This document shows positions 1-64,000 of a stretch of 64,000 nucleotides of DNA, piece by piece. Source of the stretch: Chitinophagales bacterium. Its GTDB lineage: Bacteria; Bacteroidota; Bacteroidia; Chitinophagales; LD1. Position numbers and translations under genes: made by a program. The number at the start of each line of letters is the position of its first letter. Position 1 is the stretch's first letter. The stretch spans positions 154,731-218,730 of the forward strand of contig JBGAHI010000004.1 in NCBI GenBank assembly GCA_044226285.1, given 5' to 3'. The notes under the pieces are model-generated. The model made no database searches, was not told where the DNA came from, and was given only the letters and a program-made list of their open reading frames with translations.

Positions 1-3000
1 CAAAATAAGCACCTGCAACTAATCCGGAAATACTGTTTGTGGTAGCATTATTACTCCACAAATATGTATATGGAGATGTTCCTCCACTTACAGTTGCAGT
101 TGCAGTTCCATCAGCAGCACCATTACATGTTGCATCGGTTTTAGATAATACTACAGTTAATGCTTGAGTAGGTTCAGTAACTGTATGCGTCAAGAATTTC
201 TGACATCCGTTAGCATCTGTAACAGTAACTGCATAATTTCCACCCACTAGATTAGATAAATCCTCTGAAGTATCTGAGGTGTTCCAAACAAAAGTGTATT
301 GAGGCACTCCTCCACTAACGGTGATGTCAATATATCCGGAAGAATCCCCCTTACAGAGTACATTGCTTGATTGTGCCAATGTAACAAATAATGGTAGTGG
401 CTGTGTAATAGTAGCACCTGCATTACCGGTACATCCTTTACTATCAGTAATTGCAACATTATAAGTACCTGCGTTTACATTCGTTAAGTCTTCGTTTGTT
501 GAACCATTTGTCCATAAATAAGTATATGGAGATGTTCCCCCTTGAGTGGTAATATAAATTCCACCCGTACCAATTCCTGAGCAAGCAACGTTTTTAATTG
601 AATCTATAACGACAGATACCTGAGCCGGCTGAGAAATTGATACCGGTAAGTACTCTGTACAACCTTTAGAATCACGAAGAGTGATAGTGTAATTTCCAGA
701 TGTTAATCCGGTGAAAGAAGATAAAGGTTGGAAAATGAAACCATCAATAGAATATGAGTATGGCGCAATTCCTCCTGTAAGGCTTACATAAATAGCGCCA
801 TCGCTTCCACCAAAGCAACTTACGTTTTTCGATGAATCGAGATTAGCAGAAACTATATAGGAGTTGCCTATAGTAATAGAAGATGTTGCCTTACAGCCTT
901 TACTATCAGTTACTTCAACAGTATATGTTCCCGCAGAAAGTCCTGAGAAAACATTGTTAGGTTGAGAAGGCCCGTTATTTAAAGTATAAGAATAGTTTGC
1001 AGTTCCTCCGGTTGGTGTTGCTGTAATGCTACCATCAAAAACACTTGTACAACTCGCATCTTGCTTAACAGTTGCCAACGTTAATAAAGCTGGCTCCGTA
1101 ATTACAAAAGGGTTACCAACATAAGGTCTTGAACATAAACTATCGTCTTGAACAACGATATTATAATTCCCAGCAGTTAAGCCAGAGAATGTCCCACTTA
1201 TTTGATAGGATCCTCCATTATTGCTAGAGAAAGTAACATTCCCATTTGTGCTACTTGCGGCAACATTAATAGTGCCATCATTACCACCAAAGCAAGAAAC
1301 ATTAGTTGATGTTACAGAAGCAATAGTAGGAAGGGGTAGAATCAGTACTTGTGCATAAGTGGTCATTTCAAGCGAACAAATACCTGATATTACTCGTCTT
1401 CTATATTCTGTTGTAACAGATGTTACTCCCGGATCGTAGTTAACCCCATTATTCACACCTGGAGCTGGAGTCCATGTAGCGCCACCATTTGTACTAATTT
1501 CCCATACATAAGTATAAGAACCTGTTCCTCCACCCGGAGGACTTGCAGTAATAACTGCAGGATCACCTGACTGACAGAATCGTTGATAAATATTAGTAAC
1601 AATAAAGTTTGCAACGATTGCAGGTGTAACTTGTACAGAAATAACATTACTTGTACTTGAACATGGTGGAGAAGATATATTCCTTCTGTAATAAACGGTT
1701 GTCCCTGTTGGAGGCGGATCAAAATTTTGACTATTAGCGCCAAAGATATCCGTCCAAGAACCTACTCCATCCGGACTACTCTGCCATTGGTAAACATTTG
1801 ATGCGCCACCAGTAGGAACGGTTCCTGATAAAAGAGTCGGATCGCCATAATCGCAAAGTGTCTGATTTCCGGAAATCACATTATTTGTAATAGGCGTAAC
1901 CGATTTGACAGTTACAATGTTACTGTAACTTGCACATCCAGCAGGATTTCCTGATCCACAACTAATATCTGCTCGTCTTCTGTAGTATTTCGTTGCACCT
2001 GAAATTACAGGAGGATCATACGTTAAGGCTGCAGAGTTAGAAGCGGCTGTTCCCCAAATAATACCATCAGCACTTTCCTCCCAAGTATATACGATACAAG
2101 CTGTACCAGTGGAAGCAGGACCGCCAATTAAAACAGGATCAAAAGTTCCGCAAAACGATTGATCTGCAGCGATAGCTGGCGTTGCCAATGGAGAGCTGAT
2201 AGTTACAACTACGTTATTAGAAAAAGCAGTTGCACCGCTTGTGCATGCAGTTGCTTTTCTTCTGAAATAAGTTGTTGTTGTAACAACAGGAGGATCATAA
2301 TCTTTGCTGTTTGCACCCGGAATATTTGTAAATGTTATTCCATCAGGAGAAGATTGCCACTGATAGATAGTGTATGGATCACCCGTTGCTAAAGCAGTAT
2401 TGTTCAATGTAGATGGATCACCAGATCCACAGAAACTTTGATTGGAGCCAATATTTCCGCCTAGTATACCTTCATACCACCATTTAATTCTTACTCCATA
2501 AGAAAATGTACCGCAACTTTGAACAGGATAATCTGTCCATACACAAGGTGGCGAACTTCTAAAATTCACACTGTAATTATTGCATTGTGCATGATCATCG
2601 TCTTCTAATGAGTTTAAGAATCCACAAGAAGAAACAAAGAAACAGTTGTTACTACAATCTTTCTCAAATGCCTCAAAACGAATTAATGCAGTTGTAGTTG
2701 AATTTGGCACATTGACTTCATTTCTAATGCCAACACCAGAACCAAACAACGTTCCACCAGGGGAGCAAGAAACAAATCCATTGCTCGCTGCCGGACCGTA
2801 ATCATCTCCGGTATAAATACATTGACCTCCTGTTTCAGTAGCACCCACTTGATTATCGGTTGCCCAAACATGATAGGTGTATTCCGGATCTCCGCTTTGG
2901 TCGCTTCGGCCTTCCCATCCTAATTGATAAATCTCAATTTGGTAACTAATAGTTTGCGCATAAGAAAAACAAGTTGCTAATGCGGCTAAAAATGAAAAGA

Positions 3001-3016
3001 GTATTTTTTTTGTCAT
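1..3016 (-). CDS. Giant cell-surface adhesin, N-terminal ~1005 aa; the ORF runs off the left window edge. SprB-repeat / Ig-like-repeat protein
   Basis: Hand translation of the minus strand from the ATG at complement 3014-3016 gives MTKKILFSFLAALATCFSYAQ (signal peptide). The frame then stays open to position 1 (spot-checked at 2881-3016, 1451-1501 and 1-60). It is absent from the ORF track because no stop lies inside the window. It has about 4 repeats of Q.FCG.GDP..L....YQWQSS.DG..W..I.GA....YDPP...T.YYRR, followed by 6 or more repeats of V.C.GG.DG.I...(T)GG..PY.Y, the SprB-repeat signature. Confidence 0.8.
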   Translation of the reverse strand, partial: MTKKILFSFLAALATCFSYAQTISYQIEIYQLGWEGRSDQSGDPEYTYHVWATDNQVGATETGGQCIYTGDDYGPAASNGFVSCSPGGTLFGSGVGIRNEVNVPNSTTTALIRFEAFEKDCSNNCFFVSSCGFLNSLEDDDHAQCNNYSVNFRSSPPCVWTDYPVQSCGTFSYGVRIKWWYEGILGGNIGSNQSFCGSGDPSTLNNTALATGDPYTIYQWQSSPDGITFTNIPGANSKDYDPPVVTTTTYFRRKATACTSGATAFSNNVVVTISSPLATPAIAADQSFCGTFDPVLIGGPASTGTACIVYTWEESADGIIWGTAASNSAALTYDPPVISGATKYYRRRADISCGSGNPAGCASYSNIVTVKSVTPITNNVISGNQTLCDYGDPTLLSGTVPTGGASNVYQWQSSPDGVGSWTDIFGANSQNFDPPPTGTTVYYRRNISSPPCSSTSNVISVQVTPAIVANFIVTNIYQRFCQSGDPAVITASPPGGGTGSYTYVWEISTNGGATWTPAPGVNNGVNYDPGVTSVTTEYRRRVISGICSLEMTTYAQVLILPLPTIASVTSTNVSCFGGNDGTINVAASSTNGNVTFSSNNGGSYQISGTFSGLTAGNYNIVVQDDSLCSRPYVGNPFVITEPALLTLATVKQDASCTSVFDGSITATPTGGTANYSYTLNNGPSQPNNVFSGLSAGTYTVEVTDSKGCKATSSITIGNSYIVSANLDSSKNVSCFGGSDGAIYVSLTGGIAPYSYSIDGFIFQPLSSFTGLTSGNYTITLRDSKGCTEYLPVSISQPAQVSVVIDSIKNVACSGIGTGGIYITTQGGTSPYTYLWTNGSTNEDLTNVNAGTYNVAITDSKGCTGNAGATITQPLPLFVTLAQSSNVLCKGDSSGYIDITVSGGVPQYTFVWNTSDTSEDLSNLVGGNYAVTVTDANGCQKFLTHTVTEPTQALTVVLSKTDATCNGAADGTATATVSGGTSPYTYLWSNNATTNSISGLVAGAYF

Positions 3017-3132
3017 AAATGAAACTTTTTTTTCAGGGTAACGTATTTAGTAAATTTAATAGTTTTTTGCAAAAAGTCAAATTTGGCAGATATACATTAT
3101 TAAAATCGTGAATATTAAGACCCAAAGTGGGC

Positions 3133-5646
3133 TTATTCTTGTAGATAAACACGCTTTACTCTTCCTCCAACGCCTGTAAGTATTTCGTATGGGATTGTAC
3201 CTATGGCTTTAGCTAAGCTTTGAACCGTTGGATCAGATCCAAAAACAATTACCTCATCTCCTTCTTCTACATTACTAATATCTGTTACATCCAACATGGT
3301 CATATCCATACAAATATTACCAATTACTGGCGCTAATTTGCCGTTAATGCGCATAGAACCTGCTCCATTACTCAATCTCCGACTCAATCCATCGGCATAA
3401 CCAATGCCTATGGTAGCAATCGTTTTCGGCTGATTCACTACACCAATTCTGCCGTAACCTACACTTTCACCAACTTCCACTTTTTTGATTTGGGAAATCG
3501 TTGTTTTGAGCGTGCTTACCGGCAATAATTTATTTTGAATAACATTCGATGAATCAACACCATATAATCCAACTCCTAAGCGTACCATATCGTACTGATA
3601 TTTTGCATGGCGGGTTATCCCCGTTGAGTTCAAACAATGGCGGATAATTTTATAATCAAACTGGCGAATTACTTTACTTGAAGCACGTTCGAAAATTTCA
3701 ACTTGTTGATCCGTAAACGCATCCAACGATTGATCCTCACTGGCAGCTAAATGTGTAAATACCGATGCGATTTTAATAGCGGGATGTTGTGCGATTTTTT
3801 CCAAAGCTACGTCTAATTCAGATTCTGTAAAACCTAGTCTGTTCATCCCCGTTTCAATCTCTAAATGAATGCGAACATCTTCCACCCCATTTTCCTTCAC
3901 AGCCAAAATAAATTCATCCAATAACCGCAAAGAATAAATATCGGGCTCTAACTTAAAACTGAAAATCTGATCAAAGGCCGCCTCTTCCGGATTCATTACC
4001 ATAATCGGCAACACAATTCCGTTTTTCCGAAGTTCAACGCCTTCATCTGCATAGGCCACCGCCAAATAATCGACATTGTTGAATTGCAGAATATTCGCAA
4101 TTTCAAAACTTCCGCTACCATACGAAAAGGCTTTAACCATAGCCATTACACGTGTTTGTGGCTTCAAAAAACCTTGATATACTTTTAAGTTCTGAATCAG
4201 GGCATTCAAATTGATTTCCATTACCGTGCGGTGCGATTTGCGCTCCAAAATTTTGAGAATACGCTCGAATTCAAATATTCTCGCTCCTTTCAACAAAATG
4301 GTTTCATTCCGGAACCAATCGCCTGAGACCGTACGCAATAATTCATCGGTAGTTTCGAAAAAGAAAAGCTCTTTCACACCAGCTTCTTCGAAATATTTTT
4401 TCTGGCGAATAATATTTTTCCCTACACCAATCAACCGATCTACATGCTGCTCTTTCAGCATAGTGGCCACCAATTGATACAAATCCGGATCGTTCCTGCC
4501 GCTTTGGTGAACATCCGAAAGAATGATGGTGCGTTTTGTGTGTTGATGCTGCTGACTTAAAAAATCCAATGCAATGCGTATCGATTCTAAATCGGAATTA
4601 TACGCATCGTTAATCACCGTGCAATTATTCACCGCCTCTTTCATTTCCAAACGCATCGCCACACCCACCAAGCGATCCATACGCGCTCGAATCACATCCA
4701 TGCCTACGCCCAATACCAACATCACACATACGCAATGAATGGCATTTTCCACCGAAGCTTTATCGGAAAACGGAATCTCAAAATCGAACTCTTTTTCCTG
4801 ATATAAAGCCGATATAAACGACTTATTATTCTTCTGTAAAATCGACACTACACGAAAATCGGAATCGGCATGGCTCGACCACGAAAAGGTTTTCAGTTTC
4901 TGCGAATCATCAATGGCTTTGTTGAACGAATTGATTTCGCCAATCGCATTATTGATGTCGCCATGATCTTTGCAATACACTATAATTTCCGCACCAGCAA
5001 AGAGTTTCAGCTTTTCCTTCGTTTTGTGTTTGGCATTCAAAAAACCTTCAGAATGCGCCTCACCAATATTTGTAATCAAACCAATTGTTGGCTGAATCAC
5101 TTTTTGTAAACGCAACATTTCATCGGGTTCAGAAATCCCGGCTTCAAACAAACCGAGTGTGTTATCGGCCGTCATATTCCATACCGAAATCGGCACACCA
5201 ATTTGCGAATTAAAACTTTTCGGATTGCGGACAATGTTGAAATCCTCGTTCAGCAATTGATACAGCCATTCCTTACAAATGGTTTTGCCATTGCTGCCGG
5301 TAATGCCCACCACCGGATACGTAAATTGTTTACGGTGCAATGTGGCCATTTTTTGCAAAGCCAGAATGGTGTCCTTCACCACAATAAAATTGGCTTGTGC
5401 GTATTTCGCCACAACGGTTTCATCCGTTACCACAAAATTGCGAACGCCCTGTTCAATCAAATACGGAATGAATGTATGTCCGTCTTGTCGTTTGCTTTTT
5501 ATAGCAAAGAACAGCGCATGGTTAGCATGCCGTAACTTCCGACTGTCGGTAAGCAGGTATGAGACAATGGCATCAGCATCAAAGCGGGGGTAAAATTCTC
5601 CTCCACACATCTGCGCCAATTTTGAAATAGGGTATTGCGTATGCAC
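3133..5646 (-). CDS. murF/alr: Bifunctional UDP-N-acetylmuramoyl-tripeptide--D-alanyl-D-alanine ligase / alanine racemase (MurF-Alr fusion)
   Basis: The N-terminal half has the Mur ligase motifs LLTDSRKL and GITGSNGKT. The C-terminal half has the alanine racemase PLP-lysine context MVKAFSYGSG and YADG. The ORF is open up to 5772, but that extension is hydrophobic and non-homologous in appearance. I placed the start at the GTG at complement 5644-5646 (MHTQYPISKLAQMCGGEF); an ATG at 5679 is the alternative. Confidence 0.85.
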   Translation of the reverse strand: MHTQYPISKLAQMCGGEFYPRFDADAIVSYLLTDSRKLRHANHALFFAIKSKRQDGHTFIPYLIEQGVRNFVVTDETVVAKYAQANFIVVKDTILALQKMATLHRKQFTYPVVGITGSNGKTICKEWLYQLLNEDFNIVRNPKSFNSQIGVPISVWNMTADNTLGLFEAGISEPDEMLRLQKVIQPTIGLITNIGEAHSEGFLNAKHKTKEKLKLFAGAEIIVYCKDHGDINNAIGEINSFNKAIDDSQKLKTFSWSSHADSDFRVVSILQKNNKSFISALYQEKEFDFEIPFSDKASVENAIHCVCVMLVLGVGMDVIRARMDRLVGVAMRLEMKEAVNNCTVINDAYNSDLESIRIALDFLSQQHQHTKRTIILSDVHQSGRNDPDLYQLVATMLKEQHVDRLIGVGKNIIRQKKYFEEAGVKELFFFETTDELLRTVSGDWFRNETILLKGARIFEFERILKILERKSHRTVMEINLNALIQNLKVYQGFLKPQTRVMAMVKAFSYGSGSFEIANILQFNNVDYLAVAYADEGVELRKNGIVLPIMVMNPEEAAFDQIFSFKLEPDIYSLRLLDEFILAVKENGVEDVRIHLEIETGMNRLGFTESELDVALEKIAQHPAIKIASVFTHLAASEDQSLDAFTDQQVEIFERASSKVIRQFDYKIIRHCLNSTGITRHAKYQYDMVRLGVGLYGVDSSNVIQNKLLPVSTLKTTISQIKKVEVGESVGYGRIGVVNQPKTIATIGIGYADGLSRRLSNGAGSMRINGKLAPVIGNICMDMTMLDVTDISNVEEGDEVIVFGSDPTVQSLAKAIGTIPYEILTGVGGRVKRVYLQE

Positions 5647-5824
5647 GCTACAAGGTAAGGAAAAAAAACAAAAAAACATAACATTAACACTTGCCGGCCG
5701 TGTGCCGCTAAGAAGCCGCACCGGGTGTTGCGTTGCAATCTCCGCCAATGGGAATTGGCGTAGGATTTTCACTTCACCCCCTCACGGAGGCATTGAGGTT
5801 AAACTGAATTAGGCGCCCTAAAAA

Positions 5825-5963
5825 ATGGTTCGGCAAGGATGCCGACCATAGACAAACTTCTACCAAGATGATTTTTGAGCCTCTAGCTGCTAGCTTTTAG
5901 GTATTAGAGGCTAAAGCAGACTAAACTTTAAGTGCATACATGGTCGGCATCCCTGCCGACCAT
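5825..5963. repeat. REP/MITE-like intergenic element: two inverted copies of a 24-25 nt hairpin flanking a central hairpin
   Basis: ATGGTTCGGCAAGGATGCCGACCAT (5825-5849) and ATGGTCGGCATCCCTGCCGACCAT (5940-5963) are near reverse complements of each other, and each is itself a 10-bp stem-loop. A central stem pairs AGCCTCTA (5878-5885) with TAGAGGCT (5905-5912). A degenerate third copy, ATGGTTCGGCAAGGAT, lies at 6130-6145 with the same A-rich, cgccc-containing left flank. Confidence 0.5.
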
Positions 5964-6063
5964 CATCAAAGTAGTTCAAAAGATTCCCGTTTTCACGGTC
6001 ATTACGATGAATGCATATTTTGCCAATAATCCGAAATGCCGCGTGCGGATGGAAGTGAAAATC

Positions 6064-6091
6064 CTTTATCCCGCTTCAGAGTGGGATAAAG
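6064..6091 (-). terminator. Possible weak intrinsic terminator downstream of dus
   Basis: A 9-bp stem pairs CTTTATCCC with GGGATAAAG around a 10-nt loop. On the minus strand it is followed by GATTTTCA. The T-run is short, so confidence is low. Confidence 0.3.
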
Positions 6092-6193
6092 ATTGCAACG
6101 AACAGCCGGTAACACGCCCAAAAAAACAAATGGTTCGGCAAGGATAGCGAATTGAGTTTCTTCACTTCTAAAGGCGAGTAGCTAAAGGCTTCT

Positions 6194-7231
6194 TCACCCA
6201 TCCACACCCTGATATTCCGTTGGTGTATTCGCTTTAGCGTAGATATTTTCTTTGTCTTTGTAATGGAAAAAAATCTCATCCAAAATCGACTCAATCTCTT
6301 TCGGGTCCATGCTTTCCACCAAGCGCATCCGGTAGGCTTTAATATTTTCCAGGCCTTTAAAATACGGACCGTAATGTCTGCGCATTTCTAAAATGCCTAA
6401 GGTCTGATTCTTCCATTGAATGGAGCGCTGTAAATGCTCCTTGGCCACAGCAACGCGCTCTTCTAAAGTAGGAGGCGCTAATTTTTGTCCGGTTTTCAGG
6501 TAATGTTTCACTTCGCGGAAAATCCACGGATACCCAATAGCTGCGCGGCCAATCATCACTCCATCAGCACCGTATTGCTCGAGCATGGTTTTCGCATCTT
6601 CCCCATTCATTACATCTCCATTTCCAAAAACAGGTATACGCAAACGCGGATTTTCTTTCACTTTGGCAATCCAAGTCCAATCGGCCTTGCCGGTGTACAT
6701 TTGGTGCTTGGTGCGGCAGTGAATGGAAATAGCGTGTATGCCCACATCTTGCAAGCGCTCTGCTACTTCCACAATTTTAATAGAATTCGCATCCCAACCA
6801 ATACGTGTTTTTACGGTAACCGGCAATTTGGTGGCTTTTACGATGGCTTCTGTGAGTTTCACCATTTTATCGATATCGCGCAAAACGCCTGAACCGGCAT
6901 TTTTGCACACTACATTTTTCACCGGACAGCCATAATTAATATCCAACAATTCGGGTTTGGCGGCTTCAACAATTTCAGCCGAGCGGGTCATGGCCTCTAT
7001 TTCACCGCCAAATATTTGGATACCCACCGGGCGTTCATCCTCAAAAATATCGAGCTTTTTCAAGCTTTTATCGGCATCGCGAATCAACCCATCTGAGGAA
7101 ATAAACTCGGTATACAGCATATCGGCCCCGTTCTTCTTACATAAATGACGGAAAGGCGGATCGCTCACATCCTCCATGGGCGCCAACAATAAAGGGTTCT
7201 CCCCCAAATCGATATGTGCTATTTTAGCCAT
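6194..7231 (-). CDS. dusB: tRNA-dihydrouridine synthase
   Basis: The N-terminus reads LLLAPMEDVSDPPFR, the catalytic Cys context is NYGCPVKNV, and the length and TIM-barrel pattern are typical of the Dus family. Confidence 0.85.
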   Translation of the reverse strand: MAKIAHIDLGENPLLLAPMEDVSDPPFRHLCKKNGADMLYTEFISSDGLIRDADKSLKKLDIFEDERPVGIQIFGGEIEAMTRSAEIVEAAKPELLDINYGCPVKNVVCKNAGSGVLRDIDKMVKLTEAIVKATKLPVTVKTRIGWDANSIKIVEVAERLQDVGIHAISIHCRTKHQMYTGKADWTWIAKVKENPRLRIPVFGNGDVMNGEDAKTMLEQYGADGVMIGRAAIGYPWIFREVKHYLKTGQKLAPPTLEERVAVAKEHLQRSIQWKNQTLGILEMRRHYGPYFKGLENIKAYRMRLVESMDPKEIESILDEIFFHYKDKENIYAKANTPTEYQGVDG

Positions 7232-7321
7232 TGGCGCAAAAGTAATCCATCTGTTGATATATTTTTCAGAAAATCGAGCCGCTGAATTTGTGTTTCGAAT
7301 AATTTCTTAGGTTTGTAAGGC

Positions 7322-8248
7322 ATGAATTCAATCGGCCATAACAGACCACATCCATTTTTGCAGTTGGCGATACTGTTCGGTTTGGTGACCATGTGTCTTT
7401 TTCTTTGTCTTTTTATTGTGAAGTTCAGTTTGCATCCCCTGTTTGGCATTGCCGATCCTGACGTGTTTATCACTTCGCTTACCCTTCAGAAACAACATAC
7501 CTACGCTGCTCTTTTTATGCAGTCGTTGGCGTCAACTTGGGGTATGTTTTTGTTGCCGTCCATTATTTTCACACAAGTGATGCGCTACGATGTTGGGGAG
7601 TTTTTCAAAGTCAATCGTTGGCCATCGTTCATCAACATCCTCACGGCTACATTCATTATTGCCTGCGGCATTGTTTTCGTAAATTTTATTGTGGAGCTCA
7701 ATAAGCAAATTCCTTTGCCGAGCGCCCTTTCATCCTTACGCGATACGCAAGGCAATGCCGATGAACTGATTCTTTCTTTCTTTTCTGAAAACTCGAACAC
7801 GCACTTTTTCGTTTTAGTATTGGCATTAGCTGTTCTTCCGGCTATAGCTGAAGAGTTATTTTTTAGAGGTGTGATTCAAAACATGTTGCAAAAATCGGGT
7901 ATGACGGCCATGGCATCTATTGTTGTTACGGGGCTATCGTTCAGTGTTATGCACTTGGAATTCGATAATTTTGTGGCCATCTGGATGATGGGCATTGTGT
8001 TGGGTTGGCTGTATTACTATTCGCAAAATTTATGGGTGAGTATCATTGCGCATTTTCTGAATAATTTCAGCATGATTGCATTGAAGTTTGCCTTTTTCAA
8101 CGGAGTTACCCCTACCGATATGAGCGAAACAACAAACCCTCCAGTGCTTTTATCGTTGGCATGTGGAATTATCATGGTGGTTTTATTAATTTGGTTTCGC
8201 AATCGGAATCAAAATGCCATTTCGTTATCCGATTCTATTGATTTATAA
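7322..8248 (+). CDS. CPBP family intramembrane glutamic endopeptidase (CAAX protease/Abi family)
   Basis: Polytopic membrane protein with the EELFFRG motif and the downstream SVMH and IIAHFLNNF histidine motifs. Confidence 0.75.
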   Translation: MNSIGHNRPHPFLQLAILFGLVTMCLFLCLFIVKFSLHPLFGIADPDVFITSLTLQKQHTYAALFMQSLASTWGMFLLPSIIFTQVMRYDVGEFFKVNRWPSFINILTATFIIACGIVFVNFIVELNKQIPLPSALSSLRDTQGNADELILSFFSENSNTHFFVLVLALAVLPAIAEELFFRGVIQNMLQKSGMTAMASIVVTGLSFSVMHLEFDNFVAIWMMGIVLGWLYYYSQNLWVSIIAHFLNNFSMIALKFAFFNGVTPTDMSETTNPPVLLSLACGIIMVVLLIWFRNRNQNAISLSDSIDL

Positions 8249-8273
8249 CCTATTGTTCGATTAACAGCACACT

Positions 8274-9176
8274 ATGAAAACATTTGCCATTAGAGCCGCT
8301 TCAGGATTATCGTTAGGCATCCTAATTATTTTCGGAATTCTTTGGAGTAAGTGGTTTTATCTGCCATTAATTCTAATCATTACTGTAGGTGGATTGTGGG
8401 AGTTTTATACCCTTTCTTCTATTGCGCACAAAGACGATGGCAAATACGCCAAACGCTATAAATACTTAGCCATCAGCTTTGCCGTAATTATTCAACTGCT
8501 TTCGTTTTTGATGAACCATCGCTATAGTTTTATCGATATCTCGTATGTGTTTCCGGTGTTTCTGTTTACGTTTTTCATCATCGAATTATATGCAAAATCA
8601 GAAAATCCATTTGAGAACATTGCATGGAATGTAGTTGGTCTCGTGTACATCCTCTTACCGGTATTGATTTTGAACAAATTGTACTTCGACAAAGGGAAGT
8701 TATTTGTTCTCGCTATATTATTCATTTCGTGGTTCTACGACTCGTGGTGTTATATTTTCGGATCTTTGATTGGGAGAACGAAACTATTTGAGCGTGTTTC
8801 ACCTAAGAAAACCATCGAAGGTTTAGCGGGAGGCTTAATTGTAACACTTACCCTTGCCTATTTTTACCCGGTTATTCTTTCATGGGTAGCCAAAGAACTA
8901 CCAACGTTCATCATTTATGCGCCTACCTATACCAGTTGGCAATGGGTGTTTATTGCCTTGGTGGCTACAATTGCCTGCACCTATGGAGATTTAGCGGAAT
9001 CGCTCTTAAAAAGAAGCGTAAATGTAAAAGACTCGGGCAACGTAATGCCGGGGCATGGCGGCTTTTTGGACCGTTTGGATGCTATCATTCTGAGCGTGCC
9101 TTTTATTGCTTTAGCGGCTTGGTTAGCCGACCAGTTTCAACAAATCAAGCTTTTACTCGATTTTCTTCAAAGTTGA
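8274..9176 (+). CDS. cdsA: Phosphatidate cytidylyltransferase
   Basis: Carries the C-terminal CdsA signature GDLAESLLKRSVNVKDSGNVMPGHGGFLDRLD and is polytopic. Confidence 0.9.
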   Translation: MKTFAIRAASGLSLGILIIFGILWSKWFYLPLILIITVGGLWEFYTLSSIAHKDDGKYAKRYKYLAISFAVIIQLLSFLMNHRYSFIDISYVFPVFLFTFFIIELYAKSENPFENIAWNVVGLVYILLPVLILNKLYFDKGKLFVLAILFISWFYDSWCYIFGSLIGRTKLFERVSPKKTIEGLAGGLIVTLTLAYFYPVILSWVAKELPTFIIYAPTYTSWQWVFIALVATIACTYGDLAESLLKRSVNVKDSGNVMPGHGGFLDRLDAIILSVPFIALAAWLADQFQQIKLLLDFLQS

Positions 9177-9203
9177 TTGCATTAAGAATAAAGTGTATCT
9201 TTG
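9174..9203 (+). promoter_or_regulatory. Candidate Bacteroidota sigma-A promoter for psd (-33 TTG, -7 TATCTTTG)
   Basis: TATCTTTG (9196-9203) matches the TAnnTTTG -7 consensus. A TTG at 9174-9176 lies 19 nt upstream, and the ATG at 9222 lies 19 nt downstream. Confidence 0.35.
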
Positions 9204-9221
9204 CAGGCTGACTTATAATAT

Positions 9222-9896
9222 ATGAATGTAAAAAAGGTATATATCCACAAAGAAGGGCATACGTTTATTCTTGCCGTGGGGCTCCTCTTGTTACTCATCA
9301 ATCTTCCTATTGCTTGGATTGCCCATAGCGCTTTTTTCTCGGTGATTTTAGCGTTAGTTTCCTCGTTTTTCCTCTTTATTGTTGTTTACTTTTTTCGAAT
9401 TCCCGAGCGAGAAATGTATATCCATGACGGAAAAATTATTGCTCCGGCTGATGGAAAAGTAGTTGTGATTGAACAAGTGCACGAGAACGAGTATTTCAAA
9501 GATAACCGTATTCAGGTTTCTATTTTTATGTCGCCTACTAACGTACACGTGAACAGAAGTCCAATTGCCGGAGTAGTGAAATACCAAAAGTATCACCCTG
9601 GACAATACTTAGTGGCTTGGCACCCAAAATCATCCGAGAAAAACGAACGCAACACTGTTGTTATTGAAAACGACAATGTAGAAATTTTGGTTCGCCAGAT
9701 TGCAGGCAAATTGGCTCGAAAAATTCGTTACTACGTAGAAGAAGGCGATCAGTTATTGCAAGCCAACGAATTTGGATTTATTAAATTCGGTTCTCGTGTG
9801 GATTTATTTTTGCCGATTGGTACTGAAATCAACGTAGATTTAAAACAAAAGGTTAAAGGCGGAATCACCGTTATCGGAACCTTACCAAAATCATAA
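9222..9896 (+). CDS. psd: Phosphatidylserine decarboxylase proenzyme
   Basis: Short-form Psd of 224 aa with an N-terminal TM segment and the FGSRVDL self-cleavage (G-S) motif near the C-terminus. It lies directly downstream of cdsA. Confidence 0.85.
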   Translation: MNVKKVYIHKEGHTFILAVGLLLLLINLPIAWIAHSAFFSVILALVSSFFLFIVVYFFRIPEREMYIHDGKIIAPADGKVVVIEQVHENEYFKDNRIQVSIFMSPTNVHVNRSPIAGVVKYQKYHPGQYLVAWHPKSSEKNERNTVVIENDNVEILVRQIAGKLARKIRYYVEEGDQLLQANEFGFIKFGSRVDLFLPIGTEINVDLKQKVKGGITVIGTLPKS

Positions 9897-9939
9897 TCCT
9901 TAATTTTGTGAAAAGCTATATTCGCCCCGAGTTATTCTA

Positions 9940-9947
9940 TAACTTTG
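9940..9947 (+). promoter_or_regulatory. Candidate -7 box (TAACTTTG) upstream of the Cys-rich gene
   Basis: Matches TAnnTTTG 39 nt upstream of the ATG at 9986. No clean -33 element was seen. Confidence 0.25.
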
Positions 9948-9985
9948 GCTTCGGATTTGATATATCTAAATAAAAAACAAACACA

Positions 9986-10363
9986 ATGAAAAAGGGAATC
10001 GCAACTATTATTGCATCGTTATTAATATTAACTATTGCATTTGCAAAGCAAGAAACCGCAAAACCGGCTTGTTGTAAGGACAAAACAACTGCTCAATGCC
10101 AAAAAGAACACGGAAAAGATTGCTGTAAAGGCAAACCGGCTGCAGAATGCAAACATTCAGACGGTAAAGCTTGTGCTAAATCTGCCGATGGAAAAGCTTG
10201 TTGCAAAGCAGGCGAGCATGCTTCAGCAGAAGCTAAACCGGCCTGTTGCCAAGGTAAACCGGCTGCAGAATGCAAACACAGCGAAGGAAAAGCTTGTGCT
10301 AAATCTGCAGATGGCAAACCATGTTGCAAAGCAGGCGAACACAAAGAGGAGCCGAAGAAATAA
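9986..10363 (+). CDS. Secreted Cys/Lys/His-rich tandem-repeat protein (possible metal-binding protein)
   Basis: Signal peptide MKKGIATIIASLLILTIAFA, followed by about 104 residues with 15 Cys (five CC pairs) and 5 His. The unit GKPAAECKHS.GKACAKSADGK.CCKAGEH occurs twice with a 126-nt period. Confidence 0.7.
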   Translation: MKKGIATIIASLLILTIAFAKQETAKPACCKDKTTAQCQKEHGKDCCKGKPAAECKHSDGKACAKSADGKACCKAGEHASAEAKPACCQGKPAAECKHSEGKACAKSADGKPCCKAGEHKEEPKK

Positions 10364-10380
10364 CGCATAAATGGACTCAT

Positions 10381-10413
10381 AAAAAAAGGCTGCTCTTTCG
10401 GGCAGCCTTTTTT
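10381..10413. terminator. Bidirectional intrinsic terminator between convergent genes
   Basis: A7, then GGCTGCTC-TTTC-GGGCAGCC (8-bp stem, 4-nt loop), then T6. It sits between the stops at 10363 (+) and 10431 (-). Confidence 0.75.
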
Positions 10414-10430
10414 ATGCCAAAGAATTGAGA

Positions 10431-11393
10431 TTAGCTGATTTCAATTTGGCGAACTACTTTCTGTAAAATTTCAAACACGGTCTCTGCCATTACATTTTCA
10501 GAGTCGAGGGTAGGATTCACCTCGGTAAATTCTAAACAACACACCCGCTCATTCTGCACAAAATCAAGGATAATATCGGCTGCTTCTCGTTCGTTCAAAC
10601 CGCCTTTTACAGGTGTTCCTGTGCCTCTTGAAACAGTTGGGTCTAAGCAATCTACATCAAAGGAAATATAGATTTTATCGCAATGCGACAAGTACTTCAT
10701 CGCCTCACGACAAATTTTCGTAATACCTGTTTTTCGAATTTCGGTGGTTGACAACACTTTCACTTTATTCTTCTTAATTAAATAGGCCTCTTGCTCTTCA
10801 AAATCGCGCAAGGTCATAAACAGCAAATCGCGATATTCTACTTTAGGCGCGATACCACCCACATTTTTAAGCATCTCCCATAAATCGATGGTTTCATAAT
10901 CGAGATCGTTTACTTTGTTCTCGATGTTATCTTCAGCCAACGAAACAGCCAATGGCATACCATGCATATTGCCAGATGGTGTTGTAAAAGGCGTATGCAA
11001 ATCGGCATGTGCATCAATCCAAATTACTCCCACGGTTGAATCGGGGTAAGCCATGCGGATACCTGCTATAGTTCCACCGGCATTAGAATGATCTCCGGAG
11101 AGTACAATTGGAAATTTGCCGTCTTTAAGCACCTCTTTTACACCTGCACCAATGCGTTCGTACATTTTAAGTACACTTTTGATACGTTTTGCGTAACGAT
11201 TCCCCACCTCGCCATAGAGTGCAGCATTATCATCGGGCACCACCATGGCGCGATTGTTTTTGAAAAACTGGGAACGGAAATCGAGTGCTGCAATCTTTAT
11301 TGCATCAACTCCTAAACTTGCTCCTCGTGTACCTGCGCCCACCTCCGATTTAACCTCAATCAGTTTTACTGATTTAGACTTTTTAACCGCCAT
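10431..11393 (-). CDS. Arginase-family ureohydrolase (arginase / formimidoylglutamase-like)
   Basis: Carries the Mn-binding motifs SGDHSNAGG, IWIDAHADLHTP and SFDVDCLDP. Confidence 0.8.
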   Translation of the reverse strand: MAVKKSKSVKLIEVKSEVGAGTRGASLGVDAIKIAALDFRSQFFKNNRAMVVPDDNAALYGEVGNRYAKRIKSVLKMYERIGAGVKEVLKDGKFPIVLSGDHSNAGGTIAGIRMAYPDSTVGVIWIDAHADLHTPFTTPSGNMHGMPLAVSLAEDNIENKVNDLDYETIDLWEMLKNVGGIAPKVEYRDLLFMTLRDFEEQEAYLIKKNKVKVLSTTEIRKTGITKICREAMKYLSHCDKIYISFDVDCLDPTVSRGTGTPVKGGLNEREAADIILDFVQNERVCCLEFTEVNPTLDSENVMAETVFEILQKVVRQIEIS

Positions 11394-11545
11394 AAATTCT
11401 TATTTTTAAACTGCAACAGTTTGATTCACAGATTTTTGAATAAAACAAAACGCTCTAAATTGGGTTGAGCGAAAAATCTGTGGATAACCGAAGTCGTTGT
11501 TTCATTATCTTTAGTAAAAGTAAACTTTTAAAACTAAAAACCTAG

Positions 11546-13102
<1,557 letters not shown>

Positions 13103-13285
13103 TTACTCAATGTATTGTTAATATGAGGATTAGTCCGTTAAAACGGATTGTTTGTGGTATCAAATATGTTCTTAAGTACGTATAAATTAAATATGCGTGA
13201 CAAAAATCCCCTTTGAAATGCAAAAAAAATATGCAATATCGCATATCGTTTAAAAACAAGGCAAACATTGAAAACAGGAGCAATT

Positions 13286-15094
13286 ATGAGAATCGAACCA
13301 AGTTCAGAGATTCTAACCAAAGCAGATCGGCCGGAAGTTCCCGATACTAAATATTTTTTAACGAGAGATGAATTCGATAAAGCCGTTGGAAAAGATTTCA
13401 TTAAACATGCTAATCGCACTTTAGAAAAAGGGCAAATGTTTATGGTGGGGCTTTCGCACGGAAAATCGCCATCGGGTGCCTATCGATACATTTTCGAGCA
13501 TTACAGCGAATTGAAAAATCCGCAAAATATCCGCTATACCTTTGTGAACTCACCTACACTACGCCAACGGGATACAGATGGCGTAATGGATGCCCGAGAG
13601 TTTGTAAAAAAGATGTTCCGTACCGGTTTAGTTACACGAGAGCAAATCATTGGCTATAACTTCAATCGCGAAAGTTTAGAAGCTTATGCAGCTGATTTCA
13701 ATCAGTCGGTATCTAACTTTTTAAAAGAACATGAAAAAGAAGGTTTCGATTATGTGTTTTTAGCCTGTAACCCAAGTGGGCGTGTGGCGGCTATCGATAG
13801 AAACTCTAAGGCCTTCGACTCAACGGATATTGCTGTTATCGTAAATGATAGAAGAGAAAAAGAATTAACCGGAACACCCTATTTCCTTAAGTTATCCAAA
13901 CGTATTGCATTCTTAGCCACAAAGGCAGATAAAAGACGTCCGTTAGCTTGGCTCTATGCCGCAGATGCTAAGAAAAATGAAAGCCCCGGTTTCTTGCGCT
14001 ATGTACCTAACATTCAAAAACGAATGACGGTGTTTATTGACGACACAGCGCTAACTTGGCCTCAAATTGAAGTAGTGCGTGAAACTCCTTATGGGAACTC
14101 TGTAATTCGTGTAGACACTGCTAATCCGTATAATGAAAACGCAAAAGAAAAATTGCCGGTCATTATTCTTATTCACGGCTTTTTAGGCTTGAATTCGTTT
14201 GATGGATTATTGGCTACCATTCCATCCCATTTATACATCGCTGCAGCTATGCATTATGGTTCCATTCCGAACGATTTACCACCCGCTGAATACTCTCATC
14301 ACATTGCACGTAACATTAATGCTGTTGTCGATTTCTTCGGCTCAAAAGGTCATCCCGTATATATCTTCGACCATTCGATGGGCAACATTTATTTTATGAT
14401 GATTGACCGCGAATTGGATAAATATCCTGCGGTTAAAAAATATTTGAAAGGCAGAATTGGTGCTAATCCGTTTTTCGGAGAAGAGTCGAAACACGCTATA
14501 TTAGGCTTTTTAGATAATGTGATTTTGCCTGCCCTTTCGTTTGCAAAAGGTTTAGCGGCTAAGACACTCATTGTTACATTGCGTAAAATGATTCCACTCG
14601 ACACCAAATCGGGTGTACGAAGAAGAGGCATTAATCTTTCGGATTGGTTAATCAGCAAAGAAAGTTCGATGCGCGACCGAATTTGGGGTGCTGCAAAAGA
14701 ACGTATTTTGTATTTGATGACCAATATGGATTCGTTGCCGCATTTGAACCGTATTCCTATTGAGCGTGCCTTGAATCGCTTACCGGCTAAGGTGTTTGCC
14801 ATTCAAACGCATTCGGCATTAGAGCAAAGTATTGCCTTCGACAAACAAATCGGTTTATTGAATATTCCTAAGCGCAATATTCCTGTGTTGATTCTGAAAA
14901 GCGAACGCGATGGTGTTGCCCGATTTGTGCCTCGCATGTATCAAGGTAAAAACGTTGAAGTGATTGATGTAACGAATGAACAAGAACACGATTTGTTCCG
15001 CGAACACTTATACCACATGGTAAATCCGGAACGAACGTCTGAGATTATCGACAACTTTATCCAACGCACACAAAGCCAAGAATCGGAACAATAG
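13286..15094 (+). CDS. Two-domain protein: N-terminal 6-phosphogluconolactonase/glucosamine-6-P isomerase-like domain fused to a C-terminal alpha/beta hydrolase
   Basis: The N-terminal part has MVGLSHGKSPSGAYRYI (like the LsGG.tP motif of the SugarP isomerase/Pgl family). The C-terminal part has LIHGFLGLNSFDG and the nucleophile elbow FDHSMGN. The track ORF starts at a TTG at 13268; the ATG at 13286 is preferred. Confidence 0.6.
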   Translation: MRIEPSSEILTKADRPEVPDTKYFLTRDEFDKAVGKDFIKHANRTLEKGQMFMVGLSHGKSPSGAYRYIFEHYSELKNPQNIRYTFVNSPTLRQRDTDGVMDAREFVKKMFRTGLVTREQIIGYNFNRESLEAYAADFNQSVSNFLKEHEKEGFDYVFLACNPSGRVAAIDRNSKAFDSTDIAVIVNDRREKELTGTPYFLKLSKRIAFLATKADKRRPLAWLYAADAKKNESPGFLRYVPNIQKRMTVFIDDTALTWPQIEVVRETPYGNSVIRVDTANPYNENAKEKLPVIILIHGFLGLNSFDGLLATIPSHLYIAAAMHYGSIPNDLPPAEYSHHIARNINAVVDFFGSKGHPVYIFDHSMGNIYFMMIDRELDKYPAVKKYLKGRIGANPFFGEESKHAILGFLDNVILPALSFAKGLAAKTLIVTLRKMIPLDTKSGVRRRGINLSDWLISKESSMRDRIWGAAKERILYLMTNMDSLPHLNRIPIERALNRLPAKVFAIQTHSALEQSIAFDKQIGLLNIPKRNIPVLILKSERDGVARFVPRMYQGKNVEVIDVTNEQEHDLFREHLYHMVNPERTSEIIDNFIQRTQSQESEQ

Positions 15095-15179
15095 CACCTC
15101 CTATTGCATTGATTTTAGTACTGTTATTTAGTTTTCTGAGGATTATTGGTTAACCTTATTCTAACCAAATCTCCAAATT

Positions 15180-15512
15180 ATGAAATATGTATTGCTCTAT
15201 GCTGCAATCATTGCCAATATATTGACCAACGTAGGATTCAATTTTTCCGCTATTTACGATAAAGAGCCGGTGAAAAAATGGGGTTTTTTAGCCATAGGTT
15301 TAGTGTTTGGATTAATCAATTCAGTATTGTTTACTGAGAGCTTAAAAAGCATACCGCTGCAGGTTGCGAGTGCTATATTTTTCTCAGTAACCATTGTGGG
15401 TTTGTTTTTGGTTTCCTATTTCTATTTCAACGAACACGTAACACCCATGCGTATTGCAGGCGTTTTTGTGATTACCTTAGGCGTAATTATGGTTTCGTTG
15501 GAAAGAGTTTAA
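15180..15512 (+). CDS. Small 4-TM membrane protein, SMR/DMT-like
   Basis: It is 110 aa with four hydrophobic helices, the size and topology of SMR or ArnE/F-type proteins. The conserved TM1 Glu of EmrE is not evident, so the function is uncertain. Confidence 0.45.
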   Translation: MKYVLLYAAIIANILTNVGFNFSAIYDKEPVKKWGFLAIGLVFGLINSVLFTESLKSIPLQVASAIFFSVTIVGLFLVSYFYFNEHVTPMRIAGVFVITLGVIMVSLERV

Positions 15513-15518
15513 AACCAA

Positions 15519-17531
15519 TTACTCTGTTTTGAGAAACGGTTTCACATATTTATTGGTTGCCGTTTCCACTGCAACAGTATAGGCTCCACTTGGCCATCCG
15601 GAAACAAATATTGCCTTGGTATTAGACGAACCAATGAATACTTTTTCTTCATACACCATTTGTCCAAACATATTAGAAACATGAATTGTGGCTTGTTGAT
15701 TTTGGATGGCCGATAAATCGATGTTTAATTTGTCGGATGAAGGATTTGGATAGATTTTCAACGCATCGTTCGCGGCAATTTCTTTTACCCCTGTTGTTGT
15801 AGCGCTATCCACTCCCCAAGCATATTCAATGGTGGTAGTATCGAAATTAATTTTCGAATAATACACATATTGATTCGGTTGAGCTACAGTATCCAAATAC
15901 CAACGTTCTTGGTATGTTGCTTGGTCTACCTTGGCTTGAAACTGGGTAAATGTGCCATACATAGCCGAGTCACCCACAATAATCACCCAAGTTTGGCCTT
16001 TATCCATATAACATGCGGCAACGTTATTGATGCTGTCTAAACAATGTCTGCGAACAGCCACATACTGATTGGCTTGACGACCCAACAACCACATACTGTC
16101 TTGTTTAACTTCATCGAAATCGGCTGTATTAAAATGCAATGCCACCTCCGGATTTTTAGAAGGAAGTATGGGCGATTTAAACTCAGGGCGATACATGAGT
16201 AAAGCTACATTGTGTTTTTGTCCAACGTAAGGAAGATTATCGTTTAAATTAGAAGCCGACCGTGCATCCCAGTTTTGTTTCACTTGGCCACTAGCCGTGA
16301 ACACCGCAGTAGTGCCTATATTGGCAACACAAGGAAATTGCTGATAGCCTAATTTACCTTTCCAAAAATCTTTAACGGACGAAAGTGTTATGGATTTGTG
16401 TTTGAAAATTACGGCATCTTCATTACAAATCACTGTACTTTTTGATGCAACTGTGAGTTGTTGTGCCAATGACGAAATGGTAGAAGAATCGAACTGCGAA
16501 AACGCTGCAAAAGGAGCGAAATCTACATGCTTCCAAAGATTGGAATCGATGAGCAATTGGCCTGTTGTTCCTGCAACACGTGGATCGAAGTATCCACCAA
16601 AGCTCCATTGGAAAATTGTTCTATCTAAATAGGATTGGCCGCTATTCAACACAAAACTAGTGTCGAGGGTATGGCCAATATGGTATGTGATATCCAGTTC
16701 CGATTTCCATGAATCTATAATTGAATCTACAGGGAGTGAAGATGAGGCTAAAAAGCCCCCAGCATGTGAAGCACCTGTTGGGGCTAACCCGAAACCGGTT
16801 AACAAATAGATAAGATTATTATGATTTTGATCGTACGCATTTTCATACTTTCCGAAGTAGTTTCTTCCGGCTGTTGGAAAGAATACACCTTGATCGTTAG
16901 TGATCATTAATAATTCTTTCAGTAAACGTTGAGATGCAAGTGTAGCTAATGCTTTAATTTCTGTGTCTTGTGCAAAATCAGCAAGGTTCAATAATCCGCT
17001 TAAGCAATATGGGGAATAAACAGAGCTAAAAAATTCGTAAAAACCATAGTTAACTTTGAGACGTAAATAGTGTCGCAAACGGTTGTCGAGATTGGCATCA
17101 ATTGCTTTACCATACTTCTCATGCAAAATCCAATCCGATGACATCCATTGAATCATGTGGTTTTCCGACCAATAACCATGCAATGTATCGCCTTTGGTCA
17201 TCCAAAATGGAATGGAATCCAAAGCCGGCAGAATTAAACTATTGTATTGTCCGGAACTTAAACATAAAATACGCACTAGCTGTACAATGTCGAAGTCAAC
17301 TGTGCCTGTTCTTCTGATATCGCTAACCATTTGGTGCAATGTTGCTGAGTCGACAGGAACGCCCATATAGGCTTGAATGGTAATTGTATGCCGTGAAAAA
17401 TTAGACAACGAATGATTAATGTAATCGGTTCTGCGTTGTTCGTAAACGGGATTATTCGCAAAAGATGAAAACGAAAACATTGAAACGAAGAACAATAAGC
17501 CCAATGAGAGCTGTTGGGTAGACATACGCAT
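15519..17531 (-). CDS. Secreted protein with T9SS C-terminal sorting domain; uncharacterised ENH-motif catalytic-looking domain
   Basis: The likely start is MRMSTQQLSLGLLFFVSMFSFSSFA (signal peptide). The C-terminal ~80 aa (LKIYPNPSSDKLNIDL...YTVAVET...KPFLKTE) fits a Por/T9SS type A tail. The core shares YWSENH...GFYEFFSSVYSPY with the lipoprotein at 28141-29784. Confidence 0.7.
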   Translation of the reverse strand: MRMSTQQLSLGLLFFVSMFSFSSFANNPVYEQRRTDYINHSLSNFSRHTITIQAYMGVPVDSATLHQMVSDIRRTGTVDFDIVQLVRILCLSSGQYNSLILPALDSIPFWMTKGDTLHGYWSENHMIQWMSSDWILHEKYGKAIDANLDNRLRHYLRLKVNYGFYEFFSSVYSPYCLSGLLNLADFAQDTEIKALATLASQRLLKELLMITNDQGVFFPTAGRNYFGKYENAYDQNHNNLIYLLTGFGLAPTGASHAGGFLASSSLPVDSIIDSWKSELDITYHIGHTLDTSFVLNSGQSYLDRTIFQWSFGGYFDPRVAGTTGQLLIDSNLWKHVDFAPFAAFSQFDSSTISSLAQQLTVASKSTVICNEDAVIFKHKSITLSSVKDFWKGKLGYQQFPCVANIGTTAVFTASGQVKQNWDARSASNLNDNLPYVGQKHNVALLMYRPEFKSPILPSKNPEVALHFNTADFDEVKQDSMWLLGRQANQYVAVRRHCLDSINNVAACYMDKGQTWVIIVGDSAMYGTFTQFQAKVDQATYQERWYLDTVAQPNQYVYYSKINFDTTTIEYAWGVDSATTTGVKEIAANDALKIYPNPSSDKLNIDLSAIQNQQATIHVSNMFGQMVYEEKVFIGSSNTKAIFVSGWPSGAYTVAVETATNKYVKPFLKTE

Positions 17532-17677
17532 GATAATGGTTGATTTTGAATTCAATATAAATAATAAAAACAATTGGTTTCTCTTATTAGACGACAAAAT
17601 GGTTAACGTCCATTTGTTTCCAATAAAAATTGTAAGTTCGATTTAACACTTTCATTAACGCAACCACAACCATTGGT

Positions 17678-19873
17678 ATGAAACACAAAATTCTTTTTTG
17701 TATTTGCTCCTTTTTATCGTTGATTGCTTTCGGGCAAAAAGACTTTTCACAGTATGTGAATCCATTTATTGGAACTGGCGGACACGGGCATACTTTCCCT
17801 GGGCCAACGGTTCCATTTGGCATGGTGCAATTGAGTCCGGATACACGATTAAAAGGCTGGGATGGTTGCTCAGGATATCATTACTCCGACAAAGTGATTT
17901 ATGGCTTTTCGCATACCCATTTGAGCGGAACCGGTTGTAGCGACTATGGTGATATCTTGTTGATGCCTACTGTTGGTAAACCAAAATTCGGGCATAAAAA
18001 TTATTCTTCTGCCTTCAAAAAAGAAAATGAAAAATCAAGTGCTGGATACTACTCTGTGTTTTTAGAAAAGCCGAAAGTAAAAGTAGAGCTAACCGCCACA
18101 ACTCGAACAGGTTTGCACAGATATACTTTCCCGAAATCTTCATCCGCCAATATCATTCTTGATCTTACACACCGCGATATGGTGAAGCACGGAGAGCTGA
18201 ATATTGTTGGTAATAATGAAATCAATGGTAAACGCATCAGTACGGCTTGGGCTAATAATCAAATGTTGTTTTATGTCATTCAGTTTTCAAAACCCTTTGT
18301 ACGGTCGGGTATTGTAAAGGCCAATGTGGCGAATGAAAGTTTGAAACATGATACCGGTAGTTTACTGAAAGCCTTTGTGAGCTTTAATACAGAAGAAGGT
18401 GAGGTAATTTATGCACGCGTAGGTATATCGGCTGTGAGTATTGAAAATGCAAGGAAAAATCTTGAACAAGAACAGCCTGATTTCAATTTTGAAAAAGTAA
18501 AAAGCAATGCTGTTTATGCATGGAATAATGAGTTAAATAAAATTGACATTGAATCGACTGACGAAGCATCGAAACAAAAATTTTACACAGCATTGTATCA
18601 TTGTATGATTTCACCTAACATGTATATGGATGTAGATGGAAGTTACCGTGGGCGAGACTTTCAGGTGCATCAAACGCCATCGTTCAATTACTACACAGTG
18701 TTTTCGTTGTGGGATACGTATAGAGCACTACATCCATTGCTAACGCTAATTGATAAAGAACGAACCTCGGATTTCATTAACACGTTTATAAAGCAATATG
18801 AAGAAGGTGGCCGGTTGCCGGTTTGGGAGCTTTCGAGTTGTGAAACTGACTGTATGATAGGTTACCATGCCATTCCTGTAATTGCAGAGGCGTTCATGAA
18901 AGATGTAAAAAACTTCAATCAGGAAAAGGCATACGCGGCCATGAAAAATAGTGCCATGGAAGACCGAAACGGTTTGCGCAGCTATAAAGAAAATGGATAT
19001 ATCAAGTTTATGGGTGAAGGACAGAACGTTTCACGCACTTTAGAATATGCTTATGATGATTGGTGTATAGCGATGGTTGCAAAGAAAATGGGTAAAACAG
19101 AAGATTATAATTACTTCATTAAACGAGCATTGAACTATAAAAATTTGTTTGACCCTTCTACCGGTTTTATGCGACCGAAACAAGATGTATTTATGTCGCC
19201 TTTCGACCCCTACCGCGTAGATCACAATTACACTGAAGGAAATGCTTGGCAATATTCGTTTTATGTACCACAAGACTTGAGTGGACAGATGACCTTATTA
19301 GGAGGAAAAGAAAAGTTAGTTGCGTTTTTAGATTCGTTGTTCACCACGTCATCAAAACTTACCGGACACTCACCACCCGACATTACCGGCATGATTGGTC
19401 AGTATGTACATGGGAACGAACCTAGTCATCAAATTGCCTATGAATATAACTATGCAGGTCAACCATGGAAAACACAAGCCATGACGCGTAGAATAATGAA
19501 TGAAATGTATCATGCAGCACCGGATGGTTTAGCCGGCAACGAAGATTGCGGACAAATGAGTGCTTGGTATGTGATGAGCGCATTAGGCTTTTATGCAGTT
19601 TGCCCGGGTGGTAGCCAATATGCCATTGGTTCTCCGATTTTTTCGACTGCTACCATTCGATTGGAAAACCAAAAGCAGTTCACTGTGAAAACGATTGGCA
19701 GTGGGGCTTATATCCAATCGGCACAATTGAATGGGAAGCCATATAATAAAAGTTATCTGGAATATAGTGATATTAATAGTGGGGGAGTAATCGAATTTAC
19801 GATGGGAAGCGAACCCAATAAAAACTGGGGAAGCGGTGTTTCGGAAGTTCCGGTAACAAAAATTGGGGAATGA
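17678..19873 (+). CDS. GH92 family alpha-mannosidase
   Basis: Signal peptide plus FIGTGGHGHTFPGPTVPFGMVQLSPDT and GNEPSHQIAYEYNYAGQPWKTQ, both hallmark GH92 blocks. Confidence 0.9.
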   Translation: MKHKILFCICSFLSLIAFGQKDFSQYVNPFIGTGGHGHTFPGPTVPFGMVQLSPDTRLKGWDGCSGYHYSDKVIYGFSHTHLSGTGCSDYGDILLMPTVGKPKFGHKNYSSAFKKENEKSSAGYYSVFLEKPKVKVELTATTRTGLHRYTFPKSSSANIILDLTHRDMVKHGELNIVGNNEINGKRISTAWANNQMLFYVIQFSKPFVRSGIVKANVANESLKHDTGSLLKAFVSFNTEEGEVIYARVGISAVSIENARKNLEQEQPDFNFEKVKSNAVYAWNNELNKIDIESTDEASKQKFYTALYHCMISPNMYMDVDGSYRGRDFQVHQTPSFNYYTVFSLWDTYRALHPLLTLIDKERTSDFINTFIKQYEEGGRLPVWELSSCETDCMIGYHAIPVIAEAFMKDVKNFNQEKAYAAMKNSAMEDRNGLRSYKENGYIKFMGEGQNVSRTLEYAYDDWCIAMVAKKMGKTEDYNYFIKRALNYKNLFDPSTGFMRPKQDVFMSPFDPYRVDHNYTEGNAWQYSFYVPQDLSGQMTLLGGKEKLVAFLDSLFTTSSKLTGHSPPDITGMIGQYVHGNEPSHQIAYEYNYAGQPWKTQAMTRRIMNEMYHAAPDGLAGNEDCGQMSAWYVMSALGFYAVCPGGSQYAIGSPIFSTATIRLENQKQFTVKTIGSGAYIQSAQLNGKPYNKSYLEYSDINSGGVIEFTMGSEPNKNWGSGVSEVPVTKIGE

Positions 19874-19977
19874 TAAGCCTCGCCTTTACTTAGTCCTGAA
19901 ACAAGTTCTTGCCTTTTAGTTTTTTAGATAAAAAAGATATATTTAATTTATTATATACATTCAACAGTTTAAATAAT

Positions 19978-20190
19978 ATGAAAAACTTAAAATACACCTT
20001 ATCGGTACTTTTATCGTTTGGCCTTTCTGCTTTTGCAGTTGCACAAGGAACATTATCTTCTACTAGTAGTGGTGGTGGCGGTGCCCCAATCGATGGAGGC
20101 ATCACCCTTTTAGTGGGTGGTATTGCCGGCTATGGAGTGAAAAAACTAAGAGACAATCACAAAAAAGTAACTGCACAAAAAGAAGTTTAA
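19978..20190 (+). CDS. 70-aa secreted mini-protein with a PEP-CTERM-like tail (P-I-D, Gly-rich TM, basic cluster)
   Basis: MKNLKYTLSVLLSFGLSAFAVAQ (signal peptide), GTLSSTSSGGGGA, PID, GGITLLVGGIAGYGV (TM), KKLRDNHKK. It lies immediately upstream of an exosortase-family gene. The track ORF begins earlier at 19909. Confidence 0.55.
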   Translation: MKNLKYTLSVLLSFGLSAFAVAQGTLSSTSSGGGGAPIDGGITLLVGGIAGYGVKKLRDNHKKVTAQKEV

Positions 20191-20222
20191 TTCCTTTTAT
20201 TTTTCGCACAATTTAGTTTCAA

Positions 20223-20762
20223 ATGCCTGCAAGAAAACATCTGTTTTCCATTGAGGAATTGTCGTTTTTTTTAAAGGTGTTTTTTGTTTATGGATGCTGG
20301 AAAGCACTACACGCTTACCTTTGGAGAACCACAGAAAGCATGTATGCATGGCAAGCCCAATTGGAAGGTTATGGTGGGCTTTATGCGACTCTTACTTGTA
20401 CTATTCTAAAGCTATTGGGCTTTCCGGCCTATGCCGTTGGCACAACCATTAACATCACTCCACTACACAGCACCTGGGTTGCAGAACATTGTTTAGCGAT
20501 ACCTGCAATGTTTGTTTTCGGATTTTCGATGTTGTTGTTTAAGGGCAAAGCAAAAGATAAAGCTTGGTTTATTCCATTAGGCATATTCGTTATTTTTCTA
20601 CTTAATCTTTTTCGGTTGGTTTCCCTCTCCATATTGATGACTCAATTATCGGAAACCACTTACCAAGTTTACCATCGTTACGTATTCTTAGTCATTACTT
20701 ATGGTGCTATTTTATGGATGGTGTTTTGGTGGATGGACAGAGTAATGAAAGAGGCTGAATAG
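20223..20762 (+). CDS. Exosortase/archaeosortase family protein (short, XrtF-sized)
   Basis: It is 179 aa and polytopic. Candidate catalytic residues appear in family-typical contexts and order: Cys in AEHCLAIPAM, Arg in LLNLFRLVS and His in VYHRYVF. Subtype was not determined. Confidence 0.6.
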   Translation: MPARKHLFSIEELSFFLKVFFVYGCWKALHAYLWRTTESMYAWQAQLEGYGGLYATLTCTILKLLGFPAYAVGTTINITPLHSTWVAEHCLAIPAMFVFGFSMLLFKGKAKDKAWFIPLGIFVIFLLNLFRLVSLSILMTQLSETTYQVYHRYVFLVITYGAILWMVFWWMDRVMKEAE

Positions 20763-20776
20763 GAGCGCCAGAGCAT

Positions 20777-22594
20777 TTAATAATTTTGGTGTAACGTCAG
20801 ATACTGCTTCATCTTTTTTCGCAATATCTCCACATAATTGACATCCGTTTGATCCAACAAATTGTTTTCCTCGTTTGGATCTTTGCGCACATCAAACAAC
20901 TCTTCTTTTCTACTCACCGTATTAAAGTAATAGATGAAAAGCTTATTGCCATAATGATGTATCATTGCATAATCATTACTTACTGAGTGAAACGTAAATT
21001 CCAGAAACGAATCACGTAGCAATGATGTTCCTTCCCAAGTACTTGGTATCGGCAATCCTAAGCGATCAATAACTGTAGGCGCAATATCAGACTGCTCAGC
21101 AACATCACGTTTATTGTAGTGAACAGAAGTATCTGTATCGTAAATTAAAATTGGAATACGAATTTCTTCAGCATATACATTTTTTACATGTCCATAGGTG
21201 TTCCTCTCCCCTAAAGACTCCCCATGATCGGCAGTAATCACCACAATGCTATTTTCTAAGTAACCTTTTGCTTTTAGTTCCTGAAATATCTTCTCGATAG
21301 TTTGATCGGCAGCATACACTCCATTATCGTAATTATTTCGATATGGAACGGGCTCCCATTCTATAGAAGTGGGTTTCCATTTAATAAATTCTGGATGTTT
21401 TATTCCGGCATAATGTACCGACATTAAATGCAAGTAAAAAAATGCCGATGTGTCTTTATAGTGTTTAATTTTATTCAAACCTTCAAATAGTAAATTATCA
21501 TCGCAAACATATTTTTCAGAATATCTTCCATCGAAATACAAATCAATATCCTTCCCATAAAAATACTGCATATCGTACCAATTGGCATGATCGCCTGAAA
21601 GAATATAATTGACTTGATAGCCCTGATCTTTCAACACTTCTGATAGAGAATAATTCTGATACGCCAAATTATAAGCCGGCTTCGAACGTAGAATACTCAA
21701 TATACCCGGAAACGAAGCAGATGAAGTAGAAAAGGCATAATCTATCTTTTGCAATTTCTTTTCATCGTAGAGTTGTTGTAAGAATGGTGAAGTTTTACGG
21801 GAATAACCGTAAAGGCTCAACTCGTCTGCCCGCAAGGCATCCACTATAATCAGAATAACATTCTTTTTGTTGAATTGTACCTGTTTGGGGTAATTCGCTC
21901 GAACAGCAGCTGGTTCTTTATAGTTAGCAAAATGAAACATGCCCATGTATTGTGTCTCACCAAATATCATTGTTGCAATGGGTTCGTGGGCCCCTTGCAA
22001 GCGCTGTAATGGTGTTGCCCGGATATACATCACAACGAGCGCTACTAAAAAAACAGCAAACAATAAGAGGTCTGTTCTTTTGCTCTCTTTATTGGTTTCA
22101 GTATATATACTTACTGATTTTCGTATATATTCTTTCAGTGCAGCATTGCTGTGTGGCAATAGGGTATAGATAAAGCGGGCCAATACTAGCATAAGTATTA
22201 ATAAGCAAATACCTACAACCCAAGCAACATTTTGATGAATGCCTGCGAGTGCTAAAACAGCATTAAAGCTTTTTAAATGGCTATACAATACTTTAAAAGG
22301 CAAGACTCCCACGCCTTGTTTCTTTCCCATTAGCACTATGCAATAAAAGATACTCAAGAAGAAAACGAAAAACGACCAAAGTAAAGCATAGAGTGTATTT
22401 AAAACAGCTTTAAGTTTGTTGGAAGAAAGATAAGTGGTTGCCAAACCGAGCACCAATAAAACAAACATCCCCGATGAGATTACCATCAAATGATAGATGA
22501 TAATTTTATAGTAGAACCAATACCTGAATTTGTAATAGAGGATAAACAAGAAAGCCAACAAGTAAACAGATATTATAAAGCGTAAAAATCTCAT
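20777..22594 (-). CDS. Membrane-anchored sulfatase-fold transferase (LTA synthase / phosphoethanolamine transferase family)
   Basis: An N-terminal region of about 5 TM segments is followed by an alkaline-phosphatase-superfamily domain with IIVDALRADELSLYGY and ITADHGESLGE. Confidence 0.7.
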   Translation of the reverse strand: MRFLRFIISVYLLAFLFILYYKFRYWFYYKIIIYHLMVISSGMFVLLVLGLATTYLSSNKLKAVLNTLYALLWSFFVFFLSIFYCIVLMGKKQGVGVLPFKVLYSHLKSFNAVLALAGIHQNVAWVVGICLLILMLVLARFIYTLLPHSNAALKEYIRKSVSIYTETNKESKRTDLLLFAVFLVALVVMYIRATPLQRLQGAHEPIATMIFGETQYMGMFHFANYKEPAAVRANYPKQVQFNKKNVILIIVDALRADELSLYGYSRKTSPFLQQLYDEKKLQKIDYAFSTSSASFPGILSILRSKPAYNLAYQNYSLSEVLKDQGYQVNYILSGDHANWYDMQYFYGKDIDLYFDGRYSEKYVCDDNLLFEGLNKIKHYKDTSAFFYLHLMSVHYAGIKHPEFIKWKPTSIEWEPVPYRNNYDNGVYAADQTIEKIFQELKAKGYLENSIVVITADHGESLGERNTYGHVKNVYAEEIRIPILIYDTDTSVHYNKRDVAEQSDIAPTVIDRLGLPIPSTWEGTSLLRDSFLEFTFHSVSNDYAMIHHYGNKLFIYYFNTVSRKEELFDVRKDPNEENNLLDQTDVNYVEILRKKMKQYLTLHQNY

Positions 22595-22681
22595 ATTGTT
22601 AGTGTTGGTACGTAATAGTAGGGAAATTTAGGCAAAGCTATTGAGCTTTTTGTGATACACAAGTCGCCAACTTTCTTGAAT

Positions 22682-23707
22682 CTATTTTACCCAATTTTCT
22701 TTACCGGCATACTCTTTTTTATAAATCTCCAATAGAATCAAAAAGTATGAAATTAAAAGCGGACCGAAAATAATTCCGATAAAGCCAAACAGATCCAGCC
22801 CTACTATCACTCCAAAAAAAGTAATAAGTGGATGAGTATCTCCTAATTTCTTCTGTACCATAAAACGAAATACATTATCGACATTCGTGATTACAAGTGC
22901 CCCATACAGAAAAAGACCAATACCCTGCCAATGCAAACCATTGAAATATAAATACACACTCAACGGCACCCATATAATAAGTGTTCCTACCAATGGCAAA
23001 ATCGAAAACAACCCGGTGATTACTGCCCAGAATAGCACTTGATCCATTCCGAAAATCAAGTAGCCGATACATGCGAAAATAGCTTGTAGTGTGGCTAGCA
23101 CCGGAATACCAACGGCATTTGAAACCGTTTGTGTGTTTAGCTCACTGGCCAACAACAAAGTGTTTTCATTATGAAACGGAGAATTATCAAGCACTATTTT
23201 TTCCATCACCTTGCCTTCCATCAACATAAAATACAACACAAAATAAAGAACAGCCACTTGTGTTACCGAATTCAATGCGCCCGATAAAATAGTAGGAATA
23301 ATTCGTGCACCGGTTTCTGTAAGTTTTTGAATGGTATCGTTCGACAATATATCTATTCCAAAACGTTGACTTATCTCAGCACTATATTGCTGGAGAATGG
23401 TTAGAAATTCTTTATAGTGTTCTACCAAATAACCCACTTTGGAAGACAGCATCATTGTGGTAAGTCCAACAGGCAAGATTAACAAAAGTATAGATGCCAA
23501 CATCAACAGAACAACCACCAATGTTTTGTTCCAGCGCTTTTGCTCTTGTAGAAACAGCATGGGCTTACGCAGTAAAATGTACATGGTTAGCGCCCCTAAG
23601 AACGAACTGATAAAATCCTTCATCCAATAAAACAGCAATGCACCCATAAGGGTAAGGAAAAACAAAAAATAGGCTTGTTTGATTTTTTGGTTTGGGATTT
23701 GGTGCAT
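22682..23707 (-). CDS. AI-2E family transporter (PerM/UPF0118)
   Basis: An 8-TM pattern and the C-terminal block LGDTHPLITFFGVIVGLDLFGFIGIIFGPLL are typical of the family. Confidence 0.75.
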   Translation of the reverse strand: MHQIPNQKIKQAYFLFFLTLMGALLFYWMKDFISSFLGALTMYILLRKPMLFLQEQKRWNKTLVVVLLMLASILLLILPVGLTTMMLSSKVGYLVEHYKEFLTILQQYSAEISQRFGIDILSNDTIQKLTETGARIIPTILSGALNSVTQVAVLYFVLYFMLMEGKVMEKIVLDNSPFHNENTLLLASELNTQTVSNAVGIPVLATLQAIFACIGYLIFGMDQVLFWAVITGLFSILPLVGTLIIWVPLSVYLYFNGLHWQGIGLFLYGALVITNVDNVFRFMVQKKLGDTHPLITFFGVIVGLDLFGFIGIIFGPLLISYFLILLEIYKKEYAGKENWVK

Positions 23708-23754
23708 AGTTGTGCTGTTAGCGGTTTACTAAAAATACAATTATTTCGTTGCGA

Positions 23755-24459
23755 CTATAACTCAAAATTTTTCAAATCGCCTTTGTAACTCGCACCAACG
23801 GGAACCGCAGCATCGTTGATAAGATGAACTTGAATAGGATCAACCGCTTTAACCTTTATGTTATTTACTATAAACGAGCGATGTACTCTAGTAAACATCT
23901 TATTCGGTAAGTCTTCAAGTAATTTTGTAAGTGGACAGTAAATATCAATGTGTGTTTTATCGGCTAAATATATAAACGTGTTATTCCCTTTTGCTTCACA
24001 ATAATGAATATCCTCTAATTTCACTTTTATCACTCGCTTTCCTTGTTTCAGAGAAATAAACCTTTTGTTCTCGGGTGATGGTGTAGACTCATTTGCAGTA
24101 TTTTCTGTAAGATGTAGCTTCTGAATAGCCTTCAAAAAACGCTCAAATGAAACCGGCTTCAACAAATAGTCCAAAACATTAAGCTCAAAAGCTTCAACTG
24201 CATGCTCAGAATAGGCTGTAACGAATATTACTTTTGTATGGCTCGGTATAGTTTTAGCTAAACTTAAACCCGACAATAATGGCATGTTTATGTCTAACAG
24301 CATTAAATCGAAATGAGATTGATTTAATAAACTTAGCGCTTCTACAGCATCTTTTGCATCTACTATAGTTTCAAAAAAAAGAGATTGCTCACACAAGGAG
24401 CGCATTATTTTGCGTTGAATAGGCTCGTCATCTACAATCAATACGCTAAAAGTCTTCAT
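23755..24459 (-). CDS. LytTR-family two-component response regulator
   Basis: REC domain (LIVDDE...DLMLLDINMP) plus a C-terminal LytTR DNA-binding domain (FTRVHRSFIVN). It overlaps the upstream kinase gene by 4 nt. Confidence 0.9.
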   Translation of the reverse strand: MKTFSVLIVDDEPIQRKIMRSLCEQSLFFETIVDAKDAVEALSLLNQSHFDLMLLDINMPLLSGLSLAKTIPSHTKVIFVTAYSEHAVEAFELNVLDYLLKPVSFERFLKAIQKLHLTENTANESTPSPENKRFISLKQGKRVIKVKLEDIHYCEAKGNNTFIYLADKTHIDIYCPLTKLLEDLPNKMFTRVHRSFIVNNIKVKAVDPIQVHLINDAAVPVGASYKGDLKNFEL

Positions 24460-25499
24460 TGCTGTTTCAATTTCATTCTTAAAGAAACCGAATATTTTCC
24501 GTTTTTAGTTTCTGTTAGCAAACTATAATGATCTTCCCCCATTAACGATAATCGGCTTGTTACGTTTTTTAAACCCATACCTTCGTATTTATCGTACACT
24601 ACTCTTTGATTATTCGGATAAGTATTCTCTAAAAAGAATACTAAATCGTTATCTACAACTTCCATATAACCATTAATTTCAATGAGCTGTGAAGCTATTG
24701 TATTGCTATGTTTGAATGCGTTTTCGAACAACACAATTAATACTGACGGCATAACAAAAAGCTGGCTAGGTATATGCTCCGGAAATGAAAAATGGAAGGA
24801 AAGATTTTCGCCATATCTAATTTTCTCTAGTGCTATATAATCTTTCAGGTAATCCACTTCTGTTTTCAATGCAATATAAGAAGCCTCTGAATTGTAAATT
24901 TGATGTCGTAAAATATTCGATAATCGAATCATTAATTCCGGCAATTCATTCGATTTTTCTAATGCTAAACCATAGAAATTATTCAAGGTGTTAAACAGGA
25001 AGTGTGGGTGGATTTGAGAACGCAAAAAATATTCCTTTTGATTCAACAGCTCCTGTTTTTGTGCAATTTCTGATGCGAGAGTTAGATATGCATTTCGTGC
25101 AATCTTTAAAGCAAGTGTAAATGCCGCTAAGAAAATGTAAAAAGGCAAGAAATTTTGAAGCGAAATCGTCCTTCCTTGGTCATTTGAAACATTGTATAGC
25201 AGTGCATTGGCTTGCGTGGCACATAGCAGTATGACTACAAATACTAAAAGTGAAAACAGATATTTTTCCCGAGGAACAAAAAAGCCATATGCAAAATAAA
25301 GGGTGGTATTGATATAGATGAAATAAATAGCCAAAGTGCCAAAATAATTAGCTAAAATATAATGCCAAGAATACCCTGCTCCTACCCAACCCAAACTAAA
25401 TGAAAAAGCTAAAACAGCCCAAAAAAACGCATGTAGAAACATACGCTTTTTCAGCAACTTTATAAGTATTTCATTACGCACTTTTCTTATATTTAGCAA
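24456..25499 (-). CDS. Sensor histidine kinase, LytS/His_kinase (PF06580-type)
   Basis: N-terminal TM helices, a phospho-acceptor block QIHPHFLFNTLNN, and a C-terminal HATPase-like region. Confidence 0.85.
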   Translation of the reverse strand: MLNIRKVRNEILIKLLKKRMFLHAFFWAVLAFSFSLGWVGAGYSWHYILANYFGTLAIYFIYINTTLYFAYGFFVPREKYLFSLLVFVVILLCATQANALLYNVSNDQGRTISLQNFLPFYIFLAAFTLALKIARNAYLTLASEIAQKQELLNQKEYFLRSQIHPHFLFNTLNNFYGLALEKSNELPELMIRLSNILRHQIYNSEASYIALKTEVDYLKDYIALEKIRYGENLSFHFSFPEHIPSQLFVMPSVLIVLFENAFKHSNTIASQLIEINGYMEVVDNDLVFFLENTYPNNQRVVYDKYEGMGLKNVTSRLSLMGEDHYSLLTETKNGKYSVSLRMKLKQQ

Positions 25500-25501
25500 G
25501 T

Positions 25502-26125
25502 TTACTTAATTCTGTAAACGAATCCTAAACTCACATAGGCTTTGTAGGTAGGCAATCCTACATTAAAGAATTTGCTTAACGGATTATCATCGGCAATTCC
25601 TCTATTCGACATTTGGAGCGCAGCCTCTAATCCATACTGTTGCTTTTTGCCCAAAAAACCACCCAACTTATACCTTGTGCCGAAATCAAAGGTGTTAATG
25701 GTATAGTTCCAGTCTAAATCAATTCCCTCTTTTGCGTTTTTTATATTGCCTTTATTATTCAGCATTTGGTAGCCTATGTATGGGGCGAAGCCAACATAAA
25801 ACGAACTTTTCTTAAATGGTACAACCTCTATATTTAAAAGCGCATTGAGTCTAAATTCTGAAGATCTTGCTTTTTGAATGTTATTACTAGGAAACCATTC
25901 CTTCTCAACAATGTAAAAGTTATTAAGTTGAACCGATGGCCCTAACCGAACCCACTTATTACTAAATGGATAATAGTTTGCATTCAATTCATAACCTAAG
26001 TTATAAAACTCAGGAATACAAAAACCCGCTTGTACTGTCCATTTGGGGTTTATTTTTTCAAATGTTTTTACCGGTTTCTGTGCCATTATTAACACAGGAA
26101 AGAATATTAGAATTAGCCTTTTCAT
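25502..26125 (-). CDS. Putative outer-membrane beta-barrel protein
   Basis: Signal peptide MKRLILIFFPVLIMAQ and alternating aromatic/polar beta-strand patterning. It is in an operon with the two-component system. The start was chosen at the internal Met at 26125. Confidence 0.4.
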   Translation of the reverse strand: MKRLILIFFPVLIMAQKPVKTFEKINPKWTVQAGFCIPEFYNLGYELNANYYPFSNKWVRLGPSVQLNNFYIVEKEWFPSNNIQKARSSEFRLNALLNIEVVPFKKSSFYVGFAPYIGYQMLNNKGNIKNAKEGIDLDWNYTINTFDFGTRYKLGGFLGKKQQYGLEAALQMSNRGIADDNPLSKFFNVGLPTYKAYVSLGFVYRIK

Positions 26126-26135
26126 TTCTCTTTTT

Positions 26136-26954
26136 TTAATTGTTAAACACAAATTGAATTCCGTCTCTAAAAGTTGGATAAGGGTCTGTACCGTGTTGCT
26201 CAGGGTACAATGAAAAGCCGACTTTTAGATTTGGATAGTTCCTGTTTTTTAATCGCTTATAAAATTCTTGGTGCATGGCAGGCGAACTACCTACATAAGT
26301 TCCGCTTCCTATAAAAAGCTTTACAGGCAAATCGGTCACTTGGGTAGCTGCTATTTTTTCTTTTTCAAAAATGTAATTGTCTAGCCCAAGTCCTATGCTA
26401 CAGCTAGCTGCTATGCACTTTTTAAATAAGGGATGGGTAGCATTATCTAACAAAGAATAAAGTGTAAATATTCCTCCTAATGAATGTCCAAAAAGAACAC
26501 GATTGGCAGTATCGCATTCGTATTTTCCATCCACTTTTGGCAACAATTCGGTTTTCATAAATTGAAAAAAATTTTCGCCAGCAGCATTAGCATCTACCCC
26601 ATCTCCAGGGTATTGTAAATCTACCGACCTAGCATATACTCCATCGCCCTTTTTATAATCCAGCGACACCATTAAACATTTTGGTATTTTCCCGCTTCCG
26701 CTTAAATCGCTGATGACCTCTCCGGCCATATCTTTCCACCAGAAACCATCTAGCACATATATCACCGGCACAGGTGTAGAAGGGAATTGCTTGTCAGGAT
26801 AAAACACTGTCATAGTATACGTTGTGCCTGTATTGGAAGAAGTAATGTCCCAACTTTCAGTAATACCTTTTGTTGCAAGTTTGTCTTTCTTGCAAGATTG
26901 CAGACCAATGAATAAAAGGAATATACTCGTTATTGCAATCGTATGTTTTTTCAT
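26136..26954 (-). CDS. Lipoprotein alpha/beta-hydrolase (putative esterase)
   Basis: Lipobox LFIGLQSC, nucleophile elbow GHSLGG, esterase-like length. The start was chosen at MKKHTIAI. Confidence 0.65.
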   Translation of the reverse strand: MKKHTIAITSIFLLFIGLQSCKKDKLATKGITESWDITSSNTGTTYTMTVFYPDKQFPSTPVPVIYVLDGFWWKDMAGEVISDLSGSGKIPKCLMVSLDYKKGDGVYARSVDLQYPGDGVDANAAGENFFQFMKTELLPKVDGKYECDTANRVLFGHSLGGIFTLYSLLDNATHPLFKKCIAASCSIGLGLDNYIFEKEKIAATQVTDLPVKLFIGSGTYVGSSPAMHQEFYKRLKNRNYPNLKVGFSLYPEQHGTDPYPTFRDGIQFVFNN

Positions 26955-27134
26955 ATTATCAAGTTTGTTGTACAAAGATAAACAGGGTAATTGTTCTATT
27001 TGAAGCGCATGACAAATCAGCCGATAAACGGGATATAAAGAGTGGTATTCGGGATAAACAACTATTTGAAGTGTATTTGCGCCCTATCAAGCACAACAAA
27101 AGCAATTAAATTGATTAAAGAAAAATACTTTAAT

Positions 27135-27830
27135 TCACAACACCGGAATCTTCGTTTCCAACCGTAATTGCAAATCATCAATCACCTTTTTACGCCAAGC
27201 TTCGCTGCCAACAGTTTCGTTGAAGGAGGCTTTGTAGGCTTCAATATCAAAGGTTTCCAAATTCATTTTCACGGTTTTGAAAATGTGATATGCCTTTTCT
27301 CCGGGAACATGAATATGATGCAATCCTCCGCTGTATGCCAGCACCATTTGCCCGTGATGTAAGCCTTGCAACACATCAGCTATACCGCCACGTACAGTCA
27401 TCTTTTGTCCGTTCACATCCAAACCGTTGGCACGTTTCATTCGTCCTTCCGGAATAATCGCAATCACCGAATCTTCATAAATCGAATCCATAAATTGTTG
27501 CCAACTCTCGTCCCGTTTGCGGGTTATAGCAACCATACCCGGACTGAATAACTTATACAAAGCGCCTACAAACGGACGATCGAGGGTTTTATCGGCACCG
27601 GGAGCCACCATTCTTCGCGATAATCTTCTCAAGAATTTTATCGGCAAAAAACCTAAGTATAAAGGCTCAAGTAATGAAGTATGATTCAACAAAACAATCA
27701 GCCGAATTTCTTTCCAATTCACATTTTTACCTCCGTTCGGCCAACCAATTTCAAATCGAAACAATAGGCGCGAAACGCCTTTAATTAAAAGGAGTGCTAA
27801 AAAACTGATGTAGCTTCTAAAGGTATCCAC
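27135..27830 (-). CDS. Lysophospholipid acyltransferase (PlsC/LPLAT) family protein
   Basis: LLNHTSLLEP (an HX4D-type motif with E in place of D) and IIPEGRMKR (PEGTR-like block). Confidence 0.6.
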   Translation of the reverse strand: MDTFRSYISFLALLLIKGVSRLLFRFEIGWPNGGKNVNWKEIRLIVLLNHTSLLEPLYLGFLPIKFLRRLSRRMVAPGADKTLDRPFVGALYKLFSPGMVAITRKRDESWQQFMDSIYEDSVIAIIPEGRMKRANGLDVNGQKMTVRGGIADVLQGLHHGQMVLAYSGGLHHIHVPGEKAYHIFKTVKMNLETFDIEAYKASFNETVGSEAWRKKVIDDLQLRLETKIPVL

Positions 27831-27908
27831 GGCTTTGTTTTGGAGAGGAAAGAAAACGATTTAATCTTGAAAAATTCAAAAAATTCTTCGAATGCATTAG
27901 AAATAACT

Positions 27909-28130
27909 TTATTCAATTTTCCGTTTCCACAAAAAACCAATGTAAAACGACACCAAAAAGAACACAAAATGCATTCCGCCTCTGATGTATAAAAAGCTTG
28001 GCGACATGGCTGTATTCAGAAATGGAACCGTTACATTATACCAAGCGAAATACCAACTGGCACCGGCTGTTACAAAAAATGCACCGGATAAAAACTTGCA
28101 TACGTCTTTCCAAAATTCGATTCTGTTCAT
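27909..28130 (-). CDS. Small hypothetical 2-TM membrane protein
   Basis: A 73-aa ORF with two clear hydrophobic helices, packed tightly upstream of the 28141-29784 gene's stop. No recognisable motif. Confidence 0.35.
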   Translation of the reverse strand: MNRIEFWKDVCKFLSGAFFVTAGASWYFAWYNVTVPFLNTAMSPSFLYIRGGMHFVFFLVSFYIGFLWKRKIE

Positions 28131-28140
28131 AGTAAGGAGT

Positions 28141-29784
28141 TTACATTTGTTTCAATCTAGCCGACCATTTCACAAAACGCCTATCCATTTTTTTTCCATT
28201 GACTGATTGTATAATCCATTTGGTTTTAGGAGCACACAAATTATAATTCAAAATGTCTCCGTTAGTATAAACAAACTTTTGGCTTTGCTTTTGCTTTTTG
28301 TTTTGCTCAATGGTTTGCTGTAAGCGCATTTGTGCAGATAGATTGTCGTTATCTACAACGTATATCAATCCCATTTTTTTTGTAGAGTAAGTAAGCACAT
28401 GAAACGATTGATCGTTTGTGTACGGCTCGAAAATCTTCCAATGCCCACTACTATCTTTTGCTGGATACTGCTCCGGAATGGATACTGCATGTGCTGCAAC
28501 ACCAAAATTGCGATATACACCCGTCATCTTCCAATTCGGTCGTTTCCCTTTTCCATCGATATGAAAACAACTGTCGATGTTTTGCACACCATCATTCAAA
28601 AATAAAGTGATAGGGCGTGGGGCTTGTTGCGAAAGCATAGTATACATCGACCCTCCGGCTCCAATCAAGAATTTTTCGCAACCGCTATAAACCTCTCCGG
28701 GTGCACGTTTCCCATGTCCGTATTGCACCATATAATTTTCCTTCTTGTGCAACATCAAATGAGCGGTTGCCTCAGGTATACGATAATCACTCAACAAAGC
28801 TATCAAACAATGATGGTAATGATGATTTGTAGGCATCATCGATGCATCTATTTGCTTTTCCTTCGACAACAACATCTTTACAATATCAGATATAGGATCT
28901 GATGTAAATGTTCTTCTTTTTACACGTTCATAACGTCTTCTAAATGGCGGATAACGTTTGAGTTCCAAGCTTCCGTAAGCATATTTCAACATCACTTCAT
29001 CCAACACAGCAGTACATTTTGCTTTCACTTGTGCAGTATGACAAAAAGTGTGAAACGTTAGCAAAGCCGTTATTGAATATCCTGAATAGGGATCGGCATT
29101 AAATTCAAAAAACCCTTTTTCTAATTTCTGATTCAACAAAGCCATCCACCAGGCATTCAAGCCGTTTCGCTCATTGTCGTATAGCCAAGAAGTGTCGCCA
29201 TGTTCGTGCAACCATTGATTTTTCAGGTAACGCGAAGTTTCACCCATCAAAATATGATTTTCTGTTTCGCGCATCATGCCTAAGCTGCCGGGGGTTATTT
29301 GATGAGGTTTATTTCCTGAATGGGTCAATAAATGATTCAATAAATTATCGTAAGCCGGTGCCGTTAACTTCTCTCTATCATTGCCATATAGCTGCAAAAT
29401 CCATTGCAAAGGCACTTCCGAAAAGTCGTAATCGCCATGTTTGTTCAATGCCCAATCCGTTCCATTTTTGCCCCATGGAGTTTTACCCACTAAATATTCA
29501 TTCACTTCATTATTCGCATTCCCTTTCATCAATTTAGCAATCATTACGCGTGGTGCAGAGACTTTTCCTTCGGAATGCCAATCGGGAATGGGTTGATTTG
29601 CCCAGTGGTTAATTATAAAATGATGCGAATAATCGGGCAATTGTCTCTCTTTGCTCACAACTCCATCCGACCTGTAATGCTTGTCGGGTCGAACTTTCCA
29701 AGTATTGCTAAAATAATATCCGCACGATTGTAGCGTAAGTGTCGCTATAAGAACAATCAAAAACTGAAAAGAATACTTTGTCAT
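28141..29784 (-). CDS. Hypothetical lipoprotein, ENH-motif family (distant paralogue of 15519-17531)
   Basis: Lipobox TLTLQSCGYY. It shares RETENH...GFFEFNADPYSGY and flanking blocks with the T9SS protein at 15519-17531. Confidence 0.6.
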   Translation of the reverse strand: MTKYSFQFLIVLIATLTLQSCGYYFSNTWKVRPDKHYRSDGVVSKERQLPDYSHHFIINHWANQPIPDWHSEGKVSAPRVMIAKLMKGNANNEVNEYLVGKTPWGKNGTDWALNKHGDYDFSEVPLQWILQLYGNDREKLTAPAYDNLLNHLLTHSGNKPHQITPGSLGMMRETENHILMGETSRYLKNQWLHEHGDTSWLYDNERNGLNAWWMALLNQKLEKGFFEFNADPYSGYSITALLTFHTFCHTAQVKAKCTAVLDEVMLKYAYGSLELKRYPPFRRRYERVKRRTFTSDPISDIVKMLLSKEKQIDASMMPTNHHYHHCLIALLSDYRIPEATAHLMLHKKENYMVQYGHGKRAPGEVYSGCEKFLIGAGGSMYTMLSQQAPRPITLFLNDGVQNIDSCFHIDGKGKRPNWKMTGVYRNFGVAAHAVSIPEQYPAKDSSGHWKIFEPYTNDQSFHVLTYSTKKMGLIYVVDNDNLSAQMRLQQTIEQNKKQKQSQKFVYTNGDILNYNLCAPKTKWIIQSVNGKKMDRRFVKWSARLKQM

Positions 29785-29843
29785 TTTTATTTAAAATAGT
29801 GATTCACTGTTAATACTCATTGTAAATTATTTATTTTTCGGAC

Positions 29844-32303
29844 ATGAATAGCACAATCGTTTTAAAATTTGGCGGTACTTCTGTGGGTTCCGCAACACGT
29901 ATCAAGGCATTACCTGAAATTATCAAACCTTATACAAAAAGCTACAAGCAAGTAATTATAGTATGTTCAGCCATGTCGAAAGTAACCGACTTGCTGATTA
30001 AAGCCGGAGAAGAGGCGTCTGTTCACAATCCAGCATACAAAAAAACAGTATCGGATATTAAAGCCAAGCATAACGAAGCTATCCGTGACCTCTTCAAGCA
30101 AAGCAAAATCACCAGCAAAAAAGTGGAAGATATGCTCGCTGAATTAGAGAAAATCTACGAAGGCATTTTCCTCATCAATGAATTTTCGTTGCGTTCTCGT
30201 GATTTAGTGACGAGCTTTGGCGAACGACTTTCCTGCACTATCGTCAACGAATATTTCAACACAAGTAAAATCAGTTCTTCGTTCTGTGATGCCCGTCAAA
30301 TCATCAAGACAGACTCATCGTTCAGTGAAGCGAAGGTTGATTTCCCGGCTACAAACAAAGCCATTCGCGAGTATTACAGTAAACAAGGTGCAGTGGTTGT
30401 GACTACCGGTTTCATTGCATCCGACAAAAATGGCATTACCACTACGCTAGGTCGTGGTGGGAGCGATTACACCGCAGCCATTGTGGGAGCAGCCATTGGC
30501 GCTGATGAAATTCAAATTTGGACAGATGTGAATGGGGTAATGAGTGCAGATCCAAACAAAGTGAAAAACGCCATTACCCTCGATAGCATGACTTATAACG
30601 AAGCCATGGAAATGTGCTATTTCGGAGCGAAAGTCATTCACCCGCCAACAATAGTACCTGCACTGGAGAAGAATATTCCGTTACGTATAAAAAACTCGTT
30701 TCACCCTGAACAAGCAGGCACCTTTATTTCGAAGAAAGCCGCAAAAAGCGACCATACTGTAAAAGGAATTACATCCATTGAGCAAGTGCATTTATTGACA
30801 CTGCAAGGTTCCGGCATGGTAGGTGTAGCAGGTATTTCAGCGCGCTTATTTTCGGCTTTAGCGATTGAAAAAGTGAATGTAATTCTCATCACACAAGCCT
30901 CTTCGGAACACAATATTTCTTTTGCTGTGAAACCGAACGATTCTTTGCGTTCTAAACAAGCAATCGAAAATGCGTTTGCGTTAGAAATTAAAACAAAATT
31001 GATTGAGCCGGTGGCCATTCAAGCCGACCTATCGATTCTAGCGGTAATTGGCGAGAACATGAAAAATACGGCAGGGGTATCTGGACGTTTATTTCAAACC
31101 CTTGGGAAGAATGGTGTGAGCGTAATTGCAGCAGCACAAGGTTCTTCCGAATTAAACATTTCAGTAGTAGTAAAACAACCACAATTAGCGAAGGCATTGA
31201 ATTCTGTGCATGATGCATTTTTCTTATCGCAATACAAAACAGTGAACGTGTTTGTTGCTGGTGTTGGTCTCATTGGTTCAAAACTGATTGAGCAAATGAA
31301 CGCGAGTAATGATTTCTTGAAAAAACAACACGGCATCGCCTTGAATATCGCAGGTTTTGCGGATAGTAAAAGCATGTTGGTGTCCGACAAAAAAATAAAC
31401 GTTCAAAACGCTAAGAAAATTTTGAGCGAACAAGGTGAAAAGCTGAACGAACAAAAATTTGCAGAAAAGATGTTTGCGATGTCGCTCTCCAACAGCGTGT
31501 TTGTGGACTGTACCGGCAACGACACTTGGTCGAAACATTACGCTACTATTTTAGCGAACAGTATCAGTATTGTAACCCCGAACAAAACCGCCAATTCATC
31601 CACTCAAGCTTACTACAACTTATTGAAACAAACGGCCACGAAACACAATGTGAAGTTTCTTTATGAAACCAACGTGGGTGCAGGTTTACCGGTGATTAAC
31701 ACACTCAACAATTTGTTAGTGAGTGGCGATAAAATCATCAAAATTGAAGCTATACTTTCGGGAACACTGTCCTTTATTTTCAACTCGTTTAATTCGAAAA
31801 CGCCATTCAGCGATATCGTGAAAATGGCAAAAGAAAAAGGGTACACAGAACCTGATCCACGTGACGATTTGAGTGGCAAAGATTTCGCCAGAAAACTATT
31901 GATTCTAGCCCGTGAATGTGGCGCTAATACAGAATTAAAGAACATCAACATCGAATCTATTTTACCTACACCTTGCGTAAAAGCGAAATCGGTGGATGAT
32001 TTTTTCAAAGTACTGAAAACGTTTGATGTCCATTTTGCCGACATGGTTTCTAAAGCTGAAAAAGCAGGCAAGGTATTGCGAATGGTAGGGGTTTATGAAA
32101 ACGGGAAAGGCGCCATTAAATTATTAGCTGTTGATGCTGCTCATCCGTTCTATAATTTATCGGGCAGTGATAATATTGTTTCGTTTACTACAGAGCGCTA
32201 TAAAGAAAGACCTCTTGTTATCAAAGGACCGGGAGCTGGAGCAGAAGTAACAGCCGCTGGGGTTTTAGCCGATATCATTACTGTATCAAACTACTTAGTA
32301 TAA
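29844..32303 (+). CDS. thrA: Bifunctional aspartokinase / homoserine dehydrogenase
   Basis: LKFGGTSVG kinase N-terminus, ACT region, and a C-terminal homoserine dehydrogenase domain (GPGAGAEVTAAGVLADI). It is 819 aa and is followed by thrB and thrC. Confidence 0.95.
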   Translation: MNSTIVLKFGGTSVGSATRIKALPEIIKPYTKSYKQVIIVCSAMSKVTDLLIKAGEEASVHNPAYKKTVSDIKAKHNEAIRDLFKQSKITSKKVEDMLAELEKIYEGIFLINEFSLRSRDLVTSFGERLSCTIVNEYFNTSKISSSFCDARQIIKTDSSFSEAKVDFPATNKAIREYYSKQGAVVVTTGFIASDKNGITTTLGRGGSDYTAAIVGAAIGADEIQIWTDVNGVMSADPNKVKNAITLDSMTYNEAMEMCYFGAKVIHPPTIVPALEKNIPLRIKNSFHPEQAGTFISKKAAKSDHTVKGITSIEQVHLLTLQGSGMVGVAGISARLFSALAIEKVNVILITQASSEHNISFAVKPNDSLRSKQAIENAFALEIKTKLIEPVAIQADLSILAVIGENMKNTAGVSGRLFQTLGKNGVSVIAAAQGSSELNISVVVKQPQLAKALNSVHDAFFLSQYKTVNVFVAGVGLIGSKLIEQMNASNDFLKKQHGIALNIAGFADSKSMLVSDKKINVQNAKKILSEQGEKLNEQKFAEKMFAMSLSNSVFVDCTGNDTWSKHYATILANSISIVTPNKTANSSTQAYYNLLKQTATKHNVKFLYETNVGAGLPVINTLNNLLVSGDKIIKIEAILSGTLSFIFNSFNSKTPFSDIVKMAKEKGYTEPDPRDDLSGKDFARKLLILARECGANTELKNINIESILPTPCVKAKSVDDFFKVLKTFDVHFADMVSKAEKAGKVLRMVGVYENGKGAIKLLAVDAAHPFYNLSGSDNIVSFTTERYKERPLVIKGPGAGAEVTAAGVLADIITVSNYLV

Positions 32304-33229
32304 TGCAATCAATCACTGTAAAAGCGCCTGCAACGGTAGCTAATTTAGGTAGCGGATTCGACTTGATGGGCTTAGCCATTCATCAAACTGCCGATGAAGT
32401 AACGGTTACAGAGCGTGCAGATAATCAAGTAATATTGCAAGAAATTATTGGCGATGGCGGTTTGCTTCCAAGAGAAACAGCAGAAAACACTTGCACAGTT
32501 GCCATTTTATCTTTACTCAAACATTTAGGGAGCTCAAAAGGATTCGATGTAGTATTAAAAAAACATATCGCTTTCAATAGTGGCTTAGGTTCAAGTGCGT
32601 CAAGTGCAGTAGCCGGTGTATTTGCTGTGAATGAGTTGCTTGGAAAACCATTATCGAAAACTGAACTTATCCCATTTGCAGTGGATGGCGAATATGTGGC
32701 CAGCAAAGGTTTTCATGGCGATAATGTAGCACCGTGCATGTTAGGTGGCATCACATATATTCAAAGTTTGAATCCGCTTTGCATCGAACAACTTGCTTAT
32801 CCTGAAAACACATTCATTGTTGTTTTGTATCAATATGTAAAAGTATCAACGGCAGAAGCACGTTCTATTTTGCCTAAACAATACGACAAAGCTGTTGTAA
32901 TACAACAAACCGCAAGAACGGCAGCCTTGCTCACCGGCTTAAACACAAGCAACGACAAGCTCATTCAATTTGGTTTGGGTGATGAAATTGCCACACCTTA
33001 CCGAAAGCAATTGATTCCAAACTTCGATGCCCTAGAAGCAGAAGCCATGAAAAATGGAGCTGTTGGATTTAATATTTCAGGCTCAGGACCTTCTATTTTC
33101 GCCTGGTGTAACGGTGAAGAAATTGCCAACCAAGTGAAACTAGCTTGGCAAACATTCATGCAAGCTAAAGCGCAACCGTTTGAAATTTATTGTTCGCCTA
33201 TTAATAACGAAGGCGTTTCCATTTGTTGA
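32303..33229 (+). CDS. thrB: Homoserine kinase
   Basis: GHMP kinase motifs NLGSGFD and GLGSSASSAVA. Its start overlaps the thrA stop. Confidence 0.9.
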   Translation: MQSITVKAPATVANLGSGFDLMGLAIHQTADEVTVTERADNQVILQEIIGDGGLLPRETAENTCTVAILSLLKHLGSSKGFDVVLKKHIAFNSGLGSSASSAVAGVFAVNELLGKPLSKTELIPFAVDGEYVASKGFHGDNVAPCMLGGITYIQSLNPLCIEQLAYPENTFIVVLYQYVKVSTAEARSILPKQYDKAVVIQQTARTAALLTGLNTSNDKLIQFGLGDEIATPYRKQLIPNFDALEAEAMKNGAVGFNISGSGPSIFAWCNGEEIANQVKLAWQTFMQAKAQPFEIYCSPINNEGVSIC

Positions 33230-33242
33230 TTAAACCATTTTC

Positions 33243-34532
33243 ATGCAATTCTATTCTACCCGAAATTCAAATCATATTGTAAACATTGACGAGGCTATCT
33301 TAAACGGCATCGCCAACGATGGCGGGCTTTATATGCCTTCTACTTTCACTGATGTGTATGCGGAATTGGAAGGTGACGATTTACACAGTGTGGCCGAAAA
33401 CATGCTAACACCTTTTATTGGTGGCTATTTCAACACAGCAGAAATTAAAGCCATTGTGCGCGATTCGTTTGCTTTTGATGTACCTTTAGTACAATTGAAT
33501 GAACAACTATATATTGCAGAACTATTTCATGGACCAACATTAGCGTTCAAAGATTTTGGCGGAATGTTTATGGCTAATACTATGAGTAAGATCTTGCAAA
33601 GACAAGGACGTAAACTCACCATTCTTGTGGCTACTTCAGGCGATACGGGAGGTGCTGTAGCCAATGGATTTTTCGACAAAGAAAATATAGATGTTGTTAT
33701 TCTTTACCCGAAAGGGAAAGTGAGCGATTTGCAAGAGTTACAGCTCACCACGTTTGGGAAAAATATTACAGCTATAGCCGTTGACGGCACATTCGATGAT
33801 TGTCAACACCTGGTTAAAACAGCATTTGCCGATCAGGAATTGAAAGCATCTGCAAATTTATCTTCTGCAAATTCCATCAATATCGGCCGACTAATTCCGC
33901 AAATGATTTATTACGGTTATATAGCGAATAAACTGTTTAAAGAAAAAGATATTAAGCCTACAATCGTTGTCCCGAGCGGAAACTTCGGCAATATTTCGGC
34001 AGGTTTATTTGCCAAACGAATTGGTTATCCAATAGCACGTTTCATTGCAGCAACCAATGCCAACGATGTAGTGCCCGAATATTTCAATACAGGAAAATAC
34101 ACGCCACGCCCTTCTGTGCAAACCCTTTCCAATGCTATGGATGTAGGCGCACCAAGCAATATGGAACGTATCAACAACCTATTTGGAAACGATGTTTCGA
34201 AAATAAAAGATGAAATTTCAGCCTATTCTGTTTCCGATGAACAGACCAAAGCCACCATGCAATCGGTTTACGAAAAATACAACTACATTGCTGATCCACA
34301 CACTGCTGTAGGCATCCACGTGGCAGAAGAAAAAGCAAACAATGAAACCACTGTAGTAATGTCTACGGCACACCCTGCAAAATTCAAAGCAGATGTTGAG
34401 CAGATTTTAGGCATTCAACTCCCATTACCCAAACAATTGAGAGACATATTGAATAAGCCGCAGCAACTATTAAACATGGTGAATTCGTTTCCCGTTTTAA
34501 AGGATTTTTTACTCACAGCACAAAAAAAATAA
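33243..34532 (+). CDS. thrC: Threonine synthase
   Basis: PLP-lysine block FHGPTLAFKDFG, SGDTGGA and SGNFGN. Confidence 0.9.
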   Translation: MQFYSTRNSNHIVNIDEAILNGIANDGGLYMPSTFTDVYAELEGDDLHSVAENMLTPFIGGYFNTAEIKAIVRDSFAFDVPLVQLNEQLYIAELFHGPTLAFKDFGGMFMANTMSKILQRQGRKLTILVATSGDTGGAVANGFFDKENIDVVILYPKGKVSDLQELQLTTFGKNITAIAVDGTFDDCQHLVKTAFADQELKASANLSSANSINIGRLIPQMIYYGYIANKLFKEKDIKPTIVVPSGNFGNISAGLFAKRIGYPIARFIAATNANDVVPEYFNTGKYTPRPSVQTLSNAMDVGAPSNMERINNLFGNDVSKIKDEISAYSVSDEQTKATMQSVYEKYNYIADPHTAVGIHVAEEKANNETTVVMSTAHPAKFKADVEQILGIQLPLPKQLRDILNKPQQLLNMVNSFPVLKDFLLTAQKK

Positions 34533-34533
34533 C

Positions 34534-35322
34534 ATGCGATTAACCATCATTGGAGCCGGCAACCTAGGCTCATCTATTGCCAAAGGAATAGTATCGAAAG
34601 CCATATTCGCTGAAATTTGTGTAACTCGAAGAAATACTCAATCGGTGACATATCTGAAAGACAAAGGCATCAAAGTATTATCCGACAATAAAGAAGCTGC
34701 CCGCAATAGCGATGTTATTCTGTTAGCTGTGAAACCACATCAGGTTAAAGCCATTGCTGAAGAAATTGCAAACGAAGTGGGTAATGCCTTAATTATCTCA
34801 GTGATTACAGGCGTAAGTCTTTCCGAACTCAACAGTTACTTCGGCTCAACAAAACGCATTATCCGTGCTATGCCTAACACTGCCATTGCGCAATCTGAAT
34901 CGCTTACATGCATTGCCGTGAACGAAAATGTAACCGCAGACGACAAGCAACTCTCCACAACTATTTTTTCTTCGTTAGGCGAATTAGTGTTTATCGAAGA
35001 GAAATTAATGGATGCTGCTACGGTGCTTGGGGCCTGTGGAATTGCTTATGTTATGCGCTTTATGCGAGCGATGATGCAAGGGGGAATTCAAATCGGATTT
35101 GATTCAAAAACATCACTTCACATTGTAACGCAAGTATTAAAAGGAGCTGCAGTTATGCTGCAAAACGAACACTCCCATCCGGAGAGTGAAATTGATAAAG
35201 TAACAACCCCTCAAGGTTGTACCATTGCCGGATTAAACGAAATGGAACATCAAGGCTTTAGTTCTGCGCTGATAAAGGGCATCAACACTTCGTTTCAGGC
35301 CATTGACGGAATAAAAAAATAA
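34534..35322 (+). CDS. proC: Pyrroline-5-carboxylate reductase
   Basis: Rossmann N-terminus IIGAGNLGSSIA and the C-terminal block VTTPQGCTIAGL. Confidence 0.85.
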   Translation: MRLTIIGAGNLGSSIAKGIVSKAIFAEICVTRRNTQSVTYLKDKGIKVLSDNKEAARNSDVILLAVKPHQVKAIAEEIANEVGNALIISVITGVSLSELNSYFGSTKRIIRAMPNTAIAQSESLTCIAVNENVTADDKQLSTTIFSSLGELVFIEEKLMDAATVLGACGIAYVMRFMRAMMQGGIQIGFDSKTSLHIVTQVLKGAAVMLQNEHSHPESEIDKVTTPQGCTIAGLNEMEHQGFSSALIKGINTSFQAIDGIKK

Positions 35323-35324
35323 GC

Positions 35325-36035
35325 TTATTTCATGTTGTGGAACACGAATGTTACATCATCGTCCTCCTCTAATTTGTCAATCAGTTTAATTACCTCTTCC
35401 GCTTGCTCATCGGTTAGTCCTTCTTTGAAGAAGTCAGGGATTTTTTCGTAAGTCGATTCAACAATTTCAATTCCTTTCTGCTCAAGGGCTTTAGCCAAAT
35501 TTCCGTAATTAACGAAATCAGCATAGGCCAAAATCAAATCTTCTTCTACTTGCAATTCGCTCAAACCGGCATCAATCAATTCAAATTCTAATTCTTCAAT
35601 ATCATGTGTGCCTTTATTGAATTTAAACAATGCTTTCTTCTGAAAGGCATATTCAACAGAGCCACTGGTACCCATAGCTCCACCTAATTTATTGAAATAA
35701 GAACGGACATTGGCCACAGTTCGCGTTGGATTGTTTGTTGCTGTATCTACTACAATCGCCACACCGTGTGCTGCATAACCTTCGTAGGTTACCTCTTCAA
35801 AGTTTTCAGCATCTTTGGATGATGCTTTTTTGATCGCATTTTCCACACGATCTTTCGGCATATTCGCACTCTTTGCATTCTGTATCGCCTGACGCAAACG
35901 GAAATTAGTATCAATATTCGCCCCTCCTTCTTTAACCGCAATAGCGATATCCTTTCCAATTCGGGTAAAGGCTTTTGCCATTGCACCCCAGCGTTTCATT
36001 TTTCTTTCCTTACGATATTCAAATGCGCGACCCAT
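35325..36035 (-). CDS. YebC/PmpR family DNA-binding transcriptional regulator
   Basis: MGRAFEYRKERKMKRWGAMAKAFTRIGK is the conserved family N-terminus. Length is 236 aa. Confidence 0.9.
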   Translation of the reverse strand: MGRAFEYRKERKMKRWGAMAKAFTRIGKDIAIAVKEGGANIDTNFRLRQAIQNAKSANMPKDRVENAIKKASSKDAENFEEVTYEGYAAHGVAIVVDTATNNPTRTVANVRSYFNKLGGAMGTSGSVEYAFQKKALFKFNKGTHDIEELEFELIDAGLSELQVEEDLILAYADFVNYGNLAKALEQKGIEIVESTYEKIPDFFKEGLTDEQAEEVIKLIDKLEEDDDVTFVFHNMK

Positions 36036-36173
36036 AATTCAGTATTTAATTGTTTGCCAATATAAGACGAAACTAGAAAATAATAAATCTCAACGGTCTT
36101 CGTTATTGGTTTATAGTCCACAAAAAGACATATAGCCACTTTTTGGCCGGAAAATTGTTTATGTTTAGCTATA

Positions 36174-37124
36174 ATGAATAAGAGCATTGCTATTCCCGTA
36201 ATTGTTGTTTCTTGTTTAGGTATTGGATTTGCATCAGCGAAGTTGATGGAAAACCTAAAACCTAAGCCAATCAACGTTTTTCCGAAAATTGCAGAAGAAA
36301 ACAAAAACATTTGCTTTGTAAAAACGGCAGATAGTGTTACGGCAGTATTCCCACTCACCATTGCAGGCGACATGAGTTTTGCCGGAGAAGCTGTTCCGCT
36401 GAACGACCCTGAAGTTCGTGAACGTTTAGACCGAGAATTGCAAATCAACGCATATTGGCAAAGCAACACGCTGTTATCGATGAAGTTAGCCAATCGATAT
36501 TTCGATCAAATCGAAAAAATACTATTAGAAGAAGGTGTTCCGAGCGATTTTAAGTACCTACCATTGATTGAAAGCGGATTTCGCGATGTTACTTCACCTG
36601 CCGGAGCTTCAGGATTTTGGCAGTTTCTGAGTGGAACAGGAAAAAAATACGGCTTGGAAATTAATGAAGACGTGGATGAGCGCTATCATATAGAAAAATC
36701 GACTAGAGCAGCTTGTGCCTATTTAAAAGAAGCTAAGGCAAAACTGGGGAGTTGGACCTTAGCCGCAGCTAGCTACAATATGGGTATTGAAGGCATAAAT
36801 TCAAAGCTACAGAAACAGCATGTTGCCAATTACTACGACCTGTTTTTGACCCAAGAAACCTCCCGCTATGTCTTTCGTATGCTAGCCATGAAGGCAATTT
36901 TCGCCAATCCTAGAAAAGCCGGATATATGCTGGAAGATAAGGATTTGTATCAACCTTATAGCTACAAAACGATCTCCGTAGACTCTTCAATTACAGATAT
37001 AGCAAGCTTTGCAGAGGCAAATGGACTCCTTTATAAACACATTAAAATGCTGAATACTTGGATGCGCTCTACCTCCGTTCCCAATAAGGAGAAAAAGTCT
37101 TATGAAATTAAGATTTTGCAATAG
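36174..37124 (+). CDS. Lytic murein transglycosylase (SLT domain, MltD-like, no LysM)
   Basis: Membrane anchor, catalytic block LPLIESGF, AGASGFWQF and AAASYNMG. Confidence 0.75.
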   Translation: MNKSIAIPVIVVSCLGIGFASAKLMENLKPKPINVFPKIAEENKNICFVKTADSVTAVFPLTIAGDMSFAGEAVPLNDPEVRERLDRELQINAYWQSNTLLSMKLANRYFDQIEKILLEEGVPSDFKYLPLIESGFRDVTSPAGASGFWQFLSGTGKKYGLEINEDVDERYHIEKSTRAACAYLKEAKAKLGSWTLAAASYNMGIEGINSKLQKQHVANYYDLFLTQETSRYVFRMLAMKAIFANPRKAGYMLEDKDLYQPYSYKTISVDSSITDIASFAEANGLLYKHIKMLNTWMRSTSVPNKEKKSYEIKILQ

Positions 37125-37126
37125 GT

Positions 37127-37156
37127 TTTGAGAAATAAAAGGAAAAGATATATTTG
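37127..37156 (+). promoter_or_regulatory. Candidate promoter of tRNA-Phe (-33 TTTG, -7 TATATTTG)
   Basis: TTTG at 37127-37130 and TATATTTG at 37149-37156, with an 18-nt spacer. The tRNA 5' end lies 17 nt downstream. Confidence 0.45.
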
Positions 37157-37172
37157 CATTCCCAAAAGAGAT

Positions 37173-37245
37173 GGTGCGGTAGCTCAGTCGGTAGAGCAAT
37201 AGACTGAAAATCTATGTGTCGGGGGTTCGATTCCCTCCCACACCA
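37173..37245 (+). tRNA. tRNA-Phe: tRNA-Phe (anticodon GAA)
   Basis: Cloverleaf built by hand: acceptor GGTGCGG/CCACACC with one C-A mismatch, D arm GCTC-AGTCGGT-AGAGC, anticodon arm ATAGA-CTGAAAA-TCTAT, T arm GGGGG-TTCGATT-CCCTC. It aligns column for column with E. coli tRNA-Phe. CCA is not encoded. Confidence 0.9.
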
Positions 37246-37260
37246 CAACTTTCAAACAAG

Positions 37261-37292
37261 CCCTTGTGAATGAAAATTCATGAGGGTTTTTT
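37261..37292 (+). terminator. Intrinsic terminator after tRNA-Phe
   Basis: CCCTTGTGAAT-GAAA-ATTCATGAGGG (11-bp stem including two G-U pairs) followed by T6. Confidence 0.65.
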
Positions 37293-37463
37293 GTTTCCTG
37301 TTTAATATCCGATAATAACCTATAGCTCTGTATTTCAAGTATAGATTGAGTTCCAATAATTAACTTTCTAGCTAAACATTTTTTTCATGGCACTATCACA
37401 CAATGAAAACAGATATCGTTATTGGCTAAAAACAAACTCAAAATGAACTATCAGTGGAACTAA

Positions 37464-37493
37464 AAACGCCTCCTCATTTCCGAGAAGGCGTTT
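37464..37493 (-). terminator. Intrinsic terminator of the 1819-aa adhesin gene
   Basis: A 12-bp stem with one mismatch pairs AAACGCCTCCTC with GAGAAGGCGTTT around a 6-nt loop. On the minus strand it is followed by TTTTTAG, 24 nt past the stop. Confidence 0.6.
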
Positions 37494-37516
37494 CCACTAT
37501 TACAATTTAATTATGC

Positions 37517-40500
37517 TTATTTCAGCACATTCAATCGCTTACTGAAGCGTTGTCCATCGATTTTAAACGATACAATGTACGTTGCCGCAGATAAATCTTC
37601 AGTTTGAATAACATAAGTATTAAAGCCTTTCCTCAAATCAATGGTCTCCGACTTAATAAACTTGCCTGTAACTTCATAAACATCAACTATTGCAGCTTGA
37701 TCGTTTGTAATAAACAAATCAATTTTAGATCGCTCTTTTGTAGGATTCGGAATAAAATCGCCAATAGCCGTTTTTCCGTCACCCACTAACATTGCTGTAG
37801 CAATATTACTGTATTCAAAAGCAACGTTGCCAATATCAATTTGTTTTAAACGATAGTAATAGCGCACATTTTGAAGCGCAGTCTTATCGTCAAAAGTATA
37901 ATATTGGGTTATCGTTGAATTATCATTCCCTTTCACCCAGCCAATTTTCACGAAAACAGATCCATTCGTACTTCGTTCAATTTCAAATCCTGCATTATTG
38001 ATTTCAAGTGCGGTTGACCAATCAAGTCTAACGTAACTATTTTCAATAGCGGTTGCAGTAAACGCTATTAATTTTACCGGCAAACCTGCTCCCGGTGAAG
38101 AGAATCCATATCCACCCGTACCTCCTGAGAACGAAGTAATGCCATTGAATTGCGCATAAAGAACACCATTTTCAGTTAATGCCGTTGTGTTAGCATCCGT
38201 AAGTGTTACATTAGGAAATCCATTGAAACTATTGCCATCGATAAGATTGATACGTGTTGCATCGAAAGGAACACCTACCGTTTTAAACCATCTAAATGGT
38301 GTTTTAGATGTAGAAGGATATGGCGTCCATGCAGCATCACGAGCTGAAAGCGATGCTGCTTTCTCTGACGGATCGTAGAAGAATTTCACATCTACAGTTC
38401 CGGAAATACTACCCGACAACATTTCCACATTCCAATAGCGATTCATTAAATATGACCCATGCTCATAGCCCGGTTTAGTAGTGTTAATATGATCAATTGT
38501 TGAGCCCGGAATTGTAATATCCACTTTAGCCGTAAATGAATTCCCATTTTTTCGAATGGCAAATAACCAATCATCAGGATTAGTAGTAGTTGCATAATAC
38601 GTCCATCCTGCATCAGAGCATTGTTCTAATGCAGTTGTAACAGTGCTGGATGGCAAGATAACAAGCGCAGCAGCAGATTTTACTGTTACTGTTACCGATG
38701 CATCATTTGTACATGAGTAGCTATTTGTTACAGAAACCGTGTATGGTGTGGTAGTGGTCGGATTTACCGTCCCACTTGATACATTGCCAACTATTCCTGA
38801 GCTCCAAGCGTAGTTTGTTATAGTACCGCTACCGGCTATTGCTCCGGCATCTAAGAGTACATTGTCATTTGCACAAACAGTCATTGGTGTGGCTGTTGGT
38901 GAAATGACAGGCACAGAACGAATCGTAAGTGTGATTGCTGTTCGTGTAGAACTTACGCAACCTGAAGTCGTATTTCTTCCTTCTGCATAATAGGTATATG
39001 TTCCAGGAATCGGGTTCGGTCCAGTACCATCGATGGCTTCGTTAAAGAAAGTAGAAGAACTTTTCACTAAAGAACCTCCCGATGCTGCATCGTACCAGTC
39101 AATCGTTTCTCCTGCTCCAACTGTAGCCGTTAAATTTGGAACTGCCGTTCTATAACAAGCCTCCTTATCGCCACCAGATGTTGGAACAGAAGCACCTGCA
39201 CCAAATACAACTGTTACATCGGCAGTAGCAGGAGTACACACTCCATTGCTCACTGTCCATCGAAATACGTATGTTCCTCCAACAGATACTGTTGCTGTTG
39301 AACTTCCTGAAGTAGATCCACTAAATGTTGAAGTACCCGGACCAGAGAATTGTGACCATACACCTGTTCCCGGACTAGGTGTATTTCCACCTAATGCAGC
39401 GCTTGTTAATCCACAAGCTATTAATGGTGTTGTTGTAATACTTGATGTTGGAACAGCATCTACATTCACCGTTACTGTTGCACAAGTCGTGTTATTGCAT
39501 GTTCCCTCATAACGACCATAATACGTAGTAGTTGTTGTTGGGGATACAGATAAACTGTTACCAGTTCCTGCTAATGTTCCACCACATGAACCCGTATACC
39601 ATTTAATTGTTGCTCCAGTTCCACCCCCACCTCCTGTGAGTGTTAGTGAGCTGCTTGATCCATTACAAATCGTTGCAGGTGATGCTGAAGCTGAAGTTGG
39701 CGATGTAGATAATGTATTGACTGTTACTAATTGCGAAGCACAAGTAGTGGTATTACATGTACCACTGTAGCGCACATAATACGTGGTGTTACTGGTTGGA
39801 GATATAGTAATACTATTACCGGTACCTGCAGATGTTCCACCGCATGAGCCGGTGAACCACTCAACTGTTGCTCCGGTTCCTGCGCTACCTCCACTAACCG
39901 TTAACGTAGTACTTCCTCCATTACAAATTGTTGTTGTTCCTGTAATGCCGCTTGGCGCAGTAGATAATGTATTGACTGTTACTAATTGCGAAGCGCAAGA
40001 AGTGGTATTACATGTACCGTTATAGCGCACATAATACGTGGTGTTGCTGGTTGGCGATACCGTAATACTATTACCGGTTCCTGCTGATGTTCCTCCACAC
40101 GAGCCGGTGAACCACTCTGCTGTTGCTCCCGTTCCTGCACTACCTCCACTAACCGTTAACGTAGTACTTCCGCCATTACAAATTGTTGTTGTTCCCGTAA
40201 TTCCGGTTGGCGCTGTAGATAATGTATTGACTGTGACAGTTGTGGTTACACAAGCTGTATTATTACATGTACCTTCATATCGGCCATAATATGTAGTAGT
40301 TGTAGTTGGAGATACCGACAAGCTATTGCCCGTTCCTGCTAATGTTCCACCACATGAGCCGGTATACCATTTAATCACGGCCCCTGTTCCTCCTCCTCCT
40401 CCGGTAAGTGTCAACGTACTGCTTGATCCATTACAAATCGTTGCAGGTGATGCTGCCGCTGAAGTTGGATCTGTAGATAATGTATTGACTGTTATAGTAA

Positions 40501-42976
40501 CTGAGGCACAGGCTGTATTATTACATGTGCCTTCCGCTCTAACATAATATGTAGTAGTACTTGTTGGAGACACCGTTATAGAAGCACCTGTTCCCGCTAA
40601 TGTTCCGCCACAAGAACCTGTATACCACTTCCAAGCGCCACCGGTGCCTAATGAACCTCCACTTACAGTCAACGTAGTACTTCCGCCATTACAAATCGTT
40701 GTTGTTCCTGTTACACCCGTTGGCGCTGTAGATAAAGAATTTATTGTTACAGTAATCACGTTGCTCCATCGTGCGCAACCATCAATTCCGTTTATAGTTC
40801 TTCTTATATAGGTAGTTGTTGATGTTAACGTTCCCGTTTCAGTGAAACCGGTCGCATTCGTTCCTCTGTCTGTCCAACCCACACCAGCTGTTGTTTGCCC
40901 ATCGGCAGGCACCGCACACGCACCACCTGTACAACTAAACCAATTGTAGGTATAGCTTCCAGTACCTCCTGTGGATGCTGTTCCTGTAAATGCAGTAGGC
41001 GTTCCACTTCCACAGAATGTTTGGTTAGCTGAAATAGTTCCTGCAACAGGAGCAGTATAAGATGGATGAACAAGATTCGTTTGTATTGTTCCATTACTTC
41101 CACTAAACCCTGCATTGTTTCCGTTCGTTGCAGCTCCTCCACTACCCAAATTAGCCTGATACGACCCTGTTGTAACGTTGTTCTGACAAGGATTCAAGAA
41201 GAACTTTATACGACCTCCACTACCGCCAGCTCCTGCTCTATTCGGGAAATAACAACCTCCTTGAGCAGGTCCCGGATAACCTGAAGCTCCGCCTGAGCCT
41301 CCATTCGCATTAATACTTCCGGTAATAGTAGCTAAACCAAATGCCTGAATTAAAACACCTCCACCGGCTCCACCACCGGCACCACCACCACCTCCTCCTG
41401 TTTGAGGATAAGTATAGTATGTACAAACACCGCAAGCACTGTTATCTCTACATCCGGATGCTCCTGCCCATAAACTTCCTGTTACACAGCCACAATTATA
41501 AGATCCGTCACTCAGTCCACCCCCTTGTCCTCCGTTACCGCCATTAGCTCCACTTACATTTATACTTCCTGTAAGGGTAAATGCGTTTGAAGCTATTAGT
41601 GATACAGCACCGCCACCATTGCCGCCATTGCCGCCCGATGTTCCGCTTTGCCATCCGCCACCGCCACCTCCGGCACCTCCACCTCCTCCTCCGGCTGCAA
41701 TATCACTCCCTGTTGCTGTTCCGTGAGATGATCCTGCTGAACCTCCAGTACCACCACCTCCGGCTGATGGGTAGCTTCCACCACCTACGCCTTGAGATCC
41801 GTTGCCTCCGCTACCTGCTGTGTTGCCATATGCGCCTCCGCCTCCGCCTCCGCCTCCGCCAGCTCCGGATCTGAATCCATCATTACCCCCAATACAAGCA
41901 AAACCACAACCTATATTCACACAATTACCATTTCCTCCATTTGTACCTGCACCACCACCACCGGTACTTCCACCTGCACTTCCTGCACCACCACCGCCAA
42001 CTGTTCCACAACCCGATCCCGTAGCTCCACTTCCACCACTTCCACCACTTCCACCTGTACCCCCTTTCGCGGATGCATCAATTGTTCCACTTATGGTTAT
42101 ATTTGTCGCATTAATCACTAACGGACAACCTTGTGCTTCAGTGATAGTAACACCTGAGTTGAGCGTAAAATTACCGTTTATATTGTATGTTCCACCCATA
42201 ACTACATTTGAGGAAACAGTAACATTTCCTGCTCCAGCATTCGCTCGTGGTAAAACATTAATAGAACCGCTTGTTTGTTGGGTACACGTTCCATTATATG
42301 TCAACATGCGATAATAAGGATATTGCGGTGAAGTGCCACTGTTTGCTGAATAGGTAGTAGCTGTTGCTCCAGAGATATTAGACCATGTTGAATTGTCGTT
42401 TGAGCCTTGCCACTGATAGAATGGCCCCCCACCTGTTGCGGTAAAATCATTATTTGTACAGGTATAATTCACCGATACCGATGAAACTGTAGGAACAACT
42501 TGTGTGTAATTTAATAGTGCTGAATTGGCCGCACTGGGAGTAGGCGCACCGGGAGTAGGTAAAGGCAGACATGCATTTCCATTATTTACAACTACAATAT
42601 AATTATTGGTTGCATTGGTTGTAATATCGGCTGTAAAGGTCACTGAGCTCCCACTTGAACCTGCAAAAAAAGCCCAAGTGCCCCCTGCATTAGTTGATTT
42701 ATAAATGGATATTGATGGTGTGGTCCATCCGGTTCCACCGGTTGCGCTCAGGGTATACCGCGTTCCGTTCGTTGCCTGAAAATAAGTATAACCGGTGCTT
42801 GGGGGTGAAATAGATCCTGGAGAACACACATTTAGGTTGATAGCCGGAGATGCAGCTGAACCACTCGAAGCCCAACCTGCCCAACTGTTAGTAGTACACT
42901 GTGCATTGATTCTTTGTACAGAAAAGCATAGTATTGCAAAAGTAATTAGATAGTATCTAAGAGTAAAATTTTTCAT
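37517..42976 (-). CDS. Giant T9SS-secreted surface protein (~1819 aa): glycine-rich beta-helix-like head, 5 Ig-like tandem repeats, shared stalk module, T9SS C-terminal domain
   Basis: The likely start is MKNFTLRYYLITFAILCFSVQRINAQ. There is a ~285-aa Gly-rich segment, then 5 repeats of ~85 aa (ICNGGSTTLTVSGG..GTG...W(Y/F)TGSCGGT.AGTGNS..VSPT..TTYY). The C-terminus GDFIPNPTKERSKIDL...KRLNVLK fits a type A sorting tail. Confidence 0.85.
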   Translation of the reverse strand: MKNFTLRYYLITFAILCFSVQRINAQCTTNSWAGWASSGSAASPAINLNVCSPGSISPPSTGYTYFQATNGTRYTLSATGGTGWTTPSISIYKSTNAGGTWAFFAGSSGSSVTFTADITTNATNNYIVVVNNGNACLPLPTPGAPTPSAANSALLNYTQVVPTVSSVSVNYTCTNNDFTATGGGPFYQWQGSNDNSTWSNISGATATTYSANSGTSPQYPYYRMLTYNGTCTQQTSGSINVLPRANAGAGNVTVSSNVVMGGTYNINGNFTLNSGVTITEAQGCPLVINATNITISGTIDASAKGGTGGSGGSGGSGATGSGCGTVGGGGAGSAGGSTGGGGAGTNGGNGNCVNIGCGFACIGGNDGFRSGAGGGGGGGGGAYGNTAGSGGNGSQGVGGGSYPSAGGGGTGGSAGSSHGTATGSDIAAGGGGGGAGGGGGGWQSGTSGGNGGNGGGAVSLIASNAFTLTGSINVSGANGGNGGQGGGLSDGSYNCGCVTGSLWAGASGCRDNSACGVCTYYTYPQTGGGGGGAGGGAGGGVLIQAFGLATITGSINANGGSGGASGYPGPAQGGCYFPNRAGAGGSGGRIKFFLNPCQNNVTTGSYQANLGSGGAATNGNNAGFSGSNGTIQTNLVHPSYTAPVAGTISANQTFCGSGTPTAFTGTASTGGTGSYTYNWFSCTGGACAVPADGQTTAGVGWTDRGTNATGFTETGTLTSTTTYIRRTINGIDGCARWSNVITVTINSLSTAPTGVTGTTTICNGGSTTLTVSGGSLGTGGAWKWYTGSCGGTLAGTGASITVSPTSTTTYYVRAEGTCNNTACASVTITVNTLSTDPTSAAASPATICNGSSSTLTLTGGGGGTGAVIKWYTGSCGGTLAGTGNSLSVSPTTTTTYYGRYEGTCNNTACVTTTVTVNTLSTAPTGITGTTTICNGGSTTLTVSGGSAGTGATAEWFTGSCGGTSAGTGNSITVSPTSNTTYYVRYNGTCNTTSCASQLVTVNTLSTAPSGITGTTTICNGGSTTLTVSGGSAGTGATVEWFTGSCGGTSAGTGNSITISPTSNTTYYVRYSGTCNTTTCASQLVTVNTLSTSPTSASASPATICNGSSSSLTLTGGGGGTGATIKWYTGSCGGTLAGTGNSLSVSPTTTTTYYGRYEGTCNNTTCATVTVNVDAVPTSSITTTPLIACGLTSAALGGNTPSPGTGVWSQFSGPGTSTFSGSTSGSSTATVSVGGTYVFRWTVSNGVCTPATADVTVVFGAGASVPTSGGDKEACYRTAVPNLTATVGAGETIDWYDAASGGSLVKSSSTFFNEAIDGTGPNPIPGTYTYYAEGRNTTSGCVSSTRTAITLTIRSVPVISPTATPMTVCANDNVLLDAGAIAGSGTITNYAWSSGIVGNVSSGTVNPTTTTPYTVSVTNSYSCTNDASVTVTVKSAAALVILPSSTVTTALEQCSDAGWTYYATTTNPDDWLFAIRKNGNSFTAKVDITIPGSTIDHINTTKPGYEHGSYLMNRYWNVEMLSGSISGTVDVKFFYDPSEKAASLSARDAAWTPYPSTSKTPFRWFKTVGVPFDATRINLIDGNSFNGFPNVTLTDANTTALTENGVLYAQFNGITSFSGGTGGYGFSSPGAGLPVKLIAFTATAIENSYVRLDWSTALEINNAGFEIERSTNGSVFVKIGWVKGNDNSTITQYYTFDDKTALQNVRYYYRLKQIDIGNVAFEYSNIATAMLVGDGKTAIGDFIPNPTKERSKIDLFITNDQAAIVDVYEVTGKFIKSETIDLRKGFNTYVIQTEDLSAATYIVSFKIDGQRFSKRLNVLK
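39465..40745. repeat. Five tandem ~255-bp coding repeats inside the 1819-aa adhesin gene
   Basis: The protein repeats run in the order A-B-C-D-E, with C nearly identical to D and B nearly identical to E. The antisense track ORFs at 39783-40025 and 40038-40289 are near-identical to each other. Confidence 0.85.
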
Positions 42977-43075
42977 GGTGGTAGGCTTTGTTTGTTTTGA
43001 CACAAGAACTATTCCAGTTTTTTGTAGATTACTTATCATTTATGCGGAAATCGTTTACTTGCAAGATAATCATGC

Positions 43076-43083
43076 TATATTTG
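43076..43083 (+). promoter_or_regulatory. Candidate -7 box (TATATTTG) for the 43127 gene
   Basis: Matches TAnnTTTG 44 nt upstream of the ATG. Only an imperfect -33 (TTTA) is present. Confidence 0.3.
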
Positions 43084-43126
43084 AGAAATGCTGTTTATTT
43101 GTGGATAAGCCAAAATCGTATATAAA

Positions 43127-44464
43127 ATGATACAATCTAATCGTCTATTATCCAAAAAAGGATACAAAATATTGAGTGTGTTAATAGTTCTTCTAGCTAT
43201 AAATAATTATGTATTTGGAATCGGAAAAGCATCTGCTTCGGTGAATGAAACTAAGGTTCAGCTCAGCATCATGAACGGAGTCAACTATCTCATTAACAGT
43301 GCAAATCCAAAACCTGAAAAGGATGCTGCATTGGTAATCAACTACATCAATGAACATTACCATTTACACCTGCCCTATCCCACAATGGATGTTACACTCA
43401 ATAAAATTGTATTAAATTCTGAAAACCTTAGAATACTTGGAAGATGGTTCAATCCGAAATTTGTCCTTGATTCTTCGGCCTATGAAAAAAACATGCATGG
43501 ATTAGACTCCTTTATGCTTGTAAGTTTGTATTGCCAAAAATACGGACTTCCAGCTCATTTTCTTGCTGAGCTAGATAGCACAAGCAAGCTAGGCGGTTAC
43601 GAACTAACACATAGCTGTTTGCAATTTCAATGGTGTGTTAATAACGGCTGTCTGGAATTAGATTCTACAACAATAAAACTTCGTAAAAAATTAGTTCAAC
43701 GTTTATCAATTTTGCTATCTCAACAAAAAGAAAAAATTTATGATGTTGGGATAGAAGCTATTGCGGTTCATGATTTTATGAACATACCCTTGCCCGATAA
43801 ATCGAAATGGATTAAACGAATTTTAGCTTCTCAATTGGAAGATGGAGGTTGGGCTGCATTTGAAAACGACCACAACTCCTATCCTCACGCAAGTGCATTG
43901 GCTACTTGGGTACTTGTTGATTATATATTAGAACACCCATCATTGAAAGACTCTGCATCGTTGGAAAACATGACTGGCAGTGAATTGTACAGCAATTTCA
44001 ACATTTTGGCAAAAATTGATAGCAACATCCGATTTGCGGGATTAAACAGTATATTCTCTTTTCATGCAACAAGTGCAGACTCTGGTTATTATACCGGTGC
44101 CTTTTTGAAGTTTAAGGCTACTAAATCATCGTTATTAAAAAGCTATTATGCCGGAGTTAATCCTCCTTCACTTCGTGCAGCTATTAACAGCACTGATTCT
44201 TTAGCTTATCTAATTGAATACAAACATCATTTTACAGCAGGTAATAGCAATGAGTTGTTAGATACTCTTTTGGCAGAAGCTAAAACATTCCAACCTAAGG
44301 AATATGCTAATTATCTAAAGTTATTGGTTATTAAACGCATTTTGGAAGAAAAGAAGATATTCCCAAGTGAAAAAATTGTTTTGGCAAACCTTAAAAATAA
44401 AGAAGCGTATACCTCTAACGAACAAGTAAAGATTCTGGAGCTTTTCATTCGCAAAGAGGAATAG
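43127..44464 (+). CDS. Hypothetical exported protein, possibly alpha/alpha-toroid (prenyltransferase/squalene-oxidase-repeat-like)
   Basis: N-terminal signal anchor KILSVLIVLLAINNYVFG. One clear QW-type motif, SQLEDGGWAAFE, and a weaker one, SIMNGVNYLINS. Function is otherwise unrecognised. Confidence 0.5.
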   Translation: MIQSNRLLSKKGYKILSVLIVLLAINNYVFGIGKASASVNETKVQLSIMNGVNYLINSANPKPEKDAALVINYINEHYHLHLPYPTMDVTLNKIVLNSENLRILGRWFNPKFVLDSSAYEKNMHGLDSFMLVSLYCQKYGLPAHFLAELDSTSKLGGYELTHSCLQFQWCVNNGCLELDSTTIKLRKKLVQRLSILLSQQKEKIYDVGIEAIAVHDFMNIPLPDKSKWIKRILASQLEDGGWAAFENDHNSYPHASALATWVLVDYILEHPSLKDSASLENMTGSELYSNFNILAKIDSNIRFAGLNSIFSFHATSADSGYYTGAFLKFKATKSSLLKSYYAGVNPPSLRAAINSTDSLAYLIEYKHHFTAGNSNELLDTLLAEAKTFQPKEYANYLKLLVIKRILEEKKIFPSEKIVLANLKNKEAYTSNEQVKILELFIRKEE

Positions 44465-44656
44465 ACTTAAATCCTAAATACTTTATACTCTTTCTCCTAC
44501 AAAAAACACCTATCCAATTACTAACAGCCTGTAGGGGCTAATTTCTTTTATAACAATCGATAAAGCAGTTAAATCTCCACGTTAGCTTAACGCTAACATA
44601 TAGATGGAGTATAGTTTGTTTGACGAGAATCTGTTTAAAAAGGGCAGGCTAGAAAC

Positions 44657-44686
44657 AAAAGAGGTGGTCAAAAGACCACCTCTTTT
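44657..44686. terminator. Bidirectional intrinsic terminator
   Basis: AAAA-GAGGTGGTC-AAAA-GACCACCTC-TTTT is a perfect 9-bp GC-rich stem. It lies 18 nt past the stop of the 44704-48492 gene (minus strand) and downstream of the 43127-44464 gene (plus strand). Confidence 0.75.
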
Positions 44687-44703
44687 AAAAGATTATATTG
44701 TTC

Positions 44704-47700
44704 TTACTTCAGTACATTTAATCGCTTGCTAATGCGTTGATCATCTACTCGGAAGGAAACTACATAGGTAGCTGCCGATAAATCTCCTGTTTGAATGAAA
44801 TACGTATTAAATCCTTTTTTCATTTCGATACTTTCAGATTTAATAAACTTACCGGTTACCTCATAAACATCAATAACCGCTGTTTGATCTCTTGCAACAA
44901 ATAAATCTATAATTGCTTTTTCTTTTGCAGGATTTGGAACAAAATCGCCTACAGCAGTTTTCCCTTCGCTGATGATGGTCGCTGTAATAATATTACTGTA
45001 TTCAAAAGCTACATTTCCATTGTCGATTTGTTTCAATCGATAGTAGTAACGAATATTCGGTTGAGCAGTTTTGTCATCATACACATATTCTTGTCGTACT
45101 GTAGAGTTATCATGCCCTTGAACCCAAGCAATTTTAGTGAATTCGGTACCGTTTGTACTACGTTCTACCTCAAATCCTGCATTGTTCAATTCCAATGCTG
45201 TAGACCAATCTAATCGTATATAACTATTCTCGATGGCCGTTGCTGTGAAATCAATCAACTTAACAGGCAAACCAGTTCCCGGAGAAGAGAAACCATATCC
45301 GCCCGTTCCTCCTGAAAATGATGTGATACCATTAAATTGTGCGTAAGTAACTCCGTTTTCTGTTCCTGAAGCACTTTCAGTTAAAGTGATATTCGAAAAG
45401 TTATTGAAACTATTTCCATCGATAGAACTGATTACTGATGCAAAAGATGAACCCACCGTTTTAAACCATCTAAATGCTGTTTTAGAGGCTGTTGCTGAAT
45501 ATGGTGCCCATGCTGCATCTCTTGCATTTAATGCCGCTGTTTTCTCAGCCGGATCATAGAAGAATTTCACATCCACTGATGTTGAAATTGAACCACTTGT
45601 AACATTCACATCCCAATAGCGTTTCATCAAATATGACCCATGCTCATATCCGGCTTTTGAAGTATTAATATGATCTATTGTGCTACCTGCTACTGTAATA
45701 TCTACTTGTGCAGTGAACGAATTCCCATTTTTGCGAATAGCAAACGTCCAATCGTCAGGGGAAGAAGCCTTAGCATAATATGTCCATCCGCCATCAGTAC
45801 ATTGCTCTACTAAGGTGGTTACAGAACTTGTTGGCAAGACCACTAAAGCAGCTGCACTTTTAACAGTTACAGTTGTAGAGGCATCATTCGTACATGAATA
45901 GCTATTTTGAACTGTAACAGTATATATAGTAGTAGTTGTAGGATTTACAGTACCGCTTGCTACGGCACCTAATCCAGAACTCCATGCATAAGAGGTAATT
46001 GTTCCTGCCCCTGCTGTTGCGTTCGCATCTAATAGTACATTATCGCCAGAACATGCAGTATTTGGAGTTGCAGTTGGGGAAATAACAGGTACTGCACGGA
46101 TAGTAAGTGTAACAGCCACTCGCGTTGGACTTATACAACCAGAGGTAGTGTTTCTTCCTTCGGCATAATAAGTATAAGTACCGGGGAGTGGATTAGGGCC
46201 AGAGCCATCCGTTACTTCATTAAACGCAAGCGAACCTGTTTTTACCAATGTTCCGCCTGATGAAGCATCATACCAATCTGCAGTTTCGCCTGCCCCAACT
46301 GTTACCGTTAAATTTGGAACTGAGGCTTTATAACAAGCCTCTTTATTTCCGCCCGATGTCGGTACTGTTGCGCTAGAATTGTTAGTTAACACTACATCAT
46401 CCGTAGAGGCTGTACATGCTCCATTAGTAATTGTCCAACGCAATGTTGCTGATGTGCCTAGTGTAACACCTGATACTCCGGAATTGTTAGCAGATGGTGT
46501 AGTGATTGTAGCCGAACCACTCACTAAAGACCAAGATCCTGTTCCTATTACAGGCGAATTACCGGCCAATGTAAAGGAAGAGTTATTACAATTAGATTGG
46601 TCGGTTCCTGCGGCAGCTGTTGTAGGAACAGCATCACCACCTACCGTTACACTTGCTTCTACTGCAGGGCTACATGTGCCCGTTACGCGTGCATAATAGG
46701 TGCCCGGTCCCGCTGTTAATGTGGTTCCTGTGCCTAAGTTTGTGCCCGTTCCGCCTGAACCTGTCCACCACGTTACTGTGGCGCCAGCTCCGGCTACGCC
46801 ATTCGCTGTTAATGTTGTTGTAGCATTCGCACATATTGGACTTGCTGCTGCGGTAGCTGACGTAATCGCAGGGATTGCTGTTGAACCTACCGTTACACTT
46901 GCTTCTACTGCAGGGCTACATGTCCCAGTTACTCGAGCATAATACGTACCCGGTGGTCGATTTGTTAATGTGGTTCCTGTGCCTAAGTTTGTGCCCGTTC
47001 CTCCTGAACCTGTCCACCACGTTACTGTGGCGCCAGCTCCGGCTACGCCATTCGCGGTTAATGTTGTTGTAGCATTCGCACATATTGGACTTGCCGCTGC
47101 CGTAGCTGAGGTAATGGCAGGTATCGCATTAACCGTTACCGTATTAGTCGCACAAGCTCCTGCAGAACAAGATGTTCCAGTGCCGGGGTTATACCTGGCA
47201 TAATATGTAGTTGTAGTTGATGGAGCCGTAATAGTAGCTGCAACAGTAGTTGAGCCGGCTCCAGGCGAAGACGTGGCGACAAGCGTACCCCCACAACTTC
47301 CACTGTAAAATTGAACTGTTCCATTCATATTTACGGCTGTTGGAAAATTGGCGGTTAGCGTTATTGTTGCAGGAACTGCATTGGCGCAATAACTTGTTGA
47401 ACTAATAGAAAGAGATGAAGGATCTTCGTTCCAGCGGTTGGTTATTGTAGCGGTTGAGCCTGTTACATCGCATCCATTGTTTACTACTCGGTATCTTGTT
47501 CTATCGGGATCTCCATTACTCGTACCCACTTTTTTAGGGAAACAACAAGTACCAGAGGAGGTGCCGCTAACCCAAGCATTCCAAGCACCATTATTGCTAC
47601 CCCAATCCCAATTTACCGTTCCGCTTGCTGTTCCACTTGCAGTTACTGCTGTGGTGAAATCCCCAGAAGAATTACAAAAATTTACTGCTGTTGTAGAAAT

Positions 47701-48492
47701 AGTACCCACTGTTGGAGTTGTATGCTTATAGGTCAAAACAGTAGATGTTGTACTCCATGTACAACTGCTTCTGTTAGCGTAAACACGAATTGTTGGGGCA
47801 GTAGTTCCTGAAAACCACGCTGACTGATTAGAGGAAAATGAACTTGATGTCGCACCTGCACCACCAGAAATAACAGCAGCAGACCAAGCGCTTGATTGCG
47901 AACCATTTGTTACTGTAAAATCATACCAAACATTTGCTGCAAGGACAACATCCCTATATTGCCCTGATGCAACACCTAATGTTGATGCAGAACAACCAGA
48001 CGGAACAGAACCTGCTGCACCAGTACTTCCCAACTGACCTCCAGAAAGAGCAGTTGTTGGTAGCGCAAAGGTGTATGATTGAGTACAATTATCGGTTCCT
48101 CCACATCCGGTATGTCTAAAATTCCCAACATTAATACCGTTTGCATATATTGTAACACTTCCGGTACTATTCCAGTCATCTCCATCCCTATCTTGCACTA
48201 CAATAGTATAGTTACCACACATCCAAGGCATTGTTCCCAATGCTCTACCTGTAACCGAATAAGCAGTGTTTGCTCCATTATAACATTGTGAAGGATCGCA
48301 GAACCAACCAATAACGCTCTTTCCATTGGGATCTGTTAAATAAAACTGATTTTCACCAGACCAGCTGGGCCAATTAATATCTGCTGTAAACGTAACTTGA
48401 GCGTTTATAGCTTTCAACCCAAATAGCACGAACAGTATAGTCAATATAAGTACATTCCTGTTTCTATTAAATTTCGAGTAATTCTTTTCCAT
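44704..48492 (-). CDS. Giant T9SS-secreted surface protein (~1262 aa), paralogue of 37517-42976 with a different N-terminal head
   Basis: The likely start is [32 protein letters not shown]. The C-terminal ~640 aa (from GGDAVPTT to KRLNVLK) aligns residue for residue with the other giant protein. It has two near-identical 83-aa repeats and a T9SS tail. Confidence 0.85.
46640..47130. repeat. Two tandem 249-bp near-identical coding repeats in the 1262-aa adhesin gene
   Basis: [54 protein letters not shown]...[20 protein letters not shown] occurs twice. The nucleotide copies differ at only a few positions (compare 46721-46880 with 46970-47130). Confidence 0.85.
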
Positions 48493-48818
48493 GCCTAAAA
48501 ATGTTAATAAGTTCACTAAAGTAGGAATTATTTGTCAAAAAGCGTGCCTTTTATGTTTAAAAAATAAGTTGCAACCATATAACATTGTATATCAATGAGT
48601 TAAATTTGAAAAAATGAAAACAAGTTAGTAAAAATGAATGAGATTGTAGACTTTTAAGAACAGCGTTTTTTACTAAAAAGTACAGTTTTATTAGATAGTG
48701 GATAATACCGTTTAGCTACTTCATACTTTTTCTGCTATAAAATTTGGTTGATATGATACGAATTAATCGGTAGAGAAAAAAAAGTATGGCTGAATTTTAC
48801 ATTTGAAAAAGATTAAAC

Positions 48819-49253
48819 TTGCAGATAAAAAAGCCAAGATATAAACGAGAAATAAATGAGGTGTTAGAGAGAAAGCCAATCAAAGTTGTGAAACCCGGTA
48901 GCAGTAACACTAGAGAGTATATGCAGGAGGTATGGATATACAGGCATTTGATTGTAGTGTTTGCCAAACAGGAATTTAAATTGCAATTTGTGTAGACAAA
49001 ACTGAACCTCTTTTGGTTGGCACTTCGCCCACTTATGGTTTTAGCGCTGTTCTCTTTTATTTTTGATCTTGTAATTCGTTTTCCAGGGTTAGAACACCCT
49101 TATCCGCTATTTGCATTTTCTAGACTAATCATTTGGAACAATTTTAGTTTCATGTTCAATAGCGTAGGGTCAGTGTTGATTACCAATCATCCTTTGATTA
49201 AAAAGGTGTTTTTCCCACATGTTATTATTATATTCGCAAAATTGCTGAATTAG
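48819..49253 (+). pseudogene. Disrupted and truncated ABC-2 (Wzm-type) permease gene
   Basis: The frame reads ...REYMQEVWIYRHLIVVFAKQEFKLQFV*TKLNLFWLALRPLMVLALFSFIF...FFPHVIIIFAKLLN*. An in-frame TAG at 48993-48995 sits in the position of the conserved Y-K-Q-T block. The ORF ends after roughly 140 aa, against 278 aa in the intact paralogue immediately downstream, which it aligns to. Confidence 0.65.
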
Positions 49254-49411
49254 CTACTATTTATGTCGTTCGTTTTTATATGAAAAAGAAGACTGGGAAA
49301 CCAAGCGGTCATGGTATGAAAAACAATTTGCTTGGGACTATTATGAATGTGATGAAGTTGGTATAAGGCAACTGTTTTTCTTTCCTTTCTTTTAAAAGTA
49401 TTTTTTTGTCT

Positions 49412-50248
49412 ATGAATGAGGAGTCGAACCATCCAAAACCAGTTCAAATAATAACAGCTGATCCATTCACTTTAGCACAATATTGGAAGCTAATGAAAAA
49501 GCATCGTAGTTTGATTTGGGTATTTGCACTGCAAGAAATCAGAACTATGTATGCGCAAACATACTTAGGCATCGTTTGGGCTGTGGTTCGTCCGTTGGTT
49601 TCGCTTATAATTTTCACGATTATTTTTAGTTACTTTCTAAAGGTGAAAACAGCTACACCCTATTATCTGTTCGCTTTTACAGGGATGATTGCATGGAATC
49701 TGTTCTCTCAATTAACTACTCAAGCTTCTTCGGCCATACTTCAAAAACAATATCTTATACGAAAACTATTTTTCCCAAAAATGGTGCTTTTTCTTTCAAA
49801 AGTCATCATTGTTTTAATAGAATTTGGGGTATCGCTCTCCCTTTTACTGGTATTTCTACTTTTTGACAATGTGCCATTTGGTATACATCTCTTGGCTTTA
49901 CCTGCATTTTTATTGTTAGACATTATTTTAGGTTTAACTATTGCATTGTGGATGAGCTCATTTACCATTCGTTTTAGAGATTTAAACCAACTATTACCCA
50001 CTATTATTGGAATTGGTATTTGGGTAACGCCAGTGTTCTTTCCGTCAACAATTATTCCGGAGAAATACAACTTCTTTGTATTCGCTAATCCCATGGGAGG
50101 GATAATAAAGGGTTTCCGATATGCACTTTTAGGCGAACCATTCCCGGAACTTGCCTATTGGTGGGCAATTCTTGTTGTTATTGTGTTGTTTTTTGTAGGT
50201 GTTTGGTATTTTATCCAAAAAGAAGACAATATCGTTGACTATGTATAG
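49412..50248 (+). CDS. ABC-2 type transporter permease (Wzm/TagG/KpsM-like polysaccharide exporter subunit)
   Basis: LIWVFALQEIRTMYAQTYLGIVWAVVRPL is the typical ABC-2 N-terminal block, and there are 6 TM helices. The ATG at 49412 is preferred over the TTG at 49406. No ATPase gene is adjacent. Confidence 0.8.
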   Translation: MNEESNHPKPVQIITADPFTLAQYWKLMKKHRSLIWVFALQEIRTMYAQTYLGIVWAVVRPLVSLIIFTIIFSYFLKVKTATPYYLFAFTGMIAWNLFSQLTTQASSAILQKQYLIRKLFFPKMVLFLSKVIIVLIEFGVSLSLLLVFLLFDNVPFGIHLLALPAFLLLDIILGLTIALWMSSFTIRFRDLNQLLPTIIGIGIWVTPVFFPSTIIPEKYNFFVFANPMGGIIKGFRYALLGEPFPELAYWWAILVVIVLFFVGVWYFIQKEDNIVDYV

Positions 50249-50311
50249 TTTTTGTATTACTCAGAATCATTTACCGGTAAGCTTAATGGCTAGAAACAAT
50301 GTCTCAATCCT

Positions 50312-51193
50312 ATGCAAGTAGAATACCAAATCGGAGATCAAACTATCTTCCTAAACCTAAAAGGTGAGGTAGTACAAGGTGAAGAAAAAACTCTTCTTCA
50401 GGATGACGATAATTTATTGGCACATACCCCATCGGGAGAAACCGGATTTATTGTCGCTCCTTTTTTAACTGCTAAAGAGTTTGATAGTATTTATTCGGGA
50501 ATAACGTCAATGGTAAAGGCTTTGATTCGAAAAGTAAAAGGGGAAATAGATGATGATTTTTGTCTTGAACATTATCACCACTATGTAACAGATAGTGAAC
50601 ACTTACAAATAGCAAAACTAATACAGTATGGATGGAATGTAAGTGAATTCCCTATCGATTTTAGAAAAGTGGAGGAGCGAATTTCTACCATTATTGGAAT
50701 TGATGTTACCGCTGAGGCTCACCACTTAAACCCTGAATCGTTTATATCAGGATTATATGCGAACGACAAAAAAGTACAAATCTTTAACTTAAGGATAGTG
50801 AGACCCCAAAAACTACTCGACAGTAATCCGCCACACCGAGATGTATGGATTGATCGATTGAGAAATGCTATAAATATTTATTGCCCTATTTGTGGAAGCA
50901 CAGCTAAGAGTTCGCTTCCGCTCATTCCTTATAGTCATCATTTCAAAGAATCGGAAATCGAAAGAACTTCTAATGGAGCAACCCTAAACGGCACAAGTTA
51001 TTCTGTTCCATGTGTTACACTTTTACAAGGTAAGCCGCCACATCTAATACGACCTAATCCAAAACAAAATGAACTATTACTTTTTTCTCCATATCTAATT
51101 CATGGAGGTGGTTATAACTTTGAGGAAGAAGTAACCAGAGTTTCGCTTGAGATTAGGTTTTGGCGTTCGCCTGATATCTTACAACCCAAGTGA
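50312..51193 (+). CDS. Fe(II)/2-oxoglutarate oxygenase, PhyH-like
   Basis: H-x-D in PPHRDVW, SLPLIPYSHHF (like the vipGSH block), a distal His in YLIHGGGYN and Arg in RVSLEIRF. Confidence 0.6.
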   Translation: MQVEYQIGDQTIFLNLKGEVVQGEEKTLLQDDDNLLAHTPSGETGFIVAPFLTAKEFDSIYSGITSMVKALIRKVKGEIDDDFCLEHYHHYVTDSEHLQIAKLIQYGWNVSEFPIDFRKVEERISTIIGIDVTAEAHHLNPESFISGLYANDKKVQIFNLRIVRPQKLLDSNPPHRDVWIDRLRNAINIYCPICGSTAKSSLPLIPYSHHFKESEIERTSNGATLNGTSYSVPCVTLLQGKPPHLIRPNPKQNELLLFSPYLIHGGGYNFEEEVTRVSLEIRFWRSPDILQPK

Positions 51194-52126
51194 CGCACGC
51201 ACCTTATATCGGCCTTGATGCAGTAGTTTTCGTTGTGCTTTAAACAAAGAAAAATACAGGTACCCATAGATTACCAATACTACCAATACACTAAAGTTTA
51301 CCATTGCCAAAAAAAAATTGGTGTAGCAGCTGGAAGTATAATTCACAATATTTATAACTGCGCCAGTAAAGAGTATGAACAGCATAGAAGACGGAAGTAC
51401 AAATTGCCTTACTTTTTTTGACGAATATGTATATATCAGTTTTAATGCCCAAAGCCCTTGAATAATTAGTTGATGACCGGAAACCCCTGCATATCGGCTA
51501 TTGTGGGAAACAGAAACCCAATCTGTAGTATTAGCATGTGCATGTGCAATTCCGTCAATAAACACAATAGGGGGAAGAGATGAAGAAGTGTTGAATAACG
51601 CTCTTTTAAAAAGTCGAAATGGACTTCCCTGCATTGATGTTCCTAGGCATAAATGAAAGGCATGAAGTGCCATCCGACTGGCTACATTTCGCCAAAAGGA
51701 ATGCTTTCGGAGGACCGGGGTACCATAAATAATATCAGCATCTTGGAATTGTTGTTTCTCGATAAGCTTAGGGATATCTGAAGGAGAAAACTGAAGATCG
51801 TCATCTAATGTAATTATGAACTCCCCTTGTGCATGTTGAATACCACAAAAAATGGCAGTATGTTGACCTACGTTTGTTTGAAGCCGAACTGCTTTTATGT
51901 TTCCAATAGTTTTTGAAATGGTTTGAATATTCTCCCATGTATTGTCTGGGCTAGCATCGTCAACGATTATGATTTCAAAAGAATTTGTTGTCCGTGAAAG
52001 AACATCATAGACTTGTTGGTAGATACTATTCACAACGCATCCACTTTTGTATGCAGGTATAATTACAGAATATCCAATTATAGAATGGTGAAGCATTGTG
52101 TTAAAACACTTGATTTTATATAGCAA
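51179..52126 (-). CDS. GT2 polyprenyl-phosphate glycosyltransferase (ArnC/GtrB/DPM1-like)
   Basis: YSVIIPAYK...EIIIVDDASPDNT...ITLDDDLQ followed by two C-terminal TM helices, the architecture of undecaprenyl-phosphate sugar transferases. An alternative start (MLHHSII) lies at 52096. Confidence 0.75.
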   Translation of the reverse strand: MLYKIKCFNTMLHHSIIGYSVIIPAYKSGCVVNSIYQQVYDVLSRTTNSFEIIIVDDASPDNTWENIQTISKTIGNIKAVRLQTNVGQHTAIFCGIQHAQGEFIITLDDDLQFSPSDIPKLIEKQQFQDADIIYGTPVLRKHSFWRNVASRMALHAFHLCLGTSMQGSPFRLFKRALFNTSSSLPPIVFIDGIAHAHANTTDWVSVSHNSRYAGVSGHQLIIQGLWALKLIYTYSSKKVRQFVLPSSMLFILFTGAVINIVNYTSSCYTNFFLAMVNFSVLVVLVIYGYLYFSLFKAQRKLLHQGRYKVRASLGL

Positions 52127-52285
52127 AGAATATTTTAGCAGAGTATGCTTTGATAACCATTTAAGATAATAACATCAAGTAATCCTATCCGTATTTACAT
52201 ATCTTTAAGTTTAAAAAGCGAGACGTCACCCTGTCAACTATTTTTATTACCACATTTTCTTTACTTTTATCAAAAGTACATTTAA

Positions 52286-52996
52286 ATGATAATCTTCTCA
52301 ACTTTTGAAAGTAATTACTTTAAGTTAAACGTAGGAAGAGCTGTTTGTGATGCGCCAACCGATGTACTTGACATCATAAAAGAAGCTAAGAAAAAACAGT
52401 TTAATATCGTGCGTATCGAGTCGAAGTATAAAATCGATATGGAAGAATTATTCTACATCAGAACAATTAACGACTACAAACACAGTTACAAAACATCCGA
52501 TAATCCAATTGGACTGAATGTTAGAAAAATTCAAACAGAAGAAGATGCTATTTTTTTTGAAAAGGAGCTATACAACAATTATTTAGGCGATAGTTTAGGT
52601 TACATTAATCACCCTTCAGTGAGAGCCAAATATCCTTATTTAAACAAAGAATTAGAAGCTAAATGTTATGCCTCTTTCTTTCGAACCAACTTTACGCCCT
52701 CTAATGACAACAAAGGCACACTTCTCTTTTCACAAAATGAAGACTGTGTTGGCGGGTATATCTACGAAATTGTTGGCGATGGTGTTTATACTTCTGTTGC
52801 TTTTGTATTAGAAAAGTATAGAAAATCCGGCTTTTTTAAACAGTTTCATTTATACAGAGAAAACCTCTTTTTCGGAATGGGTATAAAGTACGGCTTTCAC
52901 GGTGGAAGAAGCGACAATATTTCTGTGAACAACTTTTATCTAGAAGAAGGCTATGAAATTATTGAACAAAGGCATATCTATGTTATGGCTCTCTAA
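52286..52996 (+). CDS. GNAT-like N-acetyltransferase (WecD/TDP-fucosamine acetyltransferase-like)
   Basis: The N-terminal FESNYFKLNVGR resembles the WecD W-x-x-x-FF-G-x-N start. The C-terminal half has a GNAT-like VAFVLEKYRKSGFFKQF block. The assignment is tentative. Confidence 0.45.
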   Translation: MIIFSTFESNYFKLNVGRAVCDAPTDVLDIIKEAKKKQFNIVRIESKYKIDMEELFYIRTINDYKHSYKTSDNPIGLNVRKIQTEEDAIFFEKELYNNYLGDSLGYINHPSVRAKYPYLNKELEAKCYASFFRTNFTPSNDNKGTLLFSQNEDCVGGYIYEIVGDGVYTSVAFVLEKYRKSGFFKQFHLYRENLFFGMGIKYGFHGGRSDNISVNNFYLEEGYEIIEQRHIYVMAL

Positions 52997-53082
52997 AAAA
53001 AATGGCATAAGATTACTATTAACGCTATTATTGATAAACAACATAACTTAGCGCTATTTAGCATAACTAAATTTCAAATGAA

Positions 53083-53814
53083 ATGAATCCAAAAGAACCT
53101 TTTTTTTACATTACAAAAAAGTGGTATACCGGCTCTGCACCTGCATTTTACAACAATAGTGAATTCCCTTTGACTAAACTCTTGGAGGATAATGCATCGA
53201 TAATCATTGAAGAGATTACACATTTTTACCAGACAAAACCTGAGCAATTAACTACTAATTTTGTACCCTACAATGTAGATGTAAAAGGATGGGATACGAT
53301 GGTATTATACTCGTCAGGCATTCTAAATAAACATTTTTTGCCTTTTTTACCAAAGACATGGGCACTAATAAAAGATTACCCTGGCTTGAGTTTGGCAATG
53401 GTATCTGTTCTTAAACCTGGGGTCAGGCTTAAGGCTCATTTTGGAGATACAGATGCGATGGTTCGAAATCATTTGGGTGTTGTAATTCCAGAACCTTACC
53501 CTAAAGTTGGAATGCGCATAAAAGCAGAGGAAAGGGCATGGGAAGTGGGTAAAGTATTGTCTTTTTGTGTTGTTAATAGGCATTACGCATGGAATTACTC
53601 TGATAAACCTCGTTTAATCTTAATGGTAGACTTTATTAAACCAGAGTTCCTTCACCGTAAAAAAGAAATAGAGGGGAAAATATTAGCTGCCGAAGGCATG
53701 AAACTTTTCGCCACCAAATTTCCCATAACAAAAAAGCTACCAAGATGGGTAACCATGTTTCTTTTGAATGTATTGGGGGTAGTCGCAAATTGGTATGTGA
53801 AGTTTTTTAAGTAA
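53083..53814 (+). CDS. Aspartyl/asparaginyl beta-hydroxylase family Fe(II)/2OG oxygenase (LpxO-like) with C-terminal TM helix
   Basis: LKPGVRLKAHFGDTDAMVRNHLGVVIPE matches the H.G...R.HL.L..P core of PF05118. The C-terminal hydrophobic segment is WVTMFLLNVLGVVANWYV. Confidence 0.7.
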   Translation: MNPKEPFFYITKKWYTGSAPAFYNNSEFPLTKLLEDNASIIIEEITHFYQTKPEQLTTNFVPYNVDVKGWDTMVLYSSGILNKHFLPFLPKTWALIKDYPGLSLAMVSVLKPGVRLKAHFGDTDAMVRNHLGVVIPEPYPKVGMRIKAEERAWEVGKVLSFCVVNRHYAWNYSDKPRLILMVDFIKPEFLHRKKEIEGKILAAEGMKLFATKFPITKKLPRWVTMFLLNVLGVVANWYVKFFK

Positions 53815-53818
53815 TATG

Positions 53819-55792
53819 TTATTTTGACTCCTTCGACACCATTATAAACCTGCCAAGTGTATCGAAATGGGTATAAGTATCGGCTAGATATGGTGGGATA
53901 CAGTAGTCCTTATACAAAGTATCGAGCAATAAATAATTAGGCTGTAGTTTTTGTATCATAGTAAGTACAACCTCCTTTTCGTTTTGCGCATTTTGAAAGC
54001 TATTGTAAAGATTACTTCGCTTAAAAAAAGTAAGACGAGGCAAGTCGCCATTTCCTGAAAAAGTATCCAAAGGAATCGTATTTAACCGATGAAATTCTGC
54101 GCCTGTTAGATAAGCTCTTAAATACGGTAGATGAGCCATAAAAATAGACTCTTGATACTTAAACTTGCAACTATCCGAAACCACAATACCAATATCGACT
54201 ATGTCGTTCTTTGATAACAATTGACGCCACTTTATAGCCTCCCCTTTACTCACTTGACTGCGATTTTTCCACTCGTCATCATAGCCTAAACTAAACCGCA
54301 TAAACCCCTTAATCCCATCATTATTGTTAACTTGTAAATACCTCTCGTATATTGCAACTATACTCATACCTACCAAAAATAATGCTCCGTAACGCATGAA
54401 AGATTTCTTGTTAAAAGCAGTAATAAAAAGACCTACGGAGCCAATAGGGGCTAAAAATGCAATCAAATAAATGGCCCAAATCTGCCTGCTATCTCCGCCT
54501 AAATGTGAATAAACAAGAGAGAAAACCAAAATTGCACTACACAATAATGCTAATTGTATACACACAAAAAAAGGAGACAACGAGTCTTTCTTCCAGCCAT
54601 AAAGACCGTATAAAAAAGGGATAAAAAACACTAAGGATGCAGTAGTGAGCAATATCTGTCGCACAACAATCTGCATAAAGGAGTAAGAAAATAAACTATT
54701 AGAAACTATTGCGTAGTTCCGTCCGTCTATTTGACTGTATATATATGGACTAATCGAAAAAAACAATGCGAAAAGCAACTGGGGGTACGTTAGTGGAATA
54801 TAAATAACTAACCCTCTCTTATTACTGGTAATAATTTTGATTCCGATAAGCCCTATCATCATAATGGGCATTATTAATGCAACAGACGGATGCCACACAG
54901 AAACCAATCCCAAGCCTACTAAACCGATAAAGTACAGCTCATTCAAAATGATGATATAGAAAAGTAACACGGAAACGGCTAATACTAAAAAAGTCGGGCA
55001 GTTAAAAAGAGTATCCTCTACACAAGCAGATTCCATTTTTCCGATACTGCTAAAGGCGGGTATAAACTGAAGACCTGCATACATAAAAACAAATACAGCT
55101 AAAGAAAATACCAAACCCGTTCGAGCGCCTAAAGTTGTTGTCGACATGACGCCTATCAATAAAAAAACAAATAATTGATGAAAAATAACTTTATAGACAA
55201 TCACATAGCTGTAATAGGGCATGACCCCAAAATAATAGCTATATAACCCGGCAAACCAAGCATCTGCAAAATGATGAAACCCTCTATTTTGGTCATTTTG
55301 AAACATAAATCGAGAAGTTTCTGCTATCCCTCTTTTATAAAACTCATATCCAAAACCTCCAGAGTTGGCATAATCCCAATTTCCGACTCTTATATTGTTT
55401 CCAACACGCAAATCTGCCCAGTTCATCTCAAACACTAATAAGGCTAATGATAAACCTATCGCTACTACCCATTGCATGGTAGGAATAGCTTTAATATCAC
55501 TCCATATTCCCTTTGGTTTTAACTGCCATAAGAAGGGTAAGAAAAACACAAAAGGAAGCAACATGGTATGCAACCCTGCATGAAAAATAGCCACAAGAGC
55601 AGTGCCTACTATGGCTCCCATAGCCATACGAGCACTCACATTACCCCAAGGTGTAGAAAGGCGGGGCGTAAAGAAAGAGCCTAGAAGATAAATGAAAGGA
55701 AAACTAAAAAATACAGCTAAAAAAATAGTAGGTTGAAAAGGCGAAAATAGGTCTTTCATAGGAGCAAAAATAACAGAGATAATCAAAATCAT
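53819..55792 (-). CDS. Large polytopic membrane protein with a C-terminal soluble domain (GT-C-like architecture; function unknown)
   Basis: Roughly 12-14 predicted TM helices over ~480 aa, then a ~170-aa hydrophilic domain. I recognise no catalytic motif. An alternative start (MKDLFSPF) lies at 55759. Confidence 0.5.
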   Translation of the reverse strand: MILIISVIFAPMKDLFSPFQPTIFLAVFFSFPFIYLLGSFFTPRLSTPWGNVSARMAMGAIVGTALVAIFHAGLHTMLLPFVFFLPFLWQLKPKGIWSDIKAIPTMQWVVAIGLSLALLVFEMNWADLRVGNNIRVGNWDYANSGGFGYEFYKRGIAETSRFMFQNDQNRGFHHFADAWFAGLYSYYFGVMPYYSYVIVYKVIFHQLFVFLLIGVMSTTTLGARTGLVFSLAVFVFMYAGLQFIPAFSSIGKMESACVEDTLFNCPTFLVLAVSVLLFYIIILNELYFIGLVGLGLVSVWHPSVALIMPIMMIGLIGIKIITSNKRGLVIYIPLTYPQLLFALFFSISPYIYSQIDGRNYAIVSNSLFSYSFMQIVVRQILLTTASLVFFIPFLYGLYGWKKDSLSPFFVCIQLALLCSAILVFSLVYSHLGGDSRQIWAIYLIAFLAPIGSVGLFITAFNKKSFMRYGALFLVGMSIVAIYERYLQVNNNDGIKGFMRFSLGYDDEWKNRSQVSKGEAIKWRQLLSKNDIVDIGIVVSDSCKFKYQESIFMAHLPYLRAYLTGAEFHRLNTIPLDTFSGNGDLPRLTFFKRSNLYNSFQNAQNEKEVVLTMIQKLQPNYLLLDTLYKDYCIPPYLADTYTHFDTLGRFIMVSKESK

Positions 55793-56035
55793 GCTTACTT
55801 CTGCTTTTTTGTTCAGCTGCTTGGCTTAAAAAAATGTTGCTAATAACTATTGTTTACGGGTTACAGAAGTTGCAATTTGAAACTTGCTATTACTTGTAAA
55901 AAAATGATAATTTGCAACGCTATGGAACTAAATATTGGCATAAGTTAAGCCGGCTTTTTACTAGCTGCATAGCCTAGTGTTTTTAATTTAAAAACTAGCA
56001 CAAATAGCATTGCATATCAGTTAAATGAACTAATT

Positions 56036-57106
56036 ATGAATAACCCTATTAAAAAGTCAAAAACAATACTGCTCGTATTTTTTTCAATATTGCTTGTAGT
56101 ATTTCTGACTGGAGAGATAGGGTTACGGCTAAAGGGATTTAAAATGATGAGACTCACCACCCAACCCAGAAGCCTCTTAACTGCTGATTCTGTTTCTGGA
56201 TGGAAACTAACTGAAGGAACATACACTATATGTTTTAATGACTCCAATTCTTTTTTTGTTGCCACTGTAAATCAAAAAGGGGATCGAATAACTTCTATGA
56301 ATGCGCAAAGCTATGATACGGGCAAAGTAACTACTATACAAATTTACGGTTGTTCTTGCACTTTTGGATTCTCGGTACCAGATAGTTCTACGCAAAGTTT
56401 TATATTACAAAGTAAACTTCCTAATTGTCGGATCCAAAATAAAGGAGTACCTGGATATGGACTTGCGCAAATGTTTTTGCATTTACAACAAGTGGTATCT
56501 AGCGGTGACACTCCTCAAGTAGCCGTTTTTAATTACGCAAATTTTCAAGAAAGACGAACGGCTCTTAGTACTGAATGGGGCAGTGTTATTTCCCTTTTAG
56601 TTGAAGCTGAACCGTCCGATAAAAAAGGCGCCAACAAATCAGGTAGACTTACGCTACCATACTATGATATAAAGCAAGATTCGCTTTGGTTACACTACTC
56701 TGATTTTAGTGAGTTAGAGCATCTTTGTCCGCTCGTAAATTACTCCTCTTTACTATTGCTTTCAAACATACAATATGTACAATATAAAGACCAAGAAAAA
56801 ACAAACGCTTTTCATGAAACAGCAACTAAAACAGCTTTTGAAATCATGAAGTATTGTAAAAGCCATAGAATTACACCAATTTTTGCAAGCTTAACAGAAT
56901 CAGAAGACAGTTCACAAATAGATGATATTTCATTAAAACTCAAGCAATCAGGGTATTTAACGCTTAATTACGGCATTACTTTTGATGACAATAGATATAA
57001 TAAACCATTATCAAGAGATAAATCACATCCTAATTCAACAGCACACGCAGTTTATGCCGATAAACTATACGCTTACCTAATGGAAAAAAAATTAATCCTT
57101 AAATAA
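56036..57106 (+). CDS. Membrane-anchored SGNH/GDSL-type hydrolase or acyltransferase
   Basis: N-terminal TM helix, block I-like IYGCSCTFG, and block V-like DKSHPNSTAH (D-x-x-H). Confidence 0.5.
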   Translation: MNNPIKKSKTILLVFFSILLVVFLTGEIGLRLKGFKMMRLTTQPRSLLTADSVSGWKLTEGTYTICFNDSNSFFVATVNQKGDRITSMNAQSYDTGKVTTIQIYGCSCTFGFSVPDSSTQSFILQSKLPNCRIQNKGVPGYGLAQMFLHLQQVVSSGDTPQVAVFNYANFQERRTALSTEWGSVISLLVEAEPSDKKGANKSGRLTLPYYDIKQDSLWLHYSDFSELEHLCPLVNYSSLLLLSNIQYVQYKDQEKTNAFHETATKTAFEIMKYCKSHRITPIFASLTESEDSSQIDDISLKLKQSGYLTLNYGITFDDNRYNKPLSRDKSHPNSTAHAVYADKLYAYLMEKKLILK

Positions 57107-57159
57107 CACGCACATTTTTTTTGAAAAGATTTTGTTTTAAAAAAAATCCATGTTTACAA

Positions 57160-59601
57160 ATGACCACATTAGCTATTCTTAAAAAAAAAATGGTCCTACA
57201 TATAAAAAAAATGTGGTGGCTATTTACTTTTTTATGCGTTTGGGTGTGTATAGCTTCTTACCCTACTCAGCTAACGCATAAAGTTAACATAAATCAATCC
57301 GATGCTTTAGAATACCAGGTTTGTGCATACAACTTAGTGAAGTATGGAGTATTCCCAAAACTTAAAGTACATGGTCAACTTTCTGACTATGCTATTGATA
57401 GCAATACCAATATGCCACTTAGTAGCAGAATCTTTACAGCGCTTATTTTAAAACACCCCCCAATAGATGATTTTTCAAAACCCCCTCTCTATTCCTTGCT
57501 ACTTGCATTGGTCTACTTTCTAGCAGGCACAAATTTTAACAATGCCGTTTTTTTCCAACTGATTTTAGTATCGCTTACTACCGCATTACAACCATATCTA
57601 GGTTGGCGCTTAATGGGAAAAAAGGGCGTTGTTATAGGAATCATTTCTGCTTACTTTTATTTTCAAAGTTCCATAGACGAAATCCATCTCCTCTACCCCC
57701 ACTTTTTAGTGCAACTTATTTTATTAGTAGTTATTATAATTAACGAAAACCAACACCCCAAAAGATGGCAAATACTACTTACTGGATTTCTCTTAGGATG
57801 CTGTGTACTAACCAATGGAAATACGATTTTTATTCCATTCATGTATTTTTTATATCAATTGCTCCTTTACATTAAAAAGAAGATTTCAGGTGAATTTTTC
57901 CAGGGGTGGTTTGTTTTTTTATGTGTATTAGCGCCCTGGGTAGTTTTCGCCAATTTAGAATTATCAAAAACGAAAAATGAGCGAACGATTTGGAAACAGA
58001 ATCTGTGGAAGGGTGTAACTATTGAAAAATATAACACTACCTTTTTACTTGATAAAAGCCACCCCACCTTACAAGACAGTATTATTATTTTGAATTGTGT
58101 AAGAAACTTGTACAGTAAATTTGGAGAAGATGGATTTGTACTTATTTCAAAACAACCTTTTGGCGATGAAATATTAGGCACCCACAATGAATTTTGTGAA
58201 GATGGAAGATACCACCCTGAATGGAGATTCTTATCCAACTCCTACCACAACCGTCAAAACACAGGTCGTTCTACTCTCGTAAAAATTATTCTATTTTATA
58301 AGGACAACCCCTCTTTTATTTTAAAAAACATAACCGGTAAATTTTCAGGGACTACCAGTGGGTATTCCTTCTTATATTATCTTTCGGGGATATTTCTCTT
58401 ACTAATTCCCCTTTACAACAAGCTTCAAAAGTATTCCTTTTTGGGAGTAGCAGCAGTTATTTTGAGCGCTTATTTTTTATTGCCTTTTGAGTATTATATC
58501 GTTCTTTTTTTAGTAGGAATAGTAGCAGGGAATCTCTTTGTTTTTAGTGGAAAATACGAAATGGATATATCTCCTATCTGGATTTTTGCAATTACTAATA
58601 CTGTGTTTATTACTATATTTTTTTTGGGGGAAGCAAGATATGTAGCCATTCTAAATCAATTTATACTTATTATTTTGTTTGCATTAACTGCAATTTTTAT
58701 AAAACCTTTTTTTGTGCATGATTTTAGTTTTTATAAAACCAAAGGGGCTTTGCTTTATAAAAAATACATTCCGAAATTTAGGCTTTTTGAAGTAGTACTT
58801 ATGTCGGGTTATTTTATAGTAGCCTTTGCATTTGCGAATGATGCAATTGTAGTATCTAAAGTACTTACATCCATGGTTTATTACTTTGCAATCTTGTGCT
58901 ATATCGCATCGGTATACATGTTAAATTCATTTGCTGATTATGATTTAGATAAAGTTAATCCTCGCTTACAATATTTGAGCAGCTTTAAAAAAACGAGTTA
59001 TTTGTTGTGGACAGTTATTTTCTTATTACTGAGCTTATGTATTACTTTTTTCCTTAACAGAAAAATTGCCGTTTTTTTTTCCTTTTCGTACCTCTTATGG
59101 TATTTGTATTATTGCCCCCCTTTCCGGTATAAAAACTCGATATTAATTGGAACAGTTATCCATTTTGTTTCGGGCATATTACATTTTCAAATCGGATTTG
59201 AAGTTGCACAAACCGCAGGCTATTTATCCTTTATGATTTCTTTGTTTTTTGCGACACTACTCAGTATGGGGCATTTAAACCACGAGCTGCTCGATTTAGA
59301 TGCAGACCAAAAGTTTGGCATTAAAAACACTGCCATTACCTTTGGCAGAAAAAATGTTATTTGCCTCTTCTACGCACTATTTTTTCTTTCGCAAATATAC
59401 CTGTTGCTTATGTTCAAATGGAAATTTATTGACAAGTATGAACTAATACCGTTTCTTTATTTGCCGGTTATTGCTACCCTTTTTGTTGTGGGGGAAAAGC
59501 AAAAGCTCTTGCAACCGAAATACATTCAAAAATTATTCAGAATACTTTTGCTCATCAGTTCGATAGTACTCATCGCGCTAAAACTTATTGCTGTTCAATA
59601 G
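57160..59601 (+). CDS. Fusion protein: ArnT/PMT_2-type GT-C glycosyltransferase domain plus C-terminal UbiA-family prenyl/phosphoribosyl transferase domain
   Basis: The N-terminal part has the first-loop acidic motif DALEYQVCAYNLVKYG and SKPPLYSLLLALVYFLAG (the KPPL block of the ArnT family). The C-terminal part has NSFADYDLD (NxxxDxxxD) and LDLDADQKFGIKNTAITFG (second Asp-rich UbiA motif). The start is ambiguous: TTG 57121, or ATG at 57160, 57190 or 57211. Confidence 0.7.
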   Translation: MTTLAILKKKMVLHIKKMWWLFTFLCVWVCIASYPTQLTHKVNINQSDALEYQVCAYNLVKYGVFPKLKVHGQLSDYAIDSNTNMPLSSRIFTALILKHPPIDDFSKPPLYSLLLALVYFLAGTNFNNAVFFQLILVSLTTALQPYLGWRLMGKKGVVIGIISAYFYFQSSIDEIHLLYPHFLVQLILLVVIIINENQHPKRWQILLTGFLLGCCVLTNGNTIFIPFMYFLYQLLLYIKKKISGEFFQGWFVFLCVLAPWVVFANLELSKTKNERTIWKQNLWKGVTIEKYNTTFLLDKSHPTLQDSIIILNCVRNLYSKFGEDGFVLISKQPFGDEILGTHNEFCEDGRYHPEWRFLSNSYHNRQNTGRSTLVKIILFYKDNPSFILKNITGKFSGTTSGYSFLYYLSGIFLLLIPLYNKLQKYSFLGVAAVILSAYFLLPFEYYIVLFLVGIVAGNLFVFSGKYEMDISPIWIFAITNTVFITIFFLGEARYVAILNQFILIILFALTAIFIKPFFVHDFSFYKTKGALLYKKYIPKFRLFEVVLMSGYFIVAFAFANDAIVVSKVLTSMVYYFAILCYIASVYMLNSFADYDLDKVNPRLQYLSSFKKTSYLLWTVIFLLLSLCITFFLNRKIAVFFSFSYLLWYLYYCPPFRYKNSILIGTVIHFVSGILHFQIGFEVAQTAGYLSFMISLFFATLLSMGHLNHELLDLDADQKFGIKNTAITFGRKNVICLFYALFFLSQIYLLLMFKWKFIDKYELIPFLYLPVIATLFVVGEKQKLLQPKYIQKLFRILLLISSIVLIALKLIAVQ

Positions 59602-60433
59602 GTTTTGTACACTGCAAAACGCAGTAATCAATAATCCCTTTTTCGACAAGTAATTTTAACGACACACAGGCCTTATAATGATTATACAACAGTTCACTAT
59701 CTTCTTTTTTGATTTGTTCCATTTTCGTTAATGCACCATAATATGATTTTTCGATACCGGGCATAACAAAATTGAGAATGGAGGTTACTTCGATATTATC
59801 GAATCCTGCTTTTAATAATCTCTTCGCAGGCAGATCGATATAATGATTGACCGCCCATCCTTGCTGAAAAGCATTAAGGGCTGACATTGTTTCGGCATCC
59901 GTAGGTTTCAAAACTTCTATATAATCGATTATGAGCAACTTCCCTCCTGGTTTTAACACTCTAAACATTTCGACAAGAAATTGTTCCTTCGATTCAGAGT
60001 GACACATACTCTCAATCGCATAGGCAACATCTACACTATTGCTTTCCAGCGAAGTATTGGTATAGTCTTCTTCTAAAAAAACAATGTTGTTCAGCGGTTT
60101 TGCTTTTTGTTGTGCAAATGCAATTTGACTTCGAGAAATATTGATTCCGATGAGATGATGTTGTGGAAATTGTTCTTTCAAAAAGAACAAAGTTCCACCT
60201 ATTCCGCAACCTGCATCTACTACAGTTTGTGCATCGCTATTCCCTAAGCTCAATTGTGCGGCAATAAAGCTGTTCATTCTTAGCTTTGCTTGGTCATTAT
60301 CTTCAACTGAATCACTAAAATAACCCATGTGCATAGCTAAAGAATTAGGATTGTGTCCTTGCATAAATCGTTCTAGCCAGCATACATCATAATAGTCTAG
60401 AATTTGTTGTGTATATTTTTCTGCTTTGTTCAT
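59585..60433 (-). CDS. Class I SAM-dependent methyltransferase
   Basis: Motif I VVDAGCGIGGT and post-I/II blocks LIGINIS and LKPGGKLLIIDY. The YYD...W...F N-terminal block is as in lipid and sterol-type methyltransferases. It lies 6 nt downstream of the radical SAM gene. Confidence 0.8.
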   Translation of the reverse strand: MNKAEKYTQQILDYYDVCWLERFMQGHNPNSLAMHMGYFSDSVEDNDQAKLRMNSFIAAQLSLGNSDAQTVVDAGCGIGGTLFFLKEQFPQHHLIGINISRSQIAFAQQKAKPLNNIVFLEEDYTNTSLESNSVDVAYAIESMCHSESKEQFLVEMFRVLKPGGKLLIIDYIEVLKPTDAETMSALNAFQQGWAVNHYIDLPAKRLLKAGFDNIEVTSILNFVMPGIEKSYYGALTKMEQIKKEDSELLYNHYKACVSLKLLVEKGIIDYCVLQCTKPIEQQ

Positions 60434-60439
60434 TTTCGG

Positions 60440-62029
60440 TTATGATATTGCTGTTTGCTTTGTTGCCGTAAGCGTTAGCGAAATAATTTTTTCCTTATTC
60501 TTAACTGGATCATATTCACTTTTCAGCTTCTGCATAAAAGTAAAATTATCGCTTCCCTGTTTTATTTTCTTCGGTTTAAAGAAACGAAGAAGTTTTTCGG
60601 AATAAAACCCAAGAATTCCTATTCCTCCAATAAAGTTGAGTTTTACTTCGTGAAAACTTCGTGTATTGTATAATCGCTTAAGAATATATGTCGGGCGTAG
60701 ATAAAATGAAAATGTCATTTTTCTGTAGAGTTTTTCAACATCTTCAGTGCTTAAGCTATCAATATTAATAATAGGTGTTGATCCATAGTATTTATCCCAA
60801 TCATAGGTCAAAATTTTGTCTTCTCTAATGGTCTTATTGAATACATCATTCCCCGGGAAAGGTGTAAGTATCGAAACAGAGATGAGATCAGGATCGAGTT
60901 TTTTCAATAAGCGAATATTATCATTTACAACTTCATGCGTATCGCCTTCGTTGCCAACAATCATACATACCCTCGACTCGAGTTTTGCTTTTTTTGTCCA
61001 AAGCATTGCATTAAATACCTTCTCCACCTCAACTCCTTTTTGAATATTATCGAGAATTTTCTGGTCGAAATTTTCAACCCCATACATGATTCCCCAACAC
61101 CCTGCTTTCTTCATTAATAAAAGCATTTCTTCATCCACAATATCCACCCGTGCAAAACATTGCCATTGAACGTCTAATGGTTTTTCAATCAGCAAATTGC
61201 AAAAATCGGTAACCCGTTGTTTACTCACAGTAAACACATCATCCATTATGGCCACGTCTTTAACACCGTATTTTTCGTTTAAATATTTGAATTCGTTGTA
61301 TAAACTTTCTGCACTTCGATATGTCCACATTTTCCCAACTGTACGTCTACAAAAGCTGCACGACCAAGGGCATCCTCGACTTGTAACAATCATCATAGCC
61401 GGCAAACGTTTAAAATTTCCAATAATTGGGCGATAGGAATTTATATCAATCAAATCATAGGCCGGCATAGGTAGATCGTCTAGCGCTTTATTTCGAGAAC
61501 GCGACTTGTTTCGAATAAATTCTACAACACCATTGGTATTCTTCTTATATGCTAGTCCATTGATATTCTCGAAGGGTTGTCCCTGAAGAAGTTCAAGCAA
61601 AGTATCTTCCCCCTCTCCGATTGCCACACAATCAACCGATTCATTACTAAGTGCTTCATCGGGCACAAATGAAGCATGTGAACCCCCTAAAACAAAAACT
61701 GTATCAGGATAATAGAATTTACAGAGGGCAGCCAATCGATACGACACATTTATTGTTGGGGTAGTTGTAGTTACGCCAATCACTTTTATTGAACTAAATT
61801 TTTCAACGTAATTTTTTATAAACCAAAGCTCAAACTCTAAATCGGTATCTTTAAAATAATAATTGCAATCCACTATTTGAACGGAAAAATGGTGTTCCCT
61901 AACATATGCGGCTAATGCTGTTAACCCCAATGGGACATCTATCGTTCTTTGTCCATAGTAAATACCTTTAGGAAAAAAGAATGGTGGGTTAATCAACAAA
62001 CAATCCAATATGATTTTATCATTTTCCAT
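60440..62029 (-). CDS. B12-binding-domain radical SAM protein (class B, COG1032-type)
   Basis: CxxxCxxC cluster in SRGCPWSCSFCRR. The N-terminal ~150 aa has a Rossmann-like cobalamin-binding-domain pattern (VIGVTTTTP...VLGGSHAS). Confidence 0.8.
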   Translation of the reverse strand: MENDKIILDCLLINPPFFFPKGIYYGQRTIDVPLGLTALAAYVREHHFSVQIVDCNYYFKDTDLEFELWFIKNYVEKFSSIKVIGVTTTTPTINVSYRLAALCKFYYPDTVFVLGGSHASFVPDEALSNESVDCVAIGEGEDTLLELLQGQPFENINGLAYKKNTNGVVEFIRNKSRSRNKALDDLPMPAYDLIDINSYRPIIGNFKRLPAMMIVTSRGCPWSCSFCRRTVGKMWTYRSAESLYNEFKYLNEKYGVKDVAIMDDVFTVSKQRVTDFCNLLIEKPLDVQWQCFARVDIVDEEMLLLMKKAGCWGIMYGVENFDQKILDNIQKGVEVEKVFNAMLWTKKAKLESRVCMIVGNEGDTHEVVNDNIRLLKKLDPDLISVSILTPFPGNDVFNKTIREDKILTYDWDKYYGSTPIINIDSLSTEDVEKLYRKMTFSFYLRPTYILKRLYNTRSFHEVKLNFIGGIGILGFYSEKLLRFFKPKKIKQGSDNFTFMQKLKSEYDPVKNKEKIISLTLTATKQTAIS

Positions 62030-62222
62030 AGCTCAACATTTTAAAAATACCCATTCCAGTAGAAAAATCTTTAACCCCCTTTAATGTAATTTATCATTAC
62101 TGTTTGCTAACGCAATGTTTTTGCGCCTACAAACATTATAATCAAGCATTTGTCCCAAATATGAATTATTGTATTCACTTTATCAAACTTTTTCTTGATT
62201 TTTGCAGTGTTTACAAACACAA

Positions 62223-63098
62223 ATGAAATCAAGGGTATTTATTGACGGCTTGTTGGAAAACAAGTTACAAAAAAACGGTTTTGTTAAAATTCCTTTTTGG
62301 TCAGAAGACATTGTTGAGAAAGTACGCAATACCTTTGAGTCCGAATTCTATGAAAAGCATTCCTCCTCTAAAAAATTTAACACCACCTACGAGACGGTAA
62401 ACCTAACTTTAATTGACCGCGTTAAAGCTTATTTAGAACCTCTTTTTATAGAAAACGCAAAAAAATTATTTGCGGATATGCGACCTATTAGTGCCAGCTT
62501 TTTGGTAAAGGAGCCCGGAGTTAACTCGGAATCACCTCTCCATCAAGATGCTAGTTTTGTGGATGAACCCGAGCACTGTTCTGTATCGGTATGGGTAGCC
62601 CTTCAAGATTGCAATGCACAAAACAGTTGCTTACAGTTTATACCGGGTAGTCATAAATTATTTACGGGCATTCGATTTATTCCATATACGAATCAAACCG
62701 TTGATGAGCATAAACATCGACTAATGCCATACCTTACTCAACACACGATTAAGGCAGGAGAGGCATTTGTGTTCTACAACGCAACGTTACATGCTTCGGG
62801 AAATAATCTAAGCGATACTCCACGATTAGCGGCAGTTATGGGTTTTTACAGCGCAAGTACACTATTGAGCCTATACAAAAAGAACGAATCCAACAACCAA
62901 ATCGACAGATTTAGCATATCAGTTGAACAATTGAAACAAATCAACGATGTTTTTCTTCCAAGTGAGGAACAACGTATAGAGTCGTTAGCTTTACCTTTGA
63001 ATATAACATCGAAGGAGGTAAGCCGTTTTCTAAAAGAAGAATTCAGCTTACCGAAACGAATTTTAGCTTGGGCAAACAAATATATAAACCCTAATTAA
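62223..63098 (+). CDS. Phytanoyl-CoA dioxygenase (PhyH) family Fe(II)/2OG oxygenase
   Basis: SPLHQDASFVD (HxD), VWVALQD, LQFIPGSHK, and a distal His in ATLHASGNN. The ATG at 62223 is preferred over the TTG at 62202. Confidence 0.75.
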   Translation: MKSRVFIDGLLENKLQKNGFVKIPFWSEDIVEKVRNTFESEFYEKHSSSKKFNTTYETVNLTLIDRVKAYLEPLFIENAKKLFADMRPISASFLVKEPGVNSESPLHQDASFVDEPEHCSVSVWVALQDCNAQNSCLQFIPGSHKLFTGIRFIPYTNQTVDEHKHRLMPYLTQHTIKAGEAFVFYNATLHASGNNLSDTPRLAAVMGFYSASTLLSLYKKNESNNQIDRFSISVEQLKQINDVFLPSEEQRIESLALPLNITSKEVSRFLKEEFSLPKRILAWANKYINPN

Positions 63099-63146
63099 TG
63101 CTATATTAGTAAGCCGATTACCGGACAAAAACTTTTATGTTTTAAG

Positions 63147-64000
63147 ATGAATGGAACAAAACACATAGCACAAGTTGGCATCGAAAAACTCGGGTTTTAT
63201 TTGTTTGATTTTTTATCGGAAAGCAACATTCAGGCACTAGGTGAACTTTATTATGCTTGTTATGGTAACGACCCGTCAAACGGAATGGTCGTTTCGCATA
63301 ATCACGGAGATGCAGCATTTAATATATCCGTTAGCCATAAAATAAATGCAATTCTTGGAAAATCTATTGAATCCCAATTCCCGGATTACCGTTTTTTTCT
63401 TTCGCATTTTGCAGTTAAAAAGGCAGGAAATGAAAACAGTTTTGAACTACATCAAGACTGGTCAATTGTTGATGAATCGCAATTTAATAGCTATCAAATT
63501 TGGATTCCGTTAAAATTGAGCTATCCTGAAAATGGAGGCATGTGTTTCATACCACGAAGCCAACACTTCAATACTAATATACGATCCGGTAGTTTCGGCA
63601 TTCCGGCAATCCCTATTACTTCTGCTGTATATCCGTATCTCTCTTATGCAAGAATATTTCCCGGACAAGCTGTAGCCTTTTCGAACAACCTCCTTCATGG
63701 ATCGTTTTCAAACCCAACCGATGAAGATAGAATATCGGTTATTGTTAACATAGTTCCTAAAATGGCTGATACAACTTATTTCCATTTTAATAATAACACA
63801 CGACAAACAGAAGTTTATTCGATAGATGCAGAAACTTTGCTAACTCATTTGCCTCGTCTTGAAAAAGGAGAAATGCCCTTAAACTATGCACCTAAAGCTA
63901 TTATTGATGCTCCTAAACAAAACAATAAAGCCATTAGTTTTTCGGATGTTTTAGATTGGATAAAAACAGACAGACATGAGCTAGGATTGAAGGATAACTA
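63147..64000 (+). CDS. PhyH-like Fe(II)/2OG oxygenase; the 3' end lies beyond the window
   Basis: Hand translation from the ATG at 63147 gives MNGTKHIAQVGIEKLGFYLF...ELHQDWSIVDE (HxD)...IWIPLK...MCFIPRSQH...LLHGSFSN. The frame is open to the window edge, so it is not in the ORF track. Confidence 0.65.
   Translation, partial: MNGTKHIAQVGIEKLGFYLFDFLSESNIQALGELYYACYGNDPSNGMVVSHNHGDAAFNISVSHKINAILGKSIESQFPDYRFFLSHFAVKKAGNENSFELHQDWSIVDESQFNSYQIWIPLKLSYPENGGMCFIPRSQHFNTNIRSGSFGIPAIPITSAVYPYLSYARIFPGQAVAFSNNLLHGSFSNPTDEDRISVIVNIVPKMADTTYFHFNNNTRQTEVYSIDAETLLTHLPRLEKGEMPLNYAPKAIIDAPKQNNKAISFSDVLDWIKTDRHELGLKDN

Follow-up and report, generated by a model that had tools for sequence, protein, structure and literature searches.

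In a Chitinophagales bacterium, a gene for a B12-binding radical SAM (rSAM) protein is followed directly by a methyltransferase gene, and the two run towards a gene in which a GT-C-like membrane domain is fused to a UbiA-family domain. What does this pair of enzymes modify, and at which stage of its synthesis? The genes lie in a stretch of 64,000 nucleotides that was analysed as a whole (here called the window), and the rSAM/methyltransferase/UbiA unit is located within a surface-glycan locus of Wzm/Wzt type. With moderate confidence, and judging from sequence comparison, we take both enzymes to work in the cytoplasm, where they would tailor the sugar of a donor that is bound to the membrane and linked to polyprenyl-(phosphate). 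We propose that the adjacent UbiA domain makes this donor and that the fused GT-C domain uses it at the outward-facing side of the membrane. The relevant features of the locus are:

49406..50248, plus strand: ABC-2 (Wzm-type) permease
51179..52126, minus strand: GT2 glycosyltransferase, 315 aa (Pfam Glycos_transf_2, 108 bits)
56036..57106, plus strand: 356-aa protein, anchored in the membrane at its N terminus and weakly similar to SGNH/GDSL esterases (NCBIfam NF047474, 3.6e-9)
57121..59601, plus strand: GT-C/UbiA fusion, 826 aa (Pfam UbiA at residues 568-768)
59585..59601, no strand: 17-nt overlap, read from the sequence, between the 3' ends of the convergent methyltransferase and fusion genes
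59585..60433, minus strand: class I SAM-dependent methyltransferase, 282 aa (motif I VVDAGCGIGG)
60434..60439, minus strand: 6 nt (CCGAAA) that separate the rSAM stop codon TAA from the methyltransferase ATG
60440..62029, minus strand: class B rSAM, 529 aa (Pfam B12-binding and Radical_SAM, CPWSCSFC)
62030..62201, no strand: 172-nt intergenic region between the divergent rSAM and first PhyH genes
62202..64000, plus strand: two PhyH-type Fe(II)/2OG oxygenase genes (62202-63098; from 63147)
window-equivalent 67254-68504, just outside the window: Wzt-type ATPase, 416 aa

Close relatives of the rSAM form a clade of 14 loci (47-79% identity) in Bacteroidota MAGs of Chitinophagales, Flavobacteriales and other Bacteroidia, and the clade is rare, occurring in 4 of the 401 genomes of the order. 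The UbiA gene is kept in all 14 loci, and a methyltransferase orthologue (37-49% identity) adjoins the rSAM gene in 13 of them, each time in the order rSAM to methyltransferase. The GT-C/UbiA fusion is the constant partner of the pair; it stands convergently after the methyltransferase at most clade loci and is co-directional in one (L029). The linkage of UbiA, methyltransferase and ABC-2 transporter genes to the rSAM is kept across orders, and in 10 of the 12 loci examined the triad has Wzm and/or Wzt genes no more than 10 kb away. The 315-aa GT2 is a gene of the glycan-locus context and not a constant partner, with homologues near the triad in L007, L016 and L018 only, and in L007 and L017 homologues of the 356-aa protein stand beside the UbiA gene. 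PhyH genes are variable companions, present at most loci in numbers from 0 to at least 5, which is what optional tailoring predicts; the array of the window holds its first two genes inside and runs on past the window end. Carbamoyltransferases are also found at the locus. Near the triad, neither a phosphoribose phosphatase nor an epimerase of DprE1/E2 type nor a small flippase (GtrA, SMR or MATE) was recognised.

The preliminary description, made from the letters of the window, was accurate as an observation and only partly supported in its interpretation. Its domain calls for both enzymes agree with Pfam, and the open reading frames lie exactly where it had placed them. The two-gene operon that it drew from the 6-nt separation fits the order kept in 13 of 14 loci, the pair does converge on the GT-C/UbiA gene, and the functional link to that gene finds its counterpart in every locus of the clade. 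Since the orthologues are 47-79% identical and the AlphaFold2 model of the rSAM reaches a mean pLDDT of 92.1, both are real genes rather than chance open reading frames. They are probably transcribed as a single unit, and the 172-nt intergenic region presumably serves as promoter region for the rSAM and PhyH genes; the strict Bacteroidota -7 motif TAnnTTTG occurs on neither of its strands.

In the rSAM protein, Pfam places the B12-binding domain at residues 33-147 (59.7 bits, cut-off 32.1) and Radical_SAM at residues 214-373 (63.7 bits). The cluster motif is SRGCPWSCSFCRR, with C220, C224 and C227 invariant in an alignment of 45 homologues; residues 459-484 form a long amphipathic helix, and the C-terminal tail, which ends in LTLTATKQTAIS, is clade-specific in the tail alignment. 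Against the NCBIfam profiles the protein falls below the cut-off of every curated class B family: HpnJ comes first (186.7 bits, cut-off 577.6, residues 84-453), ApyD is among the top matches (156 bits, cut-off 750), and HpnR and AprD4 give 101 bits (cut-off 650) and 91 bits (cut-off 500). AprD4 (PDB 6fd2) is the nearest solved structure by sequence (2.4e-18; residues 186-436, the rSAM core only) and also by fold (Foldseek E 5.9e-28, TMt 0.77), ahead of TsrM, QCMT, CysS, OxsB and TokK. By these measures the family appears uncharacterised and clusters with no housekeeping or characterised rSAM. The earlier expectation that class B enzymes typically methylate keeps the value of a prior, the nearest relatives, HpnJ and BchE by profile and AprD4 by structure, being non-methylases.

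The methyltransferase family is likewise uncharacterised. Pfam matches it to Methyltransf_11, 31 and 25 at about 1e-20 and to CMAS marginally (31 bits, cut-off 27). The solved structures that rank highest for it in a PDB search belong to phosphoethanolamine N-methyltransferases (6e-21), followed by RebM, MitM and a glucose O-methyltransferase, with cyclopropane fatty-acid synthase at 5e-5 only. Matches to GPP 2-C-methyltransferase, TleD-type enzymes, sterol C24-methyltransferase and CFA synthase are weak. Its predicted structural group is RebM/phosphoethanolamine-methyltransferase/CMAS-like, and the label "lipid-type", which rested on the marginal CMAS match, is weak and finds no support in the phosphoethanolamine N-methyltransferases, RebM and MitM as best relatives.

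The fusion partner has a polytopic, GT-C-like N-terminal part of ~510-540 aa, with a D..EY loop and a KPPLY block in the alignment, and a UbiA-family C-terminal part of ~280 aa with both Asp-rich motifs (NSFADYDLD and DLDAD). Its N-domain aligns with PMT_2-type neighbours of the wider rSAM family (hhalign probability 96.4%, E 1.3e-9), and PMT_2 matches are sub-threshold in two homologues; the structure model of this domain is of low confidence, so its GT-C fold is a putative one. The UbiA domain is modelled at a pLDDT above 90, and Foldseek relates it to AfUbiA (TMt 0.73), DGGGPS (0.69) and DPPRS (0.62, E 0.028), the last ranking under AfUbiA, DGGGPS, UBIAD1 and ApUbiA. DPPRS models match the domain in 1 of 11 orthologues (E 0.04 to 0.07), and 8j8j is absent from its matches in a PDB profile search. 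By sequence and model the domain is not PPPRS/DPPRS-like, being closer to AfUbiA and DGGGPS than to phosphoribosyltransferases. It is at least as likely to be a genuine prenyltransferase that uses prenyl diphosphate, and this makes the nature of the donor less certain.

More distant homologues of the rSAM (68 loci, 31-49% identity) share 50 invariant alignment columns, including C220/C224/C227 and C277/C291/C311. Within three genes of the rSAM lie a small GT2 in 46 of these loci (directly adjacent in 39), a class I methyltransferase in 25, and a polytopic membrane protein with a length of 350 aa or more, in some cases a PMT_2-type GT-C, in 45. Pfam tallies of the immediate neighbours give GT2 in 22/62 and 21/67 and PMT_2 in 9/62 and 7/67, with NDP-sugar genes much rarer (about 3/67). 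The adjacent small GT2 proteins match best to polyprenyl-phosphate sugar synthases, namely DPMS (6e-18), ArnC (about 1e-17) and GtrB (6e-10), and in other contexts the rSAM adjoins a WecA-type Glycos_transf_4 or a GT2 with a GtrA_DPMS_TM domain. There are an rSAM-methyltransferase fusion (L019, 719 aa) and GT2-methyltransferase fusions (L020, L053, L085); one homologue (L028) adjoins Lant_dehydr_N-like genes and other B12-rSAMs in a RiPP-like context. No isoprenoid-chain enzymes were found beside the wider-family rSAMs. In the tree, the UbiA-linked rSAMs form one clade (SH-like 99) with a GT2-linked sister, and the UbiA label changes 2 times against 12.3 in shuffles. Because this clade nests inside a GT2-linked radiation, UbiA seems to have taken the place of the GT2 in it. 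The GT2 cassettes carry methyltransferases of 185-200 aa that are not orthologues of the one in the window, and therefore the two kinds of cassette are equivalent only in part; the rSAM substrate may differ among clades at 31-49% identity.

It is from the GT2, PMT_2 and methyltransferase neighbourhoods and the nested tree that we take the pair to tailor a polyprenyl-phosphate-linked sugar donor. Further points are consistent with a sugar: the nearest characterised relatives of the rSAM (HpnJ, AprD4) are sugar-acting, one of them on a lipid-linked sugar; the rSAM-methyltransferase and GT2-methyltransferase fusions appear to join these functions; and the N-domain of the fusion is apparently related to the PMT_2-type GT-C of the GT2 cassettes. 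Counting against it are the non-DPPRS UbiA, the lack of a flippase, phosphatase or epimerase near the triad, and the RiPP-like context of L028. We infer each chemical step of the scheme. The UbiA domain would load or build a lipid-linked head group; the 5'-deoxyadenosyl radical of the rSAM, probably with cobalamin, would modify an unactivated sugar carbon; the class I methyltransferase would supply an O- or N-methyl group; and the product would be flipped or exported before transfer by the GT-C domain. For the rSAM step, C-methylation and a rearrangement or deoxygenation of HpnJ/AprD4 type have roughly even odds. From the outset it had been said that the sequence does not reveal the substrate, and this holds. 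Cobalamin can be supplied by import: a check of the genome gave uptake without synthesis, with one riboswitch ahead of a TonB receptor and BtuC/D-like genes, and CobS was not found.

An account that we consider unlikely starts from the isoprenoid chain, such that UbiA prenylates an acceptor, the rSAM methylates an unactivated chain carbon, the methyltransferase an olefin, PhyH enzymes hydroxylate, and a decorated isoprenoid lipid or lipid anchor leaves via the ABC-2 transporter. The likeness of the UbiA domain to the prenyl-diphosphate-using, ether- or ester-forming AfUbiA, DGGGPS and ChlG speaks for it, together with the marginal CMAS and weak GPP 2-C-methyltransferase, TleD, sterol C24 and CFA matches, the PhyH genes at most loci, and the methylation of hopanoids by the class B enzymes HpnP and HpnR (PMC13459092). 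However, GT2, GT-C and NDP-sugar genes surround the wider family and isoprenoid-chain enzymes do not, and the UbiA-linked clade is nested there, so the earlier preference for an isoprenoid or acyl chain over a sugar was not sustained; the low HpnR score (101 of 650 bits), the N- and sugar-O-methyltransferases as top relatives, and a PhyH count that fits optional tailoring argue in the same direction.

Quite improbable is that the pair acts at a stage before any lipid carrier comes in, perhaps making an unusual nucleotide sugar, or works on the Und-PP-linked glycan as it grows, with UbiA linked for another reason; in one variant it would make a non-reducing terminal cap read by a C-terminally extended Wzt before ABC export. 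Chain-terminating caps do include methyl groups, as with WbdD of E. coli O8/O9a, the Wzt of 416 aa is longer than a bare ATPase domain, and Wzm/Wzt genes are near the triad as counted above. Some rSAM homologues also adjoin NDP-sugar enzymes, and GenK and GenD1 are reported to methylate sugars of free glycosides (PMC4340712). This leaves the constant UbiA adjacency (14/14) and that of DPMS-like GT2 (39/68) unexplained, NDP-sugar genes are far rarer as immediate neighbours, and the GT2-methyltransferase and rSAM-methyltransferase fusions connect the chemistry with the step at which the lipid-phosphate sugar synthase works. That the rSAM modifies a peptide (RiPP) or cofactor and sits in a glycan locus incidentally is very improbable, since the score of 156 bits for ApyD, a RiPP rSAM, and the context of L028 are outweighed by the ApyD cut-off of 750, the lack of precursor peptides and of RiPP machinery around all 14 clade loci, and the linkage to UbiA, methyltransferase and ABC-2 transporter conserved across orders.

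The tailoring of a lipid-linked sugar donor has parallels in known systems. In the three-component pentofuranose glycosylation of Citrobacter youngae O1/O2, a UbiA-family PPPRS (ORF15), a MATE flippase (ORF14) and a GT-C (ORF12) are accompanied by an auxiliary epimerase (ORF13), and the mycobacterial counterpart of this extracytoplasmic system is DPPRS-DprE1/E2-Emb/Aft (PMC11127046, Kelly et al. 2024). In UbiA(PPPRS), flippase and GT-C systems, auxiliary cytoplasmic enzymes edit undP-ribofuranose ahead of GT-C transfer (PMC11127046), which by analogy would favour a sugar here. As in these systems, the locus, of O-antigen type, couples a membrane enzyme of the UbiA family genetically to a GT-C, and soluble cytoplasmic enzymes are positioned for editing a lipid-linked sugar before flipping. 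Unlike there, the UbiA is fused to the GT-C and the auxiliaries are a B12-rSAM and a methyltransferase; the UbiA also fails DPPRS/PPPRS profiles, being structurally nearer to AfUbiA and DGGGPS, and a PRP/PAP2 phosphatase, an epimerase and a MATE/SMR/GtrA flippase were not found. The Gtr/Arn systems (GtrB/ArnC GT2, small flippase, GT-C) resemble the wider family with its GT2(DPMS/ArnC/GtrB-like)-rSAM-GT-C(PMT_2)-methyltransferase cassettes, whereas in the clade of the window UbiA replaces the GT2. ArnD edits Und-P-Ara4FN on its carrier, a precedent for sugar editing on undecaprenyl phosphate. To our knowledge no radical SAM component has been described for systems of Gtr/Arn type, and a literature search found no paper joining the two.

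Among radical SAM enzymes, HpnJ follows a GT2 (HpnI) and acts on hopanoid-linked glucosamine, a lipid-attached sugar, by a putative reaction (PMC13459092). HpnI/HpnK/HpnJ, which lead to the hopanoid cyclitol ether, and calditol synthase Cds, the latter likened by description only, represent cases in which a radical SAM enzyme contracts the ring of a hexose attached to a lipid; unlike HpnJ, the rSAM of the window scores one third of the HpnJ cut-off and has no hopanoid genes in its neighbourhood. AprD4, a radical SAM 1,2-diol dehydratase on paromamine and the closest structure, has a sugar substrate; it binds no cobalamin (PMC12931638), whereas the rSAM here has a clear Pfam B12-binding domain. 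GenK, GenD1, Fms7 and MoeK5, compared by description only, have the same architecture of class B and add methyl groups to unactivated carbons of sugars, but are without reported link to UbiA, GT-C or envelope-glycan ABC-2 transporters. MoeK5 belongs to a phosphoglycolipid pathway in which carbamoyl- and amido-transferases also take part, and carbamoyltransferases occur at the locus of the window too. If read as tailoring a polyprenyl-linked sugar, the rSAM/methyltransferase pair would be an undescribed add-on to three-component periplasmic glycosylation.

The triad considered here consists of a radical SAM gene with a B12-binding domain (hereafter rSAM), the class I methyltransferase gene behind it (MT) and a convergent gene for a protein that joins a putative GT-C domain to a UbiA domain (GT-C/UbiA fusion). 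All three open reading frames are real genes and are placed as follows.

60440-62029, minus strand: rSAM, 529 aa (open reading frame as read)
59585-60433, minus strand: MT, 282 aa (open reading frame as read)
57121-59601, plus strand: GT-C/UbiA fusion, 826 aa, UbiA domain at residues 568-768 (Pfam)

The pair had been described as two minus-strand frames parted by 6 nt, and coordinates, lengths and spacer all agree with this: the rSAM stop codon TAA is followed by CCGAAA and then by the MT start codon ATG. The MT and the UbiA gene converge with a 17-nt overlap at their stops, and PhyH genes lie on the far side of the pair from the UbiA gene (Pfam). The strict Bacteroidota -7 motif was not found in the 172-nt region upstream of rSAM.

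To our knowledge, a function is known for only a minority of class B radical SAM enzymes, and no radical SAM enzyme has been reported from periplasmic glycosylation that depends on a lipid carrier. Judged from its sequence, the rSAM has the architecture of this class, combining CxxxCxxC with an N-terminal B12-binding domain, and use of cobalamin is predicted. Pfam PF02310 (B12-binding) covers residues 33-147 at 59.7 bits against a cut-off of 32.1, and Radical_SAM covers residues 214-373 at 63.7 bits. The cluster motif is SRGCPWSCSFCRR, whose CxxxCxxC form reads CPWSCSFC; no substitution of C220, C224 or C227 occurs among 45 homologues with identity down to 40%, and the GGxH (115-118) and GEGE (138-141) elements of the B12-binding domain are conserved as well. 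Besides CxxxCxxC, C277, C291 and C311 are also invariant (45/45). The AlphaFold2 model has a mean pLDDT of 92.1 and can be aligned along its whole length to TsrM, QCMT, CysS, OxsB and TokK (Foldseek).

The rSAM is a member of no characterised family. It is matched by 27 NCBIfam models, all far under their cut-offs: HpnJ (TIGR03471) reaches 186.7 bits against a curated equivalog cut-off of 577.6, followed by BchE (160/481 bits), ApyD (156/750), PhpK (136/600), HpnR (101/650), AprD4 (91/500), the ladderane radical SAM enzyme (90/360) and QCMT (84/360). Assignment as HpnJ was rejected on this score and on the neighbours, which are genes of a glycan locus and not hpn genes; BchE, ApyD, PhpK, HpnR, BzaD, QCMT, AprD4, the ladderane enzyme and the other curated class B families were rejected since all score below cut-off. 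The closest relatives in the PDB by sequence are AprD4 (2.4e-18, radical SAM core only), the MCR glutamine C-methyltransferase 9ccb, which is QCMT (PMC12931638), and TokK, while by fold AprD4 (E 5.9e-28, TMt 0.77) ranks above TsrM, QCMT, CysS, OxsB and TokK. AprD4, the closest solved structure, is a sugar diol-dehydratase that binds no cobalamin (PMC12931638) and has a domain related to the B12-binding domain of the rSAM. BchE, the second-best curated family, is an oxidative cyclase, and HpnJ is a proposed ring-contracting enzyme whose substrate is a lipid-linked sugar (PMC13459092). The preliminary description reasoned that class B enzymes typically methylate; the class B architecture stands, but methylation is here a prior and not a finding, because the nearest relatives are linked to ring contraction (HpnJ), cyclisation (BchE) and diol dehydration (AprD4). 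The reaction may therefore be a C-methylation or a rearrangement or deoxygenation, and we keep both as alternatives.

When 5.8 billion proteins were searched, some 40 clusters matched the rSAM at 50% identity or above, carrying no name beyond "radical SAM protein" of Bacteroidota or Chitinophagales, and a large set at 40-49% identity came from Patescibacteria, Nanoarchaeota, Woesearchaeota, Saganbacteria, Omnitrophica, Elusimicrobiota and Pseudomonadota. The order rSAM, MT and convergent UbiA repeats in the gene calls of three contigs, where UbiA is a stand-alone protein of 270-283 aa in two and part of an 800-aa fusion in one. From species-representative genomes and metagenomes we assembled 14 Bacteroidota loci of the UbiA-linked clade (47-79% identity). 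UbiA is present in all 14 (in one, L029, by tblastn) and MT directly follows rSAM in 13, locus L018 being the sole exception, so that the homologues are indeed linked to the neighbouring genes, where a complete lack of linkage would have spoken against the pair as described. The number of PhyH genes near the triad varies from 0 to at least 5. Separate homologues of the N-terminal domain of the fusion, 520-566 aa in length, occur in loci L010, L016, L017 and L018. Within the order the clade turned up in 4 of 401 genomes, and within the genus in 0 of 6 other species; so rare and patchy a spread is what accessory genes for surface glycans typically show. In six loci without the GT-C-like domain, a polytopic membrane protein of a family labelled A8 (570-606 aa) lies one to three genes from the triad; this family has no Pfam match, and profile comparison related it neither to PMT_2 nor to the N-terminal domain in the window.

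L009:13280-15013: A8 polytopic membrane protein
L011:13362-15071: A8 polytopic membrane protein
L013:249-2033: A8 polytopic membrane protein
L014:8144-9913: A8 polytopic membrane protein
L015:6112-7932: A8 polytopic membrane protein
L030:2616-4328: A8 polytopic membrane protein

The recurrent membrane transporter at the triad is of the ABC-2 type (Wzm/Wzt), and 10 of 12 loci have homologues of Wzm and/or Wzt no further than 10 kb away. Such genes (window 49406-50248, and 67254-68504 when positions are counted on past the window end) accompany the triad in loci L008, L011 and L014-L018, and are often directly adjacent to it, for instance beside UbiA in L008 and L016. No protein among the roughly 40 of the locus gave a Pfam or NCBIfam match to a GtrA, SMR or MATE flippase. 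Since Wzm/Wzt travel with the triad and no such flippase was found, the ABC transporter may export or flip the product of the triad, and it need not be a general O-antigen exporter. The C-terminal 60 or so residues of the rSAM (window 60440-60620) are an extension confined to the UbiA-linked clade, made of a variable basic linker and a nearly invariant terminal LTxTATKQTAI(T/S); the homologues linked to GT2 genes stop about 45 residues sooner, after a long amphipathic helix. This tail might serve to dock the rSAM on the UbiA protein or on the transporter.

More distant homologues provide a second type of cassette. Five contexts of homologues at 43-49% identity were read from gene calls. Given in gene order, Patescibacteria have rSAM, a 231-aa GT2 and MT, within a cluster rich in GT4 genes where a 719-aa rSAM-MT fusion is present too; Saganbacteria have rSAM, a GT2-MT fusion and a PMT_2 GT-C; Nanoarchaeota have a WecA-type Glycos_transf_4 gene, rSAM and MT; and Pseudomonadota have rSAM, a GT2 with a GtrA_DPMS_TM domain and a 601-aa membrane protein. 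The Elusimicrobiota homologue, in a RiPP-like context, is the sole exception among the five, and a RiPP role for the rSAM is very improbable. We then called open reading frames in 80 metagenome loci and classified the neighbours. Among the 68 with less than 50% identity and at least two neighbours, three kinds of gene occur no more than three genes away from rSAM: a small GT2 in 46 loci (directly beside it in 39), a class I MT in 25 and, in 45, a gene for a polytopic membrane protein 350 aa or more in length. Independent counts of Pfam domains in the genes next to rSAM give the same picture (GT2 22/62 and 21/67, PMT_2 9/62 and 7/67, methyltransferase 8/62). The best PDB matches of the small GT2 are dolichol-phosphate mannose synthase (5.8e-18), ArnC (about 1e-17) and GtrB (6e-10), each of which loads a sugar onto polyprenyl phosphate. 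Natural fusions from uncultured lineages are as follows.

L019:13638-15797: 719-aa fusion of B12-domain radical SAM and class I MT (Patescibacteria)
L020:9445-10884: fusion of GT2 and MT, directly beside an rSAM homologue
L053:2208-3683: fusion of GT2 and MT, directly beside an rSAM homologue
L085:1354-2757: fusion of GT2 and MT, directly beside an rSAM homologue

The rSAM-MT fusion of L019 was excluded from the family as a long-branch outlier.

In a FastTree phylogeny of 85 rSAM sequences, the UbiA-linked proteins form one supported clade (14 rows, SH-like 99). Its sister group is a supported clade of GT2-linked sequences, and the two together lie inside a wider radiation that is itself GT2-linked. 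On this tree the UbiA label changes twice against a mean of 12.3 when shuffled, none of 500 shuffles being as low. Loci of the clade at 50% identity or more have UbiA in all cases and GT2 in 1 of 12. The simplest reading is that GT2 was replaced once by UbiA in an otherwise similar cassette of rSAM, GT-C and methyltransferase. The equivalence of the two cassettes is partial only, because the Bacteroidota MT is not orthologous to the 185-200-aa MTs of the GT2 cassettes; equivalence of the MTs across cassettes was rejected, the similarity being that of class I enzymes in general.

The partner domain belongs to the UbiA superfamily by its two Asp-rich motifs, NSFADYDLD and DLDAD, and the nine-helix fold of its predicted model. 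N59, D67, D182 and D186 are invariant among 11 orthologues, Pfam UbiA scores 61 bits and AF2 pLDDT exceeds 90 there. Its assignment as a DPPRS/PPPRS phosphoribosyltransferase is unsupported by NCBIfam, PDB profile search and Foldseek. The DPPRS models NF008977 and NF008978 match 1 of the 11 orthologues (E 0.04 and 0.068), the PRK12884 prenyltransferase model 10, ChlG 9 and DGGGPS 6; the best PDB sequence match is AfUbiA 4tq3 (2.6e-14), then DGGGPS; and Foldseek ranks AfUbiA (TMt 0.73) first, followed by DGGGPS (0.69), UBIAD1 and ApUbiA, with DPPRS 8j8j (0.62, E 0.028) behind all four. The reaction may be a transfer of phosphoribosyl type or of prenyl type, and both are kept as alternatives. 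For the N-terminal domain the GT-C fold rests on hhalign and motifs, because the AF2 model of the fusion is reliable for the UbiA part only and its confidence is low here. The alignment has a D..EY loop and a KPPLY block, comparison with the PMT_2-type neighbours of distant cassettes gave an hhalign probability of 96.4% (E 1.3e-9, 126 columns), and two homologues carry sub-threshold PMT_2 matches (23.9 and 22.6 bits against 26.1). A PDB profile search with this domain gave nothing meaningful.

The MT matches Pfam Methyltransf_11/31/25 at about 1e-20. It had been called lipid-type, a label that is probably too specific: phosphoethanolamine N-methyltransferases (6e-21) and RebM (1e-15), with MitM and glucose O-methyltransferase also among the best PDB relatives, stand far ahead of CFA synthase (PDB 4.7e-5; NCBIfam 38/400 bits), and the match to Pfam CMAS is marginal and partial (31.0 bits, cut-off 27).

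The most likely reading of these data, at about an even chance, is one of work on a lipid-linked donor: the UbiA domain would produce the donor, rSAM and MT would edit its sugar moiety, and the GT-C domain would consume it. A broader reading, more tentative and somewhat short of even, is that the B12-domain rSAM family adds to periplasmic glycosylation systems (GT2 or UbiA plus GT-C) a fourth component, one that edits sugars. It would remodel the carbon skeleton of polyprenyl-phosphate-linked monosaccharides, by C-methylation or ring contraction/deoxygenation, before transfer to surface glycans, with the Bacteroidota donor coming from a non-phosphoribosyltransferase UbiA. The preliminary description had instead proposed tailoring of an isoprenoid or acyl chain rather than a sugar. 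Tailoring of the isoprenoid chain is unlikely and runs counter to the family-wide gene context, in which the ties to GT2 (46/68) and PMT_2 GT-C point to a lipid-linked sugar. Action of the pair on nucleotide sugars or on a chain-terminating cap is a more doubtful alternative still.

The preferred reading, editing of a lipid-linked sugar, can be compared with a known system, in which a UbiA-family polyprenyl phosphoribose synthase, a flippase and a GT-C put pentofuranoses on O antigens, and an auxiliary cytoplasmic epimerase edits undP-ribofuranose ahead of export (Kelly et al., 2024; PMC11127046). The module in the window, set in a glycan locus with an ABC transporter, would follow the same logic, with UbiA, a putative GT-C and soluble enzymes proposed to do the editing. 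Points of difference are the UbiA subtype, the fusion, the presence of rSAM and MT and the fact that it has no recognised phosphatase, epimerase or small flippase; neither a 5-phosphatase (HAD/PAP2) nor a DprE-like epimerase was recognised in the locus by Pfam or NCBIfam. Our literature search found no description of a radical SAM enzyme in Gtr/Arn/PPPRS-type systems, nor of a UbiA-rSAM-MT cluster in Bacteroidetes. What is new is a variant of a known glycosylation system built around two uncharacterised enzyme families.

The glycan locus begins near 49 kb in the window, reaches some 37 kb past its end and contains further PhyH genes, a Wzt ATPase, two carbamoyltransferases, a DegT aminotransferase, a GFO oxidoreductase and a 943-aa TPR protein, together with the first two features below; the third lies elsewhere in the genome (G000).

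L005:5218-6069 (window-equivalent 68488-69339), minus strand: WelO5-family Fe/2OG enzyme, 123 bits, HxE triad
L005:18216-19793, and across the L005/L006 junction to L006:1220 (window-equivalent 81486-84490): two tandem B12-domain radical SAM genes
G000:C4:179420-179616 (L021/L022), outside the window: cobalamin riboswitch, the only one in the genome, 102 bits

The iron-binding motif of the WelO5-family protein is H-C-E, so that a hydroxylase is predicted and not a halogenase. The two tandem genes are 31% identical to the rSAM, with a DUF6056 membrane protein next to them and a 230-aa DPMS-like GT2 5 kb on; they were excluded from the family as long-branch outliers. A check for cobalamin genes, suggested at the outset, came out in favour of uptake and not of synthesis: downstream of the riboswitch lie genes for a protein with a T9SS sorting domain and a TonB-dependent receptor weakly similar to BtuB, then two unknown genes and BtuC/BtuD-like genes, and the genome has no CobS, on which ground de novo synthesis was rejected. 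The organism can import corrinoids, and completing their synthesis is probably beyond it.

The module is directly testable, since it comprises only three or four genes. The UbiA domain may reveal a new reaction of its superfamily, because it is fused to a putative GT-C yet unlike the known phosphoribosyltransferases, and a non-phosphoribosyltransferase UbiA as the donor source would mean that lipid-linked glycosyl donors can arise by a new route. If the proposed role is true, the three-component glycosylation model of 2024 would gain a new component, and enzymes that functionalise unactivated sugar carbons on a lipid carrier would be useful for glycoengineering. The rSAM family ranges over Patescibacteria, DPANN archaea, Saganbacteria, Omnitrophota, Elusimicrobiota, Pseudomonadota and Bacteroidota, and if it edits polyprenyl-phosphate sugars, this would explain how unusual branched, deoxy and carbocyclic residues enter the surface glycans of many uncultured lineages.

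Follow-up and report, generated by a model that had tools for sequence, protein, structure and literature searches.

Why should a locus for glycan export encode a dozen Fe/2OG oxygenases, and on what molecule might so many of them act? The question is raised by a stretch of 64,000 nt of a Chitinophagales genome (the window; contig JBGAHI010000004.1, positions 154,731-218,730 of the forward strand, assembly GCA_044226285.1), from which the locus was followed rightward past the window end. A preliminary description had drawn attention to tandem phytanoyl-CoA-dioxygenase-like (PhyH) genes at the right edge of the window and had considered four oxygenases in 14 kb to be high for a polysaccharide locus. 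The number is indeed abnormal, but the count was too low because most of the oxygenases lie beyond the window edge: 12 Fe/2OG domains are encoded by 11 genes spread over 31 kb of a glycan-export locus of ~45 kb. These domains comprise eight of the PhyH family, one of the WelO5 family, two that are AspH/OlsC-like, and one that is probably a divergent PhyH-like domain. The eight PhyH domains, carried by seven genes (A-G), constitute the array proper. Besides a Wzm/Wzt (TagGH-type) exporter, the locus has three B12-radical-SAM enzymes and a UbiA fusion, together with methyltransferases and carbamoyltransferases, enzymes for amino sugars, and a number of GT-C-like membrane proteins. To our knowledge, Fe/2OG oxygenases that act on bacterial envelopes are represented only by a few single-enzyme cases (LpxO, KdoO, and OlsC), and those that act on sugars by a handful of antibiotic pathways.

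Both of the tandem open reading frames exist, and both products exceed the gathering threshold of the PhyH family PF05721 (22 bits). Gene A (62223-63098, + strand; orthogroup OG11) is the first gene of the A-B-C-D-E-Wzt operon described below, and its 291-aa product matches PF05721 at 6.2e-24. Residues H107, D109, H190, and R201 are invariant in nine orthologues, and the first three align with the HQD motif and distal His of PHYHD1 and PhyH. The AF2 model of this protein (pLDDT 89.5) gives Foldseek matches in the PhyH clade, and no TM helix was found in it. Gene B (63147-64000, + strand) continues for 814 nt past the window end (to L001:2814); extension of the contig to the right, which the preliminary description had called for, completed its product to 555 aa with two PhyH domains and revealed the further oxygenases and Wzt. 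The piece within the window, which is the N-terminal domain of this double-PhyH fusion (OG6+OG10), matches PF05721 at 1.5e-10, and the full gene matches at 9.6e-27 in two stretches. Residues H102/D104/H184/R195 and H393/D395/H476/R487 are invariant in 13 orthologues of B. Its AF2 model has a pLDDT of 85.6 and a pTM of 0.86, and Foldseek returned no solved chain that spans both domains (TMq <= 0.31). Protein A and the N-terminal domain of B share 24% identity and so are clearly diverged, as had been claimed. A and B remain neighbours in L003 and in L004/L005, so the refuting condition named earlier, unrelated operons in relatives, is not borne out for this pair.

The features seen in A and B extend to the whole array. 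PF05721 scores are 85.9 bits for A, 95.1 for B (two stretches), 69.8 for C, 65.6 for D, 80.6 for E, 63.6 for F, and 59.9 for G. In the alignment, all eight PhyH domains of the locus, and all of the accessory orthogroups, carry the HxD...H triad; orthogroup OG0 has HxN in place of HxD. In addition, each of these HxD domains has, about 11 residues past the distal His, the Arg for the C5-carboxylate of 2OG (R201 in A; R195 and R487 in B), which aligns with the 2OG-binding Arg of PhyH and PHYHD1. For A and B, structure prediction gives a DSBH fold of the PhyH clade (pLDDT 86-90), and the top Foldseek matches to the models are all PhyH-clade proteins (probability 1.00). The assignment of the array genes to Fe(II)/2OG oxygenases with intact HxD...H...R sites is thus supported at the level of sequence, and catalysis by the array proteins is predicted to depend on 2OG and O2. 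None of the locus oxygenases has a signal-like N-terminus or a TM helix, and their predicted topology is that of cytoplasmic, soluble proteins. (A C-terminal amphipathic tail is real in gene A and in most proteins of the core cassette described below, and is absent from B-G; such a membrane-binding tail was dropped as strong evidence, since the overall shift relative to background is weak.)

Several narrower assignments were considered and rejected. The halogenase reading, which calls for HxA/G, does not fit, since every PhyH domain of the locus has HxD and the WelO5-like protein has H-C-E. Gene A reaches 27.6 bits against a cut-off of 336.5 for EctD (TIGR02408), and scores for PhnY* (for gene A, 1.2e-3 and 18 bits versus a cut-off of 500) and for chlorinating enzymes are far under the curated cut-offs. 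The only families returned by Pfam and NCBIfam for the locus oxygenases are PhyH, WelO5, 2OG-FeII_Oxy_3/5, and Asp_Arg_Hydrox; the Kdo-hydroxylase (KdoO) family is absent among these matches.

A recent tandem duplication was rejected, since identity between the paralogues is 17-41% and each belongs to an orthogroup of its own. The order of the orthogroups is kept across genera, and the paralogues are taken to be old and specialised. Neighbouring orthogroups are also found fused (OG3+OG2, OG1+OG4, OG9+OG6, and OG6+OG10), a Rosetta-stone type of association suggesting that fused and neighbouring oxygenases probably act as hetero-oligomers. A similar logic is suggested by TlxI/TlxJ (PDB 7VBQ), one of the structural matches, in which two PhyH-clade subunits make up one functional unit; TlxIJ, however, comes from a fungal meroterpenoid pathway and consists of two chains, whereas protein B is a single chain.

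The remaining oxygenases are more varied. Two further PhyH genes and the WelO5-family gene are convergent to the A-B-C-D-E-Wzt operon. The WelO5-family protein (PF22814, 2e-35) has H-C-E where WelO5 has H-V-G, and its sequence is that of a hydroxylase-type enzyme without the halogenase site. One of the two AspH/OlsC-like genes of the locus (both PF05118) lies at 53083-53814 (+ strand), and its product matches Asp_Arg_Hydrox (PF05118) over its full length at 2.9e-30. It had been described as AspH/LpxO-like with a membrane anchor. Its place in PF05118 stands, but it is nearer to OlsC (NF052565, 107.4 bits; cut-off 450) than to LpxO (NF033391, 49.4 bits; cut-off 500); membership in either was rejected, both scores being far under the cut-offs, and the level that is shared is the Pfam family. 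Its C-terminal tail is moderately hydrophobic (mean Kyte-Doolittle value ~1.25 over 19 aa), and no window reaches the TM threshold of 1.6, so the proposed anchor is no more than plausible. The gene at 50312-51193 (+ strand), previously called a third PhyH-like gene, probably encodes a divergent PhyH-like DSBH oxygenase. Its H-R-D, P-Y-SH, H, and R motifs are in register with the profile of gene A, but the hhalign E-value is 0.11, a Pfam search gave no match, and TIGR04324 is matched at 2.4e-6 (27 bits versus a cut-off of 150). Because it lacks a PF05721 match, it is not counted among the demonstrated PhyH members, and it is best described as a probable, unproven distant relative.

What ties these oxygenases to export is the arrangement of the genes. 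A, B, C, D, E, and Wzt are co-directional, separated by gaps of 48 and 17 nt and then by overlaps of 7, 20, and 17 nt, with the start of Wzt itself overlapped. This layout is that of one tightly packed operon, in which the PhyH genes are predicted to be translationally coupled to the Wzt/TagH-type ATPase. The nearest relatives of this ATPase are TarH/TagH, Aquifex Wzt, and mycobacterial RfbE (1e-44 to 1e-37), and it matches the TagH model (1e-56) better than that of DrrA (2.6e-34). Its nucleotide-binding domain is followed by an extension of ~170 aa, where a Wzt may carry a carbohydrate-binding domain for a chain-end cap; Pfam has no match in this extension. A Wzm-type ABC-2 permease is encoded at the left edge of the locus (49406-50248, + strand; PF01061, 2.8e-10), and its orthologues (1e-74 to 2e-86) adjoin PhyH arrays in G016, G023, L004, and L006. 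The locus contains both exporter parts of an ABC-transporter-dependent glycopolymer pathway, the ABC-2 permease and the Wzt/TagH-type ATPase.

The genes between permease and array fit an envelope-glycan locus, which is the setting that the preliminary description had proposed. The glycosyltransferase at 51179-52126 (- strand; GT2, PF00535, 4.7e-31) has a hydrophobic C-terminal region and resembles polyprenyl-phosphate-sugar synthases. It is followed, beyond the AspH/OlsC-like gene, by a 657-aa polytopic membrane protein with many hydrophobic segments and no Pfam or NCBIfam match (53819-55792, - strand) and by a weakly matched SGNH/GDSL-like protein (56036-57106, + strand; NF047474, 3.6e-9, under the cut-off). 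An 826-aa membrane fusion (57121-59601, + strand) has a C-terminal UbiA-family domain (PF01040, 1.1e-16, residues 568-768), and an orthologue (5e-165) is at the same position in L003. L003 also has an orthologue (5e-92) of the class I SAM methyltransferase at 59585-60433 (- strand; Methyltransf_11, 1.9e-20). Next to gene A is one of the three B12-binding radical SAM enzymes (60440-62029, - strand; PF04055, 3.1e-17; PF02310, 3.1e-16), for which all NCBIfam equivalog models are under their cut-offs. The wider locus has two GT2 enzymes, DegT, a Gfo/Idh/MocA oxidoreductase, a WbuX amidotransferase, two carbamoyltransferases, and DUF6056 and other polytopic proteins; its only glycosyltransferases are the two GT2 enzymes and the GT-C-like proteins, and no priming enzyme was found in it. 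T9SS cargo genes adjoin the locus here and lie within it in L003.

A second array in the same genome indicates that this association is not confined to one locus. The genome (3.62 Mb) has 16 PF05721 domains in three places only: eight within 8.8 kb here, six within 8.6 kb on another contig (C3), and two in one further C3 gene, a clustering far beyond chance. The full-length AtpD protein points to uncultured Chitinophagales. The six C3 domains surround a second Wzm/Wzt pair, a paralogous exporter whose proteins match the models for TagH, galactan Wzt/RfbE, and Wzm/RfbD/KpsM, under their cut-offs. The C3 locus (about 17 kb) adds a Bac_transf priming enzyme, a GT4 enzyme, AsnB, and an NAD-epimerase; in it, as in G019, a methyltransferase gene lies beside Wzt. 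The eight C3 domains form a core cassette of fixed order that is common to the family. The array here is a rarer accessory array, and a search for complete counterparts of it yielded a single further contig. The PhyH module is present in nearly every genome of the family and is vertically conserved; among 300 sampled Bacteroidota genomes, at least nine PhyH copies are seen only in this family and one sister family. When the single gene A protein was compared with named genomes there was no match, and with its profile the matches were limited to a Chitinophagaceae MAG and one weak case in Pseudomonadota. Across this genome, its relatives, and metagenome contigs, Wzm and/or Wzt lie inside or abut 11 of 15 arrays. 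Loci of relatives add a halogenase-type WelO5 protein (H-C-G), a flavin halogenase, a CmlA-like enzyme, and a carrier-protein module.

Taken together, these results lead us to favour, with moderate confidence, late-stage oxidation of C-H bonds of a lipid-linked glycan in the cytoplasm, followed by export through Wzm/Wzt. In this reading we infer the class of substrate, the types of reaction, and the logic of one site for each paralogue. At the cytoplasmic face of the inner membrane, each paralogue would oxidise its own C-H position of a single polyprenyl-(di)phosphate-linked glycan, or run its own reaction on it, and the candidate reactions are hydroxylation, oxidation of alcohol to ketone, epimerisation, and oxidative cyclisation. 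The same intermediate might also be modified by the B12-radical-SAM C-methylases, SAM methyltransferases, carbamoyltransferases, and amino-sugar enzymes; the finished chain would then pass through Wzm/Wzt and, once outside, might be decorated further by GT-C-like membrane enzymes drawing on polyprenyl-phosphate sugars. The interpretation given in the preliminary description, multiple hydroxylations of one envelope molecule, is therefore partly supported: several oxidations of one exported molecule are still the best reading, but hydroxylation is one of several reactions that the clade carries out on sugars. Several observations run against a glycan as the target. Sugar and lipid targets are not distinguishable at the sequence level; Leloir-type polymerising glycosyltransferases are scarce in both loci, and a repeat-unit polymer would not be expected to require 8-16 distinct oxygenases. 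Neither Wzm nor Wzt was seen in the stretch examined for four of the 15 arrays, and the core cassette of some relatives sits among housekeeping genes, without glycan genes in its vicinity.

Known enzymes offer partial parallels. Sugar-acting members of the PhyH clade include SnoK and SnoN (nogalamycin), EvdO1, EvdO2, EvdMO1, AviO1, and HygX (orthosomycins), and KanJ (kanamycin). SnoK/SnoN, EvdO2, AviO1, EvdMO1, HygX, and KanJ are among the profile or structural matches of the array proteins (1.5e-6 to 7e-6 for the profiles of SnoK, EvdO2, and SnoN; ~1e-11 to 1e-10 with Foldseek for the sugar-acting class). They share the fold and clade, are soluble, and are encoded beside methyltransferases, aminotransferases, and carbamoyltransferases; they act late, on assembled glycosides, and several different ones serve one oligosaccharide. 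However, the antibiotic pathways have 1-3 such oxygenases in actinomycete clusters, in contrast to the 8-16 per genome, of fixed order and coupled to Wzm/Wzt, in these Bacteroidota. There is no specific orthology, because identity is 14-24% and TM ~0.5; EvdO/AviO/HygX rank among many equally distant matches (TM 0.46-0.63, 14-20% identity) with no closer kinship to the orthosomycin cyclases, and structural similarity to sugar-acting enzymes does not exceed that to enzymes acting on amino acids or terpenoids (TM ~0.5), which also weighs against a glycan target. The best profile matches among solved structures are PHYHD1 and PhyH (2.3e-12 and 1e-8), with which HxD, the distal His, and the Arg align, but these animal proteins are single enzymes with an acyl-CoA or unassigned substrate, without exporter context, arrays, or fusions. 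HygX has been demonstrated to form an orthoester in vitro and has the metal site H-x-G...E-x3-H (PMC13374393), which is absent from the array here.

The frame of LpxO and KdoO that had been proposed has to be replaced. LpxO, OlsC, AspH, and KdoO are Fe/2OG hydroxylases of envelope molecules, and two genes of the locus belong to PF05118, the family of the first three; the tandem genes A and B, in contrast, belong to PhyH, a different family, and the PhyH genes are coupled to a Wzt/TagH-type export ATPase. All proteins fall short of the LpxO cut-off, and the reported matches include no Kdo-hydroxylase family. A precedent in gene setting is found in Xanthomonas. A literature search returned no paper that joins phytanoyl-CoA dioxygenase, O-antigen, and ABC transporter, and only items on Xanthomonas and Poribacteria were related. 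In Xanthomonas citri, XAC3597 is a single PhyH gene in a Wzm/Wzt LPS cluster, with a transposon insertion from a biofilm-defect screen (PMC3130047). In Xanthomonas O-antigen cassettes (XAC3597; BXO8-type) a PhyH gene lies beside wzm, wzt, and rfbC (PMC3130047; bioRxiv 10.1101/2022.03.02.482478). The likeness drawn here is one of gene setting, and these cassettes have one or two PhyH copies where an array is present here.

The alternatives differ chiefly in the molecule that would be exported. The arrays might oxidise a prenyl chain, be it a polyprenyl or meroterpenoid-like lipid installed by UbiA or the polyprenyl carrier, with the methyltransferase and B12-radical-SAM enzymes methylating the chain and the ABC-2 transporter exporting a polyoxygenated lipid. 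Transporters aside, the arrays are most constantly accompanied by a UbiA-family protein and a membrane-anchored methyltransferase (orthologues matching at 1e-34 to 4e-40 and up to 1e-146, respectively), which point in this direction and away from a glycan; the best solved match of the UbiA partner is AfUbiA (5e-7). Isoprenoid scaffolds are the substrates of PhyH itself and of many structural neighbours (AndA, SptF, TlxIJ), a long non-repetitive chain would suit many distinct oxygenases better than a repeat-unit polymer, and the core cassette can occur without glycosyltransferases. The methyltransferase points both ways: it matches the prenyl C-methyltransferase TleD and CFA/mycolate-type lipid methyltransferases, but among solved structures it comes closest to RebM, a sugar O-methyltransferase (8e-20), and a D-glucose O-methyltransferase is also matched. 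UbiA-family enzymes also make polyprenyl-phosphate sugars, for example the mycobacterial decaprenyl-phosphate phosphoribosyltransferase. Since, in addition, the transporter is specifically of the TagH/Wzt/RfbE and Wzm/KpsM type and sugar-modifying genes are abundant at both loci of the genome, we regard a lipid target as rather unlikely. A secreted oligosaccharide or glycolipid natural product, orthosomycin- or aminoglycoside-like, with the ABC-2 pump serving export or self-protection, would likewise have a defined, non-repetitive structure suited to many different oxygenases. The tailoring set parallels those of aminoglycosides and orthosomycins in its PhyH-type oxygenases (KanJ, EvdO, HygX class), B12-radical-SAM enzymes (with a weak AprD4 match, 5.8e-26), NodU/CmcH-type carbamoyltransferases, DegT, Gfo/Idh/MocA, and RebM-like methyltransferase, and the halogenases (WelO5 with H-C-G, flavin type), CmlA-like enzyme, and carrier-protein module of relatives are in keeping with it. 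We hold this to be improbable, however: the module is family-wide and vertical, unlike patchy secondary-metabolite clusters, Bac_transf priming and GT-C-type envelope enzymes are present, and the exporter ATPase prefers the TagH model to that of DrrA.

Two further explanations move away from glycan or lipid products altogether. AspH-family enzymes hydroxylate protein side chains, and pairs of B12-radical-SAM and Fe/2OG enzymes are known from proteusin-type RiPP pathways, so the oxygenases, AspH-like proteins, and B12-radical-SAM enzymes might modify a ribosomal peptide or surface protein that the ABC transporter exports; weak matches of the radical SAM enzymes to RiPP models (e.g., ApyD, 1.3e-45, under the cut-off) and the T9SS cargo genes beside the locus, or inside it in L003, would agree with this. 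A precursor peptide, leader peptidase, or RiPP recognition element was not noticed, the AspH-like genes are nearer to OlsC-type lipid hydroxylases, the transporter is of the glycopolymer type, and sugar genes dominate the locus, all of which make a peptide target very unlikely. It is harder still to credit that the enzymes are catabolic or scavenging oxygenases, for phosphonates or organic nutrients for instance, that happen to cluster with envelope genes. In Poribacteria, part of the expansion of PhyH genes has been connected with phosphonate use of the PhnY type (PMC3909097), and the weak PhnY* match of gene A could be read in the same way, but that score is far under its cut-off, the array genes overlap the start of Wzt in an order conserved across genera, and no uptake systems, SusC/D pairs, hydrolases, or PhnZ partners were seen.

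If late-stage oxidation of a lipid-linked glycan is correct, a broader and more doubtful proposal can be made. It is conceivable that some Chitinophagales diversify their surface glycans not mainly through glycosyltransferases but through oxygenases that edit C-H bonds of a simple lipid-linked chain before it is exported by Wzm/Wzt, using a membrane-proximal assembly of 8-16 specialised Fe/2OG enzymes, some of them fused pseudo-heterodimers. The products might include keto, epimerised, C-hydroxylated, or cross-linked (orthoester or methylenedioxy) sugars, halogenated where WelO5-like or PhyH proteins have HxG, with the core cassette providing the common chemistry and the accessory arrays the variation among lineages. 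What makes the locus of interest is that a dozen Fe/2OG oxygenases are tied into a glycopolymer-export locus in an arrangement kept across a family of uncultured Chitinophagales. Were they to act on a lipid-linked glycan, they would represent a large new source of chemistry for carbohydrate C-H functionalisation, a new principle for surface-antigen diversity, and regio-specific biocatalysts for sugars. The question becomes open to experiment now that the operon, its catalytic residues, the fused pseudo-heterodimer, and the core and accessory orthogroups have been identified and well-assembled relatives that bear the cassette have been indicated.

The window (C5:154731-218730) is part of a 3.62-Mb genome of 12 contigs, whose AtpD shares 84-91% identity with proteins of uncultured Chitinophagales and Bacteroidetes MAGs. 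At the right edge of the window lie the two tandem PhyH-type genes (PF05721) claimed by the preliminary description: both open reading frames, gene A (62223-63098) and gene B (63147 to the window end), are present and exceed the Pfam PhyH threshold (6.2e-24 and 1.5e-10). Of the four Fe(II)/2OG oxygenases counted there, three are solid and one is probable. The latter, at 50312-51193, lacks a Pfam match, but the alignment places HxD, PxSH, H, and R motifs in register; its TIGR04324 match is weak (2.4e-6), and hhalign against the gene A profile gives E = 0.11. The gene at 53083-53814, described as AspH/LpxO-like, has a full-length Asp_Arg_Hydrox match (2.9e-30). OlsC is its closer model and LpxO the more distant one, and it falls far under both equivalog cut-offs.

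Extension of the contig rightward, as had been proposed, carries the locus to a second carbamoyltransferase (L002 about 12822; L001 and L002 are stretches of the extended contig, and a window coordinate minus 62000 gives the L001 coordinate). The full gene B encodes 555 aa with two PhyH domains, and 3' of it lie PhyH genes C (L001:2832-3641), D (3635-4456), and E (4437-5270), then a Wzt-type exporter ATPase (5254-6504). Judging by their spacing (gaps of 48 and 17 nt, overlaps of 7, 20, and 17 nt), A-B-C-D-E-Wzt is one translationally coupled operon. Converging on it are a WelO5-family gene (L001:6488-7339, -; PF22814, 2e-35) and PhyH genes F (7387-8235) and G (8228-9079); a second AspH-like gene lies at L001:18658-19464. 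With the window genes, the locus holds 8 Pfam-significant PhyH domains in 7 genes, 1 probable PhyH-like, 1 WelO5-like, and 2 AspH-like genes, or 12 Fe/2OG domains, one of them only probably PhyH-like, encoded by 11 genes within 31 kb.

The locus spans ~45 kb: the Wzm permease (window 49406-50248) marks its left end and the second carbamoyltransferase its right end, and the Wzt gene of the operon lies 17 kb downstream of the permease. Its tailoring genes comprise SAM methyltransferases, two carbamoyltransferases, and three B12-binding radical SAM genes (window 60440-62029, -; L001:19486 to L002:1063, +; L002:1060-2490, +), all three below every NCBIfam equivalog cut-off, with best partial matches to HpnJ, BchE, P-methyltransferase types, and AprD4. 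It further encodes DegT, a Gfo/Idh/MocA oxidoreductase, a WbuX amidotransferase, a CN-hydrolase-like gene, two GT2, SGNH-like genes, a UbiA fusion, and five or more large polytopic proteins, of which three resemble DUF6056. A two-gene cassette is present in three copies, each with a ~480-aa polytopic DUF6056-like protein and, behind it, a 144-172-aa protein that has a single hydrophobic segment at its N terminus (L001:11027-12493/10516-11034, -; L002:2480-3910/3920-4354, +; L002:4345-5817/5814-6299, +); B12-radical SAM genes precede two of the three copies. A 431-aa membrane-anchored protein with no family match (L001:9224-10519, +) is kept beside the accessory arrays of two relatives (G007, G013) and of metagenome contig L003 (1e-54 to 2e-80), and by eye has a transglutaminase-core-like Cys...His...Asp motif (LCGEKTG ... 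GHIVAELF ... HMFDAD).

In alignment, HxD...H...(11)...R is present in all but one of the genome's 17 PhyH-type domains, which share 17-41% pairwise identity; the exception is a copy on contig C3 with HxN. Gene A residues H107, D109, H190, and R201 are invariant across nine orthologues and correspond in alignment to the residues that bind metal and 2OG in PHYHD1 and PhyH, while H102/D104/H184/R195 and H393/D395/H476/R487 of gene B are invariant across 13. The AF2 models are confident (A, pLDDT 89.5; B, pLDDT 85.6, pTM 0.86). Their Foldseek matches are all PhyH-clade (SnoK, DhiD, MysH, SyrB2, EctD, TlxIJ, SnoN, EvdO2, AviO1, EvdMO1, HygX, KanJ, and AndA), all at a TM of about 0.5 and without a clear nearest neighbour; Foldseek found no solved chain spanning both gene B domains. 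No TM helix or signal-like N-terminus was found in any oxygenase of the locus, and these enzymes are, by prediction, cytoplasmic. At the site of the halogenase H-V-G, the WelO5-like protein carries H-C-E.

PF05721 has 16 matches in the genome: 8 at the C5 locus, 6 surrounding another Wzm/Wzt pair (C3:223-232 kb), and a further 2 in a double gene of 647 aa (C3:187800-189743). The C3 locus also has a Bac_transf priming enzyme, GT4, AsnB, an SGNH protein, UbiA, a membrane-anchored methyltransferase, and an NAD-epimerase. Such numbers recur in the family, with 6-27 matches in 18 of 18 genomes of other genera (first sample) and 11-18 in the four same-genus genomes that are more complete (two fragmentary ones have 1-2). 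Elsewhere in the order, most families have 0-3. Among 300 complete genomes sampled across the phylum, 202 have no match and the rest mostly 1-6; only this family and a single sister family have nine or more.

A tree of 130 domain units defines orthogroups (OG) that separate a core cassette, represented here by the C3 locus, whose double gene lies 36 kb apart from the rest, from the accessory A-G array. The core order (OG0, double gene OG3+OG2, OG1, OG4, OG5) is fixed beside Wzm in four related array regions (L006, G016, G019, G023) and rearranged in two others (G009, G356). The tree has 16 array sets, as the displaced C3 double gene forms one of its own; core orthogroups are present in 8-10 of them, with a median identity of 44-60% to the copies here. 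The accessory orthogroups (A, OG11; B, OG6+OG10; C to G, OG15, OG9, OG14, OG18, and OG7) are less widespread: only L003 has a complete same-order counterpart (40-62% identity), gene A orthologues are rare (17 matches in 5.8 billion proteins), and full-length gene B orthologues occur in about 15 of 61 family genomes. L003 and G023 have the core and accessory arrays side by side, which suggests that the two serve one product.

OG0 (L020:17386-18303 (-) = C3:231386-232303), which opens the core cassette after Wzm, shows H-x-N...H...R in 10 of 10 members examined, with Asn for the facial-triad Asp (motif GEVPLHQNWAFV). This conserved, non-canonical metal site fits neither the hydroxylase type (HxD/E) nor the halogenase type (HxA/G). 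Fusions of neighbours recur (positions after G numbers are those within the array regions): OG3+OG2, OG1+OG4 (G019, 18157-19977), OG9+OG6 (G013a 16674-18356), OG0 with another (G034, 11685-13901), and OG6+OG10 in gene B (L001:1147-2814). Independent fusion has joined adjacent orthogroups several times in different combinations, a Rosetta-stone sign that hints at hetero-oligomers like that of TlxIJ. Open frames of ~970 aa in G015, G016, G018, and G023, from putative start codons, hint at triple fusions.

These comparisons show the array paralogues to be old and ordered. Together with the intact Fe/2OG sites, the cytoplasmic location, the coupling to Wzt, the recurrent Wzm/Wzt link, and the sugar-tailoring context, this leads us to infer that the array would oxidise a polyprenyl-linked glycan at a late stage, ahead of its export, each paralogue acting at one site or in one reaction. 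Assembled glycosides are substrates of PhyH-clade enzymes, and SnoK/SnoN, KanJ, and EvdO are among the matches here. In vitro orthoester formation by HygX has been shown (PMC13374393). The Wzm/Wzt LPS cluster of Xanthomonas citri includes a PhyH gene, XAC3597, a Tn5 insertion in which was recovered from a biofilm-defect screen (PMC3130047), and BXO8-type LPS cassettes also carry annotated PhyH genes (bioRxiv 10.1101/2022.03.02.482478). No description of such PhyH arrays was found in the open-access text searched. However, Leloir glycosyltransferases are few, the constant UbiA and methyltransferase partners are chemically ambiguous, housekeeping genes flank core cassettes in some relatives, and more oxygenases are present than a polymer of repeat units should require. 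Because of these points, two other targets, an isoprenoid lipid and a defined secreted oligosaccharide, are live alternatives to the polyprenyl-linked glycan.

The WelO5-family gene linked to the arrays varies in its site, which is of the carboxylate type here, in G007, and in G019 (H-C-E) and in G013 and G027 (H-x-D), and of the halogenase type (H-C-G) in L004 (12714-13589, -), G023, and G009; one PhyH domain of G009 has H-Q-G. With these H-C-G and H-Q-G sites, some lineages may halogenate the exported product. In a more distant metagenome contig (L004/L005:3497-9899 and 13650-15281), an A/B orthologue pair lies beside a Dlt-like module (AMP-binding enzyme, carrier protein, MBOAT), a CmlA-like beta-hydroxylase, a flavin (Trp-type) halogenase, a B12-radical SAM gene, and Wzm, a context that suggests aminoacyl esterification and halogenation of the same exported molecule.

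The nearest matches of the C5-locus ATPase are TarH/TagH, Aquifex Wzt, and mycobacterial RfbE (1e-44 to 1e-37), and the paralogous C3 pair matches TagH, galactan Wzt/RfbE, and Wzm/RfbD/KpsM models below their cut-offs. When 19 array regions of relatives were annotated by means of a local PhyH HMM and the proteins of this genome, Wzm and/or Wzt lay inside or abutting 11 of 15 arrays; other frequent partners were the C3-type methyltransferase (up to 2e-146), UbiA, the WelO5-like gene, B12-radical SAM genes, the 431-aa protein, and DUF6056 proteins. A 12-gene PhyH array (13 domains) in G009 (L022/L023, C1:560000-599999) is without Wzm/Wzt. Two ABC proteins of 590-645 aa with a weak Wzt match (6e-10, 1e-13) flank it, and a different type of exporter may serve the same cassette there.
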